Shown: positions 1 to 64,000 of the stretch, piece after piece
Position numbering within the stretch: position 1 is the stretch's first letter
How the letters are laid out: each line of letters begins with the position of its first letter
Origin: a virus
Reading direction: 5' to 3' (one strand)
IMG/VR virus record: IMGVR_UViG_3300022538_000960
Location: 1 to 64,000 of that record
DNA length: 64,000 nt
Notes under the pieces: generated by a model
Told to the model about the DNA's origin: nothing
The model's input: the letters and a program-made list of their open reading frames with translations, nothing else
Databases searched by the model: none
Position numbers and translations under genes: made by a program

Positions 1-48
1 GGACCCCTTCCCCAGCCCATCTCCCCTACCTTATTCTCCAACAACGAC

Positions 49-339
49 TTACGCACTGGGAAGTGCCCTCCTCAGCATACCTATATGGAGGGAATTCATC
101 CATTGCTTCAGCGTCCCGTCCTTCTTCCTATATGGTCGTACGGGCCCGTCCACCCTGATGAAGTCGCCCTTCCTGACTGAACTAAATAGTGAAGATACAC
201 TGATAAATTCGGTCATGCCCTTGTGATGAATTCCTATGTCGAAGACATAGAACGACTTACCGGATGCCCCGGTCCTCTTCTGGGGATCCTGGCATACATT
301 TCCAACGATGTAACTGTACGTGGGACATTGATCTTTCAT
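49..339 (-). CDS. Single-stranded DNA-binding (SSB-like OB-fold) protein without an acidic C-terminal tail
   Basis: IVGNVCQDPQKR..SGK..F.I...TEFI.V...VRKGDFIRVDG.V..Y.KKDG follows the SSB pattern. Start moved to ATG 339, behind AGGAGAAGG. Confidence 0.7.
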   Translation of the reverse strand: MKDQCPTYSYIVGNVCQDPQKRTGASGKSFYVFDIGIHHKGMTEFISVSSLFSSVRKGDFIRVDGPVRPYRKKDGTLKQWMNSLHIGMLRRALPSA

Positions 340-409
340 ATCCTTCTCCTTTCTGGAAATGCCAATATGCCATTTCCGGGAAAATCGTATCACCCCTTGA
401 CACAATGGG

Positions 410-850
410 TTACACGGAATTCCCTTGGTTTCTCCTATTTATTTTGCCACTCCTATGGCGATTGGTAATTAATTCACAGTAGTCGAGGAATTCATTGAGA
501 GTCCTACGGCCCTTGATTGTGTTACATTCATGACAAATTATGGCAATGTTGTTCTTATCAATGAACCTCTCGTTATCTAGCCGGTCAATGGTTGGGCTAT
601 TAGGCATAGTCCTTCCTTTACCCGGTGACCAATCAAGCTTGCACTTGCATAGATAACAATGATTCACGGATTTGATGATATCCGTAAGTTCATCAATTGT
701 TATCCGCATTTCGATTCCTCTCCTACGATGGGATCCAATTGTGCCTTGGGCCCAGGCTGTTCTTGGATGCGCCCGCTTCCATTTCCGACCGTATACTGTA
801 CTCTTTGCTGGCACAACTTTCCCATCAATTCTCTCAATCCTTCGTTTCAA
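410..850 (-). CDS. HNH/EndoVII-like endonuclease (family A, copy 1)
   Basis: CYLCKC...SPTIDRLDN...NIAIICHECNTIK; TTG start behind AGAAAGGAGG; paralogous to 9392 and 29537. Confidence 0.8.
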   Translation of the reverse strand: MKRRIERIDGKVVPAKSTVYGRKWKRAHPRTAWAQGTIGSHRRRGIEMRITIDELTDIIKSVNHCYLCKCKLDWSPGKGRTMPNSPTIDRLDNERFIDKNNIAIICHECNTIKGRRTLNEFLDYCELITNRHRSGKINRRNQGNSV

Positions 851-864
851 ACTATCCTCCTTTC

Positions 865-1006
865 TGATCTGAACTCTGATTTCAGAGTCATTGGCCCCTC
901 CCGGCCATCCCTCCCTTGGGAGGGGAGGGGATGGGTGTCGTATACAGGAGCGTATACGAATATCACTCGGTGGCAGGGGATTTGGTGGGTTTGGTGGCAG
1001 GGGCCA
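865..1006. other. GC-rich multi-hairpin / G-tract non-coding element
   Basis: Stems ACTCTG/CAGAGT, TGGCCCCT(892-899)/AGGGGCCA(999-1006), CCATCCC/GGGATGG and TCGTATAC/GTATACGA; four G-tracts at 918-935. Confidence 0.6.
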
Positions 1007-1288
1007 TCATACCCCAAGTAGATATCTTCGAGATTCTTCCACATCTTTGAATTCAATCCCCAGCTCCTTCAGAATCTCCACGCATCTACTATGAATATTC
1101 ACTCTCCATTGATCCAAGTCATTGAATTCTATGATGATAGGATCATTATACAGATCCCCATCAGAGAGCCACTCCTTCAGCTCAGGATATCTGATCTCCA
1201 TCTCCTCAATAGTCCTACAGACCCTCTTATATCCGGCTGTAGCAACTTGAAGATGCATCTCCAGAGTATCCCTATCCTTCCTGGTCAT
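1007..1288 (-). CDS. Hypothetical protein (93 aa)
   Basis: ATG 1288 behind GAAGGAG; ATGA overlap with the upstream small ORF. Confidence 0.7.
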   Translation of the reverse strand: MTRKDRDTLEMHLQVATAGYKRVCRTIEEMEIRYPELKEWLSDGDLYNDPIIIEFNDLDQWRVNIHSRCVEILKELGIEFKDVEESRRYLLGV

Positions 1289-1416
1289 GATCTCCTTCCT
1301 TTCACTTGAATTACTATGCACTCCTTGCAGAACTTCATAACTCCTAATGGAGTATTGACTTTGACAAGATCCTTCTCATCAAACTTCTTCATGCAAGTGC
1401 TACGTACGTCTTTCAT
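1285..1416 (-). CDS. Small hypothetical protein (43 aa, CxxC), not in ORF track
   Basis: AAAGGAGGTGAA then ATG; MKDVRSTCMKKFDEKDLVKVNTPLGVMKFCKECIVIQVKGRRS. Confidence 0.65.
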   Translation of the reverse strand: MKDVRSTCMKKFDEKDLVKVNTPLGVMKFCKECIVIQVKGRRS

Positions 1417-1421
1417 ACAAT

Positions 1422-1910
1422 TCACCTCCTTTCATATGTTTTCAAACATTTCGCCTTCTTTTCCATGAACTTATCTTTGATGTCCATCCACAATCCTTTT
1501 CTCCGTAATACTTCCTCCGCTATCTTCCACGCTTGGACTTCATCCTCAAATATGAGACCAACACCAAATCCATACTTCCTTGCTATCCTCTGCAGATGAT
1601 TCAGAATAGGATGGCGTCGTCCATATATTTGATGTCCCACCTCATGAGCAGCAATAATCATTGCTAATATCTTGCAGTCTGTCCGGATGGCAATCCATAG
1701 TTTCGACCCACTGAGTCCCTGATTTTCACCCAGATTATATAAATCAATGATATGCCTTGAAGCTTCCTCATCCTGAGTTAGCCTCCTCGCAATCCCTGGC
1801 TCAACAAGGTATTTTGTGGTGCCCTCACAACAGACAGCATCCACTGGAAATCCAGCGATGACCTTCTTAATAGCATCCTTAACATCCCTCCTAGCAGATC
1901 CAGTTATCAT
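1422..1910 (-). CDS. Zincin-like metallopeptidase domain protein
   Basis: HEVGH (HExxH) plus a downstream EDEVQAW third-ligand helix; SD AGGAGGTGA. Confidence 0.7.
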   Translation of the reverse strand: MITGSARRDVKDAIKKVIAGFPVDAVCCEGTTKYLVEPGIARRLTQDEEASRHIIDLYNLGENQGLSGSKLWIAIRTDCKILAMIIAAHEVGHQIYGRRHPILNHLQRIARKYGFGVGLIFEDEVQAWKIAEEVLRRKGLWMDIKDKFMEKKAKCLKTYERR

Positions 1911-1938
1911 CTATTTCACCTCCTCCTGTCTGTGATGC

Positions 1939-1969
1939 CGCTCAGTGCCCCTAGGAGCTCCACTGAGCG
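1939..1969. promoter_or_regulatory. Intergenic 9-bp perfect inverted repeat
   Basis: CGCTCAGTG(1939-1947)/CACTGAGCG(1961-1969); no U-tract. Confidence 0.45.
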
Positions 1970-1977
1970 ACGATCTC

Positions 1978-2301
1978 TTATTCATTGACTCTGAATCGGC
2001 TGAATACAGGCCAGCGGTCAACGGTTCCTTCGACCTCCCGGTCCTCGGTCTCAATCCAGACCCGAGTCAGTCCACTCACATCCCTGGCATATCCAATCAG
2101 ATCAAATTCTCCCGATATGATCTGACCATGATGCTCAATTCTGGTAATCCCTGGAATGACAACCTTCTGCATATGATTCTTAGCAAAGTTATTATCATTC
2201 CGGACGTGTCCTTCCCAGATTGCTGTGCCAGAGTCTATACGGATGGCATGATGACCCCGACTGTCCAGGGTCTTGCCATCCTGAATGAGTCTATTGCACA
2301 T
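1978..2301 (-). CDS. Miniature SRAP/YedK(HMCES)-like protein
   Basis: ATG 2301 behind AAAGGAGGTGAA gives N-terminal MCNR; W-x-G-x-x-R, VVIP..E and a C-terminal DRWPV. Confidence 0.5.
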   Translation of the reverse strand: MCNRLIQDGKTLDSRGHHAIRIDSGTAIWEGHVRNDNNFAKNHMQKVVIPGITRIEHHGQIISGEFDLIGYARDVSGLTRVWIETEDREVEGTVDRWPVFSRFRVNE

Positions 2302-2419
2302 ATTCACCTCCTTTCCTTTTGGTCAATTCCTCCCTTTCCTGCTCCTTGGTCGCCACCTCCAGTTCTTCAATCTTACTCAGATCGATGATCCGTTGGGCGT
2401 CCCTATCTATGAGCGGCAT
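2291..2419 (-). CDS. Small hypothetical protein (42 aa), not in ORF track
   Basis: AAGGAGGT SD then ATG; MPLIDRDAQRIIDLSKIEELEVATKEQEREELTKRKGGEYVQ. Confidence 0.6.
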   Translation of the reverse strand: MPLIDRDAQRIIDLSKIEELEVATKEQEREELTKRKGGEYVQ

Positions 2420-2439
2420 CTTACCTCCTTACTGCGACA

Positions 2440-2619
2440 TTATGAATAGGTTCTCTCTTCCTTCCGGAAGAATCCAATGATCCAGATGCCGGTCCGCAGT
2501 GCAAGACACACTGCAATGATCAGCATCCAATGATCTACAACAGCATACATGGCTTTCTCAATGGTATACCAATTGAATATACCATGGAGAATAGTTACAA
2601 GTTCTTCTGCTGCTCCCAT
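2440..2619 (-). CDS. Small membrane protein (59 aa), not in ORF track
   Basis: TTGAAAGGAGGTGAA SD; hydrophobic WMLIIAVCLALRTGIWIIGFF. Confidence 0.65.
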   Translation of the reverse strand: MGAAEELVTILHGIFNWYTIEKAMYAVVDHWMLIIAVCLALRTGIWIIGFFRKEERTYS

Positions 2620-2915
2620 ACTTCACCTCCTTTCAACGTCAACCTTAGTTGATTCTTCGTTCCTGTCTTCCGGAGAGACCGTATCTCATTAGCTACCATG
2701 GTCTTCATTCCACGTCCGATGAGAGGCTCCCCGATACATAGGACCCAGGTTCCAGGCTCCAGATCCGACCTGTCAGTAAATACCCTGACATAGTGGGATT
2801 CCTTGCCTCTTTTGGTTATGATCTGGATATAGGGCATATTCTTCCCATCCAGAACTCCAACCTGCTGTCCTCCAACTACCCCTCCAAAGAGGGAGATCCT
2901 ATTTGTGAACATCAT
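2595..2915 (-). CDS. Divergent OB-fold (SSB/PriB-like) protein
   Basis: NRISLFGGV...HYVRVF....LEPGTWVLCIGEP...MVANEI resembles the SSB beta-strand pattern; SD GAAAGGAGG. Confidence 0.45.
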   Translation of the reverse strand: MMFTNRISLFGGVVGGQQVGVLDGKNMPYIQIITKRGKESHYVRVFTDRSDLEPGTWVLCIGEPLIGRGMKTMVANEIRSLRKTGTKNQLRLTLKGGEVWEQQKNL

Positions 2916-2924
2916 ATCCTCCTT

Positions 2925-3053
2925 TCAGTTATAGATATAAGTATTGTTGATTGGATATGCCATGTCATGCATGATCTCGCCCTTCTCCAACCTCATCTTC
3001 CCATAGTTAAGACAGAATACGAAGATGAGGAACGGCGGTGATTTCCAATACAT
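2925..3053 (-). CDS. Small hypothetical protein (42 aa), not in ORF track
   Basis: TAAGGAG SD then ATG; MYWKSPPFLIFVFCLNYGK... Confidence 0.5.
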   Translation of the reverse strand: MYWKSPPFLIFVFCLNYGKMRLEKGEIMHDMAYPINNTYIYN

Positions 3054-3077
3054 CAGATCTCCTTAAGTTAGAAGGTT

Positions 3078-3131
3078 GCCATCCTATGGCTACTCTAGTT
3101 TACACTCTTAAGAAGAGGCCATCCTATGGCC
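3078..3131 (-). repeat. Two copies of the hairpin motif GCCAT-AGG-ATGGC
   Basis: gccatcctatggc at 3078-3090 and 3118-3130, both intergenic. Confidence 0.8.
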
Positions 3132-3141
3132 AATTTGATAA

Positions 3142-3351
3142 CTACTCACCATCAACATTCGGCTCAATCCTCGACTCAATCCTGGTATTGACGTTGTTCA
3201 ATACCTTGTGAGTCAGAGTCAAGCTCTTGAGAGTCAAGCGATTGGCTCTCGATGTCACTGCATGAGAAGCAGACATCACTGCCTTCTCAATCTTCGGCTG
3301 ATTCTCGTCACAGAAATCAGCAGCTTTCCTGATAAGGTTTCCTAACTGCAC
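3142..3351 (-). CDS. Hypothetical protein (69 aa)
   Basis: GTG start behind TTGAAAGGTGGTGA. Confidence 0.65.
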   Translation of the reverse strand: MQLGNLIRKAADFCDENQPKIEKAVMSASHAVTSRANRLTLKSLTLTHKVLNNVNTRIESRIEPNVDGE

Positions 3352-3393
3352 CTATATCACCACCTTTCAATATGTTACAGGTTCATGATTACA

Positions 3394-3507
3394 CTACTCC
3401 TTCCACATCCAAAGGAGCAGCATTGCCATTACTGCACATACCAATATCCAATCCACATCGCGTAGCACTATGTGTAGGTTGGATACCAGTAACCATATGT
3501 TACTCAT
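3394..3507 (-). CDS. Small membrane peptide (37 aa), not in ORF track
   Basis: TTGAAAGGAGGTGAA SD; MSNIWLLVSNLHIVLRDVDWILVCAVMAMLLLWMWKE. Confidence 0.6.
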   Translation of the reverse strand: MSNIWLLVSNLHIVLRDVDWILVCAVMAMLLLWMWKE

Positions 3508-3545
3508 CTACTTCACCTCCTTTCAATAGCATAGATGATTACATC

Positions 3546-3716
3546 CTATTTCTTAGGATCGATATCATCCAGATGTAAGATCGTATCAATCCCATTTCTT
3601 ACGGCCAGTAAAGCTTTCCTTCCTATCGGATCAACTACGTGATTCATGAATCCGCAATAATAATCAATAAGCTTATTCACTTTACTGACCACATTGGATT
3701 TCAATGTCTTTTCCAT
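3546..3716 (-). CDS. Small hypothetical protein (56 aa), not in ORF track
   Basis: TTGAAAGGAGGTGAA SD; MEKTLKSNVVSKVNKLIDYYCGF... Confidence 0.65.
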   Translation of the reverse strand: MEKTLKSNVVSKVNKLIDYYCGFMNHVVDPIGRKALLAVRNGIDTILHLDDIDPKK

Positions 3717-3747
3717 CTAATTCACCTCCTTTCAACATGATAATGGA

Positions 3748-3900
3748 TTATATCTTGGTAGCAAGATAACACACTATTGCAGCACCTACTGTGAAGTAGG
3801 GATGCCTTATAGCATAAAGTATTATATTAAAACTAAACTTTATGATATAATAGATAGCAACAGCGACGAACATCGGTATCCGATATATCATCTTCAACAT
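3748..3900 (-). CDS. Small membrane protein (50 aa), not in ORF track
   Basis: GGAAGGAGGTGG SD; two hydrophobic segments. Confidence 0.6.
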   Translation of the reverse strand: MLKMIYRIPMFVAVAIYYIIKFSFNIILYAIRHPYFTVGAAIVCYLATKI

Positions 3901-4050
3901 CCCATCCACCTCCTTCCAACAGTATAAGGTTTATATTTAGACGTCGGGCATGAAACGAAATTCTCAATTCCTCTCTATATACATCCTGGACGTCAAATTA
4001 TCCATCCTCATTTCTGATCCCTACGCGCGAAAATATTGTGGAAGATTTTT

Positions 4051-4123
4051 TCGTCAAATCGGAGATTTTGAACTATAACATATGTAGGAAATAAATTGTG
4101 TCAGGATGGATTTGAACTATAAC
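4051..4123 (+). promoter_or_regulatory. Tandem putative promoters (TTTGAACTATAAC x2) at the strand switch
   Basis: Motif at 4067-4079 and 4111-4123; TCGTCA lies 17 bp upstream of the first TATAAC. Confidence 0.6.
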
Positions 4124-4202
4124 ATAAATATACGAGTGGAGGGCACAGCCACACCTGACGACTATGCCCTGGAAGAAAAAAAGAGGAAGGGGGTGAAAAG
4201 AG

Positions 4203-4403
4203 ATGAACGTTTGGATCATAAAACACTTTCCCGTAACCGGGGAAGCCATAGTGGTTGACAAGTGGTTCGGAGATGCCCTTGATACCGCTGCATCAAAAGA
4301 TTCAGCTGACGGTCGGGTTCATGCTATAGCTATGGAAGGAAAAGAGAAACAGATGCTGGATATGGCACGGGAGCTGGAGAAAGAAGAGCAGAAGAACAAT
4401 TAA
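4203..4403 (+). CDS. Hypothetical protein (66 aa)
   Basis: SD AGGGGGTGA; first rightward ORF. Confidence 0.65.
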   Translation: MNVWIIKHFPVTGEAIVVDKWFGDALDTAASKDSADGRVHAIAMEGKEKQMLDMARELEKEEQKNN

Positions 4404-4428
4404 CCCATTAATTTGAACAGGAGATTCT

Positions 4429-4569
4429 ATGTCTGACAAAAAGTCCGTTCTTGGAAGGCTGTGGAATGGTATTCGTAATGTTGGGATGGTTGTAGCTATC
4501 CCCGTAAATCTCCTTTGTCACTTTGGGAAGTATGTGTTTAGTAAAGACTTTTGGAAGGATGGAATATGA
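4429..4569 (+). CDS. Small hypothetical protein (46 aa), not in ORF track
   Basis: AGGAG SD; its TGA overlaps the protease ATG (ATGA). Confidence 0.55.
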   Translation: MSDKKSVLGRLWNGIRNVGMVVAIPVNLLCHFGKYVFSKDFWKDGI

Positions 4570-5573
4570 ACCTAGAAAATGTAAAGGCTTTGGGGTTGGT
4601 TGACCTCCGCGACCTGTATACCGAAGACTTATTGACCCGGTCTGGTGTGGTGGGCGTTGGAATAGGAACCAAAAAAACGAAGGGGATCGACACCAACAAG
4701 CTCGCAATAATAGTATATGTGAAGAAGAAGCTAAAACTTGTTGATCTCAATGATAGAGATAAGATTCCTAATATATTAAATTCCCGATGGGTTGCCTTCC
4801 CTACGGATGTCGTCCAGGTTGGTGAATTTCGGGCCCTATCTAGGACAGACAGGGTTCGCCCATGTCCTGGAGGCATGAGCATAGGACATCATAAGATAAC
4901 CGCCGGGACCTTTGGATTCGTGGTGAAAGACACGGATAGCGGCACAAAGCTGATCCTGAGTAATAATCACGTCCTGGCAAATTCTAATGATGCCATGGTT
5001 GGTGACGCCATTCTACAACCGGGGCCCTATGATGGTGGGATCCTAAGTGACAAGATAGCCGGGCTCCTAAGATTTATCCCTATACAATTTGCCGAGGATA
5101 CCTGCCCGATGACCAATATTTATATCTGGCTCGGGAATCTCTTTGCAAGGCTGTCCAGGAGTAAGAGTCGGCTCTATGCCAAGAGGCAGATTGAGAACTA
5201 CGTTGATTGCGCGGTTGCCGTTCCGGATCCTGATGATGTTCTTCCTACAATTTTGGAGATAGGAGAAGTGGCGGGAATAAATGAGGATGTTTCTGTCGGG
5301 ACGAAACTTAAGAAATCTGGAAGGACCACAGAACTTACCTTCGGCCACGTCCAATCAATAGGAACGACCGTGATGGTAAATTATGGCGGGAAAAATGCCT
5401 TATTCGTTGATCAAATAATCTCTGATGTGGGATCCGATGGGGGTGATTCCGGGTCGGCAATCCTGGATGACGATAATAAATTTGTAGCTCTCTTATTCGC
5501 TGGTGGAGAAGGGACTACCATAGGGAATCGGGCCAGGTTGGTCATGGATTCTTTGAATATCTCGATTTTATGA
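4566..5573 (+). CDS. Trypsin-like (PA clan, Nal1-like) serine protease
   Basis: ILSNNHV (His), VDCAVA (Asp), GGDSGS (Ser), KSGRTT, and an N-terminal pro-like domain. Confidence 0.85.
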   Translation: MNLENVKALGLVDLRDLYTEDLLTRSGVVGVGIGTKKTKGIDTNKLAIIVYVKKKLKLVDLNDRDKIPNILNSRWVAFPTDVVQVGEFRALSRTDRVRPCPGGMSIGHHKITAGTFGFVVKDTDSGTKLILSNNHVLANSNDAMVGDAILQPGPYDGGILSDKIAGLLRFIPIQFAEDTCPMTNIYIWLGNLFARLSRSKSRLYAKRQIENYVDCAVAVPDPDDVLPTILEIGEVAGINEDVSVGTKLKKSGRTTELTFGHVQSIGTTVMVNYGGKNALFVDQIISDVGSDGGDSGSAILDDDNKFVALLFAGGEGTTIGNRARLVMDSLNISIL

Positions 5574-5616
5574 CAAAAATCTTCGACTGGCGAGAGAATA
5601 AGGCCGAATAGGAGGA

Positions 5617-5904
5617 ATGATGATATTTCGTTGGGCCAAGGATCACTTCTTTACCAAGTCCCTGGAATTCGATAAGCTCTATCATTTCGTAGGTGGAGGT
5701 TGGTGGTTCGCAATATTATTTATCATAGGCACCCCCACATTATGGTGTCTTCTTGGTTCATCCTTCTTTTCCCTCCTATGGGAAATCAAGGATGGATTGA
5801 AGCATAATTTTATATCTTCTGAATCAAAAGAAGGATTCAGCTGGAAGGATCTCCTTTGTGGTATCCTGGGTGCAGTCTTATTTTTCATAATCAACCTACT
5901 ATAG
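5617..5904 (+). CDS. Membrane protein (VanZ/YfiM-like motifs)
   Basis: DKLYHF...WEIKD...FSWKDL with three hydrophobic helices. Confidence 0.55.
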   Translation: MMIFRWAKDHFFTKSLEFDKLYHFVGGGWWFAILFIIGTPTLWCLLGSSFFSLLWEIKDGLKHNFISSESKEGFSWKDLLCGILGAVLFFIINLL

Positions 5905-5916
5905 AAAGGAGGGAAA

Positions 5917-6075
5917 ATGTTCGTATGGACTGATAGGAATTGGCAACTGAGGCCAATTTCGAATTGTGCGAAGGGATGCTGAATTCTGGCCATAGGATGG
6001 CTGCATTTAAAGGGAGAAAAAATGAAAGTGACAATTTTAGATCGGTTTAAGTTTCTCATTTTTAACAAACTGTAG
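5917..6075 (+). pseudogene. Small ORF with an in-frame TGA at 5980-5982
   Basis: Strong SD AGAAAGGAGG; the frame continues past TGA to TAG 6073. Confidence 0.35.
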
Positions 6076-6095
6076 TACTCTTGGCTGGAGGAAGT

Positions 6096-6404
6096 ATGTT
6101 TGGAGAGATCTTCGTATTAACAGCTGCTCAGACATTCATCATGGCATTTGTCATAGGCACCGCTGCATTCATCATCACGAAATCCAAATTATTCGAGAAT
6201 TTTCGTGACCAAATTACCCACCCATTTTTCAAAAAACTTATAAATTGCCCTTATTGCCTCAGCTTTTGGCTGGCGGCACTGTGGATAGGACTCTATTTCT
6301 TCGAAATCTTCCTGGCACTGGCATTGTTGATATTTCTGATTGGAGGCCTAGGTGGCATCGCTGCAATCCTGATCACATGGATATGTAAGAAGGCAGATCT
6401 ATGA
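6096..6404 (+). CDS. DUF1360-like membrane protein
   Basis: LFENFR...LINCPYCLSFW motif with TM helices. Confidence 0.65.
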   Translation: MFGEIFVLTAAQTFIMAFVIGTAAFIITKSKLFENFRDQITHPFFKKLINCPYCLSFWLAALWIGLYFFEIFLALALLIFLIGGLGGIAAILITWICKKADL

Positions 6405-6414
6405 GAAAATACAA

Positions 6415-6615
6415 ATGAAAAAACTCTTCAGAGACATACTGACATCAGATGGAAAGAAGATAAGCCTAGGAAGAGTATCATTCTGCATCGCTTTCATTAT
6501 ATCTATGATAATGTATGTCCTCAATGGTGTCATTTCCGCATCCATGATCACCCTCTTGGGATTACTACTTGGGTATGGAACATTATCGAAGGTTCCAGGA
6601 ATTAAAAGGGGATAA
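6415..6615 (+). CDS. Two-TM membrane protein, holin-like
   Basis: DG.KISLGR followed by two TM helices and a basic tail. Confidence 0.5.
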   Translation: MKKLFRDILTSDGKKISLGRVSFCIAFIISMIMYVLNGVISASMITLLGLLLGYGTLSKVPGIKRG

Positions 6616-6616
6616 T

Positions 6617-7600
6617 TTGAGAGTAAACAAAAGTAAAACCTTATTTAACCTGGTTCTGTTATTTTTTCTTCTGGCAAATTCAGCCTATAGTGCAGACCAG
6701 ACAGTTCATACCGCAGCATTTTTTGACCGGGATGGACCGGGAACAACGTCTGCCAATTTTTTGAAAATCGGAATAGGGGCTAAAGCCAGGGGTATGGGCG
6801 GTGCCTTCGTGGGTTTAGCCGATGATGCTTCTGCTATCTTTTGGAATCCTGCCGGTCTGTCTCAGCTCGGCTCTCCCCAGGTCATGTTTGTACATAACCT
6901 GTGGGCACAGGATGTAAGACATGAATATCTTGGTTATGCTTTGCCCATTGATACAAAGAACACTGTGGCGGTTGCCGTTATGTTCCTTCACATGGGTGAA
7001 ATTTTGGGATATGATGAGAATGATAAGCCCACCTCATTTTTCTCGGCCTACGATGCGGCCATGCTTTTAGGATACTCCAGAAAAATCTCCTCACATCTTT
7101 CCTTAGGTTGGACAGCTAAAGGCATTTTAGAGAAGCTGGAAGATCAGAAAGCGCAGGCGGTAGCATTTGATATGGGACTTTTTTACGATTCATACATTCT
7201 CTCTTTTGGTCTCTCTTTAAGAAACTTGGGAACAAAATTGAAATTCATGGAGAAAGAGCATCCTTTGCCCACAGACTTAAAAGTTGGAATTGCCTTCAAG
7301 GCTTTGAACAATCACCTTCTTCTAAGCACAGATATAGACTTTCTCACTGATACCTCGCCTGTATTACAGCAAGGAATTGAATGTAATTTTCAAAATGTTT
7401 TGTTTATAAGAAGTGGTGTCGAGTATAAGACCCAAAATCAGAGCTTGGGAAACTCGACCAGCCCAGCTGTAGGAGGGGGCATACGAATTTCAAAGTTTCA
7501 ATTTGACTACACCTATTCTTCCGTGAAACCCTTAGGGGACCTGCACAACTTCTCGCTGATTTATAGATTTAATGATAATTTAAATAAAAATGGGAAATAA
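6617..7600 (+). CDS. PorV/PorQ (UPF0164)-family outer-membrane beta-barrel
   Basis: Signal peptide, then ANFLKIGIGAKARGMGGAFVGLADDASAIFWNPAGL, amphipathic strands and a terminal HNFSLIYRF. Confidence 0.85.
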   Translation: MRVNKSKTLFNLVLLFFLLANSAYSADQTVHTAAFFDRDGPGTTSANFLKIGIGAKARGMGGAFVGLADDASAIFWNPAGLSQLGSPQVMFVHNLWAQDVRHEYLGYALPIDTKNTVAVAVMFLHMGEILGYDENDKPTSFFSAYDAAMLLGYSRKISSHLSLGWTAKGILEKLEDQKAQAVAFDMGLFYDSYILSFGLSLRNLGTKLKFMEKEHPLPTDLKVGIAFKALNNHLLLSTDIDFLTDTSPVLQQGIECNFQNVLFIRSGVEYKTQNQSLGNSTSPAVGGGIRISKFQFDYTYSSVKPLGDLHNFSLIYRFNDNLNKNGK

Positions 7601-7734
7601 ATGGAAATTTCATCATTTTTTGCCAATTTTTTTCATTAAATATCCAAATTTTGTCAATTTCATGGTAATAAACAAGGAAAATTTGGCATTTTTATTCATA
7701 ATATTATATTTTTGGATCTGAATGGAGGTAATTT

Positions 7735-8409
7735 ATGTTGTATATAATCGGGGCGAGCGGCCACGGCAGGGTTGTGCTTGATGTCTTAAATGCCATGCGG
7801 GAATTTTTTTCTGGAGAACCATTACATCCAATGACGATGCCCATACCAGAATTGTATACCGATAAAATTTGTTTTGCCGATCAAAATTCAGAGCTGGCTG
7901 GCAGATACCTGGATGGGCACAAGATTCTATGTATGAAAACGTATGCCTTACATGATGTCAGTTTCTTTTTTGTTGCCATTGGTGATAATGGAGTCAGACA
8001 GAAAATCTATGATGAATTGAAGTCGCGGGGCTACCCCACGGGTGTTCTTACAAGCCCCTTTGCCTATGTATCTCCAGAAGCAACCATAGGAAATGGAACA
8101 TTGATCAATCATGGGGCAATTATTCAACCGGGGATCCTAATTGGAGAAAATTGTATAATCAATACTGGCGCCAAGATAGATCACGACTGCAAAATTGGAA
8201 ATCATGCGCATATTTCACCGGGAGCAACGCTGTGTGGAAGCGTCCATATAGGGAATAATACAATGGTGGGGGCGGGAACAATCATAAAACCTGGTGCATC
8301 AATTGGCAGTAATTGTTTTATTTCGATGGGTTCCAAGATTAAATGTGATATTCCTGATGGATATATTGTGAATACCAAAGGGGTGATCAAAGAAAGGAGC
8401 AAATTGTGA
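7735..8409 (+). CDS. PglD/NeuD-type amino-sugar acetyltransferase
   Basis: IIGASGHG, VAIGDN.VR, hexapeptide repeats and INTGAKIDHDC. Confidence 0.9.
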   Translation: MLYIIGASGHGRVVLDVLNAMREFFSGEPLHPMTMPIPELYTDKICFADQNSELAGRYLDGHKILCMKTYALHDVSFFFVAIGDNGVRQKIYDELKSRGYPTGVLTSPFAYVSPEATIGNGTLINHGAIIQPGILIGENCIINTGAKIDHDCKIGNHAHISPGATLCGSVHIGNNTMVGAGTIIKPGASIGSNCFISMGSKIKCDIPDGYIVNTKGVIKERSKL

Positions 8410-9383
8410 ATATTCTCGTCACTGGCTGTGCTGGATTCATAGGGAGCCATTTTTTGAAATACGTATTCAAAAATACAGATTGGAAAATTTTTGGACTTGA
8501 TTCAATAACATATGCTGGGCAATTAGAAAATATAGGTGACGAAATACTCGAAAATTACAGATTTAAATTTATTTACGATTCTATTCAAAATGTCCAAATT
8601 GTCGATAAGTTGATGTCCAAATGTGATTATTGTGTCCATTTCGCAGGAGCAACTGATGTTAATAGATCAATTGAAAATGCGGATGATTTTATTGATACCA
8701 ATGTTGGAGGAACGAAAAACATATTGGATGCGCTGAGAAAATATAATTTAAAGCGCCTTATCTATATCTCAACGAGTGAAGTATATGGCGCGGTGAAAAT
8801 CGACCCAATGACTGAATCTCATCCTTTGGATCCTAGATCTCCATATGCTGCAACAAAATGTTCAGCAGACAGACTTTGCCAATCATATATAACGACATTT
8901 GATGTCCCTATCACCATAATTAGACCATTTAATAATTATGGACCTAATCAGCATCCAGAAAAATTGATACCTGGCGTTATTACATCAATATTGCAAGGGA
9001 AGCCGGGGAGAATATATGGGAGCGGACAAGCTGAAAGGGACTGGCTTTTTGTCAAAGATAATGTACGAGGAATATTTGAAGCAATGATAACTGACGTTGC
9101 ACACCAAAAAATAATAAATTTAGCAACAAATGAGTCTCATTCTGTTAATGAAGTCGTTGATATAATAATACAAAAAATTGGCGGATCAGTTGAACATATC
9201 GATGCAAGACCAGGGGAAGTATCGGCACATCGGGGGTCATACGATCTTGCAAAAACAATGCTCGATTGGTCTCCAAAGGTGAATTTAGAATCTGGCATAG
9301 AGCAAACCATAAATTGGTATAATCAAAATCAAGATTGGTGGAAAAGTAAACGAATCCAATTTGGATGTAAATTGGTCGAATAG
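8406..9383 (+). CDS. rfbB: NDP-glucose 4,6-dehydratase (RmlB-like)
   Basis: GCAGFIG, TYAG, VNRSI, STSEVYG, SPYAATK and NNYGPNQHPEKLIP. Confidence 0.85.
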   Translation: MNILVTGCAGFIGSHFLKYVFKNTDWKIFGLDSITYAGQLENIGDEILENYRFKFIYDSIQNVQIVDKLMSKCDYCVHFAGATDVNRSIENADDFIDTNVGGTKNILDALRKYNLKRLIYISTSEVYGAVKIDPMTESHPLDPRSPYAATKCSADRLCQSYITTFDVPITIIRPFNNYGPNQHPEKLIPGVITSILQGKPGRIYGSGQAERDWLFVKDNVRGIFEAMITDVAHQKIINLATNESHSVNEVVDIIIQKIGGSVEHIDARPGEVSAHRGSYDLAKTMLDWSPKVNLESGIEQTINWYNQNQDWWKSKRIQFGCKLVE

Positions 9384-9391
9384 GTGAGAAT

Positions 9392-9952
9392 ATGATTAAA
9401 CAATGCATTATGTGTAAATTGCATAAAGATGTTTCAGAATTTTATCGAAAAGGCGAAAATCGAAAAGGTAAGATACATTATGCATCTTATTGCAAAAAAT
9501 GTGATGCTATTCGGAGGATGAATTACTACAAAAGTAATGAAAAGATTGTCAAACGGAAAGCTAAGGAATACCGAGAAAAGAATAAAGAAAAATTAACCGC
9601 ATATAGACACAAAAATTGGATACGGAAATGGTGTATCGGGACAATTAATCATCATAGAAATTGTGGCTATGTATTAAAATTTACACTTGATGATCTTTAT
9701 AATTTGGCAATGAATACAAAAAAATGTTTTTATTGTGGTTGCGATCTCAAATGGTATCCAGGAAAACTTCAACCTTATTCCCCAACTTTGGATAGAATCG
9801 ATAATGGCAAAGAATTAGAACGTAATCAAATTGAAATTATATGCAGAAAATGCAATTCAACAAAACAAGATAGGAATTTTCATGAATTTATAAGATATTG
9901 CATATCTATTTCTAATAAATTTAAAAATTCCATATTACCAATGGAGTCTTGA
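9392..9952 (+). CDS. HNH endonuclease (family A, copy 2)
   Basis: N-terminal CxxC..EFY..CxxC; SPTLDRIDN...ICRKCNSTK. Confidence 0.85.
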   Translation: MIKQCIMCKLHKDVSEFYRKGENRKGKIHYASYCKKCDAIRRMNYYKSNEKIVKRKAKEYREKNKEKLTAYRHKNWIRKWCIGTINHHRNCGYVLKFTLDDLYNLAMNTKKCFYCGCDLKWYPGKLQPYSPTLDRIDNGKELERNQIEIICRKCNSTKQDRNFHEFIRYCISISNKFKNSILPMES

Positions 9953-9953
9953 G

Positions 9954-11030
9954 ATGATTAGATACGTATATCCGGAACTTCCAGATCTTTCGGAAATATC
10001 ATTTGATTTACAAGACGCATTACAAACAGGATCAGTTACGATGTGCTCACAAGTTGGACAATTTGAAAATGAAATTGCTAAATTTTTAGATGTTCCATAT
10101 GCCCTTTGTATGTCCAATGCCACGGCATGTCTGATGCTCATGCTTCGGAACATAGATGGAGATATTCTTGTTCCGTCTTGGACTTTTCATGCCACTTTGG
10201 CTGCATGCTGGTGGAATAAGCTGAAACCAATATATGTAGATATAGATCCAAAAACGTGGACCATTGATGTAGAAGATGCTCAAAGAAAAATGACACCGAA
10301 TACCAAGGCGATTCTGGCGATCAACATATTCGGATTGCCCCCAGATGTTGACGATTTGGTGGAGTTTGCTGATGCAAATAAAATTAAACTATTTTTTGAT
10401 TCCAGCCAGGGTATTGGATCAACATATCATGGCAGGCGCATTGGCAGTTTCGGAGACGGTGAGTGTTTTAGTCTGAGTGCGACCAAAGTACTTACAACGG
10501 GGGAGGGTGGCATTTTTACTACTTCTGATAAATATATGTATGAGTCAATGAAAGCGGGAAGACATTGGGGGGATCCCGGAGTTTCTTTCAATGGAGGAAC
10601 CTATAATCCCAGGACTCCCGGCCTAAATGGTCATATGACTGAATTTCAGGCAATTTTAGGTAAATGGGGACTAAGTCATTTAGACCGTTGGATTGAGGAG
10701 AAACATAAGCTCGTGGACATATATAAAAAATATCTTGGCAACCATGTGGTATATCAAGAAATTCCTCCTAATAGAACAACCACTTATAAAGATTTTTCAA
10801 TTTTAGTGCCACTGCAAAAGCATGAAGCAGTAATGGAAAATTTACTTAGAAATCTAATTCAGTTCAAGAATTATTTCTATCCTTGTCACTGGACCGATGC
10901 TTATAAAAATGGTACCAGCCTGCCGATTACCGAAGAATTTTATTATAGATCCATTTCCCTTCCAATATATAATAGACTCCCGGAAAAGGAAATAAAGTTC
11001 ATATGCGACGTCGTTTTGGAGATGTTATAA
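9954..11030 (+). CDS. DegT/DnrJ/EryC1/StrS PLP-dependent sugar aminotransferase
   Basis: SNATACL, DSSQGIG and FSLSATKVLTTGEGG (PLP lysine). Confidence 0.92.
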   Translation: MIRYVYPELPDLSEISFDLQDALQTGSVTMCSQVGQFENEIAKFLDVPYALCMSNATACLMLMLRNIDGDILVPSWTFHATLAACWWNKLKPIYVDIDPKTWTIDVEDAQRKMTPNTKAILAINIFGLPPDVDDLVEFADANKIKLFFDSSQGIGSTYHGRRIGSFGDGECFSLSATKVLTTGEGGIFTTSDKYMYESMKAGRHWGDPGVSFNGGTYNPRTPGLNGHMTEFQAILGKWGLSHLDRWIEEKHKLVDIYKKYLGNHVVYQEIPPNRTTTYKDFSILVPLQKHEAVMENLLRNLIQFKNYFYPCHWTDAYKNGTSLPITEEFYYRSISLPIYNRLPEKEIKFICDVVLEML

Positions 11031-11055
11031 TGAAAGTTTCAATAGGAGGATACAC

Positions 11056-12114
11056 ATGAGAGTTTTGGTAATCGGATTCTATGGAATGGGTAATACAGGA
11101 GACGAAGCTATTCTGAATGGATTAGTTGTAACTATGCGCAGAATTGATCCCGATATTGGAATTGATGTGGGGACGGAATTGCCATTTATATATTTTGGTG
11201 ATTATAATGAATGGAGAGGTGTCTCGTCATTAATGAAAGACGGCATTTATTATGACGTAGGATCTAGGTCGTTAACTAATTATGCCTTTGGAGAAGGAAC
11301 GGAGCGGATTGGATTGGTCATACTTGGGGGTGGTGGGCTATCAATTGGGTATGGGTATGGCCTGGTCATGCGTGCAATGGATGCGGGAATTCCTGTAATA
11401 AATATGGGAATTGAATATAGAAATGAATGTAGAACTTTCTCTTTATTTCATGAATTTCTTAAACGGTTTTCTGATATTGCGGTCCGATCTCGAGATTCGA
11501 GTAATTTTCTAACTTCTCTGGGAATTCATCACCATCTTACTTTTTGCCCCAGTTTGCAGGTTGATCCTGTAACGTGTGATCCATTGCCTGACGATTACAT
11601 AGTAATAACTCCGAGACGCACAAATGATTCTGACGATGAAATGCAAGTGCAGATCATAGTCGATAAATTGAAAGAATTGAACAAACCGGCGATTCTGATT
11701 CCATTTAGTAAATACGATTTAGCTGGATTCCCGATAGATATGAAAATTTGCGAAGAAGTGAAGTCTCAATATCAGAATTCATCTATAATTCCGAAACTTG
11801 ATGGATATAAACCTGGGTCATATAAATTTATTATTTCCAAAGCCTCTCTGCTTATAAATTCTGGAAGATTTCATGCATCCATATTCGCGGCGGAATTTGG
11901 GGTTCCAACAATCCATAGCTGTCCTGCGGACAGTGCGGACAAAATTTACAATTTTCTCTCTGAATTTGGAATTGAAAAACGCCACTCATGGGCAGATGGA
12001 TTTGGTCCCCCAGTTGATTTTGGTAGTTTGGAAAACAAAGATATTATGAATAGATTTCGTGGACTGGAAAAAATGAATTCGGAAATTCTAAAAACATATA
12101 TTCCCAGTTCTTAA
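11056..12114 (+). CDS. Polysaccharide pyruvyl transferase (CsaB/WcaK family)
   Basis: GFYGMGNTGDEAIL, GGGGL, VRSRDS and RFHASIFA. Confidence 0.85.
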   Translation: MRVLVIGFYGMGNTGDEAILNGLVVTMRRIDPDIGIDVGTELPFIYFGDYNEWRGVSSLMKDGIYYDVGSRSLTNYAFGEGTERIGLVILGGGGLSIGYGYGLVMRAMDAGIPVINMGIEYRNECRTFSLFHEFLKRFSDIAVRSRDSSNFLTSLGIHHHLTFCPSLQVDPVTCDPLPDDYIVITPRRTNDSDDEMQVQIIVDKLKELNKPAILIPFSKYDLAGFPIDMKICEEVKSQYQNSSIIPKLDGYKPGSYKFIISKASLLINSGRFHASIFAAEFGVPTIHSCPADSADKIYNFLSEFGIEKRHSWADGFGPPVDFGSLENKDIMNRFRGLEKMNSEILKTYIPSS

Positions 12115-12154
12115 AATTTTTTTGGAATAATTTTGACATTAACGCGGAAGGATA

Positions 12155-13075
12155 ATGAAAATTTCAATTATTTGTACTTTGTTTAATCGCTTAAGTTATT
12201 TGAAAATGCTGATGTGGAATATATTTAATTACCAAGATTTCAATAAATCACAATTAGAATTTATTGTTGTTGATGATGGGGGATCTCAAGATATTTTATC
12301 GTATTTGAAGACCGACTATGCAGGAAAAAATGTTCAGTACATCAGGACAAACAGAAAAGCGAGAGCTGGATATGGTAATCTGCCAGCTGGGCGAGCAATT
12401 CCCACAAATTTAGGTGTATCTTTTTCAAAAGGCGAAATAATTCTTATTTGTGACGCAGAAGATTTTATGTTAGACCCGAATCATTTGTCATTTTTTTGTG
12501 AAAATTTAGAAGACCCAAAACAAATTGCTGCGGCCAATGCAATGGAAACATTGACAATTGGCGAATTATCATATGTTAGAGAAAATTATAAAAATGTTTC
12601 ACTTATTAAAAAATATATAGCCGAACGCCGCAATGTGGATCTTTCTAGAGAGCATTATTTTGCTGGAAGACATTCTGGCTATTGGGCGCAACCCCGCGAA
12701 GGATTTGTTTCTATTGGAGGATTTGATGAAAGATTAATTGGTCTTTGCGGTGATGATTCTGAATTTAACTATAGGCTTAGAAAATTAAATTATACATATG
12801 TGCCTTCTCCTTTATTTATAGTACATAATTATCATGGGGAAAATGTCGGTGGACCTATGCGTCATTGGGGAGATGAGTTTAATAATGTAAATCAATATAC
12901 CCCCGAACTTAAGGCAAAGAATAGTAAATTTACAGAGAAACATAATGAGATGGGAAGAATAATTAATGCCGAACAAGACTCTGGAAAAAGACAACTTAAA
13001 TTACGGATGGGGGTAAAATTTTATGATGATGATATTCACATCGATTTATCAAGATACAAAAAGGAGAAACAATGA
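12155..13075 (+). CDS. GT2 glycosyltransferase (A)
   Basis: IVVDDGG, CDAED, GGFDE..G..GDD.E. Confidence 0.85.
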   Translation: MKISIICTLFNRLSYLKMLMWNIFNYQDFNKSQLEFIVVDDGGSQDILSYLKTDYAGKNVQYIRTNRKARAGYGNLPAGRAIPTNLGVSFSKGEIILICDAEDFMLDPNHLSFFCENLEDPKQIAAANAMETLTIGELSYVRENYKNVSLIKKYIAERRNVDLSREHYFAGRHSGYWAQPREGFVSIGGFDERLIGLCGDDSEFNYRLRKLNYTYVPSPLFIVHNYHGENVGGPMRHWGDEFNNVNQYTPELKAKNSKFTEKHNEMGRIINAEQDSGKRQLKLRMGVKFYDDDIHIDLSRYKKEKQ

Positions 13076-14040
13076 AAGTATCTATAACGATCCCAATTTG
13101 GAATCGGGCAGCATATCTTCAGTATTCGTTATATTTGTATGCGAAACAAACTATCAAGGATTTTGAAATTATAGTGATCGATGATAATTCGGATGATAAT
13201 CCATATGATGTGTGCAAAATTTTCAAGGATCATATGAATATCAGGTTTTTCAGATGCGGAAGAAAGGAAGACCAGTCCCTTCCTCAAGGTTGTGGTCCAT
13301 TGTTAAATTTTGCAGCAAAAAATGTAGCGAAAGGTGAGATAACAATCTATGCCGATCCAGAAGTTATGCCATTTCCCGATTTTGTGGAACAACACTATTT
13401 ATCTCATCAGCCCGGACATATTATTAAGGAACCAGACTTTATAGCGCCGGGGGTTCCTGGGAAAATTAGAAATCCAATAGCAATCGAAATGGAAACATAC
13501 TACAATATCAAAGGATTGACATTAAAAACATGGATTGAGCATAGAAACCTATTTGGAACTTTAGAAGGTTGGATGAAAGAGGGAAGAATAAAAGATATTG
13601 TCAGTATGTGGAATTGGATGTGGTCCATTATAATGAAATTGCCAAATGATCATACCGGGGAACATAACAAAGATTCCAGTTATAGAAATGGGGATCAGTC
13701 TTTTTGGGGGTTCCAAGGATCACAAGCAGGCTGGTCATACAGAACAGATAAATATGTTGAACTGAGAGGTTGGAATGAAGACTGTTCTAAGCTTGGCTAT
13801 TGGATGGCTGAAGATTGTGAATTTGGAGCAAGGATGAGGCGCGCAGGTATTCAGTCCATTGAAAATGCTAATATTCGCGCAATTCATTTATGTCATCCAA
13901 AAGCGACTATTGGTTCCGATGAAATGATAGATAACTGTGTCCGAGATCCATATGAACGAAATGAAGATTGTATTATTGGCAATGTCGGGCACAAGTGGGG
14001 TGATCCAGAGATTTTAAAAATTGAAGAGATTAAGTTGTAA
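13072..14040 (+). CDS. GT2 glycosyltransferase (B)
   Basis: IVIDDNSDD, ADPE, GWNE...AEDCE. Confidence 0.85.
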   Translation: MKVSITIPIWNRAAYLQYSLYLYAKQTIKDFEIIVIDDNSDDNPYDVCKIFKDHMNIRFFRCGRKEDQSLPQGCGPLLNFAAKNVAKGEITIYADPEVMPFPDFVEQHYLSHQPGHIIKEPDFIAPGVPGKIRNPIAIEMETYYNIKGLTLKTWIEHRNLFGTLEGWMKEGRIKDIVSMWNWMWSIIMKLPNDHTGEHNKDSSYRNGDQSFWGFQGSQAGWSYRTDKYVELRGWNEDCSKLGYWMAEDCEFGARMRRAGIQSIENANIRAIHLCHPKATIGSDEMIDNCVRDPYERNEDCIIGNVGHKWGDPEILKIEEIKL

Positions 14041-14063
14041 CCAAATTTAAATGGAGATCATGG

Positions 14064-14645
14064 GTGAGATTCGAAGAATCACAAAAAAGAGTAATGGCAA
14101 TGGGAGGACAGGATAATAGTTTAGATCTCGGTTATAGATATTTATATGATGTCGTTATGGATAGCCCAGATGGGGCTGTCGTCGAAATAGGCGTTTTGGG
14201 TGGAGTTGCCGCTGCCACTTTATGTGCTGCTGCAGAAGAAAAAAATGTTAAATATTATGGAATTGATCCGTGGGACATGTTAACTTCAAATGATCATTTG
14301 AGACATTTGGTTGGAGATCCGGTAAAAAATGAAGAACTGGCTAAAAAAACCATGTCTGAGTTAAAATTTACAAACTACGAATTCATTAAGGGATTTTCCT
14401 ATGATGTTGCAAAAAATTTTAACGAATCGATTGGATGTCTATTTATTGATGGATGCCATTGTTACGAATGTGTAAAAAAGGATTTTCTCCTATGGCAGTC
14501 CAAAATAGCTTTGAATGGCACAATCGTATTTCATGATGCAGGGTGGGATGGTGTTGGAAAAGTAATAGAAGGCATAGTAAAAAACGACCATAATTTTGTA
14601 GAAATACAAAACGTTCAAATTGAAACATATAAAAAAATTTCATAG
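14064..14645 (+). CDS. Class I SAM methyltransferase (Methyltransf_24-like)
   Basis: VEIGVLGG, GIDPW, FIDGCH.YE.V..D and IVFHD. Confidence 0.85.
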   Translation: MRFEESQKRVMAMGGQDNSLDLGYRYLYDVVMDSPDGAVVEIGVLGGVAAATLCAAAEEKNVKYYGIDPWDMLTSNDHLRHLVGDPVKNEELAKKTMSELKFTNYEFIKGFSYDVAKNFNESIGCLFIDGCHCYECVKKDFLLWQSKIALNGTIVFHDAGWDGVGKVIEGIVKNDHNFVEIQNVQIETYKKIS

Positions 14646-14660
14646 ATTGCAAGTGGTGTT

Positions 14661-15419
14661 ATGGTTCCAAAAATGTCTGTTGGAATTGATTTTTTCCATG
14701 ATAGGAAACCGTTTATAAAAAGTCTAATACATTCATTAAACTCGCAAACGTTTAGGGATTTCGAAGTAATATTTATGGATGATGGACCCGAATGTGGTGC
14801 ACTTGATGAATTAAAAAACCTAAAACATTTTTTTCCTATAAGATATTATTATGTGAATAGGAGACCAGAAGCGGAAACTTTGGAAAATCCATCATTTCTT
14901 GCATGTGGGAATCTTACAAATTTTGTTGTAGATAATATGAATTCGGATAAATATATAAGATGTGATCCAGAAGTGATACTACCACCAAATATATTGTATA
15001 ATTACTATATAGCTCTATATGTTTCGCTGTTACATAATATAAAGAATTTTTTTGTTTGCGGCAGATATTGTGCAGAAAAATCATCCGAAGAATTTTTGCT
15101 CCATAATTGGAATAATATTCCAGCTATGATGAAACATTGTGAATCAAATTGTCCAACAGATTGTGGATATTTTTCATGCATGGCAATATCTAAATCCGAT
15201 TTCCAAGATATTGGTGGATTCACCACAAATGAAAAAGGATGGGGAGGCATAGACCAGGAGTTTACAGCAAGAGCGACAAAATTAAAATATAGGCATCATA
15301 GTTTACCTATGTTAACTATTCATCAATGTCATAAAAGAAATAGCGACTATAAAATGAGTAGTGGTATCGATCATCCGATAACGAACCCAAAATTAACAAT
15401 TTTAGAATCAAATTTATAA
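14661..15419 (+). CDS. GT2 glycosyltransferase (C)
   Basis: IFMDDG, CDPE, IGGF...GWGGID.E. Confidence 0.8.
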   Translation: MVPKMSVGIDFFHDRKPFIKSLIHSLNSQTFRDFEVIFMDDGPECGALDELKNLKHFFPIRYYYVNRRPEAETLENPSFLACGNLTNFVVDNMNSDKYIRCDPEVILPPNILYNYYIALYVSLLHNIKNFFVCGRYCAEKSSEEFLLHNWNNIPAMMKHCESNCPTDCGYFSCMAISKSDFQDIGGFTTNEKGWGGIDQEFTARATKLKYRHHSLPMLTIHQCHKRNSDYKMSSGIDHPITNPKLTILESNL

Positions 15420-15427
15420 AATTTTTT

Positions 15428-16447
15428 ATGAACCCAATAATATCTGTGATATTGGAAACTGCGCGATATGGCGGTCTTGATTGGCAATTAAAACTGCTTG
15501 CAAACCAGTCATTCAAGGATTTTGAATTAATTCTTATTGATGGATGTTATAATGAACGAAAGGAATTTGTTTTAGTTCTTGCGGAAGAATTAAATATAGA
15601 TTTGATATATCTAGAAGAACAATTTCCATTTAAAACTTCGCATGTGCGTCCTTTGAATGTAAATACCTGCATGAAATTCGCAACAGGTAAATATTTTGTT
15701 TTTCTTGATGATTATCATCTTTTTCCAAATAATTTTTTGGAAGAGCATTATAAAATTTGTGAACACGGGTGTGGCGGGATAGTTCAGTGGCTTGGTATTA
15801 AATATGAAGATCAAATAGATTATTCGGAAAAGTCTCCAATAATTATTGATAAGGATCCAAGAATAGATTATTTTTTAGATCACATTAATGATTTTGTAAA
15901 GTTTGACAATTGGTATTTGGGCGTTCCTTGGGATTGGTGGTGGCCAAATTCTGTAAGCATCCCGGCTAAATATATACGAACAGTAAATGGTTTCAATGAG
16001 ATATATTGTGGGGGAAGTGGGGGAGAGGACAATGATGTTGCATATAGGATGTTTTCTACCGGGGCGAAATTTGCTTTCAATCCAATTTTAATTGCTTATC
16101 ATGTACAACATAGGAAGGATGATATTCCCATGCGAGAACCCCCTCATAGAATTGGATTAAATTCTGTACCAGATTGTAGTTTTGCTCATGATCGACGGCC
16201 ATTTACAAAGAATGAATATTGGCCGCATGGTGACCCTAATTTAATAGAAAATGATCAATTGTTTACATGGTTTGAATCCGGGTACAAACTTTTTCAATGC
16301 AAACATTGCGGCGAATTTGGATGTGTGGATGGGCACCAAATGTTGCAAAATACTAAAATTCGATATGCTCAAAACAATCAGATGCCACCAGATGAAATTC
16401 ATTTTTCTGACGGAACAACCCATAAATGTATAAACATAAGGAAATAA
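15428..16447 (+). CDS. GT2 glycosyltransferase (D) with C-terminal CxxC
   Basis: LIDG, FLDD, NGFNE..GGSGGED and CKHCG. Confidence 0.82.
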   Translation: MNPIISVILETARYGGLDWQLKLLANQSFKDFELILIDGCYNERKEFVLVLAEELNIDLIYLEEQFPFKTSHVRPLNVNTCMKFATGKYFVFLDDYHLFPNNFLEEHYKICEHGCGGIVQWLGIKYEDQIDYSEKSPIIIDKDPRIDYFLDHINDFVKFDNWYLGVPWDWWWPNSVSIPAKYIRTVNGFNEIYCGGSGGEDNDVAYRMFSTGAKFAFNPILIAYHVQHRKDDIPMREPPHRIGLNSVPDCSFAHDRRPFTKNEYWPHGDPNLIENDQLFTWFESGYKLFQCKHCGEFGCVDGHQMLQNTKIRYAQNNQMPPDEIHFSDGTTHKCINIRK

Positions 16448-16448
16448 A

Positions 16449-17015
16449 ATGAAGTATGAAATAATGAAAGAGCTATGGATTAAGCATCACCCTGATTGGC
16501 TTGGCGATATTCCGCAAGTAGAGTTTTTATATAATGCTGCGATGGATGCGCCCACAGATTCCAAATTTTTCGTAGAGATTGGAACCCAATATGGAGAATC
16601 GGCACTGATGTTAACTGCCGCCGCCGAAGATAAAGGACAAATTTTATATTGCATTGATCCATTTGATCTTCATTCTCAAGGCCAATCTCAGACTGAATTA
16701 ACGTTCCGTAAAAACATGGAAACAGTTGGTCTTACTAATTGGATTCTTATCAGAAAACTTGCGGAAGACGCTGCACCCACCTTTGAATTTTCAATTGCTT
16801 TGTTATATATAGATGGAAATCATAACTACGAGTACGTACTAAAAGATTGGGAATTATGGGCGCCGAAATTAATTCCTGGAGGTGTATTGATCTTTCATGA
16901 TCGTGATTGCGACGGCGTATCTAAAGTATTGAATCTAGTTAGACAAGATCAATTATTTTGTAATGAGAAAATTGGGCCCGATCCTTTGATTTCATTTGAA
17001 AGGAAAAAGAATTGA
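16449..17015 (+). CDS. Class I SAM methyltransferase (paralog of 14064)
   Basis: VEIGTQYGES, IDPF, YIDGNHNYE and GGVLIFHD. Confidence 0.85.
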   Translation: MKYEIMKELWIKHHPDWLGDIPQVEFLYNAAMDAPTDSKFFVEIGTQYGESALMLTAAAEDKGQILYCIDPFDLHSQGQSQTELTFRKNMETVGLTNWILIRKLAEDAAPTFEFSIALLYIDGNHNYEYVLKDWELWAPKLIPGGVLIFHDRDCDGVSKVLNLVRQDQLFCNEKIGPDPLISFERKKN

Positions 17016-17016
17016 A

Positions 17017-17916
17017 ATGAAGATTTCAGTGATTACGGTAGTTGCTAATAGGTTGGCATACCTAAAGATGCTAATGTGGAATTTATTTAATTATCAAGAT
17101 TTAGCTCATTTGGAATTCGAACATGTTATCATTGACGATGGTAGCATAGAGGATATTTTATCTTATTTGAAAACTAATTATTCCGGAAAAAATGTTCAGT
17201 ATGTTCGGACTAATAGAAAAGAACGTCGTGGTATGCCAAATGTCCCCGCCGGCCGCTCGATTCCTACCAATTTGGGTGTCAAATTTGCCCGTGGTGACAT
17301 TATATTAATTTGTGATGCGGAAGACTGCATGCTTGAACCTAGTCATTTATCCGAATTTTGTAAAAGAATTGGGCCAAATCAAATAATGGCAGCGATACCA
17401 ATTGAAACACAAAACGAAAATGACTTAATGTATTATGAAAAAAATTATAATGATCCATTGGGGTTTAAAAAATATTTGGAAGGATGCTATCCGGATTCAA
17501 TGCACCCGTCAAACATACCTCCGCATGATCGATTATATTCTATGATCGATGGAAATCTTCATTATTTGTACAGATGTTCAGGATATTGGGCGCAACGCAA
17601 GGAGGATTATATTTCTATTGGAGGATTTGATGAAGAAGCCTGGGGGATGGCCGGAGACGACTATGAATTATCTTATCGTCTGGACAAAGCAGGTTTTACA
17701 TATATTGCATCTCCATTGTACATAATACATATCTTTCATGGTCGAGGGATGGAAAGACATTCTTGCTCTGAAATCAACGAGGAATTGATCAAAGAGAGTA
17801 TGAAAATTCGCGATGGATTTTTTGAAAGAATGGAGAATAAAACGCTACCGATATCTATAAAATTTGATCCAAAGTTCCATTATGATGACGTTTACGTTGA
17901 TATATCGAAAGTGTAA
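17017..17916 (+). CDS. GT2 glycosyltransferase (A', paralog of 12155)
   Basis: Shares YLKMLMWN.FNYQD, GKNVQY.RTNRK, IPTNLGV and ILICDAED with 12155. Confidence 0.85.
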   Translation: MKISVITVVANRLAYLKMLMWNLFNYQDLAHLEFEHVIIDDGSIEDILSYLKTNYSGKNVQYVRTNRKERRGMPNVPAGRSIPTNLGVKFARGDIILICDAEDCMLEPSHLSEFCKRIGPNQIMAAIPIETQNENDLMYYEKNYNDPLGFKKYLEGCYPDSMHPSNIPPHDRLYSMIDGNLHYLYRCSGYWAQRKEDYISIGGFDEEAWGMAGDDYELSYRLDKAGFTYIASPLYIIHIFHGRGMERHSCSEINEELIKESMKIRDGFFERMENKTLPISIKFDPKFHYDDVYVDISKV

Positions 17917-17957
17917 ATTTGATACAGTGAAAGAAGTAAAACTATAAGGAGCTTAGT

Positions 17958-19001
17958 ATGAAAATATCTGTTTGTCTTTCGACACGAAGATATGGTGGGT
18001 TGCTTCAGCAATTAGAATTTTTTAGATATCAAACATTTCCGAAACAAGATTTTGAAATTGTTATTATTGATGGTCTCTATTGGCAACGAACGCAAAGTGT
18101 TATAGAAAAAGCAAAAGAATGGGGCCTAAACATAGTTTATGATGCGCCAAGAAAATTGAATTGGAAAGTTTCTATTGATCATTCGTCTACAAGAAATGAT
18201 GCGTTGGCATTGGCAAATGGGGAACTCATTGTGTTTTTTGATGATTATCAAATTCCTGTTGAACACTTGCTGGAGGAACATTGGAAGATATATCAACAAG
18301 GATATTGTTGCCAAGGTCGCCAGCATTATTTCGAGGCAACCGATTTCGATAATGTGAAAGATATTAAATTAAAAAAATCCGGGAATCCTGATTTGGGAAG
18401 TGTTGAAAGAGAGATGCCCCCAACAACTTTTTATACTCACAATTGTTCAGCCCCGCTGGCCGAATTAATAAAAGTTAATGGCTTTGATGAACGATTTAAT
18501 AGCGCAAACGGCGGGGAAGACTATGAATGTGGTTCTCGTTTGAGCCGGATAGGAAATAAAATGAAGTATAATCCAAAGGCATTATGTTATCATATGAGCC
18601 ATGAAGCTATTAGGATTTATCCTGCAGATCCGACAATTTGTTCTTTTATATATGATGCAAAGACAAAAGAAACTTTCCTCGAATTATATCCTACAATCAG
18701 TGAGAATGAAATTGAATGGATAGATTGGGTCAATATTGAAAAATATAATGGGAAAAATCATGATAGAAGCCCCATTTATTGCCATCCAAATTTTACCGGC
18801 ACATTCAAGACTGAAACGCTCGAAACTTGGGACGAAAATGGATTAATTTTTTGCAAATGTAAGGTTTGTGGATGGATGGGCGTAATTGATAGTATACCCT
18901 TGTTTCATTGGAATACCCAACATAATATTGTTGAGGCGCCAAAGAAATATTTTGATTTAATAAAAGCAAGGGAAAATATTCACGTGTCGCCGGAGATATA
19001 A
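17958..19001 (+). CDS. GT2 glycosyltransferase (D', paralog of 15428)
   Basis: RYGGL, FFDDY, NGFDE..GGED, HDR.P and CKVCG. Confidence 0.82.
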   Translation: MKISVCLSTRRYGGLLQQLEFFRYQTFPKQDFEIVIIDGLYWQRTQSVIEKAKEWGLNIVYDAPRKLNWKVSIDHSSTRNDALALANGELIVFFDDYQIPVEHLLEEHWKIYQQGYCCQGRQHYFEATDFDNVKDIKLKKSGNPDLGSVEREMPPTTFYTHNCSAPLAELIKVNGFDERFNSANGGEDYECGSRLSRIGNKMKYNPKALCYHMSHEAIRIYPADPTICSFIYDAKTKETFLELYPTISENEIEWIDWVNIEKYNGKNHDRSPIYCHPNFTGTFKTETLETWDENGLIFCKCKVCGWMGVIDSIPLFHWNTQHNIVEAPKKYFDLIKARENIHVSPEI

Positions 19002-19034
19002 TTTTTCCAATGAAACTATAAATTTCAAAGATAT

Positions 19035-19574
19035 ATGCCTTCGAGTTATTTTACATTTGAAGTTATATCCCTTACAGAACAGTTATCTCATAAATCAATC
19101 CTAGATGTTGGTCCAGGATTCGGAAAATATGGGATGTTACTGAGGGAATACTTGGATATTTGGTTTGGTAGATATCACAAAAAAAGTTGGGAGTGCCGTA
19201 TTGATTGCATTGAAGCGTTTAAAGATTACATCACCCCGGTCCATGAATACATCTATAATCAAATTTATATTGGTAAGGCCGAAGAAATGATAAATCAATT
19301 GCCTTCATATGATTTAATATTAATTTTAGATGTCATTGAACATTTGGAAAAAGATATAGGAATTAATTTTATAATAGATTGCAAGAAGAAATCATCTGCC
19401 ATTATAATTATGACACCAAAAGGATTTACAGAACAAGCGCCATATATGAGTAATCAATTTGAAATTCATAGATCAGGTTGGATAGAAAAAGATTTCGAAA
19501 CACTAGGGTTTAATTATAAAATTATCAAACCATGTCATGATAAAATTTTAGCACATTGGATTAAGAAAGATTAA
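19035..19574 (+). CDS. Class I SAM methyltransferase
   Basis: ILDVGPGFGKYG, DVIEHL and H.SGW...DF. Confidence 0.82.
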   Translation: MPSSYFTFEVISLTEQLSHKSILDVGPGFGKYGMLLREYLDIWFGRYHKKSWECRIDCIEAFKDYITPVHEYIYNQIYIGKAEEMINQLPSYDLILILDVIEHLEKDIGINFIIDCKKKSSAIIIMTPKGFTEQAPYMSNQFEIHRSGWIEKDFETLGFNYKIIKPCHDKILAHWIKKD

Positions 19575-19581
19575 ATTAGAA

Positions 19582-20424
19582 TTGGATAATTTAAGTATAA
19601 CATATATAATAAATACATGTAATCGGGGATATTTTTTAAAACAGAATATACAAGATCAAATTCTTTCGAAACATTTTGATATAGCCGGAATCAATTTTGA
19701 TATAATTATCGTTGACGATGGAAGTATTGACGGCACGTTTGGTAAAATTAAACCGTTGTGTGTTGGAAAATTGGGAATCCCAATCAAATATATATATCTA
19801 AAAAGACGAATACGCAATTGTTATTATTCTGATTCAGTGCCCAAAAATACTGCTGTATCATATAGTAATTCAAAATTTATTTACGTGGCAGATTCCGATT
19901 GTTATATATGCAATTCTGATATTTTTCATCATTTATTTGAACTTCATGAAAATGAGTATCTGTGTCCAAATATGTTTCGAATTAATTATAAAAAAGAATT
20001 CTATGATTTTTGTTCGAAAAATTGGATGCACCCATTAAAATGCCTTGAACATTTTAAGAAATTCGGGCACATATCTACGGAGTGCTATTATCCTACGATA
20101 TACGATGAAAAAGCGACCCAAGTTATTCCATTTAAATCTGGGCTCTTTGGGATGCATCGAGAAACATTTCATAATATTGGTGGGATTCCGCCGATTCGAA
20201 CACCCTTTGGAACAGATGAAGTGATGCAGGGATTAATTAAAGAACATAATATAATATTAAATGAAGACGCAAATTCAAAATTATTCGTCGTCCATTTTCC
20301 GATCAAATATGCCAAAGATTTTTTCTCGATATGTTCTCCTTATATAGACGAACATTATGAACAAATAAATGGAATTACTATTCTCAAAAAGGAATTTTTG
20401 GATGTATATGAATTAACGTTATAA
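19582..20424 (+). CDS. GT2 glycosyltransferase (E)
   Basis: IIIVDDGSIDGT, DSD and IGG. Confidence 0.8.
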   Translation: MDNLSITYIINTCNRGYFLKQNIQDQILSKHFDIAGINFDIIIVDDGSIDGTFGKIKPLCVGKLGIPIKYIYLKRRIRNCYYSDSVPKNTAVSYSNSKFIYVADSDCYICNSDIFHHLFELHENEYLCPNMFRINYKKEFYDFCSKNWMHPLKCLEHFKKFGHISTECYYPTIYDEKATQVIPFKSGLFGMHRETFHNIGGIPPIRTPFGTDEVMQGLIKEHNIILNEDANSKLFVVHFPIKYAKDFFSICSPYIDEHYEQINGITILKKEFLDVYELTL

Positions 20425-20437
20425 AAAGGAATATTAT

Positions 20438-20908
20438 ATGAAAGAAAGCGTTTTTGCTGGCGAGATGAAACAGAGTTTGTTGCATTATTATCCAGATGCG
20501 ATGTATATCAAGATCCCCGACAGTTTTGGTCAACGGTTCGGAACTGAAAAATTTTTTGATGCATTTTTCTACATCGATGGGCGATTCTTTGCCTTTGAGT
20601 ACAAGCAGCACAAATCGCATAGGGCATTTCCCTTGTCGAAGATAAGACCCATACAAGAAGAATATCTACAGAAAGCAAAGAATAATCGCGGGGTTGCATA
20701 TTTTGTTTTTAATATTAGGTATAAGGAATCAAAGCGGGTTGACGTAGCGATTTTTATAGATATAGACACTTGGAGTATATTGAAACAGGAATTGGGTTCT
20801 AGGAAGTCAATTCCCTTGGATGTCTTAATGGATAATGGCATCACGATCTCATATGAGCGAATTGAGGGGAGAAAAATATGGCAAGTGGACGGGATTATAC
20901 AAGCATAA
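20438..20908 (+). CDS. Holliday junction resolvase (RecU/Hjc-like PD-(D/E)xK)
   Basis: MKESVF, KIPD, FD.F...AFEYK and IRPIQ..YL. Confidence 0.75.
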   Translation: MKESVFAGEMKQSLLHYYPDAMYIKIPDSFGQRFGTEKFFDAFFYIDGRFFAFEYKQHKSHRAFPLSKIRPIQEEYLQKAKNNRGVAYFVFNIRYKESKRVDVAIFIDIDTWSILKQELGSRKSIPLDVLMDNGITISYERIEGRKIWQVDGIIQA

Positions 20909-20936
20909 ATTCTGGAACGGCATATGAGAAAACAAG

Positions 20937-20965
20937 TTGCGAAAGAAGGTATGATGAGCTATAAC
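20937..20965 (+). promoter_or_regulatory. Putative promoter TTGCGA-N17-TATAAC
   Basis: Contains the TGAGCTATAAC motif; intergenic. Confidence 0.6.
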
Positions 20966-20975
20966 AACCCTGAAA

Positions 20976-21467
20976 ATGAATGCGCATGTTTGTCCATTAT
21001 GCCTGTCAGACGCGACCGATACTCTGTGTAAGCTATGTAGAACCAAATATTTATTGGATAAAAAATATAAAATATTTAGGAAAAAACTAAATACTACTAG
21101 GACGAAATATAAGACTCAACATTTGCTCTACGAGATTTGTAAATTATTATATGGCACGGCATTCGAAGAAGTTGCATTTCCAAAATGCTACAGTGAGAAG
21201 GGGGCGCTTCTTCGTTTTGATATCTATATTCCAAGTAAAAAACTTCTTATAGAATATCAAGGACAGGCACACTTTGAATACAATAAATTTTTTCATAAAA
21301 CTAAGAAAGAGTTTAGGAAAGCCCAATTACGGGATCTTAGAAAGAAAGTGTTTTGTTCAAAATATGATTATGCATTTTTGGAATTTTTTCCTACTGATAA
21401 AATTTTTGCTCATGAAGTAAAACAAAAAATTGAAGCTATAATAAAAAATGAAAAAAAAGTGGTCTGA
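20976..21467 (+). CDS. Vsr/DUF559-like endonuclease with N-terminal Cys cluster
   Basis: LRFDIYIP...LIEYQG.AH...RD..K..FC. Confidence 0.75.
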   Translation: MNAHVCPLCLSDATDTLCKLCRTKYLLDKKYKIFRKKLNTTRTKYKTQHLLYEICKLLYGTAFEEVAFPKCYSEKGALLRFDIYIPSKKLLIEYQGQAHFEYNKFFHKTKKEFRKAQLRDLRKKVFCSKYDYAFLEFFPTDKIFAHEVKQKIEAIIKNEKKVV

Positions 21468-22023
21468 AAAACACAATCTTGATTCATGCAAAAATTGTGG
21501 AACTAAAGATCAATCGCATCACGCGAAAGGATTATGCAGAAAATGCTATATGCAACAAGATAATATTAAAAAATATTATCGATCATATATGTATGAATAT
21601 AATCGCTCATCTGAAAAAAGTAGAAAATATCAGCGGGAATATAAAAAATTACGCCGGTCTGAAAAATATAAAAGAAACCAAGAACAATATCAAAAAGATT
21701 GGGCAAAATCTCCAATTGGTCGAAGCATCCATCGATTTCATGATCGGAAAAGAAGAGCGAATAAAAAATTAGTAGATTTTTGGACAAGATCAATGGAAGA
21801 TTGTTGGGGATGGATGCTAGATGCAACCGAGGGATATTGCATAAAATGTGGCGATTATTATGGAATAGATAATCTTACTATGGACCACATAGTTCCATTG
21901 ATTCTCGTAGATAAGTTGGGCACCCAAAAAGCAATTGAAATTGGTGCAATTCATCATATTGATAATGTTCAAGTATTATGCAAAAGTTGCAATAGTAAAA
22001 AACATGATGCAAATAATATTTAA
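21448..22023 (+). CDS. HNH endonuclease (family B, copy 1)
   Basis: CKNCG..H.AKGLCRKCY; CIKCG..LTMDHIVP..NVQVLCKSCNSKK. Confidence 0.88.
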   Translation: MKKKWSEKHNLDSCKNCGTKDQSHHAKGLCRKCYMQQDNIKKYYRSYMYEYNRSSEKSRKYQREYKKLRRSEKYKRNQEQYQKDWAKSPIGRSIHRFHDRKRRANKKLVDFWTRSMEDCWGWMLDATEGYCIKCGDYYGIDNLTMDHIVPLILVDKLGTQKAIEIGAIHHIDNVQVLCKSCNSKKHDANNI

Positions 22024-22798
22024 CTTTTTAAATAAATTATTAGCACGTTCATCAATAATTGACAGCGAATCGAAGAATCCATCAAGAAACATCGTAAGGC
22101 TCATTAGTGTCGTTATTCCAAGTATCTATATGGTTCGAGGCAAACGAATCGACTTACCGCCACCCCTTAACAAATTGGTCGTGGGCGCAGCAGAGACTCT
22201 TAATTTGATGGAACAGGATGTCTTGGCTGCTGGGGGCAATTTGTATCTTTCCGATGCATTCAGGACACATGATATGCAACTTCAGGCTCATCTGGATTAC
22301 GTGAATAAAAAGAAGAAGTCATATTCACCCCTACCAGGCAGTTCATTCCATGAAGCAGGAAGAGCCATCGACATAGACGTTGGAAATCTCGGAATCAGTC
22401 TTGCTGAATTCTGGGAAATTGCAGGTAGATATGGATGGAGTCCAATTATTGAAGGACCCAATCCCAGAGCGAGTGAATGTTGGCATTTTGATTACAGAGA
22501 ATTTTGGGATATAATTGTCAAGTATGCTGGCTACAAGATTGCCGCAAAATTAGCGATTATGGATATTGACATAGATTGTGATCCTATATGGATCATTCAG
22601 GGGCATTTAGCCATCCAGAAAATATACGAGGGGAAGATTGATGGCCTTTATGGTCCATTGACGGAAAAGGCAATTTTATCCTTTAAACACAATAATGGAC
22701 TGACAATAGATACCTCATATGATCCAAAATTTATTGAGCAGTTGAAACTTAAGACATATGATTTCTGGGAAAAAGGAGTCAATAATGAAGAAGGATGA
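22004..22798 (+). CDS. Endolysin: M15 metallopeptidase plus C-terminal peptidoglycan-binding domain (start uncertain)
   Basis: FRT..MQ, PGSSFHEAGRAID, ECWHF; GKIDGLYGPLTEKAI..F...NGL. Confidence 0.8.
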   Translation: MMQIIFNFLNKLLARSSIIDSESKNPSRNIVRLISVVIPSIYMVRGKRIDLPPPLNKLVVGAAETLNLMEQDVLAAGGNLYLSDAFRTHDMQLQAHLDYVNKKKKSYSPLPGSSFHEAGRAIDIDVGNLGISLAEFWEIAGRYGWSPIIEGPNPRASECWHFDYREFWDIIVKYAGYKIAAKLAIMDIDIDCDPIWIIQGHLAIQKIYEGKIDGLYGPLTEKAILSFKHNNGLTIDTSYDPKFIEQLKLKTYDFWEKGVNNEEG

Positions 22799-23990
22799 AT
22801 CCAAGCGATTATATAAAGACACAATTGCTGACAAATCTATCGAACCATTCAATAAGCATTTAGAAGTCCCAATTGACAACCAAATCGATATCGAACTGGG
22901 ATTTAGTGGATTAAGAAGCGTGATGGCGGCATTGGCTATGGAAAAATTAATTCCATATGCATCGAAAATTATAAGGTATGGGGATAAAGGAGAAGAACTG
23001 AGACCAATATATAAGTCCTTCACCGTTGATTATAAAAAAGAAAAAACGCTGCCATGGATGCTGAGTCTGCATGGAAAATTTGGAGACACTCCATATGTGG
23101 CATCTATATCTCCTGGATGGAATGGATGTTCCATAATTTTTACATTTAATAAGGATTCGAATTATCAGCCGTTCGTTGAAAAATTCCGAGCGTCTGTCCG
23201 AGCAAATAATATCTATAAGGGAAAGGTATTTTCTTCCAGTGGAAGATTCATTCCCAGAAAAGATCTTATCCTTGATAACATTTATTTGCCTTCGGAAACG
23301 AAAACATTGATTAAAAATAATGTTTTGAATTTTTTCGATAAAAAGGAAATATTTGAAGCTAATGATATACCATTTAGGCGCGGGATTCTTTTAATAGGTG
23401 CGCCTGGAACGGGAAAAACATATTTGGGCGGAATATTGTCTTCTATTATGAAAGACATTAGTTTTGTTTGGACAAAGGCTGCAGATCTTGATTATCGACA
23501 AAGTTTTCAAATGATTGCGGAATTTGCATCTACCGTAGGTCCAAGTGTTTTATTTTTTGAAGATATAGATTATATAGAAACTCAAAATCGTATTGTCATG
23601 AGTGAATTTCTAAATGTATTGGATGGACAGCCAGCATTGGAAAACGTTTTGTTCATAGCGACGTGCAATTCTGATAAATTGCCTCCCAATTTGGGTGATC
23701 GTCCCGGAAGAATCGATTGCAAAATTAAATTTCCTCTCCCGGATGAAAGCCTGAGATTAATATATCTACAGGATTTTGCAAAAGCTAAAAATTTAATTTT
23801 TGATGATTCCGAACTGCAGGAATTGGCAAAAAAGACTGAGGGATTTAGCCCCGCCCATCTGAAAAATTTTATAGAATTTTCAATTCTGTTGGCAATCAAT
23901 GAAGATTCTCTCCATGAAGATAAAACTGTAAAGATGAGTATTGGCTTGGCGAACAGAGCTCTCGAAATAATAAAAGATGGCCGACCATGA
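22785..23990 (+). CDS. AAA+ ATPase
   Basis: GAPGTGKT, LFFEDID, LNVLDG and DRPGRID. Confidence 0.9.
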   Translation: MKKDESKRLYKDTIADKSIEPFNKHLEVPIDNQIDIELGFSGLRSVMAALAMEKLIPYASKIIRYGDKGEELRPIYKSFTVDYKKEKTLPWMLSLHGKFGDTPYVASISPGWNGCSIIFTFNKDSNYQPFVEKFRASVRANNIYKGKVFSSSGRFIPRKDLILDNIYLPSETKTLIKNNVLNFFDKKEIFEANDIPFRRGILLIGAPGTGKTYLGGILSSIMKDISFVWTKAADLDYRQSFQMIAEFASTVGPSVLFFEDIDYIETQNRIVMSEFLNVLDGQPALENVLFIATCNSDKLPPNLGDRPGRIDCKIKFPLPDESLRLIYLQDFAKAKNLIFDDSELQELAKKTEGFSPAHLKNFIEFSILLAINEDSLHEDKTVKMSIGLANRALEIIKDGRP

Positions 23991-24793
23991 TAGAATACCC
24001 AATGAAATCCTCACATGCTATAAAAATGGGCATAGCTTCAATTGAAAAAGTGCCAATATCTGGATTCACGGAATTCGATTTTCTGAAAGACTATTTTCCA
24101 GAGAAATATTTTGACAATTATGTAATACCAAAAGAAAACCAGCGAAAACTTTTGATTCAACTGGACAATATAACGAGTTCACTATATGGCGGAATTCCTG
24201 TAATTTGTGCCGGTCCAAAATGCGAGATGAAGCATATTTGTCCTTTCGATAAACAAGGAATTGCCCCAGTGGGCTATCAATGTCCATTGGAAAGGATTTT
24301 TTTGGAGAAAGCAATCAGAGGATATATTGAAAGCGAAAGCCTAAATATGAGCAACAAGGATGAAATGGAGAAAGCCAGGGAATTAGCTGAATGCGACTTA
24401 TATATCAAATTCCGCACTCCCGCCATACTAGCTAAAAATCCCACGGCATTTCAAGAAATCGCAAGACGATATCATCCAGAAACCGGGCAATTGATTGAGG
24501 AAAAGACTGAAGTTTCGAAAGCGATGGACGTGCGCATGAAAATGACGAAGAGACGGGATCAAATCTTGGAAGAACTTGTATCTACTCGAAAGGGAAAACT
24601 TAAACATAAACTCATCAGGCCTGGCGAGGATTATGCTACTGCCGCTGCGAGATTATTGAAAAAATTGACAAATATTGAGATAAAAGATACTGAATTCGAA
24701 ATTGTCGAGGAGAGTAAAAGCGATGAAAATGGCAGGGACTCTGAGGGAGATAGCTCGGGGAAAATTGCTCCAGACGATTCAGACAATTCATAA
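23987..24793 (+). CDS. Cys-cluster protein, possible terminase small subunit
   Basis: C-x4-C-x5-C...CPLE, a helical C-terminal half, and position upstream of terL; the function is inferred. Confidence 0.4.
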   Translation: MIEYPMKSSHAIKMGIASIEKVPISGFTEFDFLKDYFPEKYFDNYVIPKENQRKLLIQLDNITSSLYGGIPVICAGPKCEMKHICPFDKQGIAPVGYQCPLERIFLEKAIRGYIESESLNMSNKDEMEKARELAECDLYIKFRTPAILAKNPTAFQEIARRYHPETGQLIEEKTEVSKAMDVRMKMTKRRDQILEELVSTRKGKLKHKLIRPGEDYATAAARLLKKLTNIEIKDTEFEIVEESKSDENGRDSEGDSSGKIAPDDSDNS

Positions 24794-25049
24794 TTTATCA
24801 CCAACGGCAAAACGAAAATTAGCAGTATATGGAGGCATTGCTGCAGGATTCGGGGTCCTGGGCATAGCCAATAGCTGGAGAATGAATCGATACCGTGGCC
24901 AAATGACTCGGGATCAATATCAAAGATTCTTGCAAAGTCAGGGATATGTTCAACGGTTGCATAATGATAGGCGAAAATCTTATATGATGGGGCGCTCACT
25001 CCAGGAAGATCAGCTTCAACGTTTATTCCAGACTGGAGGCGTCCGGTAG
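24723..25049 (+). CDS. Small basic protein with Gly/Ala hydrophobic segment
   Basis: LAVYGGIAAGFGVLGIA; Arg-rich. Confidence 0.65.
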   Translation: MKMAGTLREIARGKLLQTIQTIHNLSPTAKRKLAVYGGIAAGFGVLGIANSWRMNRYRGQMTRDQYQRFLQSQGYVQRLHNDRRKSYMMGRSLQEDQLQRLFQTGGVR

Positions 25050-25561
25050 TGGGAACCCACGCATCTGTACTCAAATCGGTATCCTCTGCATTAAAGTCTG
25101 TTAAATCCAGAGTTACTAGACCTTCCGCTCAGATTGTTAGTAAGCCGGACGAAATGCGGATCATTCGGCATTTAAAACATATGGAAGGTAAATTGCCATT
25201 TAAGGTCGAAGGGAATATAATACGGACCGAAGGCCAAAATATCAAATTTGTTGAAAAACCAATTGGATCTATGGCAATAGCTGAGCATAGTAAACCTTGG
25301 TTTCCGTCCAATATTTCTCCGATGGAGAAACTCATATCCACCATACATGAAGTTGGCCGGGTCAAAGATCCATATCTGAATATCTATCCAAAAAGCGTAT
25401 TGGGTTCCAGATGGAGGGAATTGACAATATTGAATAATCCGACCAGGCTTGGGCCTAAGAGCTATGAGAAATTCACAAAAGGTGTTCAATTGTCATCAAA
25501 AGATAATATGCACGATTTTATTATCAGACAAGTTAAGGCTAAATATAAAAAGGTGGAATAG
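25049..25561 (+). CDS. Basic hypothetical protein
   Basis: ORF coupled to the upstream gene; SD GGAGG. Confidence 0.65.
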   Translation: MGTHASVLKSVSSALKSVKSRVTRPSAQIVSKPDEMRIIRHLKHMEGKLPFKVEGNIIRTEGQNIKFVEKPIGSMAIAEHSKPWFPSNISPMEKLISTIHEVGRVKDPYLNIYPKSVLGSRWRELTILNNPTRLGPKSYEKFTKGVQLSSKDNMHDFIIRQVKAKYKKVE

Positions 25562-25569
25562 GAACTGGT

Positions 25570-26028
25570 ATGGGAATTTTTGGGCCGACTCGCGTATCCG
25601 TATTCGGTGCAGTTCAAAATCAATTGAAGCGAGGATATAGAAAAATTGTACCAATACAATCAGAATTTCCAAAATTGGTTGAGAAAAATCTTAAAAAGTT
25701 GGGAGCTACCAGGAAATATCATCCATTTACTATGAGGAAGGGCGCAAGAAAAACATATGGATACGAAATTGCGGACTACGCTAAGCCTCCCACTGAAGAT
25801 AAATTAACTCATGCTCTTGCTACTCATATAAATCAGATCAAGGGACGACCCCTATATCGTAAGCCATTGAATAATCCGGCCGTGATGGGAGGACATTGGA
25901 AATTCAAAATGGAAAGATATATGAAATTCGGCCAGCATCTATTTCCAACCCTTGGTGAGCATGTGCCACTGAGTTCTGCTGGAAGAATACTTCAGGGCAA
26001 AAAGCCATTTGTAGCAAAAACTGGATAA
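25570..26028 (+). CDS. Basic hypothetical protein
   Basis: K/R-rich ORF within the operon. Confidence 0.65.
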   Translation: MGIFGPTRVSVFGAVQNQLKRGYRKIVPIQSEFPKLVEKNLKKLGATRKYHPFTMRKGARKTYGYEIADYAKPPTEDKLTHALATHINQIKGRPLYRKPLNNPAVMGGHWKFKMERYMKFGQHLFPTLGEHVPLSSAGRILQGKKPFVAKTG

Positions 26029-26037
26029 GGAGTTGGA

Positions 26038-26196
26038 ATGATGAAAGATAAACTTAATTTAAGAGGACTCAAGATTAAATATCCGAACAAAAAACAAATC
26101 AAGAGGTTTCAGAGGAAAATCGAGGAATTTGACAGAGCGATGGATGAAGCCATGAGAGTTACGGGAAAAGATCTTCGGCGAGAGTTTGAAATCTAA
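26038..26196 (+). CDS. Small hypothetical protein (52 aa), not in ORF track
   Basis: AAGGAG SD; MMKDKLNLRGLKIKYPNKKQIKRF... Confidence 0.55.
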   Translation: MMKDKLNLRGLKIKYPNKKQIKRFQRKIEEFDRAMDEAMRVTGKDLRREFEI

Positions 26197-26216
26197 TATA
26201 GGGAGAAAAATTTGAT

Positions 26217-26561
26217 ATGTTTGCAAAAGATATAAATTCTTGGCGGTCCATCGGCCGTTTCGTAAGCAGGTGGCTCGGACGACCAGCGGCTCAAGTATTG
26301 AGACACAAATGGCCAAGGAGATTAATTGCTGGTGGTGGTATGGGGGCATTCGCTGGCTATAAAGGTTTAACTGGGATTGCCTCCGGCTATAATATGATGG
26401 TTCAAAGTCCGGAAGATATGGCGAATCGAGCAAGGAATTACGGAATTTATGGGGATGAGCAGTTTTTTAGACGGCAAGGCAGGATGCCTAGCGCACATCT
26501 CGGCCATCCGGGCATTGGCTTGGCGATGTCTCGATTGAGACACGGAACTGGACTAAGATAG
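26217..26561 (+). CDS. Gly/Arg-rich basic protein, probable internal virion protein
   Basis: LIAGGGMGAFAGY; C-terminal GLAMSRLRHG. Confidence 0.65.
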   Translation: MFAKDINSWRSIGRFVSRWLGRPAAQVLRHKWPRRLIAGGGMGAFAGYKGLTGIASGYNMMVQSPEDMANRARNYGIYGDEQFFRRQGRMPSAHLGHPGIGLAMSRLRHGTGLR

Positions 26562-26599
26562 GATGACAATTATGAACGTCCAATCTGAAGGAGCGGACT

Positions 26600-26776
26600 A
26601 TGACAGACGGACTGATATTTGTGGGGATCATTATAATTTGGGATATTTTCAGAAGTTGGATCATTGCCCCCCGGAAAACAGAAAAGCGAATAAAAAAGCA
26701 CTTAATAAAATTGGAAGAGATATTAAAACGGCTGGAAAATAATCAGAACCATTGTATGAAAAATGGAGAGGAATAA
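26600..26776 (+). CDS. Small protein with N-terminal TM helix and coiled coil (58 aa), not in ORF track
   Basis: GAAGGAG SD; MTDGLIFVGIIIIWDIF... Confidence 0.55.
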   Translation: MTDGLIFVGIIIIWDIFRSWIIAPRKTEKRIKKHLIKLEEILKRLENNQNHCMKNGEE

Positions 26777-27616
26777 ATGTTAGGATTTTTAGCGACGTCA
26801 TTAATGTATATGAATTTAACGAAATCGAGATCCTTATTGAATGCTGCAATGTCTGGCAGTCCCGGAATAGTAGGAATGCGCTGGCTTGGCGCCGGCAAAT
26901 GGTATGATCCGCTCAGATATGCTAAGGGTCTTTTACTTCCTGGCGGAAAACCCCGAACTGATATCCTTGCTATAAATCCAGAAGGCCGATTGGGAACAAT
27001 GCTAACTAGAGGGTTTGCCGGCATGGCGGAAAGATTTCCAAGTCCGTGGACCAGAGGTATGGCAACTGTTACCGGAGCCCCGATTGGCGGGGGTCTCCGC
27101 TTCGGTGCATTTACTGGGCAAGGAATGATGTCTGCTGAATCCGCGTTGGCTGTCAGAACAAGTCTATCCAAGATGAATTATAAACAATTATTGAAAATGA
27201 CGGAAGGGGATGCTGGGAAATTATTGATGAGGACTGATCCGGCTCGTCTTACAGTTGCTGGAGCGAAGGGATTGGCTCCATCTCTGACTAGTAGTGCCAA
27301 AATGGCTGGAAGACTAAGAGTTGTAGGTGGGGTTGCCACACCATTAAATTATTTAATGTGGGGGTGGCTATTCGGATCATTGGCATATGGGGTCGGCCGA
27401 GGAGTTGGCGCAGTTGCCGGTGCGGTGCAGACATCGGCCGAACGAGTGGTGGGCCAAATCCGGAGCTTAGAGTTCGGTGGAGGTATGGCCCCAGCATTTC
27501 AAACTAGACTTGCGATAACCGAGCGGCAAAGAGCCATCCAAGAGATCGGAAGACACTCGCTTAATGCGCGTAGCTTGATGGGCCAAGAAGGCCGCCACAT
27601 GCAGGACATATATTGA
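26777..27616 (+). CDS. Gly/Ala-rich protein, probable virion protein
   Basis: Gly-rich hydrophobic segments; C-terminal TERQRAIQEI...LNARS.MGQEG; immediately upstream of terL. Confidence 0.65.
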   Translation: MLGFLATSLMYMNLTKSRSLLNAAMSGSPGIVGMRWLGAGKWYDPLRYAKGLLLPGGKPRTDILAINPEGRLGTMLTRGFAGMAERFPSPWTRGMATVTGAPIGGGLRFGAFTGQGMMSAESALAVRTSLSKMNYKQLLKMTEGDAGKLLMRTDPARLTVAGAKGLAPSLTSSAKMAGRLRVVGGVATPLNYLMWGWLFGSLAYGVGRGVGAVAGAVQTSAERVVGQIRSLEFGGGMAPAFQTRLAITERQRAIQEIGRHSLNARSLMGQEGRHMQDIY

Positions 27617-27626
27617 CAAAGGGAAA

Positions 27627-29516
27627 TTGACAATGCCTCTTGAAAAATCAGAAGCTAGGAAAAAATTAGCATTACTAAAAACTTTGACTCCGGCTCAGTT
27701 AAAATCCGCGAAGTTAACTCAGTCAGATATGGATTATCTTGAAACTCTGTTGGATCCACTGAAGTGGGTGAAAAAGAATCTTAAAAATCCGGAGGATCCA
27801 AATAAAGGATTTATACCTTATGTTACTCAGGAATATATTATCTCGGAGGAAGCCTCCAAAGTTGCTGTAAGAACCTCAAGGCGCACAGGAAAGACAGTTG
27901 GAATAGCGGCAAAAGCTATTTACTTGGCATATACTGAGCCCAATACGCCTATTTTATTCATAGCACCCTACCAGGCTCAAATCCAAGAAATTTTTAGGGA
28001 CATGCAATCGTTGATTTCGGATACTCATTTGCGGGATTCAATAAAACGATCTGTGGAGCACCCCTTTTATCAAATTCACCTAAAAAATGGATCCACCATA
28101 TTTGGAATGACTGCTGGAGCCAAATCTGGTAGACGAGGCACAGTGGTGCGAGGCCAGGGGGCAAAGTATTTATTTCTGGATGAGTTCGACTTCCTTCCGG
28201 AGGATGCTGTTGCAGCCATATTGATCATTATGAAATCTAGGAAGGATTCCCATCTATTTGTAACATCCAATCCTTCTGGCGCACGCTCATATTTTTATCA
28301 GTGGTGTAATTTTCCGGACAAACATGGATTTACTACCACACATTTTGGGAAAGAATATATACCGAATTGGACAGAAGAAGATGATAAATTTTTTATGGAA
28401 AACTATTCCACAAATGCGTGGTATAGGGAAGTTCTTGGAGAATTCGGCGAGGAAATGGTTGGGGTGTTCCCTCATCGATTCATAGACATGTCATTATTCG
28501 AATATGACTATAATATATTGGCACACAATCAACAAAACGCCTATATCATAGGGGTAGATTGGAACGCATCCCAAATAGGAGTGAAAATAATTCTTCTGGA
28601 ATATATTAGGAATACGGTTCCTACCCAGTCTGATAAATTATTCTTGAAGAGTGTCAATGGGATGAGGGATGAATTGAATCGCCAAGAAAAAACCAAAAAT
28701 TATGATAAATTGGATTGGGATTATTTTATTAGTAAATATCGCATATTTAGAATATATTCGATTGAGGGGGAAGAATTCACACAGAATGCCGCCGTTGATA
28801 AAATTCTTCGGCTATATAAGGAATATAATCCGGCATTTATATATGTTGATCAAGGGTACGGCGACGTTCAAATCGAATTACTACAAAAACAAGCATCTGA
28901 GTGGAACGATAAATTCCTTGCCAAGAAAGTTGTTGGGTGTAATTTCAGTACTACCATAGATGTTAAGGATCAATGGACAAATAAGCCTGTGAAGAAACGC
29001 CTTAAGAATTTTATGGTAAATTTGTCTGTTCGGACCCTTGAGCAATATCAGCTTGCACTTCCATATTCGGAAGACAATAAAGGATTGCTGGTTGGTCAAA
29101 TGAGGGAATATCGTGTTACAAAGGAAGGACCGACTCCCGCATACTCTTCTGAAAATGATCACTACTTGGATGCACTCATGTTGGCGATTTTGGGGTTTGA
29201 ATCGAATTTTGGTGAACTCTCTTCTGTTGCCAGAAAGAGGGAACCAATAAACATCCGAAAATCCTTCATTCCCATTATGGTGCAGCCCAAGGGAAAAGAA
29301 AATAGAATCATGGCTACAGCAACCCATGATGGGAGGCTGAAACCATTTGCTGATGAAATGGGTCTTCCATATGAATACAAGGAAGGGACCATACCAGATT
29401 TTACGTCAAAGCCAAGATCGAAAGCAAAAGCAAAACAGTTTAGGAAACCATTTAAACGAAGATTCACCGGAGTTCAAGGGAGAAAATGGCCACATTCTCG
29501 TTTAAGCTGGGAATGA
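27627..29516 (+). CDS. terL: Terminase large subunit
   Basis: SRRTGKT Walker A, LFLDEFD Walker B, SNP coupling motif, IGVDWN and DHYLDA nuclease motifs. Confidence 0.93.
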   Translation: MTMPLEKSEARKKLALLKTLTPAQLKSAKLTQSDMDYLETLLDPLKWVKKNLKNPEDPNKGFIPYVTQEYIISEEASKVAVRTSRRTGKTVGIAAKAIYLAYTEPNTPILFIAPYQAQIQEIFRDMQSLISDTHLRDSIKRSVEHPFYQIHLKNGSTIFGMTAGAKSGRRGTVVRGQGAKYLFLDEFDFLPEDAVAAILIIMKSRKDSHLFVTSNPSGARSYFYQWCNFPDKHGFTTTHFGKEYIPNWTEEDDKFFMENYSTNAWYREVLGEFGEEMVGVFPHRFIDMSLFEYDYNILAHNQQNAYIIGVDWNASQIGVKIILLEYIRNTVPTQSDKLFLKSVNGMRDELNRQEKTKNYDKLDWDYFISKYRIFRIYSIEGEEFTQNAAVDKILRLYKEYNPAFIYVDQGYGDVQIELLQKQASEWNDKFLAKKVVGCNFSTTIDVKDQWTNKPVKKRLKNFMVNLSVRTLEQYQLALPYSEDNKGLLVGQMREYRVTKEGPTPAYSSENDHYLDALMLAILGFESNFGELSSVARKREPINIRKSFIPIMVQPKGKENRIMATATHDGRLKPFADEMGLPYEYKEGTIPDFTSKPRSKAKAKQFRKPFKRRFTGVQGRKWPHSRLSWE

Positions 29517-29536
29517 AAATATAGTATGGAACAGAA

Positions 29537-30082
29537 ATGGAAACTATAATTACAAAAAAATGTTGTAGATGCAAGGAAATAAAATCCATAACAGAATTCT
29601 ATAAAAATAGATCAAAACGTGGTGGAATAGTTTCATTATGCAAATCTTGCGCAAGTATGGCTATAAAGGATTTACGGAAAAATGATCCTGAAAAATATCG
29701 GAATCAGATTCGCCATTTTTATGAAAGAAGACCTTTTTATGCTTGGGCACAAGGAACAATACGTCATCATAAAGATAATGGGATAAAAATAGAAATAAAT
29801 GTCAAAGAATTGGAAGAATTGGCGATCAACACCAAATATTGTCCCTTATGCGGATGCGAATTAAAACGTAATAATGGAATAGGACCAAATAATACTTCAC
29901 CGACTCTTGATAGAGTGAATGGTGAAAAAGTAATAAAAAAAGATAATATAATGATAATGTGTCATAAGTGTAATGCTACCAAAAGGGATCGAAGCTTAAG
30001 CGAATTCATACAATATTGCGAACATATTGTTTCTCTGAAAAATGCGATTTTGATTCGCATAAACCAATCTGCTGCGGAATAG
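29537..30082 (+). CDS. HNH endonuclease (family A, copy 3)
   Basis: WAQGTI..H, CPLCGC, SPTLDRVN and MCHKCNATK. Confidence 0.85.
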   Translation: METIITKKCCRCKEIKSITEFYKNRSKRGGIVSLCKSCASMAIKDLRKNDPEKYRNQIRHFYERRPFYAWAQGTIRHHKDNGIKIEINVKELEELAINTKYCPLCGCELKRNNGIGPNNTSPTLDRVNGEKVIKKDNIMIMCHKCNATKRDRSLSEFIQYCEHIVSLKNAILIRINQSAAE

Positions 30083-30155
30083 GACGTAATATAAACTATT
30101 AATTTTGAAACCCTTGCTGTGGCAAGGGATGTGCCCGAAAATTTAAAGAAATAAA

Positions 30156-32105
30156 ATGAGTACATTTTCATTTAATGCCATAATTAGATCAATCAAATCT
30201 TTCAGAAAAGACCCAAAGTATAGTAAGAAAAATACTCTTGGGGAAGAATCTGAGCAAAAACGATGGATCACAGAGGGAAATAAGAAGGAAGTTAATAGAC
30301 TATTAAGTCCTTCCGTAAAAGTTGCCCATTTAGGTGCAGATGAGTCCCCAGCAGAAATGAGCAAGAAGCGGGATGCCGAGGATCGGAAATCCAAAATAAA
30401 CTCCGCGAAACAATTAATTGAATCTATTGACGATAAGTTCAATGATATAGAAAAATTAATTAATGACAGCGTGTCTACATTTTACATATTATTTGACCCT
30501 GATAAGTATCCTTTGGTATCTGATGCAGTTTCATTTTTTAGCGATGAAAGAAAAAACAACTTTATTGATTGGGACATATATGCCAAAGCTAAAACTAATT
30601 ATTTTATTGAGTTAAAAAGAGTTGGAAAGCAATATTCGGAGATAATGCAAGATGGTGGCCCCACTGCTATGTCGATTACACAGCAAACCGCCAAAGTCAA
30701 AAAAACGAATGTAATACTATTAGCATTTAAAGTTTTATTGGAACATTTGGAACAATGGTTTTGGGGTCTCCCAATTATCAAACAAGTATGTAAAATTAAA
30801 GTCCTGGGAAAACGATTGTTTAAATGTGAACAGAAAAGAAGTGATTATACCGGACGGGACGGCCAATTGTATATCCCAAAATCTCATGTTTCGAGTTCTA
30901 GTCTGGCAGATGCGGAACTGCTCGTTTCCAATGCCAAATACGTGCTGGAATACGTGCGAGGCGCTGCGTCTGGAGAAGAGGAATATATTGAGGCCGAATG
31001 GGGGAAAAACAAGCAGGTTTTTTTAATTGGTTATCTTCTTGAACCTGTCAAGATGGTTTTTACTAATTCGGCACATATAGCTTCTGGGGTGACAGATGAT
31101 GATCGAATAACTGCTATTGGATCCCAATCTTTATTTTACTCATCCGAGTTGCAAAAAGCCACAGCCAAAATTTCCATGGATACTAAGGATTTGGATTTGC
31201 TTCTGCATGGCAAATATTTGGAAGAATTGGATAGAATACTGGGCAGAATCATCAAGATATTGCATGGGTGGTACTTAGATCCAAGAACATATTGTTGCCT
31301 GATTAATGCATTCGGCGGGATTAATCGGGCAGTGCCAGAATGGCTGAGAACTATCAAATATGTCCTGGGTGCCGGAATGATTTTCTGTGAATTGGAAATG
31401 GATCTAAATGAAAAGAAATTGACTAATATTTTGAATCTGCTAATTACCAGCGCAACTGGATCCATAATTAATTCATTGGGAAATTTCCTAAGGGGATGGA
31501 CCAGGCAAAATGAAATTAAATTTATGAAATCTTTTTTGGCAGATAAATCGAAATTTATGAGATGCTTACCATTTGATCAATTGATAACTGAATTTGGCTT
31601 TTTCTTTGATGAAATGATCAATGATCTGGAGCATCTTTTGAGACAATATACGGAGTATCTTACAATTTCAAATTTAAATTTTGGAATCTATGTGTATGAT
31701 TTGGAAAGAAAGCAAAGACTCCAAGTACTATATGAATTTGTAGATCGATTTATTAATGCGTGGGATTGGGGGTACTTGTGCTCTGATCGTACTTCAAGAT
31801 CAGATGTAAGATCTACAGTTGATAGAAAGAAATATGATCCCCCAATGGTCGAAGCTGATGTGACAACATATGACAGGGATCCGGATGGAAGTTTTACTGC
31901 TGAAAAATCAGCGATGCAACCTATCGTGTCCAAAAGCGAGGCAAATTATTTCTTAAGACATGTTCTGAATGTCGAGCAGGATGTGATTGATGAAGTTATG
32001 ACACTGTACGAGGATCCAGATCAAATCGCAAATTGTTTGGAGGGTTGGGGAACCCAAGATGTTGAAATTTTGAAGAGACAGATAGAAAAGTTAGTGAATT
32101 TGTAA
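30156..32105 (+). CDS. Large helical hypothetical protein between terL and portal
   Basis: 649-aa ORF; no recognised motif. Confidence 0.75.
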   Translation: MSTFSFNAIIRSIKSFRKDPKYSKKNTLGEESEQKRWITEGNKKEVNRLLSPSVKVAHLGADESPAEMSKKRDAEDRKSKINSAKQLIESIDDKFNDIEKLINDSVSTFYILFDPDKYPLVSDAVSFFSDERKNNFIDWDIYAKAKTNYFIELKRVGKQYSEIMQDGGPTAMSITQQTAKVKKTNVILLAFKVLLEHLEQWFWGLPIIKQVCKIKVLGKRLFKCEQKRSDYTGRDGQLYIPKSHVSSSSLADAELLVSNAKYVLEYVRGAASGEEEYIEAEWGKNKQVFLIGYLLEPVKMVFTNSAHIASGVTDDDRITAIGSQSLFYSSELQKATAKISMDTKDLDLLLHGKYLEELDRILGRIIKILHGWYLDPRTYCCLINAFGGINRAVPEWLRTIKYVLGAGMIFCELEMDLNEKKLTNILNLLITSATGSIINSLGNFLRGWTRQNEIKFMKSFLADKSKFMRCLPFDQLITEFGFFFDEMINDLEHLLRQYTEYLTISNLNFGIYVYDLERKQRLQVLYEFVDRFINAWDWGYLCSDRTSRSDVRSTVDRKKYDPPMVEADVTTYDRDPDGSFTAEKSAMQPIVSKSEANYFLRHVLNVEQDVIDEVMTLYEDPDQIANCLEGWGTQDVEILKRQIEKLVNL

Positions 32106-32113
32106 GATTTTTG

Positions 32114-32142
32114 TTGCAAAGGTGAGTGATTTGAGCTATAAC
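32114..32142 (+). promoter_or_regulatory. Putative promoter TTGCAA-N17-TATAAC upstream of portal
   Basis: TTTGAGCTATAAC at 32130-32142. Confidence 0.65.
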
Positions 32143-32210
32143 TCAACTGAATTGGCGAAAATTAATTTATTCAAAATATTATGCAAATCATGTAGTAGCT
32201 TGAAGCGTGG

Positions 32211-33650
32211 TTGTATGATTTAAAAATGAAAAATTTTTTCATATTTAATCCCAGGAAAAAAGTTCGCGATAAGGTAAGAAAGAGACAGATCGCAGTTGGA
32301 AAATTTTTAAATGCTATCGCGAGTAAATTCCATCGAGCTAAGTTTGAATCCCCCGAATATAATTTCTTTGTAATCAGAGATGCTCTTAATGAAGAGAGTT
32401 TGTTCCGAAGAGCTGTTGATAAATATCAAGAGCAAATTTGGAAAAATGGGTGGAAATTTAGTGGGAAGAATTCCAAAACTCTTAAATTAGTTCAGAAGAG
32501 ATTTCGGGAAATGGAAGTTGTCACCGGAATTTCTACGCATGATCTACTTGAAAGAATAAGTCGGCAATTGATAACATTTTCAAACAGCATGATTGTCAAG
32601 GTCAGAAATAAGAATTCTACCTCGGCTCATGCCTATCGGACATTTGATGGAAAGCTGCGGCAGCCAGTTGCCGGATATTTTGTCCAACCCATGGAATATA
32701 TGCAAATTTGTCGGGATGAATCTGGGAATATTGAAAAATATAGGTTGGGTTCCGATGCAAAGAAGGAATGGGGCCCTGAAGATGTTATACATGTATCAGT
32801 CCATAAGCATGAGGGTTATGCATTTGGAACCCCAATGGTTGTGCCAGTGATGGATGATATCTTATCATTGAGGCAGGTTGAAGAAAATCTCCAAATTTTG
32901 GTATTTCAGCATGCCATACCCCTGTATCATTTCGTAATTGGCACTGATGATGAAGAAGGGCATACAGATGAGATTGCAGATCTAAATCTTCAACTCGAGC
33001 AAATGCCAACGTATGGCTCTCTCACAACTACGAATAGGGTAAAAATCGATGTACTGGGTGCCCAGCGGGAGTCTATGGATCTGGAGCCCATACTTGACTA
33101 CTGGATAAACAGAGTTTTGGGTGGATTCGGAATGTCTAGTGTTTCCTTCGGTCGCCCTGATACGGCAAATAGAGGAACGGCCACCACCGTAGTTAAGGAA
33201 TTTCAAACAACCACCGCGATGTTTCAGCGGGCTATCAAGCATGCGGTGGAATTTAATATAATCCGTGAAATCTTAGAAGAAGGTGGATATAATTACTTAA
33301 CCCTCAAAGATCGCGATAAAGTCGAACTGTATATACCGGAAGTTGACCTTGATGAACAGATAAAAAGGGAGGTTCACGGTATTTATAAATATGAACACAA
33401 TTCGATTTCCGAGAGTGAAATGCGAGTTGATTTGGGAATGGACCCCATTGATAATGAAAATCGTCAGTCCATGTATATATGGCTCGTGAGAATTCCATTG
33501 GCATTAGTTGGTGCCGGGGATGAAACATTGGCTGATTATCCTAGTCTTGCAGAAATCTATGGAATTAGCTCAAAAGCAACCAGTAATTTAGAGCAACCAG
33601 CTAATCAATACGGACGAAAGCCCGTCAAAAATATGCCGAAGAATGATTAA
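32211..33650 (+). CDS. Portal protein
   Basis: EDVIH....GYAFGTP...V.DDI..LR..E and SE.R..LG.DP; position after terL. Confidence 0.88.
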   Translation: MYDLKMKNFFIFNPRKKVRDKVRKRQIAVGKFLNAIASKFHRAKFESPEYNFFVIRDALNEESLFRRAVDKYQEQIWKNGWKFSGKNSKTLKLVQKRFREMEVVTGISTHDLLERISRQLITFSNSMIVKVRNKNSTSAHAYRTFDGKLRQPVAGYFVQPMEYMQICRDESGNIEKYRLGSDAKKEWGPEDVIHVSVHKHEGYAFGTPMVVPVMDDILSLRQVEENLQILVFQHAIPLYHFVIGTDDEEGHTDEIADLNLQLEQMPTYGSLTTTNRVKIDVLGAQRESMDLEPILDYWINRVLGGFGMSSVSFGRPDTANRGTATTVVKEFQTTTAMFQRAIKHAVEFNIIREILEEGGYNYLTLKDRDKVELYIPEVDLDEQIKREVHGIYKYEHNSISESEMRVDLGMDPIDNENRQSMYIWLVRIPLALVGAGDETLADYPSLAEIYGISSKATSNLEQPANQYGRKPVKNMPKND

Positions 33651-33713
33651 TAAATATGAAACTTTATTTGCTAGTATGGAAATTAAAACAATTAACTATT
33701 CTATGAAAGAGAG

Positions 33714-35282
33714 GTGATAGCGAAATTGTATATTCGAGAGTCGTACAAATTTGGCAAGGATTATATAGTTCGTGCGAAATCTGGTGTTAAGGTAACCGAC
33801 GGGGTCTACCCGGATCGGCTCCGAGTCAGGGTACCTGGCACCCATGGTGGATTCGTCAATAAGAATGGATACTTTTATAAGGTTGACGGTATGAAAAAGG
33901 CTTATAAATCTTGGGTATCACCATATAAGAAACCAGTATTAATTGGGCATGGCGATAACGAAGATCCGATAGGCCGAGTTGTCACCGCAAACTTAATAGA
34001 AGACGATCCCATGGATTATGTGAATAGATTTGGACGAACAGATAATATTCCTGCAGCTCATATAGATATGGAGCTCGAAATTACAGATCAAGAGAGCATC
34101 GGAAAAATATTGAATGGCGTATATCTTACTGTTTCCCAGGGAGCGGATTGTGATGAGGTGAAATGTTCAATTTGTGACCAAAATATTTCTGAAGAAGGCC
34201 CATGTGATCATAAGAGAGGAAGAACCTACGATGGAGAATTAGCCTATTGGATTTTTGGTCCTTTGAATTATCAAGAACTTAGTATTGTTAATGTTCCCTC
34301 TGATGAGTTCGCTATCCTTGAGCCTGTAAAAAATACTAATATGGAAAAACAAGAGGTTATGACTTTTCAGCCACCCGCAATGGATATGAACTGCGGCTTG
34401 GAATTCATAACAATTAAAGATTCAAAGGAGGACAAATCATTGGCTAAGAAGACTCCGAATTTCGATGATTGGACTGAGGAAGATGTGAAGCTGAGCCAGG
34501 AAATATGGAAGCAGGTTGATGAATTCCTGATGGATGGCCTAGAAGAGGAAGATAAGAAACTCACAGCTGCCGCAAGGAAGAAATTATCCGCTAATGTATT
34601 TTGTGGACCAGAAAGATCTTTCCCAGTTCCAGATTGTCTTCACTATCGTGTGGCCAAAACATATCTTGGAAGATATAAGGGGCCTGGCGATAAGAAAAAA
34701 ATCTTAGCTTGTATTGAGCGGCGCGGTAAACTTCTGAAGTGCGGAACCCAGGCAAAGAAGAAGGACGAACTCTTGGATCAGATCAATGAAGAAGTCAGAC
34801 CTTTCGTGGAGGAGAATTTCATCGCGAAGGACGAATTTGTTGAACTGAATGAGAAATTCGAGGATATTTCCGCAAAACAAGAAGATTCTGCCGGAGAAGC
34901 AGAAATACAGAAAACTAAGATTGGCGGGCTCGAAAAACAAGTAGAGGAATATGAGAAGGAAGTCAAAGATTCCTTAGCCCACCGGATAGTAGATATCCGA
35001 CTTCTCTTTGGTGAGTATCGGTTTACCAAAGAGGATAAGAAAGAGCAATATAAAGAATGGAGTGGTGCATTGGCAGATAGGGCCAAGGAATCTCTGTTGG
35101 ATACATTGACTGATTTGCAAAATAAGATGTTTTCTGGAAAATTGGAACCAGTCATTGATCCCGGTGCTCATACTGTGATTGATAATCTGAATCCTAAACT
35201 GAAAGATAAACCAAAAAAATTCGATTCTACTAAAGATGTCTTACACTTTTTTGTGTTTGGAAAAGAACTAAAAAAAGAATAA
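33714..35282 (+). CDS. Prohead protease fused to scaffold coiled coil
   Basis: KPVLIGH...DPIGRV, TVSQG, CSIC..CDH, ELSIVNVPSD and an acidic coiled-coil C-terminus. Confidence 0.85.
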   Translation: MIAKLYIRESYKFGKDYIVRAKSGVKVTDGVYPDRLRVRVPGTHGGFVNKNGYFYKVDGMKKAYKSWVSPYKKPVLIGHGDNEDPIGRVVTANLIEDDPMDYVNRFGRTDNIPAAHIDMELEITDQESIGKILNGVYLTVSQGADCDEVKCSICDQNISEEGPCDHKRGRTYDGELAYWIFGPLNYQELSIVNVPSDEFAILEPVKNTNMEKQEVMTFQPPAMDMNCGLEFITIKDSKEDKSLAKKTPNFDDWTEEDVKLSQEIWKQVDEFLMDGLEEEDKKLTAAARKKLSANVFCGPERSFPVPDCLHYRVAKTYLGRYKGPGDKKKILACIERRGKLLKCGTQAKKKDELLDQINEEVRPFVEENFIAKDEFVELNEKFEDISAKQEDSAGEAEIQKTKIGGLEKQVEEYEKEVKDSLAHRIVDIRLLFGEYRFTKEDKKEQYKEWSGALADRAKESLLDTLTDLQNKMFSGKLEPVIDPGAHTVIDNLNPKLKDKPKKFDSTKDVLHFFVFGKELKKE

Positions 35283-35309
35283 AATTTAATTGAAGGAGGA
35301 ACATTAGTA

Positions 35310-36626
35310 ATGTCCTTACTCGATTTCCCAGGGGATAGAAGCCGAAATATTCCGGCAAGGCGGAGACCTAGTAAATATGCGGAAAGTCAGATACGTCCGA
35401 ATATTTTAACTTCGCCTGGAATTTTTGCTGATCGCCCATTCCCTCCTTACAAATATTTGCCTGTGATGTTCAGGGATGTCACGACCGAAGACTATGTTGT
35501 ACTACTCAAAGGAACTATTGTTTCTTGTCTGTCCAACATGAGTTCGGATCCTAAATATAATTTTACGGATCAGGCGGATTTGTCGGGAAAATTTGATCTT
35601 ATGACACCTTCTGGTTGTGCCGATGAAGGCCATATTTATATTGGTCTTGGCGCAAACAATGTCATGAGGCAAGCGGGCGTAGATAGCTCTTACTGGGGCT
35701 ATGAGGATAGTCAGGCGGGGTTGCTCGTTCCTTGTAATGGAGGATTTGATTCCCAATTGCTGTATACCACTGATGACGTTACCGCCCAGACGATTACTGT
35801 GTCTGGTACCGAGGTTACTACCACCAATGTTACCAATGAGTATACAGTTCCAGTGGAAGCCAATTTCCCAATCGGCGTTACATATCAGGACGTGTACCAG
35901 GATATTGAAGGAAAATGGCTGAATTATAATTTGAATCCGAAAGCATCATGGGGCGTTGTATTTGACCATGTCATTGCGATTCCTTACGTTGATAACTATC
36001 AGCTGATTCATGGTGAAGGTGCTCATCCCTCTTGGACCAGAAATTGCTACGTGAATGATCGGAATTTCGATCTATCATGGCCATGGCAAACTGACGGAAC
36101 CTATACGGGTGCGCATAACATCTATGAAAGTCTTAGACGGGAATTTGCATTCTTGTATTCTCCGATCATATCCGACTATTTGGAGGAAGGGACTTTGACG
36201 GACGAAACTGCATTGCTTTATAAGATGCTGCGTCCGGGAAGCGCATTGGTCTCTGATAGATTTGGAAAGTTCATTCTATTGGACTGTTGGGGCACTGATG
36301 ATATTGCAACTGCAGAACTTAGAGGCCCAAGAGATGCTTTGAAGTTCTATTTCTGTCCGCCTTATTACTCCGTTGGAAAACTTATTACCACCGATTGTAG
36401 ATTTCCGAAGATGAGACTGGACACTGTTGACACATATCCAGGCTCTGGACTTACCGGAACTGAAACAGGTGGAATAGATTATCATCTATATCAATTTGCA
36501 TATACTATACTGACTGCGTGCATTGCTGCCAATAGTCTGACTTCTGTTCCGACTATTGAGAATGTTGTAGACTTCATACAATGCGGCACTGTAGGGATGG
36601 CATACATTAATCTTCAAGTAACCTAA
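35310..36626 (+). CDS. Head decoration / structural protein
   Basis: Lies between protease and major capsid genes; strong SD; LRPGSALVSDRFGKF. Confidence 0.6.
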   Translation: MSLLDFPGDRSRNIPARRRPSKYAESQIRPNILTSPGIFADRPFPPYKYLPVMFRDVTTEDYVVLLKGTIVSCLSNMSSDPKYNFTDQADLSGKFDLMTPSGCADEGHIYIGLGANNVMRQAGVDSSYWGYEDSQAGLLVPCNGGFDSQLLYTTDDVTAQTITVSGTEVTTTNVTNEYTVPVEANFPIGVTYQDVYQDIEGKWLNYNLNPKASWGVVFDHVIAIPYVDNYQLIHGEGAHPSWTRNCYVNDRNFDLSWPWQTDGTYTGAHNIYESLRREFAFLYSPIISDYLEEGTLTDETALLYKMLRPGSALVSDRFGKFILLDCWGTDDIATAELRGPRDALKFYFCPPYYSVGKLITTDCRFPKMRLDTVDTYPGSGLTGTETGGIDYHLYQFAYTILTACIAANSLTSVPTIENVVDFIQCGTVGMAYINLQVT

Positions 36627-36641
36627 AGGAGGCTAGCAATA

Positions 36642-38003
36642 ATGAAATTAAAGAAGTTGGAAAAATTGATCCTTACTGACGACGATAGAAAGAAAATTGC
36701 CGAGGATCAAGAGATTACGGAGAATATATATCGCATCTTCACTAATGATGGATATATAGTTGATGCTGGCTTCTCTCAGAAGGTTACGATTAATGACCTT
36801 TTGACATTACCGGATGTCCAAAGGTTCGTACCTCAAGTCGTTACCAGAATTCTTCATGAAGCTCGGGAACCGGCTCTTGTTATTTCGAGCATATTTGATA
36901 AAATTCGACTCGAGAGAGGTCAGACCATTCAAATCGGCGCCATTGGCGCAATAGCTGTTCACGAAGTGCCCGAAGGTGGAGAATACCAGCCATCCGATAT
37001 CGTATACGATTCCGGGAATATGGTAGGACTTTCTGTCAGGAAATATGGAACTTTACTCCAATTTACTGAGGAAATGTTCGAAGAATCCCAATGGGACGTT
37101 ATAGGACTTTGGATGAGAGCAGCTGGTCGTGCTTTTGCTCGGAATAGAGAGCAAAGGGCATCTCTGCTTTTGAATGAGCAGGGGGTCGTATACTTCGATA
37201 ACCGTTCGCCAAGTACTGCTATCTCTGGAGTCACCCATGGTAGGAATATCGCGGGTGTCGCAAATGGTAGTATCACAGCGAATGATATATTCGATATGTA
37301 TGCGTTTCTTGCTATGAGGGGCTTTGTGCCTGACACTCTTCTGATTCACCCGTTGGCTTGGGCGGTTTTTGCAACCGATCCTGATATGAAAGAAATTGTT
37401 CTGGAAAATGGACAACTTACTTCTAGAAGGATGCCAGAAGGTGGACCAGATCCGGGTTGGGGAACGGAACTGAATAGACTTGGATGGAGAACCAAGGCTG
37501 AGGGAGTTGGACTCGGTTCTACTACTGGAGCAGGGACTGCTTATGCTGGATGGACTGATCCCAATATTCCTGCAGCCATGCAGAAGATCGGAGCCATCCC
37601 TTATACTACTTATCTGAGTGCTCTTGGGGCTACTTTCAATGTCCAGCCTCGCTATCTACCCGGACCCCTAACTGTTCTCGTGTCTCCATTTGTTCCGTTT
37701 ACTGCATCGACCAGTGCAACTGGCAATGAGAATACTGTTGCCACATGTTCGGTGATCATGTTGGATTCCAGTGCAACCGGAGCTTTCATTGAGAAAACTC
37801 CATTGACCACGGAGGAATTCAATAATCCGATGACAGATACTCGGAGCCTGAAGCTAAGGGAGCGATGGGGAATGGCACTCTATGAACAGGGTAAAGGTGT
37901 TGTGATTGCTAAGAATCTCGTTGTCACTAGACACTATAATTTCCAGAATACTCATAATGTGACTTTGGGTGAAATCAACGATAGAACTGCAATCGTATCC
38001 TAA
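36642..38003 (+). CDS. Major capsid protein (HK97 fold)
   Basis: EVPEGGEY, VRKYG..LQFTEEM.EESQWDVI and PDTLLIHP. Confidence 0.9.
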   Translation: MKLKKLEKLILTDDDRKKIAEDQEITENIYRIFTNDGYIVDAGFSQKVTINDLLTLPDVQRFVPQVVTRILHEAREPALVISSIFDKIRLERGQTIQIGAIGAIAVHEVPEGGEYQPSDIVYDSGNMVGLSVRKYGTLLQFTEEMFEESQWDVIGLWMRAAGRAFARNREQRASLLLNEQGVVYFDNRSPSTAISGVTHGRNIAGVANGSITANDIFDMYAFLAMRGFVPDTLLIHPLAWAVFATDPDMKEIVLENGQLTSRRMPEGGPDPGWGTELNRLGWRTKAEGVGLGSTTGAGTAYAGWTDPNIPAAMQKIGAIPYTTYLSALGATFNVQPRYLPGPLTVLVSPFVPFTASTSATGNENTVATCSVIMLDSSATGAFIEKTPLTTEEFNNPMTDTRSLKLRERWGMALYEQGKGVVIAKNLVVTRHYNFQNTHNVTLGEINDRTAIVS

Positions 38004-38009
38004 TCACAC

Positions 38010-38047
38010 TGGTAATCGGGGGGTGAATTTCTCACCCCCCACTGCCA
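38010..38047 (+). terminator. GC-rich hairpin after the capsid gene (no U-tract; terminator or mRNA stabiliser)
   Basis: GGGGGTGA/TCACCCCC stem. Confidence 0.55.
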
Positions 38048-38063
38048 ACGACTGGAGGAAATC

Positions 38064-38531
38064 ATGGCAGAAGATGTGAAACTTCAAGGAAAATTTATTC
38101 AGCTCAATACTAGGAGAGAGGGAATGTTTTATGATCCCTTGTCGGGGATCCAGATGGATGTTTTTGACAAAGGAACATATAAGGTAATTCCTAAAGATTT
38201 GGAAGACGAAAAGCTGGAGAATATTAAACGGGCATTACAATTTGGTATTCTATTCCTCAAAGAAGTTGCTCCTAAAGTTGTTGTCGATAATGATCAAAAG
38301 ACGCAGCAACTAAGGAACATATTGGCAATGAATGTTGATGCAGTTAGGAGTAGAGTATATAAAGTTAATGATCAAAAACTTTTGGATTTTCTGATGCAGG
38401 AGGAAGAAGCTGGTAAAAACCGAGTTTCTATTATTAAACTAATAAAATATAGAAAACAATCATTGGCTAGTGGAAATATAACAGCCAGGAAGGAAGCAAA
38501 GTACCAGATTAAGAATATCGTGGAGAAATAA
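38064..38531 (+). CDS. Hypothetical head-associated protein
   Basis: SD GGAGG; E..GKNR.SII motif; directly follows the major capsid gene. Confidence 0.7.
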   Translation: MAEDVKLQGKFIQLNTRREGMFYDPLSGIQMDVFDKGTYKVIPKDLEDEKLENIKRALQFGILFLKEVAPKVVVDNDQKTQQLRNILAMNVDAVRSRVYKVNDQKLLDFLMQEEEAGKNRVSIIKLIKYRKQSLASGNITARKEAKYQIKNIVEK

Positions 38532-38536
38532 AAAAT

Positions 38537-39397
38537 ATGACTGAAGTATTATCCACTTCTCCGAGTGCTGGTGAAGTAAATGTACCATTAACTCAGATTG
38601 TCGAAGTGAAATTCGACGAACCTATGGATCCGTCAACTATAAATGAGTTGACGATCTTGCTATATTATGGGGATAATGTAGTTGTTTCTGGTACTGTCAA
38701 ATATTCAAACTCTACAATGATTGCGTATTTGACACCATCAACATACTTACTCCCAAGTACAGAATATGGCGTGATGGTAATTGGCGACTTTGGAGGATTG
38801 GGATCTGGTGTTAGATCAATAGAAGGGGTTGGATTAGCTTCTAATTATCTATTTTCATTCACCACCGCTCCCGAATTGCCGGAGACTTCTGGTCTGTATG
38901 TTGCAAAGGTTGAGTATTGGATTGATACGACTGGAGTATTTGATGCCGGATCATCCTGTAATCCAACTGATGGATCATATGATTCAGATTGGGAGAGCTT
39001 CTATGCGAATATTGATATTTCCCTATTAGCTACCGGCGATCACTCGGTCTATGTTCACGGAAAAGATTCATTCGATAATTGGGGAGCGATGCAATCAATT
39101 CCGTTTACTGTGACATCCGGAAGCTACCAAAGTAGTTATACTCAGATAGATTACGATCCCAATTATGAAGGACCATTTGTATTTGGATTGACTGTGACAC
39201 CAACTCCTACGGCCGGTGCACCCGCGCTCAATCTTGTTGGAACTGCGACTACAAGAACAGCCTATTGGGAATCCCCCGTGGAGCCAGAAACCGAGCGGAG
39301 TGGATATTTGCAAGTGCGATCTGTAAATCCTGAGAACTATGATTCCCAGGTTTCACCATATATTCCAATAACCATAATATTCAGCGATAATTTATAA
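38537..39397 (+). CDS. Ig-like (Big_5/SbsA) virion protein, N-terminal part of a split gene
   Basis: One complete Big_5 domain (VLSTSP...FDEPMDPSTI...FTT); the ORF ends partway into a second one (VRSVNP...IIFSDNL). Confidence 0.8.
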   Translation: MTEVLSTSPSAGEVNVPLTQIVEVKFDEPMDPSTINELTILLYYGDNVVVSGTVKYSNSTMIAYLTPSTYLLPSTEYGVMVIGDFGGLGSGVRSIEGVGLASNYLFSFTTAPELPETSGLYVAKVEYWIDTTGVFDAGSSCNPTDGSYDSDWESFYANIDISLLATGDHSVYVHGKDSFDNWGAMQSIPFTVTSGSYQSSYTQIDYDPNYEGPFVFGLTVTPTPTAGAPALNLVGTATTRTAYWESPVEPETERSGYLQVRSVNPENYDSQVSPYIPITIIFSDNL

Positions 39398-39438
39398 AGA
39401 TGATTATATGTGATCATTAAATATTAGGATAGCAGACT

Positions 39439-39795
39439 ATGGACAATGACACCAAATTAATACTTGATAGAATAGAGGATCTTAAAAGTTATACAGTTGA
39501 ACGGACAAATGATTTAAAAAAGTTTTACAATGGGAAAATTAATCAATTTAAAGAATTCTATACTGCATCTAGACTTGACATGAAGGAAGATATTGGGGAA
39601 ATAAAACAGAGCAATAAAGAAGTATCGGAAACACTGGATAATTATGTAACCAATCATCAGCGGCATCACAATAAAATCTTAAAGTGGCAGACTAAAATAA
39701 TAATAATTGTTGCAGTAATTGGATTTTTGGCCTCTATAGGGAATCCTTTCGTGCTACCAATAATTATGAAATTTATCTTCGGAATAACATTATAA
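39439..39795 (+). CDS. Coiled coil plus C-terminal TM protein (holin/XhlA-like architecture)
   Basis: Helical N-terminus; IIIIVAVIGFLASIG TM segment. Confidence 0.55.
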   Translation: MDNDTKLILDRIEDLKSYTVERTNDLKKFYNGKINQFKEFYTASRLDMKEDIGEIKQSNKEVSETLDNYVTNHQRHHNKILKWQTKIIIIVAVIGFLASIGNPFVLPIIMKFIFGITL

Positions 39796-40430
39796 TGTCC
39801 TTTCAAAAAGGAAATCAGATCTGGAAGTTAAAAAAGAGAATCGGATGCTGGTCAAGAAGATATGATTGCTGTCAAAAATGTGGGACTACCGAAATCAAAC
39901 ATTGGGCTAAAGGATTGTGCGAAAAATGTTATTTGAAATTAATGGCTCCACGTATGAAACAACAAAATTTGATAAATTCCAGGAAAAGAAATGAAACAGA
40001 TCATAGACGGCAATATATGAAAGACTATGAGCAGGATCCAAAAAATAGGGAAATTATAAAAAGTCGGCGGCAAAGTATAAAATATAGAAATAAAAGAAAA
40101 GAGTATGAACAATCGCCAATAGGAAAAGATCGCAATAGGCAAAATGCGAATCGATATAAAGCCGCAAAGTTATTTGTAGATTTCTGGCAGCCTTGGATGA
40201 CTGAAAGATGGTGGTGGATGATAGATGTAACAGAAGGATATTGTCCAAATTGTGGGAAGTTATTCGATGATGGCGGTCATAAATTGACAATGGATCATAT
40301 AATTCCATTAAATTTGGTGGACAAGTTAGGAAAAGATAAAGCTGTTGAAATTGGTGCAATTCACCACATAAATAATATTCAGGTGTTGTGCAAGAGTTGT
40401 AACAGTTCGAAAAATGGTAGAATAATATAA
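39795..40430 (+). CDS. HNH endonuclease (family B, copy 2)
   Basis: Close paralog of 21448: TEGYC..CG..LTMDHI.PL.LVDKLG..KA.EIGAIHHI.N.QVLCKSCNS.K. Confidence 0.88.
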   Translation: MSFQKGNQIWKLKKRIGCWSRRYDCCQKCGTTEIKHWAKGLCEKCYLKLMAPRMKQQNLINSRKRNETDHRRQYMKDYEQDPKNREIIKSRRQSIKYRNKRKEYEQSPIGKDRNRQNANRYKAAKLFVDFWQPWMTERWWWMIDVTEGYCPNCGKLFDDGGHKLTMDHIIPLNLVDKLGKDKAVEIGAIHHINNIQVLCKSCNSSKNGRII

Positions 40431-40435
40431 TCTCT

Positions 40436-41191
40436 ATGAACTATCAAGATTTCATTTTTATTCGCCAGTACAACGTTCTGGCTGGAATTTATGAGAGTGA
40501 TGTTTCTGGAACATTCACCCTCGCCGAAAATATTGTTACATTCACTCCGGCTTGTCCTTGGCCATATAATAAAGAAATCCACATCACTATTGAAGCCGGT
40601 CTAGAGGGAGTAAGTACGAATGCTCTGCAAGCTGACTATGAGAGCATCTTTACTACTGTGTTCTATCCGCTCTATTCCAGCGCCATACTTGTAAAGATGA
40701 CCGGGGGAGCATTATTGGATGCAATGAAAGAAGATCCGATTAATAGGCTGATACTCGAGCATTCGATTATAATGCAGAATCTGTGGTATGAAGATATTGA
40801 TGATTGTGATATCCGTTGGTTCATTCCTCGGTATGTCACCTGCAAAGTTGCATATGAGATATTATCCGGAAATATTCAGCAGTTTGTTGGAACTGCGATA
40901 TCAAAACGGCTGGGTGATTTTGAAATTGAAGGAATTCGGGATGTGCCAGGTCTTGTCCGACCCAAGTTGCAGGAATTAGACGCGTGTATCGCTTCGACCA
41001 TGGCTTTCATTTTGAATCAGGGCAAATTGCATGCTGAGCCAAGGTGGAGTGCCAGAGCAAAGCAGGCTCTGGAATCGTCCACACATCTCAATAGAGTTCC
41101 ATTTCGGCAGCCAAGTACGAGGGATATGGAAGATATTAGTTCAGAGAGGTATTACACGGATGGGCCTGGCCCAAAAAGGATCAGATTTTAA
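40436..41191 (+). CDS. C-terminal half of a Big_5 domain plus head-tail adaptor-like domain
   Basis: VSGTF...VTFTP...ITIEAGL...FTT, then YPLYS...YVTCK...SKRLGDFEI. Confidence 0.7.
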   Translation: MNYQDFIFIRQYNVLAGIYESDVSGTFTLAENIVTFTPACPWPYNKEIHITIEAGLEGVSTNALQADYESIFTTVFYPLYSSAILVKMTGGALLDAMKEDPINRLILEHSIIMQNLWYEDIDDCDIRWFIPRYVTCKVAYEILSGNIQQFVGTAISKRLGDFEIEGIRDVPGLVRPKLQELDACIASTMAFILNQGKLHAEPRWSARAKQALESSTHLNRVPFRQPSTRDMEDISSERYYTDGPGPKRIRF

Positions 41192-41201
41192 TGTATAAAA
41201 G

Positions 41202-41720
41202 GTGTCCATGATGACAAGATACAGTTCGCAATATCAACCATATAAGCGGTTCGGGCCGGGATTAATTGATTTGCGTGCAGAACTGAAAAAGCTATTTGAG
41301 ATTGATAAAACCGCTCATTGGGTAATTTTGCGACAATTTGACAAGACAAAACCAACTGAACATTTGAATCCATTGACAAAAGAGGCTGTTGGCGGCCCTG
41401 CGTGGGAGTATGACGATCAATTAATTCTTGCCAGGAGATCTTCGGGGAGACAAGTTTTTTTTCCGGGAAGTCAGGAGTCATTCACTCCACCCGGATTAAT
41501 GGATAATACTGAATTTAGATTTTATCTGACTTCTGATGTTACACCATACTTGGAAGATGTAATTTATGAAATAGAGTATCAGGGGGATAAAAAACCCACT
41601 ACTGTTGATTTGCCATTCGTAGCTAAATGGAATATTATAACTATAGTTCCCCTAAGAGAGCAGGAGTATGGGCGTGTAGAATATTGGATTTGTTTCGTGT
41701 CGGCAGAAGGGCACAAATAA
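41202..41720 (+). CDS. Head closure / neck protein
   Basis: IDLRAE, D.IYEI and GRVEYW; position in the neck module. Confidence 0.6.
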   Translation: MSMMTRYSSQYQPYKRFGPGLIDLRAELKKLFEIDKTAHWVILRQFDKTKPTEHLNPLTKEAVGGPAWEYDDQLILARRSSGRQVFFPGSQESFTPPGLMDNTEFRFYLTSDVTPYLEDVIYEIEYQGDKKPTTVDLPFVAKWNIITIVPLREQEYGRVEYWICFVSAEGHK

Positions 41721-41736
41721 TTGAACCCGATGAATT

Positions 41737-42426
41737 ATGAATTATGAAGAATATTTAAGACGATTTCTAATTAAACCGATTATCCTATCTGAAGTACCTG
41801 AATGGATCTCAGATAACATTATTGATCCGGAGAGATTGCGTTTAGGTCAATCTGGAAATATAGCTGATTTTTTTGCAATTTTTTATGCCATTATGAAATT
41901 GGATTCTCCGAGTATTGTGACATGTCCGGCATATCCTGATGCTGTCATACAAAATAAGAATTTTACTCCGACTTTGGATAATCCAGTTCCAAAAATACCT
42001 GCAATTATCACTTGGAAGGTTGTTCGAAGGGCTCCCGCTGCGATCCGGGGGAAGCCATTCAATTCGCAACGACAGGTGAAACCGCGGACAATGGAGGAGG
42101 TTGCAAAAAATAAGAGATATTCTTATATATCAACTATAGTTCAAGATTTTGATAACATTGTACAGTTTGATTGCTGGGAGAAAACTCATTATCAGGCTGA
42201 GATTTTGGCCGATTATATTGAACACAGTATGGTCATCTATGCTCAATTATTTAAAGAATTTGGAGTTAAGGAGCTGTTTTTCAGCGAAAGGCCGGAAGAC
42301 GAAGTACTGAGAGATTTTAAAATTCCAGTGATCCCGATGCGTTACTATGTAAAAACTGAAACCATATATAAATTAGAAAGACATAAAATAGAGGAAATAA
42401 GACTAAAATTAACTACAAAATCGTAA
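41737..42426 (+). CDS. Tail terminator / neck protein
   Basis: KPR..E, QDFDNIVQFDCW...AE.LA; precedes the sheath gene. Confidence 0.6.
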   Translation: MNYEEYLRRFLIKPIILSEVPEWISDNIIDPERLRLGQSGNIADFFAIFYAIMKLDSPSIVTCPAYPDAVIQNKNFTPTLDNPVPKIPAIITWKVVRRAPAAIRGKPFNSQRQVKPRTMEEVAKNKRYSYISTIVQDFDNIVQFDCWEKTHYQAEILADYIEHSMVIYAQLFKEFGVKELFFSERPEDEVLRDFKIPVIPMRYYVKTETIYKLERHKIEEIRLKLTTKS

Positions 42427-42444
42427 TTAAGGAGGTTTTGATTA

Positions 42445-45162
42445 ATGCCTTTTAACGATAGCTCACTGAATCGGATAGGTTCAAACCTGATCGATTTCAA
42501 TCTTCGAGTTACTGCTCAGGCTGATATTGGAAAGAGTTTGCTGATCATTGGCACGTCTAGTGATGGACCTGTTAATGTTCCGATTAGAATAACGGAAATA
42601 GGTGGACTAGGCGCGGCAGCCGAGGTGTTCGGCGATGTTAGCAAAGGTTCTCTCCTGCATACAGCCATGGAAGCTAATCGTGCGAACAGGCGCGCAAAAG
42701 ATATCCGTCTCATGAGAATTAGTAACGGCAATGAAGCACAATTGTGTTTCAAAGAAGTTGATATTTCTGGTGAGTACGGAATATCTCCTCCAGCGAAAAG
42801 TGTTGACGAGGAATCTTATTATTGCACACCAGCTCCGGCAGTTCAAATGCCGGATGTGTTCTGTTTGACTGCAAAATACCCGGGTCAGATTTATAATCAA
42901 GTTTCGGTCAGAGCTGAAACCGGTGATGGCGACCTACATCCTGCGTCTCAATATATTGTGATTTATAATCCGAAAACTGCGAAGGAGTCCTGGTTTTCTT
43001 TTAATTACACAGATTTTGACGCAATTGTTGATTGCCATACTGTTGAAGACCTAGCTGATGCCATTAATGCGGATTCGAATTTGAATAGCATAATTATAGC
43101 AACAGTTAAAGAATTGAACGCAATTTTTGAACTCACCGCTTCTGATCCAAATGATCCAGCAAATACCAGGTGTGACCGGGGTGTTTCATATGACAGCAAC
43201 GGATATTTGAAGATCCAACTTAGTGAAATAACTCCAGTGTTTTATAATGATAATGCGAACTGCTGCATATCGAATGTTACTACCACTGGTGGAACTTGTA
43301 ATGTGCCCACGGCTGGTGATTTGATTGTGCAATTCAATGAGCTTTATGAGGTTCGTGAATATAAAGAATCAAATAAGAAACTCAAAGGACTTACCAACTG
43401 CATTCTTGATCATATTCCTGTAAAAGGTGTTGCTACGATTCCAACGACTACTCTGATAAAATATCGAAGTTTCACCGATGCCGAGTATGCCACCCCGCAA
43501 CTGATCATGCATTACAGAGGAATTGTCATAGCAACCATAACCGATACCGGGACTTTGGCTTTTGAGTTTGCATCCGAGATTTGCCCCGATGATGGCTATG
43601 TGGATGATCTATACTGTTTAGCGACCGATAGTATGTATATGGCAAACTATGGCGCTATTGGTGCCCTTCGCTCTAATGTTCAATTGGATGCTCTTCAGAC
43701 TACGTTCCATTTGTATGGAACAAAAAGTAGTCTTAAATATGAAATTCCATCTGGCCATTATAGGTGCGAATATGTCCCTGGAACTGAAATAGTTACAGTG
43801 AGTTTCTGTTCTGGGGAGGTTTTGCCTGCAGTTGGAACCGTACTGAGCTGCGATTATGATTCTTGCATTGAGGATTTGTCGTCAGAGGCTGGAACTTTGA
43901 CCGCCTGTTTGAACAGTAATGACTGGCATACATGGTTTGTGAGTGGAAAGACACTAACATTTGGTAAATCTCTTCCTGGAAATGCATCCTTCAGATATAG
44001 ATATAAAAATAAATTGGAAGAGGGAGCTGATTTTGTCGTCACGAGTTCGACTGGAAGAAAAAATGATATTGTCCAATTCACAAGTCTTGAAACTCAGCCG
44101 GAATTGAGCGGAGCTATGGATACTTCTGGAGTATTGCTTGGATTTGATTATATTTATCTTCCAGAGTGGATATCAGATGGTGCGGTTAAAACACTTACTG
44201 GTGGCACGAATGGAATTGATATGAGCAACTATGAAAAGTATGAGATTTTGCGCGAAGCTCTTGAAGTTGTCCAAGATTATCCAGTGTCATACATAGTTTT
44301 AGCTGGAATATATTTTGATGATACCAAAATCGTGTATGATCCAGAAACCGGCATTCCGCTGGAAACCAATGCTGGATTTCATACATTGCTTCATAATCAT
44401 CTTGAGGAATTGACCGGTTCGACCAGTGAGACCACTGGAATCATGTCGGCTAAACCCGCTGATGGAAATACGCCGGCAGATGTCAGAGCTTGGGTTGAAA
44501 GACTCACAGTGACAGATGCCAGCGATCCGAATCGGGCAGCGAATATCTTATCAAGTTTCGGAAGCAAATATATGACCATTGTCGGTGGAGAATTAATTTT
44601 CTCTAATGAGGCGGCATATATTCCTTATGCAAATACTACTGAAGGTTTGTATGGGGGACTGCTTTCCGCACTGCCAATAAATACGTCTCCGAGTAATAAG
44701 ACAGTGTTTGGGGTGACGAATGTAAGATATCTGATGTCCGGTGGTGAAAATGGTCAATTGGATCGATTGACAAGACTCAGACTTGTGACTTTCAAGCAAA
44801 AGCAAGATGGTGATATTGCCGTTGTTTCCGGAGTTACTGCTGCTCCATCTGGAAGTGATTATCAACGAGAAATGACCAGGAATACTGTGTTTGAATCGAT
44901 GGCGCTAATCCGTGCAGTCTGTGAACCATTTTTGGGTGAAGGTAATAGTCCACAAATTCGAGCTGCTATGGAAACTGCCATCAATTCGGCGCTCCAGAAA
45001 TTGGTCGAAATGAATCCTCCGGCTCTTAGTGAATATGATTTTACTATAAGATCTACCGCTGCTGATCAAGTACTAGGAATTGTAAACATTGATCTCGTGC
45101 TCGTTCCTGTGTTCGAGCTCAGAGAGATTCGCGTAACTGTAAAGTTGCGAGCTGAATTATAA
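42445..45162 (+). CDS. Tail sheath protein (905 aa, large insertion domains)
   Basis: LIIGTSSDGPVNVP N-terminus, LTGGTNG, and C-terminal EPFLGEGN...LVPVFELREIRVTV. Confidence 0.92.
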   Translation: MPFNDSSLNRIGSNLIDFNLRVTAQADIGKSLLIIGTSSDGPVNVPIRITEIGGLGAAAEVFGDVSKGSLLHTAMEANRANRRAKDIRLMRISNGNEAQLCFKEVDISGEYGISPPAKSVDEESYYCTPAPAVQMPDVFCLTAKYPGQIYNQVSVRAETGDGDLHPASQYIVIYNPKTAKESWFSFNYTDFDAIVDCHTVEDLADAINADSNLNSIIIATVKELNAIFELTASDPNDPANTRCDRGVSYDSNGYLKIQLSEITPVFYNDNANCCISNVTTTGGTCNVPTAGDLIVQFNELYEVREYKESNKKLKGLTNCILDHIPVKGVATIPTTTLIKYRSFTDAEYATPQLIMHYRGIVIATITDTGTLAFEFASEICPDDGYVDDLYCLATDSMYMANYGAIGALRSNVQLDALQTTFHLYGTKSSLKYEIPSGHYRCEYVPGTEIVTVSFCSGEVLPAVGTVLSCDYDSCIEDLSSEAGTLTACLNSNDWHTWFVSGKTLTFGKSLPGNASFRYRYKNKLEEGADFVVTSSTGRKNDIVQFTSLETQPELSGAMDTSGVLLGFDYIYLPEWISDGAVKTLTGGTNGIDMSNYEKYEILREALEVVQDYPVSYIVLAGIYFDDTKIVYDPETGIPLETNAGFHTLLHNHLEELTGSTSETTGIMSAKPADGNTPADVRAWVERLTVTDASDPNRAANILSSFGSKYMTIVGGELIFSNEAAYIPYANTTEGLYGGLLSALPINTSPSNKTVFGVTNVRYLMSGGENGQLDRLTRLRLVTFKQKQDGDIAVVSGVTAAPSGSDYQREMTRNTVFESMALIRAVCEPFLGEGNSPQIRAAMETAINSALQKLVEMNPPALSEYDFTIRSTAADQVLGIVNIDLVLVPVFELREIRVTVKLRAEL

Positions 45163-45184
45163 TTCAAAAGGAGGTTAATAAATT

Positions 45185-45838
45185 ATGCCAGTTGGATTGG
45201 AAACTAGTTCAGTAACACGAACATATACGTCTTTTACGGGCGCGGATCTTAAAGCCATCTTCCATAACATCGTTATAGCTGAACTCATTGGTATTTCCTA
45301 TACTATTACCAGAGAAATTGCTCCTATCTATACTACAGGTTCTGCTGATCCGAGAAGTTTTAGCAAAGGCAAAAGAGGAATAGCTGGAACCATGGTAATG
45401 CACAATTTTGATAGGCACGCTTTGAGGAACATCATGGATAAGTCCACGTATGTAGCGAAGAATGACGACTTTCAAAGTGTAGGTTGGAAGCCAATAGATG
45501 AAATCAGTGGAATCGCTGGTGAAGGAAGATTAGGGGTCAGACTTGCAAATCCAATATATGTTGATCAGATTCCGCCATTTGATATTACAATTGCGTATGC
45601 GAATGAAACAGGACAAATGGCAACTGAGAGACTGATGGGGGTGCAAATTCTGAATGAAGGTCATGGGATCTCTATCGATGATCTAACAAATGAGACTAAT
45701 ATGACCTTTGTGTGCAGACATATTCAGGGTATGATCCCGGCGGAAACCATTAGCCCGTCAACTCAAGACCTGGAAAGACCTAACTATTCACCGTGGCGCA
45801 ACCTCGGAGGTGGAGCATTTACAGCCCCCGGTGAATAA
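45185..45838 (+). CDS. Tail tube protein
   Basis: Directly after the sheath gene; SFTGAD, ISYTITRE, GKRGIAG and DQIPPFDI. Confidence 0.8.
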   Translation: MPVGLETSSVTRTYTSFTGADLKAIFHNIVIAELIGISYTITREIAPIYTTGSADPRSFSKGKRGIAGTMVMHNFDRHALRNIMDKSTYVAKNDDFQSVGWKPIDEISGIAGEGRLGVRLANPIYVDQIPPFDITIAYANETGQMATERLMGVQILNEGHGISIDDLTNETNMTFVCRHIQGMIPAETISPSTQDLERPNYSPWRNLGGGAFTAPGE

Positions 45839-45841
45839 AGC

Positions 45842-45930
45842 ATTTATTTGGAGGAAAACTTCTTCATGGATCCTCCAGCCACGGTTGTGGGAGGGCCACT
45901 CCCCATGGTCCTCCTGCAGCCGAAATAAAT
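45842..45930 (+). promoter_or_regulatory. Structured intergenic RNA (three-way junction)
   Basis: ATTTATTT/AAATAAAT closing stem, TGGAGGA/TCCTCCA stem, and a 16-bp G-U-containing stem 45883-45898/45906-45921. Confidence 0.55.
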
Positions 45931-45932
45931 TT

Positions 45933-46121
45933 ATGAAAAAAATCATTGAATATACGTACGATGAGGAATCGGACGTTATGTATATATCCTTTGGTAAACC
46001 CAAACCTGCCGTTTGTCATGAAGTAGAAGAAGGGATGCTGCTTCGTAAAGATGCTGGTACGGGAATGTGGTGTGGTTTGACTATAATAAATTTTAGTAAG
46101 CGGTGTAATAAAGAAAAATGA
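45933..46121 (+). CDS. DUF2283-family protein, copy 1
   Basis: YDEESDVMYISF...EVEEG.LLR.D..TG...GLTIINFSKR. Confidence 0.75.
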   Translation: MKKIIEYTYDEESDVMYISFGKPKPAVCHEVEEGMLLRKDAGTGMWCGLTIINFSKRCNKEK

Positions 46122-46297
46122 TTACATGGAATTACGATAAGAAAGCTGATGTAATGTATATCACTTTCGGTAAACGACAAAAAGACAATATTGATCACCA
46201 AGTTGAAGGGGGTATATACCTCAGCAAAAGCATAAATAATAAAAAGTGGTGTGGTCTAACAATTGTTGATTTCAGCAAGCGATGTAATTCGACATGA
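46118..46297 (+). CDS. DUF2283-family protein, copy 2 (59 aa, not in ORF track)
   Basis: MITWNYDKKADVMYITFGK...WCGLTIVDFSKRCNST; ATGA overlaps on both sides. Confidence 0.75.
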   Translation: MITWNYDKKADVMYITFGKRQKDNIDHQVEGGIYLSKSINNKKWCGLTIVDFSKRCNST

Positions 46298-47172
46298 AAA
46301 TACAACATAGACAATATGGGAAGGTGGGAAATCTGCGGCCTGCGGCGTATGATTCTCCACAGTCTATAACCACATTCACTGGGGCTGATATTACAGCTGT
46401 CGCCTATATTCATGATCAGCTTAAAGTGTTGGGTGAATTACAGACGATCTCCTATTCGATTCATCGTGAGAAAAGTGCAGTCATGCTTTTAGGGAGAATA
46501 GATCCTCCATGTTTTACTCGTGGTCCTCGGACGGTGGCCGGATCATTAATCTTTACAGTTTTTGATCGGGAAGTATTGGAAGAACTTCTTAATACATATC
46601 CGGACGATACCGTTGATAATGATTTCAGTACGCTCCTATTGGATCAGATTCCCCCATTTGATGTAACAATTTCGTTTATGAATGAGGATGGGTATCTATC
46701 CTCTATGGTTATCTACGGACTTGAAATTGTTGATGATGGGCAGGTTATGTCGATCAATGATATGATCATAGAAAATGTTAAAGCATATAAGGCTCGCGGA
46801 ATCGACCTGATGTATAAGAAATCTGGTGGAGTCTGGACTCCAGCTAGAAAATTTAATCCATCTGCTCGATTCGAATCTCTGAATCCAATGAAAGTTAGGA
46901 ATATTGAGGGGGATTATATAAAATATGTTGAAGAATTGGATGGTCAAATCGATGTTCTATACGCGCAAATAGTGGTTCTTAGTTCCGAGAATACTAGACT
47001 TGAGCTTACGGGCGGAAGCCAAAATGATATGGATGCAAATGAATTGGAAATTGTGAAATTGGAGGCACAAATTGAAAATTTGAGAAGAGAAAAGAGAACC
47101 ATAGAAGTTAAACTTGGAATTGAGGAAAGAAGGAAGGATTTAGGTTTATTGGGAACGAGCTGGGTTTCATAA
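46294..47172 (+). CDS. Tail tube-like protein 2 with C-terminal coiled coil
   Basis: TFTGAD, LQTISYSIHRE, GPRTVAGSLIF and DQIPPFDV; paralog of 45185. Confidence 0.75.
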   Translation: MKIQHRQYGKVGNLRPAAYDSPQSITTFTGADITAVAYIHDQLKVLGELQTISYSIHREKSAVMLLGRIDPPCFTRGPRTVAGSLIFTVFDREVLEELLNTYPDDTVDNDFSTLLLDQIPPFDVTISFMNEDGYLSSMVIYGLEIVDDGQVMSINDMIIENVKAYKARGIDLMYKKSGGVWTPARKFNPSARFESLNPMKVRNIEGDYIKYVEELDGQIDVLYAQIVVLSSENTRLELTGGSQNDMDANELEIVKLEAQIENLRREKRTIEVKLGIEERRKDLGLLGTSWVS

Positions 47173-47205
47173 GTTCCTATCTTACTCATATTCAATAACT
47201 TATCG

Positions 47206-47238
47206 GGCGGATATAAATTTTAATATCCGCCATTTTTT
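47206..47238 (+). terminator. Rho-independent terminator
   Basis: GGCGGATAT/ATATCCGCC stem followed by T6. Confidence 0.8.
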
Positions 47239-47254
47239 GTGGGAAAATTGGGAA

Positions 47255-47267
47255 TTTGAGCTATAAC
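47255..47267 (+). promoter_or_regulatory. Putative promoter motif TTTGAGCTATAAC
   Basis: Immediately after the terminator and before the SD of 47286. Confidence 0.6.
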
Positions 47268-47285
47268 ATTCGATAGGAGCAAATT

Positions 47286-48605
47286 ATGAATAAATTTCGT
47301 AGTGGAGAAAAATTGTCATCCATTGATATAACCAGTGAACGGAAGTTTGATCTTGATCAAATCCGATTAAAGCAGTTACGTAAGCTGAGAGAATATTACA
47401 CCGAATTTTATTCCGGGCAACAGGTAAAGGTGTATATTAACGATGTTCTTCTTGATTTAGTGGCTATTGCGTGGAATGCTACACAGAATAAGATGCCGGT
47501 GTATGGATTTGCCTCGCAGCTCTTTGATGCCGTTGCCGAAGGAACATTTATTGTCAATGGGGAATTTACATTAGCCTTCAAAGATGTTGCAACAATGCAT
47601 TTCATAAATAGACATATCAAAGGTCAGGAATATGATGCAGAGACTTATGCCGCAAATATTAAAAAACTGCGGGCACTTCCTAGCGCGTCGGTCATACATG
47701 AAATGGGACCGGGTTCCGTTGGACTTACCCCGGTGGTTGCTCAAGTTCAGGAACTTACAATAGATGAAGAAGGGAATGTTGTTCCAGACGGAACCAAGGG
47801 CAAAATATACGTATCAAAAAATCGAGTAGAAGATCTTTTTGGTGGGCCAGATAATTTTGATGATCTATGTGATGCGATGGAGGATTCTATTTGGGGGATC
47901 GGAGACTACTATAAAAATCAATATAAAAGGCCTGACGAAATTGATAAGGAACAGAGATTTGATTCATATGGAATAGGCTATGATGTTGCAGGAAAAGGGT
48001 TTAATTTATTAGTCACATATGGTAATCCAAATAATTCTGAATCTGAACATACATTGAAAACGCTAAATGATGTGCATATCCTGGGTAGTGCCCAATCTAT
48101 AGATCCAAATGCTGGATTCATTATCGAGACATATTCATTCTTTGCTAGGAATATGGATCAGCCCATGTCCAACTATAAGGGATTTGATAAACCGAATATT
48201 CCTACAGACAGAATTGGAAGGAGCCCAACTGTTCTTAATTTTACAGTTCCTCTCACCGCATTTGATCACTGCAATAGGGAATTTTTTGAAGAGCCAACAA
48301 GCATGATTCTGTCAATAAAAGATAAAATTTGGGATTTAAGGAGGGAGGACAAAAATTCAAAAACTTATTTTATAAGGTCGGAAATATTAATTCCAAGTGA
48401 TTGGACCGTTGATAATCCAGAAAATGAAACTAGAATTATTGAAAAAGGCCCCGTTACCAGAAAGAATCTTCTCAATTATTTTGCCAGCAAAATACATGAG
48501 GTTATTAAAGATGCTGCCAGGGCAACTGAGACCACTTTTTCATTCGTTACTAATATTTCATCTTCTCTTAAAACTGAATTTATCATAAATGTGTCGATTG
48601 AGTAA
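47286..48605 (+). CDS. Tube-like / baseplate hub protein
   Basis: FYSGQQVKVYI, K.PVYGFAS..FDAVAEG..IV.G and IETYSFFAR. Confidence 0.6.
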   Translation: MNKFRSGEKLSSIDITSERKFDLDQIRLKQLRKLREYYTEFYSGQQVKVYINDVLLDLVAIAWNATQNKMPVYGFASQLFDAVAEGTFIVNGEFTLAFKDVATMHFINRHIKGQEYDAETYAANIKKLRALPSASVIHEMGPGSVGLTPVVAQVQELTIDEEGNVVPDGTKGKIYVSKNRVEDLFGGPDNFDDLCDAMEDSIWGIGDYYKNQYKRPDEIDKEQRFDSYGIGYDVAGKGFNLLVTYGNPNNSESEHTLKTLNDVHILGSAQSIDPNAGFIIETYSFFARNMDQPMSNYKGFDKPNIPTDRIGRSPTVLNFTVPLTAFDHCNREFFEEPTSMILSIKDKIWDLRREDKNSKTYFIRSEILIPSDWTVDNPENETRIIEKGPVTRKNLLNYFASKIHEVIKDAARATETTFSFVTNISSSLKTEFIINVSIE

Positions 48606-49233
48606 AATCGTAGAACTTCAAAGAAAATATACGGATATTTATTTATCAAACTTACGTGGTAAGACCTATATTTTTAGAGATCCTACTTTGGGCGAATGGA
48701 TGAAGCTGGAGAAGTTTGAATTTTCAAAATTGAATGCCAGCGCATACTTGGTCGATACCTTATTGCTTCATCCTTCGAAAGAAAGCCTACTAGCGGGCGA
48801 GATCCTATCATTAGGCAATGAAATTTATAAGGTTGCTTCCAAATTTGCAGATGATAATGTAATTGCTGGAACGTTGGATACGATATCAAAGGACCTGAAT
48901 AGTGGAGATAGTATAGAAAGTGTTATTATGATTATCTGTTCGGCATTTCCATCCTATAAACCCGAAGACATATATGAATTCAATTTTGATAGATTGATGA
49001 CAAGACTAGCTCAAGCTGAAAAAATTCTTTCCCCACCGGAAGTTCCAGGGACTGTTGGAGATGGAACTCCTATTTTGCCGGAACAGGCTTCAGGAATTGC
49101 CAGATCGAAAAATGATTTGCAAATTGCATTGGCAAAACATAGAAGCCAAATAAAGAAACTTACGCCACATAAAGATTCGAAACCTTATCAAGATCTGAAC
49201 ACGAAAAAACCTAATAAGTTAAGGAGGGAATGA
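48589..49233 (+). CDS. Hypothetical protein, tail-chaperone-like
   Basis: YIFR.PT.GE, ICSAFPSYKPEDI; position in the tail module. Confidence 0.5.
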   Translation: MCRLSKIVELQRKYTDIYLSNLRGKTYIFRDPTLGEWMKLEKFEFSKLNASAYLVDTLLLHPSKESLLAGEILSLGNEIYKVASKFADDNVIAGTLDTISKDLNSGDSIESVIMIICSAFPSYKPEDIYEFNFDRLMTRLAQAEKILSPPEVPGTVGDGTPILPEQASGIARSKNDLQIALAKHRSQIKKLTPHKDSKPYQDLNTKKPNKLRRE

Positions 49234-49234
49234 A

Positions 49235-49483
49235 ATGAGTTGGAAGATATGCCCCGCGTGCAAAGGAAAATGTTATATAATTTGCAAAGATTCGGATGGG
49301 AATGAAATTCCTCATAAATGCCCGGTTTGTGATTCTAAAGGCGAAATTTTTGTTGACGAAGTAAATCCCTACAGATGGTGGAGCCATCCATGCTATCCTT
49401 GTTACCCCATTTCTCCATGCATTGAATCAGATAGTACCGGGAATTGGCCGCCCGATGGCATAATTATTCAATATCAATACTAA
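49235..49483 (+). CDS. Small zinc-finger protein (DnaJ-type CxxCxGxG-like)
   Basis: CPACKGK...CPVCDSKG. Confidence 0.6.
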   Translation: MSWKICPACKGKCYIICKDSDGNEIPHKCPVCDSKGEIFVDEVNPYRWWSHPCYPCYPISPCIESDSTGNWPPDGIIIQYQY

Positions 49484-49499
49484 GGAAGGAAGGTAAATT

Positions 49500-49739
49500 A
49501 TGGATTTCCAAACTGGTGTATATTATTATCATTCAAAAGAAAAAAGAAATTACTTGTGTGTTGAAGTTAATAAAAGTCCGCATTGGGTTGAACCCGAAGA
49601 ACATGCTGCGGATGAAATACTTTATTCATTTAAGAGATGCAAGAAAAATAGTACTGCAATCGAAGATCATATCCCGGTCTATATATCTGATAGGCGATGG
49701 CTTAATCAATTAATTAATCAATTAAAGGAGGTGGAATGA
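49500..49739 (+). CDS. Hypothetical protein
   Basis: SD GGAAGG; overlaps the next start codon. Confidence 0.55.
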   Translation: MDFQTGVYYYHSKEKRNYLCVEVNKSPHWVEPEEHAADEILYSFKRCKKNSTAIEDHIPVYISDRRWLNQLINQLKEVE

Positions 49740-50143
49740 TGTCTGTGGATCAGAAAGAAGAACAGACAGAATGGACATACCCGTTTACTGCGGAAATGAT
49801 GAATGGCTGGAAAGAAAAATTCAAGGATGTTTTTTGTCTTAAGATTAATGATAAGTTTTATGCTTATAAACCCTTGAGCGTGGGGGAACTTAGGGAACTT
49901 CAAGTTGCCGAGATGAAAACAATCAGAGAGCTGGAGTCAAATAATGAATTAACTGACGATGAAAAAATGACTTTTGTCCAAAGCAAATCGATGGAGCGGA
50001 CGGTCGCCACATGTGTCCTCTGGCCGGAGGATTTTAGTTCGCAATTAGATAGTGTCCCATGTGGAGTCGTTGATAGGTTGAACGCAGAAATATTCAAAGT
50101 TTCCGGTTATGAGGAAGCCACAACTGAGCCGATGAAATTATAA
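49736..50143 (+). CDS. Tail assembly chaperone
   Basis: WKEKF..V, YKPLS..E, CVLWP, G.V..L...I..VSG; precedes the tape-measure-position gene. Confidence 0.7.
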   Translation: MMSVDQKEEQTEWTYPFTAEMMNGWKEKFKDVFCLKINDKFYAYKPLSVGELRELQVAEMKTIRELESNNELTDDEKMTFVQSKSMERTVATCVLWPEDFSSQLDSVPCGVVDRLNAEIFKVSGYEEATTEPMKL

Positions 50144-50185
50144 TGGGTAGGCTGGGGAGATAATAATTTCATGATATAAAATTAT

Positions 50186-50218
50186 GGCGGGAGGATTTGA
50201 TGATTCCCCCGCCTTTTT
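50186..50218 (+). terminator. Rho-independent terminator-like hairpin
   Basis: GGCGGG/CCCGCC stem followed by T5. Confidence 0.65.
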
Positions 50219-50229
50219 CATTAATACTT

Positions 50230-53200
50230 ATGTACCAAGACTATTTTTACGAGCAAAGAGAGAATCTGGATTATAGGGATCGGCAACTACCCAGTCCTTT
50301 GAAAACTATAGGGGCTGGGGCGTTTTCACTCCTGGCTTTTGTGGTCATCAGGGGGGCGGCGGTTCGTGGGTCTTCTGCTGCGAGCAAAGCCCTGTCTCGC
50401 AACTTGGCAAGAGTAGTAAGATCAGTTCAAGCCCCGGCATGGGCTAAATCCTATAGGAATTTAAGAGCTGCGGCGATAAGAAGTGGCCGGGCTGAAGCTA
50501 GGGAATTTGGAGTATTGGCTCCCAAGGATATTGGAATAGCCGCCACGGTAAAAGAAATACCCTTAATTCATAGAGCTCGAGCCAAATTTACAACTACCTT
50601 TGCAAAGCAAATTGAATCCAGGCGGCAGTATTATTATAGGGACTTAGGCTTACGCCAGAAAGAACTGTACGCCGCATTAAAGCATGGCCATCACCCAAAA
50701 TCTCTTGATCAAAGACTCAAGGCTTTAAAAACATTCATGAAACCCGATGGGGCATTTTCTGCCCGTTTCATGGCCGCTGCTGGGAAATGGGGCGAACGAT
50801 ATGCCAAGATGATCCCTGGGTTTTATGTTGCGGATCAAGCATTGGGTCTATTTTCAAAGGCGCGACCAGAACACCTGAAACCAGCATGGTATAATATACC
50901 CGGACATGTCGCTGGGATGGTCAGATTTGGAATCGAATTTGCTCCAATTGATTTAGCATTTAGTGGTGCTTTGCGGGTGCTTAGATATGGCAGAGCCGTA
51001 GCTGCAAGAAGTGCCCAATTGGGCGTCCGCGAATTCCCACACGTAAGAGAGGGATTTACAAAAGCCGTTGAAACCTTGCACATAAAAGGTGCTCAATGGC
51101 ATGCGTCTATTTCTAAGCATTGGGCTACTCGCAGACGTGGAGCATGGCCTTCGATTCAGGAACTCAAACGTGGCATCAGAGATCGCAAGGCTCCGCATTC
51201 AATGGATATTATCAGATTGTATTCTGATATCGTAAAAGATGCCAAAGTCCAGAGGAAACCCTATTTCAAAATGGAGCAGCAACTTACTCAGATCCTAGGT
51301 GTTCTTGGTATGAGGAAGGATCCCACACTGCTCCGCGAAATGTCTAGAAATACTGAAATCAAAAAGGCATTTGATGAAGTTCTTGCAAAATTTGAGAGGC
51401 GACCAAAACAGACATTTATAGAATATGCACTTAAAACTCCGGAGAGGCCGGCGGATTGGGCTCCACGTAGGTTGTCAACTACATCATATATTAAGAGATA
51501 TGCGAAAGAAGCCCAATGGGATCCGGAAACTACAAATAATGCTTTAAAGTTGCTTGGAGGAAAAGAATTATATTATGGCCAAAATATCCTTAGAAAAGGC
51601 AATTTTTCAATGTTCAATGCTAGCTTTGCGGCTGGCAAGGTAATAGATGTAATGGGGAAATGGAAGGTGCCGTTTATTAGCTGGCATCCTTTCAGACGAA
51701 TGATGGTTGCTGGAATTCCCAGAATAGGAATTCCGGGCAAAGGTCCCGCATTCAGAATTCTTGATGAAAAACAATCTGCATTGATGGCTGAGGCTGCAGC
51801 CAATGCCGATCTAAATGTTACTAGGTCTCCGCAACTCAAAGTCGGGGAATATTTCATGAGGATTGGAGATCATCTTTTTAGGCTTAGCCCTGAGAAACTT
51901 ATCGAAAGAGTTTCCGGACATTGGAGAGTCAGCGTTGATACAATTACTGCTGGAGAAAGAAGACATTTCCAAGGTCTGGTTGAAAGTCAGACTGATTATG
52001 AACATACTGGTTGGTTGGGACATCTGCGGCAAAAGTTTGAATTAGGCCGATCTCCTCACTTCATAGGAAAGCGACTTAAAGAATATATTATTCAAGATTT
52101 TAATCCCGAGAGCCCCCACGTATTGATGCATGAAAAAGGGAAATATGTTAATATGCTCAGACATCTCCAAGGCGATAAGATCCTCAGTCCTCGAGAACAG
52201 AAGGAATTTATAAATTATTCAAGAGCGGTGGGTCGCCACTTATATGGATCAGAACAAACGGCTTTAGAAGTCTTTCATAATAATCAAGGTCTCAGAGGGA
52301 AAGTCCTTGATATCTTAGGTGGCGTTGATGCAAAGAAGGCTAAGAAGATTTTAAATGATGCAAATATAGATAGGGTAATTGACGATCTATCCTTATTTGA
52401 CTATGCACTACCAGAAACATATTCCCAAAGAACCATTCAACAAGTTCGCCGAGCACTCCACGATGTCCAAAATCTTACAGGCCCTGATCGAGAATTCCTA
52501 TTAAGATCAAGATCAAGTATTCTTGAACAGTCTAGCAATTTGACCGTGGAAGATTATCTGATGGGGCAGTATTTTAAGAAGACATTGGAAAATTACAGCC
52601 AGGCTGGAAAGATCACGGAAGGCGTCTACGATAAAATTTTCAAATCCATTGATGATACGCTCCTGGCCAAAAGGGAAAAATCTAAGGCAAAATCATTATT
52701 TACTAGTATGAAAATTAATAGGCCTATGTCCGATTATCTGAATGTATATAGTGATCAGGAAGTAATCAATAGTTTGGATACTGTCGGGCATCTTAGGGAT
52801 ATTATTACCCCAAATGAAAGTTTGCTTAGGGAAGTATTTAAATTGGATTATAAGTCTCTTCGGGAATCTATGAAAATAAATAGATTCATGAAGGACACTC
52901 TTGTTCCCCTTGAGATCCAAGGATTTTTGGGACCCATAGATGAGATATGGAGGGTTCAAGGTCATGGAGCTCCAGCTGCTCCAAAGGATCTTTTTGGCGC
53001 CGCCCCAGGATTTGGGGACATGCTTAAAAGCGATTTTAAAAAATTCTTTAGGATTTCTGATTCCGCAACCCAAATAAATTACGAGCCATATGTTACCAAG
53101 CAAAGCATGCTCCTTCATAGATGGGCAATTAGGCCATTCAATATGACATTAGGATGGATTGGTCTGGATTTACATTATAGATCAAACGCTGAATTTATGA

Positions 53201-56200
53201 AAAAATTCTTATGGAAACGCGCTTTGGCTATTCCCGCTGCCATTTATGGTTACCGCGCCCTCGATACCTTCCTGACGGTAAATCCACTCTTAGACCACAC
53301 CATGTTTGATGATGGTTTGACATCCGCTGGGGCGCAGGCAATCGGGAAAGCCAATCTTGCTAGGGCCGAAGTGTTTGACACATTGGGAATAACAGACTTT
53401 GCTCAACATATGGAAGGTCTTATGCCTGGCTCTATGGAATCCCCAGCCGCAAAACTATTTAGGGGTGCCGTCCTTCCACTCTTAGGAAGAAGATTTGGTG
53501 GGGGACCGGGACTTATGATTGGACTAGGAGCCGCGGCTGCAACAGGATTTGGACTCCCAGATCTTACGAGATCTGCGGATGAACTTCGAGATGTTTATTC
53601 TGGACGAAAGCTTTTACCTGTCAGGTCTGGCAGATTTTGGGAGACCTCAAAATTGTCGTATTTTGGAGGAAGAATATCATCATTTCAACCAAGTTGGTAT
53701 ACGAAAATTGTAAGTCAATATAAATACACGGATGCTGCCTTGGGGACTAAATTAGAATCGCTATTATATACTGGTCCTTTGGGTGCAATAACCGATTCGT
53801 ACCACTACGAGCGTGTTCGGTACCACGATAGACCTTATCCCACGACGGCTCCATTGTTTAGCGACATTCCAATAATCGGATCCGTAGCAGATATGACGAT
53901 TGGAAGACTCTTAAAACCCCAGACTATGATGCATGAAGATGAATTAGCTGCTGCCCAGATGGGATTTGATGTGGAGACGAAGAACCGGATTCTGCCGGGA
54001 TATAATAAGAATACAATGCCACCCCTACATGAAGCCCGCCCAGGCTATTTTGCTCCTAGGCATACTGTCCCATCTGTGAGTATGAAGGGAATGTTGGGAG
54101 AGTCATTCTATAGACTTACTGAAGCGGCTGGACTTCGGGGATTTATGACACAAGCAATATTAGGTCGAGAGGGCATCGGTCAATATGCGCCAATATATGA
54201 TGATGCATCTGCAATCACCAGTTTCGGCCGACAATTTTGGGACCTTCAGGCTGGGGGTGGGCTGGCATCGGAAGCCTGGAGAAGATTGTATCCAAGAGAA
54301 AGATTTAAAAATTTGGTAAATCCAATTCGTAATTTGGCTCCGACGTGGTTGCCGGAAGATTTCAAATTCGGAGATCCGTATACAAAAATCAAAGGGGGTT
54401 TGATATTATTACCATCCCGAGCTCATGAGAAACTTTACAAAGTGCGTCATAATTTCCCAGTTGACCTAGAATATTTCGGATACGAACCAGGAGAAGCTGC
54501 TGGGAGGATGCTGAAGCTGATTAGACCAGAGAGAGAAGAGGAATATCATTACTCGTTCATTAAAGAGTTGGTTCAAAAACAATTACTGATGAATAGACAA
54601 TTGCTGAGCAAGGATGTTTTTCAATTTGATCCTTGGAATAAATTGGAGGGAACTGTTGATGCTATAATAATGAATCAATCAGGGAACCCAGAATTGATGC
54701 AGATAAAGGCGACCACTTCTGAAAAGCTTGGATTTATGCAGCAACCGAAGCCCGCGCACGTTGCTCAACTTAATTTTGCCATGAGACAGATGAAACGGAG
54801 ACATGGACAAATACTCTATGTCGCCTCGGATAATCCAGAACTAACTAAATCCTTCTATGTGGAATACAGCTCCGAACGATTTCATAATGACATGGCAAGA
54901 ATGAATGAAGCCCGAGAATTAGCATCGGATATGCTACTCAAGGGAATTGGTCAGGTTGGAGAATCCTATTCTTATCCAGATAGATTGCAGGTGTTGGCAA
55001 ATTCGGCTCCGTGGAGTCCAGAATATAAGAAGGTTTTGAAGCAATGTAAGATGTTAGATAAATTTGGATTGTTGGATGAAGAAGATCGGGTTAAAGTAAA
55101 TGAATCGCGCAGGCAGCACGACGCAATTATGCGGAAGTTTGATTTTTATCCTCATCGATTTAGTCATGGAAAATGGCTTACGCCTGATCCAATTTATAAT
55201 TTGATGTCTCAGAATGTGAATATCAAGGCAGCGGCAGAATATAATGTTGTCGAAAGATTAATGGGAGCGGCATATGAACGACTATTAGAATTTGACATCC
55301 CAGTGGTGCACTCAAAACTGCTACCATATTACACAAGTGAACAAATGTATGAGAGACAGATCGGAGGCAGTTTCAGTGGAAACTGGTCTAGACCCATCCA
55401 TGATTATATAAGACCATGGTGGCATAGCTTCTTATTATCTTCTGGTCCTGCAGAAGCTGCGGCAAAACTTGGATTCGCAGGTGCGCTGTTTGCTGGTCCC
55501 CCCGGCGCCGCCATTGGTGTGAGTGCTGGACTATTATATGGCGGAGGGAGAGCTGTTGCCGGTCGAGGAACTTGGGTCCCAGGAGAAGTTAAGAGAATTC
55601 GGGAAATTGATGAATATTTTGATGCCTTGGAATATATAAAGAATAATCAATTGTATGAACAAACCGGGGATCCGGAATATCTTAAGCGCTCAAGGGAGAC
55701 AATCTATGGGATTACTCCTATGAGCACCCCAGCTGAATTTTATAGAGCAGTGCCGTACATGGAAAGACCATTTTTCTGGTCGTTCGCCTCTATTCAGGAC
55801 AAGGCTCAGCAAAATAGAATTAAACAAAGAGTTTCACCGACTATGAGGACGCTTTTGGAACATTATTGGTCTGGAGATAAGAAATTTACGAATCCCATGA
55901 TAGAGGACTATAATCCAAAATTCCGAATGCCAGCAGAAGATTGGATGGGGTGGAGAGAAGATATTCCTCTGGAAGATATTCAGCTCAAGACCGTTAAGAA
56001 TGAAGGACTTGATAATTTTGACTTTGGATTGGGATGGAAACCACAGGAATTAAGAATGCATAATTCCCCATATGCAATCAAGCCGATAGATATTTCTAGT
56101 CCTTCTGGAGTTCCATATGGTCAGGAAGATTTGGATGCTGGCGACATAAAGAATTTTATTCGAAATGTTTTACAAAGGTATGGCGTAATGAATTCGAATG

Positions 56201-56256
56201 TAACCGTTACAAAATCTCAGGGCAAAGGTGCCCACATATCTTTAAATATTACATAA
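50230..56256 (+). CDS. Giant (~2008 aa) tape-measure-position/ejection protein with Cas4-like PD-(D/E)xK domain
   Basis: Follows the tail chaperone; basic and helical with Gly/Ala TM-like segments; GTVDAII...MQIK...HVAQLN.AM....GQILYV near 54640-54830. Confidence 0.7.
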   Translation: MYQDYFYEQRENLDYRDRQLPSPLKTIGAGAFSLLAFVVIRGAAVRGSSAASKALSRNLARVVRSVQAPAWAKSYRNLRAAAIRSGRAEAREFGVLAPKDIGIAATVKEIPLIHRARAKFTTTFAKQIESRRQYYYRDLGLRQKELYAALKHGHHPKSLDQRLKALKTFMKPDGAFSARFMAAAGKWGERYAKMIPGFYVADQALGLFSKARPEHLKPAWYNIPGHVAGMVRFGIEFAPIDLAFSGALRVLRYGRAVAARSAQLGVREFPHVREGFTKAVETLHIKGAQWHASISKHWATRRRGAWPSIQELKRGIRDRKAPHSMDIIRLYSDIVKDAKVQRKPYFKMEQQLTQILGVLGMRKDPTLLREMSRNTEIKKAFDEVLAKFERRPKQTFIEYALKTPERPADWAPRRLSTTSYIKRYAKEAQWDPETTNNALKLLGGKELYYGQNILRKGNFSMFNASFAAGKVIDVMGKWKVPFISWHPFRRMMVAGIPRIGIPGKGPAFRILDEKQSALMAEAAANADLNVTRSPQLKVGEYFMRIGDHLFRLSPEKLIERVSGHWRVSVDTITAGERRHFQGLVESQTDYEHTGWLGHLRQKFELGRSPHFIGKRLKEYIIQDFNPESPHVLMHEKGKYVNMLRHLQGDKILSPREQKEFINYSRAVGRHLYGSEQTALEVFHNNQGLRGKVLDILGGVDAKKAKKILNDANIDRVIDDLSLFDYALPETYSQRTIQQVRRALHDVQNLTGPDREFLLRSRSSILEQSSNLTVEDYLMGQYFKKTLENYSQAGKITEGVYDKIFKSIDDTLLAKREKSKAKSLFTSMKINRPMSDYLNVYSDQEVINSLDTVGHLRDIITPNESLLREVFKLDYKSLRESMKINRFMKDTLVPLEIQGFLGPIDEIWRVQGHGAPAAPKDLFGAAPGFGDMLKSDFKKFFRISDSATQINYEPYVTKQSMLLHRWAIRPFNMTLGWIGLDLHYRSNAEFMKKFLWKRALAIPAAIYGYRALDTFLTVNPLLDHTMFDDGLTSAGAQAIGKANLARAEVFDTLGITDFAQHMEGLMPGSMESPAAKLFRGAVLPLLGRRFGGGPGLMIGLGAAAATGFGLPDLTRSADELRDVYSGRKLLPVRSGRFWETSKLSYFGGRISSFQPSWYTKIVSQYKYTDAALGTKLESLLYTGPLGAITDSYHYERVRYHDRPYPTTAPLFSDIPIIGSVADMTIGRLLKPQTMMHEDELAAAQMGFDVETKNRILPGYNKNTMPPLHEARPGYFAPRHTVPSVSMKGMLGESFYRLTEAAGLRGFMTQAILGREGIGQYAPIYDDASAITSFGRQFWDLQAGGGLASEAWRRLYPRERFKNLVNPIRNLAPTWLPEDFKFGDPYTKIKGGLILLPSRAHEKLYKVRHNFPVDLEYFGYEPGEAAGRMLKLIRPEREEEYHYSFIKELVQKQLLMNRQLLSKDVFQFDPWNKLEGTVDAIIMNQSGNPELMQIKATTSEKLGFMQQPKPAHVAQLNFAMRQMKRRHGQILYVASDNPELTKSFYVEYSSERFHNDMARMNEARELASDMLLKGIGQVGESYSYPDRLQVLANSAPWSPEYKKVLKQCKMLDKFGLLDEEDRVKVNESRRQHDAIMRKFDFYPHRFSHGKWLTPDPIYNLMSQNVNIKAAAEYNVVERLMGAAYERLLEFDIPVVHSKLLPYYTSEQMYERQIGGSFSGNWSRPIHDYIRPWWHSFLLSSGPAEAAAKLGFAGALFAGPPGAAIGVSAGLLYGGGRAVAGRGTWVPGEVKRIREIDEYFDALEYIKNNQLYEQTGDPEYLKRSRETIYGITPMSTPAEFYRAVPYMERPFFWSFASIQDKAQQNRIKQRVSPTMRTLLEHYWSGDKKFTNPMIEDYNPKFRMPAEDWMGWREDIPLEDIQLKTVKNEGLDNFDFGLGWKPQELRMHNSPYAIKPIDISSPSGVPYGQEDLDAGDIKNFIRNVLQRYGVMNSNVTVTKSQGKGAHISLNIT

Positions 56257-56265
56257 GGAAAAACT

Positions 56266-58524
56266 ATGAAAATTTCTGCGATAAACCTGACCGTTAATTC
56301 CATCAAGGTTTTGGAGAGAAGGTATCTTAAGAAGGACAAAAACGGAAAGGTCGACGAAACCCCAGAAGAGCTCTTCTGGAGGGTGGCTGAGGTTATATCT
56401 TCTGCGGATAAGGATTATGGAGCTACCGAATCTGAGATAAAGAAGGCCAAAGAAGAATTCTATGAGATGATGGCAAAGTTGGAATTTATGCCCAACTCCC
56501 CCACCCTGATGAATGCGGGTAGACCTCTGGGCCAGCTCTCCGCCTGCTTTGTCATACCGATCGAAGATACCATGGAATCCATCTTCACTGCGGTGAAGGA
56601 TACTGCCCTGATTCACAAAAGCGGAGGCGGAACCGGATTTTCATTCTCAAGATTAAGACCCAAAAATTCGCCTGTGGCATCCACCAGCGGGGTGGCTTCG
56701 GGTCCCATATCTTTCATGAAAGTTATCAATGCCGCAACTGAAGCGGTCAAGCAGGGAGGGACGCGACGTGGAGCTAACATGGCAATATTGAGGGTGGATC
56801 ATCCGGACATTCTGGAGTTTATCTGTTCCAAGGACGATCTGAAAGAACTTACCAATTTCAATATCTCTGTGGCTGTCACCGATGCCTTCACGAAGGCGAT
56901 GGAAAAGGATAAGTACTACGATTTGATCGATCCCCGCACCGGAAAAGAATACAATTTGAACGATAAACCAGTTCGGTATAGGGCCAAAGAGATCTTCGAC
57001 TTGATCGTGGAACATGCCTGGAGAACCGGTGAACCAGGGATGATGTTTCTGGATAAGATGAATCAGGGCAATCCCATTACCAAAGTTGGATTATATGAAT
57101 CCACCAACCCCTGCGGAGAGCAGCCCCTTTTGCCTTACGAAAGCTGTAACTTAGGATCCATCAATCTCTCCAAGATGCTTAAAGTCAGTGGTCAGTCGTC
57201 AGTGGTCAGTGATCAGACCCCACCCACCACTGTTATGGAGGTGGATTGGGACAAATTGGAAACCACGGTCAAAAAGGCGGTTCATTTTCTGGATAATGTG
57301 ATAGACGCCAACAATCATCCGCTTTCAGAAATTAAAAAGAACACCGAAGCCAATCGGAAAATCGGCTTGGGGGTGATGGGTTGGGCAGATATGTTGGTTC
57401 AGTTAAGGATTCCATATAATTCCACTGAGGCGGTGAAGTTAGCTGATAAGGTGATGGGATTTATCAAAGAAAAATCTCACCAGACTTCGTCTGAATTAGG
57501 AAAAGAAAGGGGCAACTTCCCCAATTGGGAGAAAAGCGTCTATTACGAGAAAAAAATCCCCATGCGCAATTCCACCGTTACCACCATTGCGCCGGCAGGA
57601 ACCATCAGCATCATCGCTGGTTGTTCCTCCGGGATTGAGCCGCTTTTTGCCATCTCCTACATCCGCACGGTGATGGACAACACCAAACTGGTGGAGGTAA
57701 ATCCCTTCTTTGAAGAAGAGGCGAAAAAGAGAGGTTTTGACACCAAGGATTTGATGAAGAAAATTGCCCAGAAGGGATCGATTCAGGATCCCGATTTCAT
57801 CGGGATTCCCGAGGACGTCAAAAAGGTATTTGTGGTTTCTCATGACATAGCACCGGAATGGCACGTGCGAATGCAGGCCGCTTTCCAGAAGTATACGGAC
57901 AATGCAGTTTCCAAGACTATAAACCTCCCCAACCAAGCCACGGTGGGGGACGTGGAGACTGCTTATAGATTAGCATACCAATTGGGTTGTAAGGGGGTGA
58001 CCATCTATCGGGATGGATCCAGAGAGGCACAAGTGTTATCCACCAAAAAGGAAAAAGAAAAAGAGCAGGAGAAAATCGCTCCCATGGAGAGACCGGCTTG
58101 CCTTTCCGGCATAACTGACAAGATTAAAACCGGATACGGGAATCTTTATGTGACCATCAACAGCTTAAATGGAAAGCCTTTTGAGGTTTTTGCCCAGATA
58201 GGAAAATCCGGATATTCCACCATGGCCGACACCGAAGCCATCTGCAGGTTGATCTCCCTGGCGCTTCGGAGCGGGATAAGTGTGGAAAAGACCATCGAGC
58301 AACTGATTGGAATTGGCGGCGCATCTCCCATCTATCAGGAGGGCGGACTGGTCATGTCCATCCCGGATGCCATTGCCAAAGTTTTGAATAAGCATTTTGG
58401 TAATGGCCAAAATGCCAATCACGATATAGATCTTACTATGGAATTCTGTCCCGACTGTGGAGCTAAATTGAATCGTGATTCTGGGTGTATTGTCTGCACT
58501 CAATGTGGATTTTCAAAATGTTAA
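56266..58524 (+). CDS. nrdJ: Class II (adenosylcobalamin-dependent) ribonucleotide reductase with TSCPD/Zn-ribbon C-terminus
   Basis: PNSPTLMNAG, LSACFV, GGGTGF, TNPCGEQPL, TIAPAGTIS, KGVTIYRDGSR and C-terminal CPDC..CTQC. Confidence 0.93.
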   Translation: MKISAINLTVNSIKVLERRYLKKDKNGKVDETPEELFWRVAEVISSADKDYGATESEIKKAKEEFYEMMAKLEFMPNSPTLMNAGRPLGQLSACFVIPIEDTMESIFTAVKDTALIHKSGGGTGFSFSRLRPKNSPVASTSGVASGPISFMKVINAATEAVKQGGTRRGANMAILRVDHPDILEFICSKDDLKELTNFNISVAVTDAFTKAMEKDKYYDLIDPRTGKEYNLNDKPVRYRAKEIFDLIVEHAWRTGEPGMMFLDKMNQGNPITKVGLYESTNPCGEQPLLPYESCNLGSINLSKMLKVSGQSSVVSDQTPPTTVMEVDWDKLETTVKKAVHFLDNVIDANNHPLSEIKKNTEANRKIGLGVMGWADMLVQLRIPYNSTEAVKLADKVMGFIKEKSHQTSSELGKERGNFPNWEKSVYYEKKIPMRNSTVTTIAPAGTISIIAGCSSGIEPLFAISYIRTVMDNTKLVEVNPFFEEEAKKRGFDTKDLMKKIAQKGSIQDPDFIGIPEDVKKVFVVSHDIAPEWHVRMQAAFQKYTDNAVSKTINLPNQATVGDVETAYRLAYQLGCKGVTIYRDGSREAQVLSTKKEKEKEQEKIAPMERPACLSGITDKIKTGYGNLYVTINSLNGKPFEVFAQIGKSGYSTMADTEAICRLISLALRSGISVEKTIEQLIGIGGASPIYQEGGLVMSIPDAIAKVLNKHFGNGQNANHDIDLTMEFCPDCGAKLNRDSGCIVCTQCGFSKC
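57184..57216 (+). repeat. Heptamer tandem repeat (GTCAGTS) inside nrdJ
   Basis: GTCAGTG GTCAGTC GTCAGTG GTCAGTG ATCAG, encoding VSGQSSVVSDQ. Confidence 0.85.
57788..57806. repeat. Short palindromic element inside nrdJ
   Basis: ATCCCGAT-TTC-ATCGGGAT, encoding PDFIG. Confidence 0.75.
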
Positions 58525-58536
58525 TGGGTGATTCTA

Positions 58537-61500
58537 ATGCCAATTATTTATGATCCGGAAGAAGATCAGTTTGTAGATCGGCACGGATATTTATTTCCAA
58601 CTGTCCTATTAGGTGGCGGGTTCCTGGCTTGGAAAAAATATTATGGATCTCCACAGCTTGGAAGGAAATTTTCGCCCCGAGCATTTGTAGGATTTGTTAA
58701 AGATTTAGACCCTCAAGATTATCTAAGGAAATATCTTACAAGACCAGACAAGCCAGAACTCCCTCTCCAACGTAGGTTGGTAGAAACTGCGGTAGAATAT
58801 GAAAAAAGCAAATCAGTAATAGAATTTCTCACCGATGCCGATATGAAAACTATTCACTCAATCGGCTCAGCTCTTCCGACTCCGATGAAAGCGGAAGAGA
58901 TAGAATTCAAGCGGCAGGTAATTAGACAATTTAATCCGGTAACTTATGACTTGGTAAGATCCAATGTGGAAAAAACCCAGGAGGTATTCAACGAGTTGCT
59001 TGAAAATGTTGAAGAATCTAAACATTTACAAAGTGTTCTTAAACAACAGCTTGAACGATATAGATTTAAAAAATCTCGCCTATTGATATATTCGAAATTT
59101 TCTGAAATTATCAGTCCGGAAATGCTGAAGAGCGAAGCTGGACATCCTGTTTTGATGAGACAGCTATGGGATATGCAGAAGAAACAAGTTCAGGAAGCTA
59201 GGAGATTGGCGCAGATATTACAAAATGAAACTCCGGAAACTATAGTAAACTTAAAGATTCCAAAAGTTTTGGAGCGCATTGATCCAACCACTATCATAGA
59301 CGAGAGACGAGCGAGACTCCAACCCGCAGGGAAAACGATTAGTGATACGGGCATCAAGTTATCTTATACAAATTATAAATCATTTCTTCAGGAACTCCGA
59401 AGAGCGAGGGTCGATTCCAAAGCTGTGGCTGCAATCGAATCTATAGACCCATTACTAAGGCAGCATCTAAATGAACTTGCCCATACAAAACCTCGAATTA
59501 CGTATGCCCTTCGCGATAATGCATTCAACTTACAGGCCGTGATTAAATTATCTATTCAAACTAAAGAGGAAGGCAAAAGGGAGATCATTAATCTGAAAAT
59601 TCCTCTTGCTCGTGGTGGGAGATTAAGAATCAATGGGACCGGGTACATCCCTCAGAGATACCGAGGCATTAAGCCGCTTATCCCAGAAATAGAACGAATT
59701 GAATCTGATATCTACGAGTCGGTGATTCGTAATTTGAATAAGAGATTCAAAAGTGAAGTTTGGCATAAAGTTATGGATGGAGATGCCCGTGGAGGTGAAC
59801 GATCCATTAATGCATTGATTAAGGAACCGATTGATGAAAGATTAATCATCGAATCGGGGCGCCCAGTCCATGATTTCATTGAGCAGAATATAATCCAGGA
59901 TGCTAGACTCGGCTATCTGTCGCCTACACGTGGATTCAGAACTGAAGATGAGCGGCGTGTGGTGCTTGATCGATTCAAAAAAATGCAAAAACTTAAATTA
60001 CTTCTATTGGAGGGTGGAGGAAAGTTAAAATTACCAAATAGATATGCATTTATAGATTTTGAAACATTCGGAACAAAAACGAATTACCTGCCGCATCAAG
60101 TGACCGTAGGTATAATTGAAAATGGCGCAGTCGTTGATTGGTATACAGGAAAAATCGATCCTCGAAGCATTAATACCAACTATGCTTTTCCGGAAGTTGA
60201 TTTGAAGTTGTCATTCAAGGGAAAAACGAGAGAACAAGTTATGAAGGAATTCGATGAAATTGGACAACCTATTAGTAAGATTCGGAGAGATTTGGAAGAA
60301 TTCCTGCGGAAAAATGCCAAAGGAGGAAAGCTTCCAGTTGCTGCTTGGAGTGCTGGATTCGATGTGGATCGGGTAATGGGGCAGCAATTCTTGGGGGCCA
60401 AAGCATATTTGGGAGAAACTTGGGATCCGATGGATCTCCAAAAAGCTATTGATCCAGATGTTCAAGCTTCAGTTTCTCTTAGATCCGTTGGGCGATCTCG
60501 TAAAATCTTTGTGCCAACTTCTTCGAAAAAAGATTTGATTCTTAATAAAAAAGTTATTGAATTATTTAAAAAGAATCGCAATTTAATGTCTATCTTGAAG
60601 GACAAAGATCCTGGATTTCATGGTAAGTTAATGAAGGCAGTTTCCGAAAAACAAATAAGGGATCTGGTAATGCACGAGGCATCAATTGATGTACTTGTAG
60701 CAAATAAGGTCTTTCAGGATATTGCGAAAGATATTAATTTGCATTCATCTGTAGTGATGCGTGATTTGAATGCAATGTTATTGTCTTATCATAGAGCCCT
60801 GACCCGCTCAATAAATCCAATAGGTATCAATCACTGGACAACCAGAGCACTGGGATCTAATTTCCCCTCACTTTCTCCAGCTCAAATTTTGCAAGGTAAA
60901 TTTACAAAATTTGATATCAGAGATTTAGCTCCCCTTACTAGGTTAGGCTTAGATCCAACACGGCCATTTTATCAACAATGGGTTTCAGCGCACTTAATTA
61001 CCAAAGATGTTCCCGACTTGATTACGAAAACGTATAAGAAGATTGCTGATAAGCATGGCGAGCTCTTTAAATCGATAGATACATTAACAATTTTTAATCC
61101 ATTAACTGCAGAAAGTGCAGGCCTAATAGATTTTCAGGCTGCGGATGAAATGGCAATTAAAATGGGGACAAAAGAGATTAGAATTCCGCATACGGGCAAA
61201 TTGAAGCTCATACCCGAACTCAGAGAATATTTTGAACAAATAAAATCAACAAGGAGTCCGAGAGAGCGTGAAATAGTTTTATCTAAATTAAGACAGAAAA
61301 TGGCGAAGTCATATCAAAAGGGATCTCATTTCCAGGAATGGTTGCCTGGGTATACCTTACTTGGAGAAGCAGAAGGATTTACATTTAATACCTCGACTCC
61401 ATTGATGTCAACAATCGAGAACATTGAATACAATAATGAGAACAAGGAAATAGCCATTCGTCTCCAGACGGCGAGCCGTCCTGAAAAGTATGGGCATCCA

Positions 61501-64000
61501 ATGAAAGTTTTTGCCCGTGAACATAAGGGGATGTTGACCCCTGTAGAGGGACTGAGATCCATTACATGGGTTGATGCGGTTCTTCGTAAAGATCTTGTAA
61601 AACGCGGTAGGATGTCATTTATGTTGGGGCAAATTCAGAGATTAACCAGGAATTTTCAAGCAATTCATTCGAAATTAACCCCAGCTCAGACATTTCAATT
61701 TTTCGAAACAGTTAAGACTTTTGTAAGTAAGATAAACTCGATGGGGGGAATTAAATTAGATTGGCAAGTTAACCGAGGCAAACTTCAATTTATAGATGAA
61801 ATAACAGGTAAAGAGTGGCAAAAATTGGATCTTGGGAAAATCGAAAAAAACTGGTTGCAATTTTCCGAAGGTGGATGGGTTAAATTCATGAAAGAATATT
61901 CCCAAAAGATCCGGCATATGATGATTTCGTTTGGAGTTAAATATTCTAGGCATGATCCTCGCCTGCCCTATTGGACTCAGGGCCAAATTGAATCGATGTT
62001 ATCGACTGAGTGGGGTCGACGATTCCCCAAAAAGTTAGTGTTTGCTGATCTGTCCCGGGCTGAACAAAATGCATTCCGAGAGAAAATAGAGGTAGAAATG
62101 CATGATCAGCTATCAAAAAGTGAATTATCCAAGTTTTTTACCAAAGCAGAATTAGAGCGATGGAAATCCGGAACCTTAATGAAAGGTCATCTTTCTTTGA
62201 TTCAGCTCTTTGGTGGTTCTTGGGGGGTTTTAGAAGTTACCCCAGCATCGAGGGCATATGAGGCCGGCGAATTATACGCAAAGGGAACCGATGTTGCAAT
62301 TCCTCGTCTAAGTGAATTAGTTATATCAGGACCAGTTGGACAAAGATTGGCGCGATCATTTACCCCCCAGCAACGTGATATGATGAATTATATGTCAAAC
62401 ATTCAACCCCTTTTAAGATATGGTGTTTTGCCGGAATCCCATTATCCGATTGTAAAAGCTTCGGAAATAAATCTTGACCCTATGACAACTCACTTGGGAT
62501 TTAAGCAAGAAGTTGGGATTATAGAAGATAAATCCTTCAGAATTAAGTGTGTTGAAACTGGAGAAATTTTTAATTCTCTCGAAGAAGTTCCTGGCCGTTA
62601 TTTGAAACAATATACACTGAGGCCCATGGGCATGAATGCCTATATGCATCCTAAAACTTTGGAATCATTGTACGGACAGCAGCCAACCATAGCAGAATTT
62701 AATATAGGGAAGAAGACAGTTTATGTTCCCAGACCAGCATTATCATTTATTCGGGGTGCCCCAGCGAAAGTTACAAAGAGTGGGGACCCTTATACAATAG
62801 TTGGGAAGGAAATCCAAACATTTAAAAACCTCTTTGTGATGGCTGCCGATTATAAGTTAATCGAAGATAAAGAGGCGAAGAAACTTGCCGAACGGGAATT
62901 TTTTGCAAGAGTTGAAGATTATAGAAATATGTTATTGACCGATAAGTCCGCCTATATAAAACTTACCAAGCCGACTATTCCAGGAGTACAAGGTAAAATT
63001 TCCATGGCATTCCCTCCAGGAATGGCCAAGGCATTGGGATTGCCGCAGGATATGTTCGCTCATATAACTACGGGATTTGGAGTCCAGGGTGTGTCCATGG
63101 AGTCGATTGGAGAGGAGTATTTTAATAAGGCCATGGATGCTCACCAGATAAAAATCGGGCCAGACACCGGAAAATTTAGGGGTGGCACAGGATCGATTTA
63201 TCCAAATAAATTGGCATTTAGAGAGTCCCTTAGTAAAGGCGAGGAACTGCTGGCTGGGACCCTTATTCGAATCCCACCAGAAAGTAAATTCGCAGCTTTT
63301 GATACGTTAATTGACGTCAGAAGGGATCAAGCCGCTGGGATGCGTCTTCAGCTTAGAGAGGCTATGATGGCCCATTTCGATTTTGACGGGGATATTGCGC
63401 CACTAGGATTTGCGAATCTTACACCGGAAGACCAGGAGCAGGTTTTGAAGGATCTTGTGAATAAGCAACATATTGATCGCGAGGCACATAAAACATTAGC
63501 TGAAAGAATAAAAAAGTTGCATGCCAATGTTCTTGAATATGAAACCAGCAAAGATGCTGCAACCAAGAAGCAACTTGTCAAAGAGCTTGAGCAAATTCAA
63601 GAACTCGAAAAGACAATGAATGTCAATGTCTATGGCCAGGGTATTTGGGTGAGGGAAGCCAAGCCGGGAGTAACTCCAAAGGAAATTAAATTAGGAGTTG
63701 GCGATGAGATGAGGTTCCGGAAGATGAATTTGCACCAGTTTATGAAGGGATTACCATCTATTGATCTTCCAGGAAAGTTGATTAGCCTTCCGGGTGAAGA
63801 ATTGGAGCTACATCTTTCTAATATGCTTACAAAGACGGCTACAGCGTATTCTTATCGAGAAACAATGAGAATGAGAGCGTCCGGCAGATTATTTGGCGGA
63901 AAGTTGACCCAACAATACTTGGATTTGTATGATCAACTGGTTGGGAAAGTTACCGCATTCAAAAAAATTCCGCTTGCGGATGCAGAGGCTTTGACTCGGG
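58537..64000 (+). CDS. Giant single-chain two-barrel (DPBB) polymerase with fused DEDDh exonuclease; putative virion RNA polymerase (partial, >1821 aa, not in ORF track)
   Basis: Stop-free frame from ATG 58537. Exonuclease motifs FIDFETFG (60055), AWSAGFD (60361) and HEASID (60673-60690). Polymerase motifs MKVFAREHKG (61501), LIRIP (63268) and HFDFDGD (63373-63393). Confidence 0.8.
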   Translation, partial: MPIIYDPEEDQFVDRHGYLFPTVLLGGGFLAWKKYYGSPQLGRKFSPRAFVGFVKDLDPQDYLRKYLTRPDKPELPLQRRLVETAVEYEKSKSVIEFLTDADMKTIHSIGSALPTPMKAEEIEFKRQVIRQFNPVTYDLVRSNVEKTQEVFNELLENVEESKHLQSVLKQQLERYRFKKSRLLIYSKFSEIISPEMLKSEAGHPVLMRQLWDMQKKQVQEARRLAQILQNETPETIVNLKIPKVLERIDPTTIIDERRARLQPAGKTISDTGIKLSYTNYKSFLQELRRARVDSKAVAAIESIDPLLRQHLNELAHTKPRITYALRDNAFNLQAVIKLSIQTKEEGKREIINLKIPLARGGRLRINGTGYIPQRYRGIKPLIPEIERIESDIYESVIRNLNKRFKSEVWHKVMDGDARGGERSINALIKEPIDERLIIESGRPVHDFIEQNIIQDARLGYLSPTRGFRTEDERRVVLDRFKKMQKLKLLLLEGGGKLKLPNRYAFIDFETFGTKTNYLPHQVTVGIIENGAVVDWYTGKIDPRSINTNYAFPEVDLKLSFKGKTREQVMKEFDEIGQPISKIRRDLEEFLRKNAKGGKLPVAAWSAGFDVDRVMGQQFLGAKAYLGETWDPMDLQKAIDPDVQASVSLRSVGRSRKIFVPTSSKKDLILNKKVIELFKKNRNLMSILKDKDPGFHGKLMKAVSEKQIRDLVMHEASIDVLVANKVFQDIAKDINLHSSVVMRDLNAMLLSYHRALTRSINPIGINHWTTRALGSNFPSLSPAQILQGKFTKFDIRDLAPLTRLGLDPTRPFYQQWVSAHLITKDVPDLITKTYKKIADKHGELFKSIDTLTIFNPLTAESAGLIDFQAADEMAIKMGTKEIRIPHTGKLKLIPELREYFEQIKSTRSPREREIVLSKLRQKMAKSYQKGSHFQEWLPGYTLLGEAEGFTFNTSTPLMSTIENIEYNNENKEIAIRLQTASRPEKYGHPMKVFAREHKGMLTPVEGLRSITWVDAVLRKDLVKRGRMSFMLGQIQRLTRNFQAIHSKLTPAQTFQFFETVKTFVSKINSMGGIKLDWQVNRGKLQFIDEITGKEWQKLDLGKIEKNWLQFSEGGWVKFMKEYSQKIRHMMISFGVKYSRHDPRLPYWTQGQIESMLSTEWGRRFPKKLVFADLSRAEQNAFREKIEVEMHDQLSKSELSKFFTKAELERWKSGTLMKGHLSLIQLFGGSWGVLEVTPASRAYEAGELYAKGTDVAIPRLSELVISGPVGQRLARSFTPQQRDMMNYMSNIQPLLRYGVLPESHYPIVKASEINLDPMTTHLGFKQEVGIIEDKSFRIKCVETGEIFNSLEEVPGRYLKQYTLRPMGMNAYMHPKTLESLYGQQPTIAEFNIGKKTVYVPRPALSFIRGAPAKVTKSGDPYTIVGKEIQTFKNLFVMAADYKLIEDKEAKKLAEREFFARVEDYRNMLLTDKSAYIKLTKPTIPGVQGKISMAFPPGMAKALGLPQDMFAHITTGFGVQGVSMESIGEEYFNKAMDAHQIKIGPDTGKFRGGTGSIYPNKLAFRESLSKGEELLAGTLIRIPPESKFAAFDTLIDVRRDQAAGMRLQLREAMMAHFDFDGDIAPLGFANLTPEDQEQVLKDLVNKQHIDREAHKTLAERIKKLHANVLEYETSKDAATKKQLVKELEQIQELEKTMNVNVYGQGIWVREAKPGVTPKEIKLGVGDEMRFRKMNLHQFMKGLPSIDLPGKLISLPGEELELHLSNMLTKTATAYSYRETMRMRASGRLFGGKLTQQYLDLYDQLVGKVTAFKKIPLADAEALTR

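Follow-up and report, generated by a model that had tools for sequence, protein, structure and literature searches.

Genes and features at the locus

The stretch of DNA that we analysed (the window, 64,000 nucleotides) comprises positions 1 to 64,000 of the IMG/VR virus record IMGVR_UViG_3300022538_000960 and belongs to an uncultured contractile-tailed jumbo phage, whose contig is estimated to be about 38% complete. Three giant genes are located between the sheath/tube-like genes and the baseplate wedge gene, and this order is kept in relatives. The second of them, which occupies the tape-measure slot within the tail module, encodes an exonuclease domain followed by a polymerase-like region and continues beyond the window (Table 1). 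Counted from the ATG at 58537, where the database copy of the protein (P0002) also begins, the product has 2,014 aa; there is an in-frame GTG at 58528, from which all residue numbers of the giant protein in the text and the table are counted.

Table 1. Coordinates of the giant gene, its predicted parts and its neighbours
Feature	Position	Strand	Basis or remark
Tail sheath gene	42445-45162		
Giant 1, 2,019 aa	50197..56256	+	Cas4/RecB-like nuclease match at about aa 1477-1578
Class II ribonucleotide reductase (nrdJ-like)	56266..58524	+	Pfam Ribonuc_red_lgC, E 9e-137
Giant exonuclease-polymerase-like gene	58537..64000 in the window, on to contig position 64581	+	ORF list, translation, reading of the contig
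N-terminal hydrophobic, Gly-rich segment GYLFPTVLLGGGFLAWK	58585..58635	+	Read from the sequence
DEDDh (DnaQ/RNase T-like) 3'-5' exonuclease domain, aa ~500-760	60025..60807	+	AlphaFold2, Foldseek, VIA-align, PF16473
ExoI YAFIDFETF (D510, E512)	60043..60069	+	Frame +1; on strand beta-1 of the model
ExoII VAAWSAGFDVDRV (D612, in AGFD)	60337..60375	+	Start of the helix after beta-4 of the model
ExoIII MHEASIDV (H716-x4-D721)	60670..60693	+	Start of the last core helix in the model
Candidate beta-type barrel motif GHPMKVFAREHKGML (K993, K1000), tentative	61492..61536	+	P, K, K invariant
Candidate beta'-type barrel ELLxGxxIRxPxE ... HxDxDGD (R1581, P1583, D1618, D1620, G1621, D1622)	63244..63402	+	
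Baseplate wedge gene	contig 72734-74038		

For the neighbouring genes, giant 1 immediately precedes the exonuclease-polymerase gene in every relative, and its nuclease segment is matched by PHROG 1706 (E 3e-7) and PHROG 2506. The nrdJ-like gene is an insertion between giants 1 and 2 that is peculiar to this phage; four related contigs (L004, L005, L008 and L009) lack it at this position. Giant 3, next to the exonuclease giant, has an M15 peptidase. At the left end of the contig small genes are oriented leftward, an arrangement that might suit resection of the entering genome end; this idea was dropped because the ends of so incomplete a contig are not genome termini.

The giant protein belongs to a very small family, with 5 representatives in 1.84 billion proteins. 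Four full-length lineages (the window clade, P0005/L009, P0006 and L008; each about 2,000-2,055 aa) align across both the exonuclease and the polymerase-like regions, and every homolog found keeps the fusion; comparisons of five lineages, which are only 27-41% identical, add the fragment P0008. The locus of P0006 was not found in IMG/VR. No match was found by tblastn against 50,697 phage records, and none by sequence in the PDB, whether the query was the exonuclease domain, the whole protein or the family profile. At their curated thresholds, Pfam, PHROGs and NCBIfam do not detect the family. Besides, the protein has a hydrophobic segment at each end. The N-terminal one contains three residues invariant in the family alignment (G26, G28 and A31) and scores under the Kyte-Doolittle cut-off used for a transmembrane helix, so that a membrane role for it is no more than a possibility. 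The C-terminal one is conserved in the family.

Motifs and predicted fold of the exonuclease domain

An earlier note on this DNA, made from its letters, had claimed three Exo motifs with their acidic residues and His in front of the polymerase-like part, and the motifs lie in frame exactly there. The D-x-E pair of ExoI (D510 and E512) is invariant across the four full-length lineages, and when invariant positions were counted in 50-aa windows over the whole protein, the ExoI stretch reached 14, which ties with the best windows of the core. In ExoIII, all five lineages keep H716 and D721, and this H-x4-D pattern, whose His defines the "h", assigns the domain to the DEDDh subgroup. At ExoII, the window clade and the fragment P0008 (canonical NAKFD) have D, and P0005, P0006 and L008 have E (NFE). 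Thus, at 27-41% identity, all five catalytic positions retain an acid or His in the five lineages, in agreement with the conservation that the note had expected of an intact exonuclease. Between ExoII and ExoIII, some 70-100 aa of mainly helical sequence are inserted.

Profile searches agree on the type of domain at scores below the curated cut-offs. The giant protein matches PF16473 (Rv2179c-like 3'-5' exoribonuclease) with E 8.4e-5 and 22.8 bits, under the gathering score of 27, and its NCBIfam matches are far below their cut-offs, so that no curated family threshold is reached. For the other lineages, the sole weak matches are to DnaQ, DinG-exonuclease or phrog_192 models, each obtained independently and all at the same position. 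The matches in every lineage, though weak, are concordant and agree with the DnaQ-type assignment in the note. No solved DEDDh protein was found by sequence with the family profile, and hhalign of the exonuclease sub-alignment against E. coli DnaQ or Orn was null, a weak comparison, since each target was one sequence and the query had a Neff of 2.

The AlphaFold2 model of aa 485-770 (pLDDT 81.1, pTM 0.79) has the canonical DnaQ topology, an RNase H-like alpha/beta fold in which the three motifs fall on the expected elements. The top Foldseek matches of this model in the PDB and among BFVD viral folds are exclusively DnaQ-like exonucleases, just as the note had supposed. With VIA-align, the best match is REXO2 (Z 14.8, rmsd 3.1 A, 170 of 183 residues aligned), and REXO2, Orn, ERI1/3'hExo, Cap18, RNase T, DinG-exo, Cas2-DnaQ and Pol III epsilon all align over nearly their whole chains with Z of 13.5-14.8; among the matches listed, 50 rows are DnaQ-like enzymes with Z of at least 13.5. 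These neighbours act on DNA or on RNA and their Z scores are tied, so the fold is compatible with either substrate.

Together, the motifs, their conservation, the concordant profile matches and the predicted structure confirm that the DEDDh exonuclease domain is real, beyond chance. By its modelled fold and its motifs it is a member of the DnaQ-like superfamily that falls in no curated family, and the conserved catalytic positions in the model indicate that it is probably competent for catalysis.

The polymerase-like region

Two phage enzymes served as references for this region. One is gp96 of Thermus phage P23-45, a virion two-barrel RNA polymerase (RNAP) fused to the tail tape measure (Chaban et al. 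2024, PMC10770324), and the other is gp66 of Cellulophaga phage phi14:2, a crAss-like virion RNAP (Drobysheva et al., bioRxiv 10.1101/2020.03.07.982082; PDB 6VR4).

In the giant protein, DFDGD is found at aa 1618-1622 and IRIPP 37 residues before it, and together they form a signature, hhRxP-x34-DxDGD, that is invariant in the four full-length lineages. All six signature residues are invariant in these lineages, whereas only 15% of the columns are invariant overall. The distance from R to D, 37 residues here, agrees with those in E. coli beta' (35), gp96 (38) and gp66 (39). The combined signature appeared in 16 of 20,000 shuffles (8e-4), while DxDGD by itself, which resembles calcium-binding loops, turns up in 1.7% of shuffles at this protein size. 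The signature also satisfies the filter "[RK]xPx{20,100}DxDxD" employed by Chaban et al. (PMC10770324).

The candidate beta-type motif is more tentative. The part PMKVFAREHKG resembles GDKMAGRHGNKG of E. coli beta, a likeness without fold or profile support, and it is placed 620 aa upstream of DxDGD, whereas the corresponding distance in gp66, as we read it, is much shorter. The fold prediction failed for aa 900-1850 (pLDDT 47.2 and pTM 0.27 with a 7-row alignment), and this model gave only chance-level rows in Foldseek against the PDB and in the wide VIA-align search, being too poor to inform on the fold. When the family profile was compared by hhalign with gp66, the N-terminus of gp96, E. 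coli RpoB and RpoC and a profile of 41 crAss vRNAP sequences, the result was null (probability <1%). Pfam, PHROGs and NCBIfam have no RNAP match in any lineage; the missing Pfam match is uninformative here, because the validated gp96 and gp66 get none either.

Overall, the region is probably a two-barrel RNA polymerase. This identity rests on the invariant hhRxP-x34-DxDGD with its RNAP-typical spacing, and genomic context and precedent support it. Of the two-barrel polymerase in the earlier note, what stands is the invariant and rightly spaced signature, while the core fold and the comparisons with RNAP profiles did not follow. Similarly, the note had the exonuclease fused "inside" the polymerase: it is indeed in the same chain, N-terminal to the putative core, but "inside" holds here for the polypeptide and is only a possibility for the polymerase fold.

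Proposed function

We propose, with a probability of about 0.6, that the giant protein is a virion-delivered single-chain two-barrel RNAP with a genuine DEDDh exonuclease that processes 3' ends at the onset of infection. The C-terminal two thirds are most likely a highly diverged single-chain two-barrel RNAP of the gp96/gp66 kind, which would ride in the virion, enter the host and transcribe the first phage genes. The exonuclease would use two-metal catalysis, with D510, E512, D612 and D721 binding Mg2+ and H716 acting as the general base, and it may work on nucleic-acid 3' ends on behalf of the polymerase as infection starts.

There are two versions of this role. In the preferred one, the 3'-ended DNA strand would be resected at the end of the entering genome or at nicks, exposing the single-stranded template that this polymerase class favours. 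Indeed, gp66 transcribes single-stranded or denatured DNA and not native duplex, and QDE-1 favours ssDNA (bioRxiv 10.1101/2020.03.07.982082). Some crAss-like virion RNAPs have fused SF1 helicase domains according to their Pfam columns, which may be an alternative route to ssDNA. In the second version, the 3' ends of transcripts or backtracked RNA would be trimmed for proofreading or restart. The stronger statement, that exonuclease and polymerase are mechanistically coupled in one injected chain, either making its own ssDNA template or being the first two-barrel RNAP with DnaQ-type trimming or proofreading, is offered as a tentative possibility.

Alternative explanations

The first alternative accepts both activities and separates them. 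The exonuclease may be independent cargo of an ejected multi-enzyme carrier; on entry it would degrade nucleic acids of the host or of defence systems, with no tie to the polymerase, and its targets could be host DNA or RNA ends, nucleic acids of retron or abortive-infection systems, or linear oligonucleotide signals. In favour of this, the nearest fold neighbours include the nanoRNases Orn and REXO2 and the CBASS-associated exonuclease Cap18. The Cas4/RecB-like nuclease match of giant 1 and the M15 peptidase of giant 3 also make the cassette resemble a delivered enzyme set, and virion RNAP proteins of the crAss-like kind bear assorted accessory domains (NADAR, AlkB-like, helicase). However, exonuclease and polymerase-like region stay in a single chain in every lineage found, and we regard independent cargo as rather unlikely.

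It is about equally unlikely, in our judgement, that the protein is not a polymerase at all and serves as a tape-measure or ejection protein equipped with the exonuclease only, in which DxDGD would be a calcium-binding loop or another structural element. DxDxD is also present in several tail/baseplate ORFs of the same contig, the double-psi barrels are without fold or profile evidence, and the putative beta-type motif is much farther from DxDGD than in gp66. Against this stand the invariant hhRxP at its RNAP-typical distance, the rarity of the combined motif in shuffles and the invariance of all six signature residues against 15% of columns. There is also precedent for RNAPs discovered in just this way, as gp96, itself a giant virion protein, was recognised solely by its conserved DFDGD, nothing else in it having detectable similarity (PMC10770324).

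A third explanation keeps the exonuclease fold and removes its activity, leaving a structural or nucleic-acid-binding module. The Glu in place of the ExoII Asp in three lineages, the large insertion between ExoII and ExoIII and the sub-threshold Pfam score fit this explanation, which we nevertheless find improbable, as an acid or His is kept at all five catalytic positions across such divergent lineages. Moreover, Glu at ExoII is compatible with activity: the motif of coronavirus nsp14 is written DEEDh, a term used in PMC7654266, and that enzyme is active with Glu at this position.

Finally, the two-barrel DNA polymerase or primase suggested in the earlier note, with the DEDDh domain as its proofreader, is very improbable. 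Proofreading of DNA polymerases is usually done by DEDDh domains, and PolD demonstrates that a two-barrel core can polymerise DNA. The gene, however, belongs to the tail module, where sheath and baseplate genes enclose it, the hydrophobic C-terminal segment is conserved, and a relative with 84% identity has on its contig a 1,065-aa open frame for a family B DNA polymerase of its own.

Novelty and comparison with known systems

For the proposed reading, a virion-delivered RNAP with its own 3'-end exonuclease, no published description of an exonuclease-polymerase fusion was found in the literature. To our knowledge, virion-delivered two-barrel RNAPs have been studied experimentally in only two phage groups, neither with a nuclease. 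Two-barrel RNAPs otherwise cleave RNA through their own active site. An active exonuclease in the same chain, if true, would be a new way of template preparation for polymerases that prefer ssDNA or, alternatively, the first case of exonucleolytic 3'-end editing by the two-barrel polymerase class. Besides, where a jumbo phage is annotated with neither a tape measure nor an RNA polymerase, both may be concealed in giant unannotated ORFs.

Compared with the known DEDDh exonucleases (Orn/REXO2, ERI1, RNase T, Pol III epsilon, DinG, Cas2-DnaQ and Rv2179c/RNase AS), the domain shares the fold and the three Exo motifs. It differs in its marginal sequence similarity, the insertion between ExoII and ExoIII, the Glu at ExoII in three lineages, and its location within a 2,014-aa tail-module protein.

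The likeness to gp96 concerns the organisation. In both cases a giant protein in the tape-measure position has a conserved DFDGD and otherwise does not resemble known RNAPs in sequence; a metallopeptidase and membrane-like segments occur in it or in a neighbour, and it is proposed to transcribe the first phage genes on entry. No homology between them was detected (hhalign probability 0.1%), so this is not family membership. The siphovirus that encodes gp96 has a very long tail, no exonuclease domain is detectable in gp96, and the polymerase activity of gp96 is demonstrated, whereas the present phage is a contractile-tailed jumbo phage with three giants in the slot, a DEDDh domain ahead of the core and, for the polymerase, the signature only.

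The gp66 protein is similar in size (about 2,000-2,200 aa) and also has its place in a block of giant proteins of the virion. In its single chain a beta-type barrel is followed by a beta'-type one, for both of which we have candidates here, and its hhRxP...DxDxD has a similar spacing. On the other hand, it belongs to a podovirus lineage, its motif is DFDID, it has no profile similarity to the giant protein and it is without a DEDDh domain. Among 120 listed relatives of gp66, no exonuclease Pfam family is found in the precomputed Pfam column, in which SF1 helicase, NADAR or AlkB-like domains sometimes appear instead.

Outside phages, exonucleases of this superfamily are tied to RNA polymerases in other ways. 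The nidovirus nsp14 ExoN works with the viral RNA polymerase, and the RNAi polymerases of eukaryotes, two-barrel enzymes related to the single-chain RNAPs of phages, have DEDDh partners, namely QIP with QDE-1 and ERI-1 with RRF-3. These are separate proteins, or they belong to the right-hand class of polymerases, and the homology shown here is that of the superfamily. The functional tie of a DEDDh/DEEDh exonuclease to an RNA polymerase is thus an analogy, and the coupling in the giant protein, if true, would echo within one chain the DEDDh partners of eukaryotic RNAi polymerases.

A DnaQ-fold exonuclease domain in a tail-slot protein

Giant 2, the ~2,000-aa protein under study, contains a DnaQ-fold domain with a complete and conserved catalytic set, which is fused to a polymerase-like region within a tail-slot protein. 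On the contig of 98,001 bp its ORF stops at 64581; counted from the GTG codon the protein has 2,017 aa, and from the ATG codon 2,014 aa. The database form (P0002) starts at the ATG, while residues are numbered here from the GTG at 58528. The three Exo motifs were read in the translated ORF where the earlier note had placed them. Small antisense ORFs overlapping this region are without support and were taken as chance.

Coordinates of giant 2, its exonuclease motifs and the neighbouring genes
Feature	Position	Strand	Details
Tail sheath gene	42445-45162		
Three tube-like paralogues	45185-45838, 46294-47172, 47286-48605		after the sheath gene
Giant 1	50197-56256		2,019 aa; Cas4/RecB-like nuclease match at aa 1477-1578 (phrog_1706, E 3e-7)
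Class II (B12-type) ribonucleotide reductase	56266-58524		TSCPD domain and C-terminal zinc ribbon
Giant 2 ORF	opens 58528 (GTG), ATG 58537	+	runs off the window; ORF reading
ExoI YAFIDFETF	60043-60069	+	D510, E512
ExoII VAAWSAGFDVDRV	60337-60375	+	D612
ExoIII MHEASIDV	60670-60693	+	H716-x4-D721
Giant 3	contig 64802-71083 (L002:802-7083)		beyond the window; 2,093 aa; N-terminal M15 peptidase (Pfam, E 2e-9)
Baseplate wedge gene	contig 72734-74038		

In sequence comparisons the DEDDh signal is weak. DnaQ-type models do match giant 2, but its sole Pfam match, the Rv2179c-like 3'-5' exoribonuclease family (PF16473, E 8.4e-5), reaches 22.8 bits where the gathering score is 27; in PHROGs it matches phrog_192, “DNA polymerase exonuclease subunit” (E 0.003). 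Neither the domain nor the family profile matched a solved structure by sequence. The weak matches are nevertheless concordant: in each of the three other full-length lineages, nearly all Pfam, NCBIfam and PHROGs matches are again DnaQ-type models at the same position (DinG-type DnaQ exonuclease, epsilon-like 3'-5' exonuclease, phrog_192). A handful of others, likewise weak, fall in different parts of the protein.

An AlphaFold2 model of aa 485-770, built on a shallow alignment of 7 rows, reached a mean pLDDT of 81.1 and a pTM of 0.79. In this model the catalytic residues take their canonical places: strand 1 carries D-x-E, the ExoII acid heads the helix that follows strand 4, and H-x4-D lies where the last long helix begins. 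A Foldseek search of the PDB gave 78 matches at E 1e-3 or better, with DnaQ-like enzymes filling the top places (Cas2-DnaQ, Orn, DinG exonuclease, REXO2, TREX1/2, ExoI and PolC exonuclease). VIA-align superposed the model on REXO2 with Z 14.8 (rmsd 3.1 A, 170 of 183 residues) and listed 50 DEDDh-enzyme entries at Z >= 13.5, including ERI1/3'hExo, Cap18, RNase T and Pol III epsilon; the named matches in the viral structure library are DnaQ-like or DEDDh exonucleases only. A helical insertion of ~70-100 aa separates ExoII from ExoIII. As far as prediction can settle it, the region that the earlier note had flagged as a DEDDh exonuclease is indeed such a domain with the DnaQ fold.

Conservation of the fusion and its active site

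From 1.84 billion representatives, an exhaustive phmmer search with aa 470-1669 retrieved no more than five proteins, giant 2 itself among them. Two are full-length relatives, P0005 (2,000 aa, 34% identity) and P0006 (2,055 aa, 30% identity), and the remaining two are fragments. Close relatives at 84-89% identity (P0003, which is L005; P0004; and L004) came from word-based and contig searches, as did one additional full-length protein that is divergent, L008 (2,015 aa, 29%). All full-length members align end to end, so the fusion of exonuclease and polymerase-like region is kept in every lineage found.

Among these relatives D510, E512, H716 and D721 do not vary. The ExoII acid is Asp in the clade of the window phage and in fragment P0008 (NAKFD), and Glu in P0005, P0006 and L008 (NFEK/R); coronavirus nsp14, with a motif written DEEDh, is a case in which Glu here and activity are compatible. 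The 50-aa stretch with ExoI holds 14 positions invariant in the four lineages, level with the best putative polymerase-core stretches, while only 15% of columns are invariant in the whole alignment. On the aligned sequences, this conservation looks like purifying selection on an active site, not like a decayed domain.

The polymerase-like region

The earlier note had placed the exonuclease inside a two-barrel polymerase, an identity that is probable here. The sequence contains a candidate beta'-type signature, ELLxGxxIRxPxE ... HxDxDGD, in which R1581, P1583, D1618, D1620, G1621 and D1622 are invariant in the four lineages. Its Arg-to-Asp distance of 37 residues resembles those of E. coli beta' (35), gp96, the virion RNAP of Thermus phage P23-45 (38), and gp66, the crAss-like virion RNAP of Cellulophaga phage phi14:2 (39), and in all four proteins two hydrophobic strand-like stretches separate the motifs. 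The signature also passes the filter “[RK]xPx{20,100}DxDxD” used by Chaban et al. (PMC10770324), according to whom gp96 was recognised solely by a conserved DFDGD in a giant virion protein and is otherwise without similarity to RNAPs. The combined signature arose in 16 of 20,000 shuffles of giant 2, and DxDGD alone in 1.7%. A tentative beta-type motif, PMKVFAREHKG (P, K and K invariant), lies 620 aa upstream and resembles GDKMAGRHGNKG.

On the other side, the AlphaFold2 model of aa 900-1850 had a pLDDT of 47.2, too low for meaningful fold searches, and hhalign of the giant 2 family was null against gp66, the N-terminal part of gp96, E. coli RpoB/RpoC and a profile built from 41 crAss-like virion RNAPs. 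No RNAP model in Pfam, PHROGs or NCBIfam matched giant 2; such profile tests can say little, since gp66 and gp96, the two phage enzymes validated by experiment, likewise have no Pfam RNAP match. From motif, context and precedent, we consider it likely, with a probability of roughly 0.7, that giant 2 is a two-barrel RNA polymerase.

Genomic context

The contig belongs to a phage, with terminase, portal, protease and major capsid genes. Its completeness is 38% (CheckV-type); therefore the phage is probably jumbo-sized and the contig end is not a genome terminus. Small leftward ORFs form a block (49-3351, minus strand) with a strongly negative GC skew of -0.23, which faces away from the long rightward operon making up the remainder of the contig and may be an early-gene cluster.

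The three giants occupy the expected tape-measure place, between sheath/tube and baseplate genes, and the strongest candidate for the cassette's actual tape-measure or cell-wall-piercing protein is giant 3. The three ORFs after the sheath gene all match phrog_9206, annotated “major head protein”; their position rather suggests tail tube or tube-related paralogues. The order giant 1-giant 2-giant 3-baseplate is conserved in four relatives' loci (L004, L005, L008 and L009). In these loci giant 1 directly adjoins giant 2, so the ribonucleotide reductase, separated from both giants by just 3-9 nt, is a recent insertion peculiar to the window phage. L009 and L006 have just a 130-aa TSCPD-like ORF further downstream.

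In all four lineages giant 2 has a hydrophobic segment ~90 residues from its C-terminus. Giant 3 shows two hydrophobic segments as well as lysin-like PHROG matches near aa 1760-1944. Giant 1 is best conserved in its C-terminal third (44-46% identity to L008 and L009), and its length differs widely among close relatives, from 2,019 aa here to 2,410 aa in L004 (L004:2766-9995) and at least 3,331 aa in L005 (L005:3-9995), whose locus starts inside the still open frame.

Possible role of the exonuclease

Giant 2 would be carried in the virion and enter the cell like gp96 and gp66; its C-terminal part would transcribe the first genes, and the exonuclease would act on 3' ends in support of that transcription. 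In the version we favour, the 3'-5' exonuclease would resect an incoming end or nick and thus expose a single-stranded template. This preference draws on analogy. gp66 accepts single-stranded or denatured DNA as template, but not native duplex, and QDE-1 prefers ssDNA (bioRxiv 10.1101/2020.03.07.982082). SF1 helicase domains are fused to some crAss-like virion RNAPs, and resection would be another route to the same end.

One main alternative also couples the two activities: the exonuclease might trim RNA 3' ends, for proofreading or rescue of backtracked complexes, like nidovirus ExoN. Among the structural neighbours of the model, DNA- and RNA-specific enzymes are tied in Z, so the model favours neither kind of substrate. 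The other main alternative is uncoupled, with the domain as delivered cargo that may degrade host or defence nucleic acids. The earlier note had raised a two-barrel DNA polymerase/primase as an option; a replicative DNA polymerase role is unlikely because giant 2 lies in the tail module and a family B DNA polymerase is encoded, in an open frame of 1,065 aa, on the contig of an 84%-identical relative.

Comparison with known systems

A full-text literature search for a two-barrel or virion RNAP with a DEDDh, DnaQ or exonuclease domain returned no paper describing the fusion, and neither a jumbo-phage comparative review nor a 2025 paper describing a new jumbo lineage from aquatic settings mentions one. 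Accessory nucleic-acid enzymes fused to virion RNAPs seem to be common. Many gp66-related crAss-like giants (P0063, P0078, P0083, P0106, P0111, P0113, P0115, P0119 and others) have extra Pfam domains in the same chain, such as SF1/PIF1-type helicase (PF05970, PF13604, PF13245), NADAR (PF08719), 2OG-Fe(II) oxygenase (PF13532) and PF25176; the precomputed Pfam column of the 120 listed gp66 relatives holds no exonuclease family.

Among known systems, giant 2 comes closest to P23-45 gp96 in organisation and to gp66 in protein size and class. The giant 2 family has no detectable homology with either, and both lack an exonuclease, whereas giant 2 carries the DEDDh domain. Judged from motifs and the predicted fold, giant 2 is classed as a putative two-barrel RNAP, associated with the virion or tail, to which a conserved DEDDh exonuclease is added.
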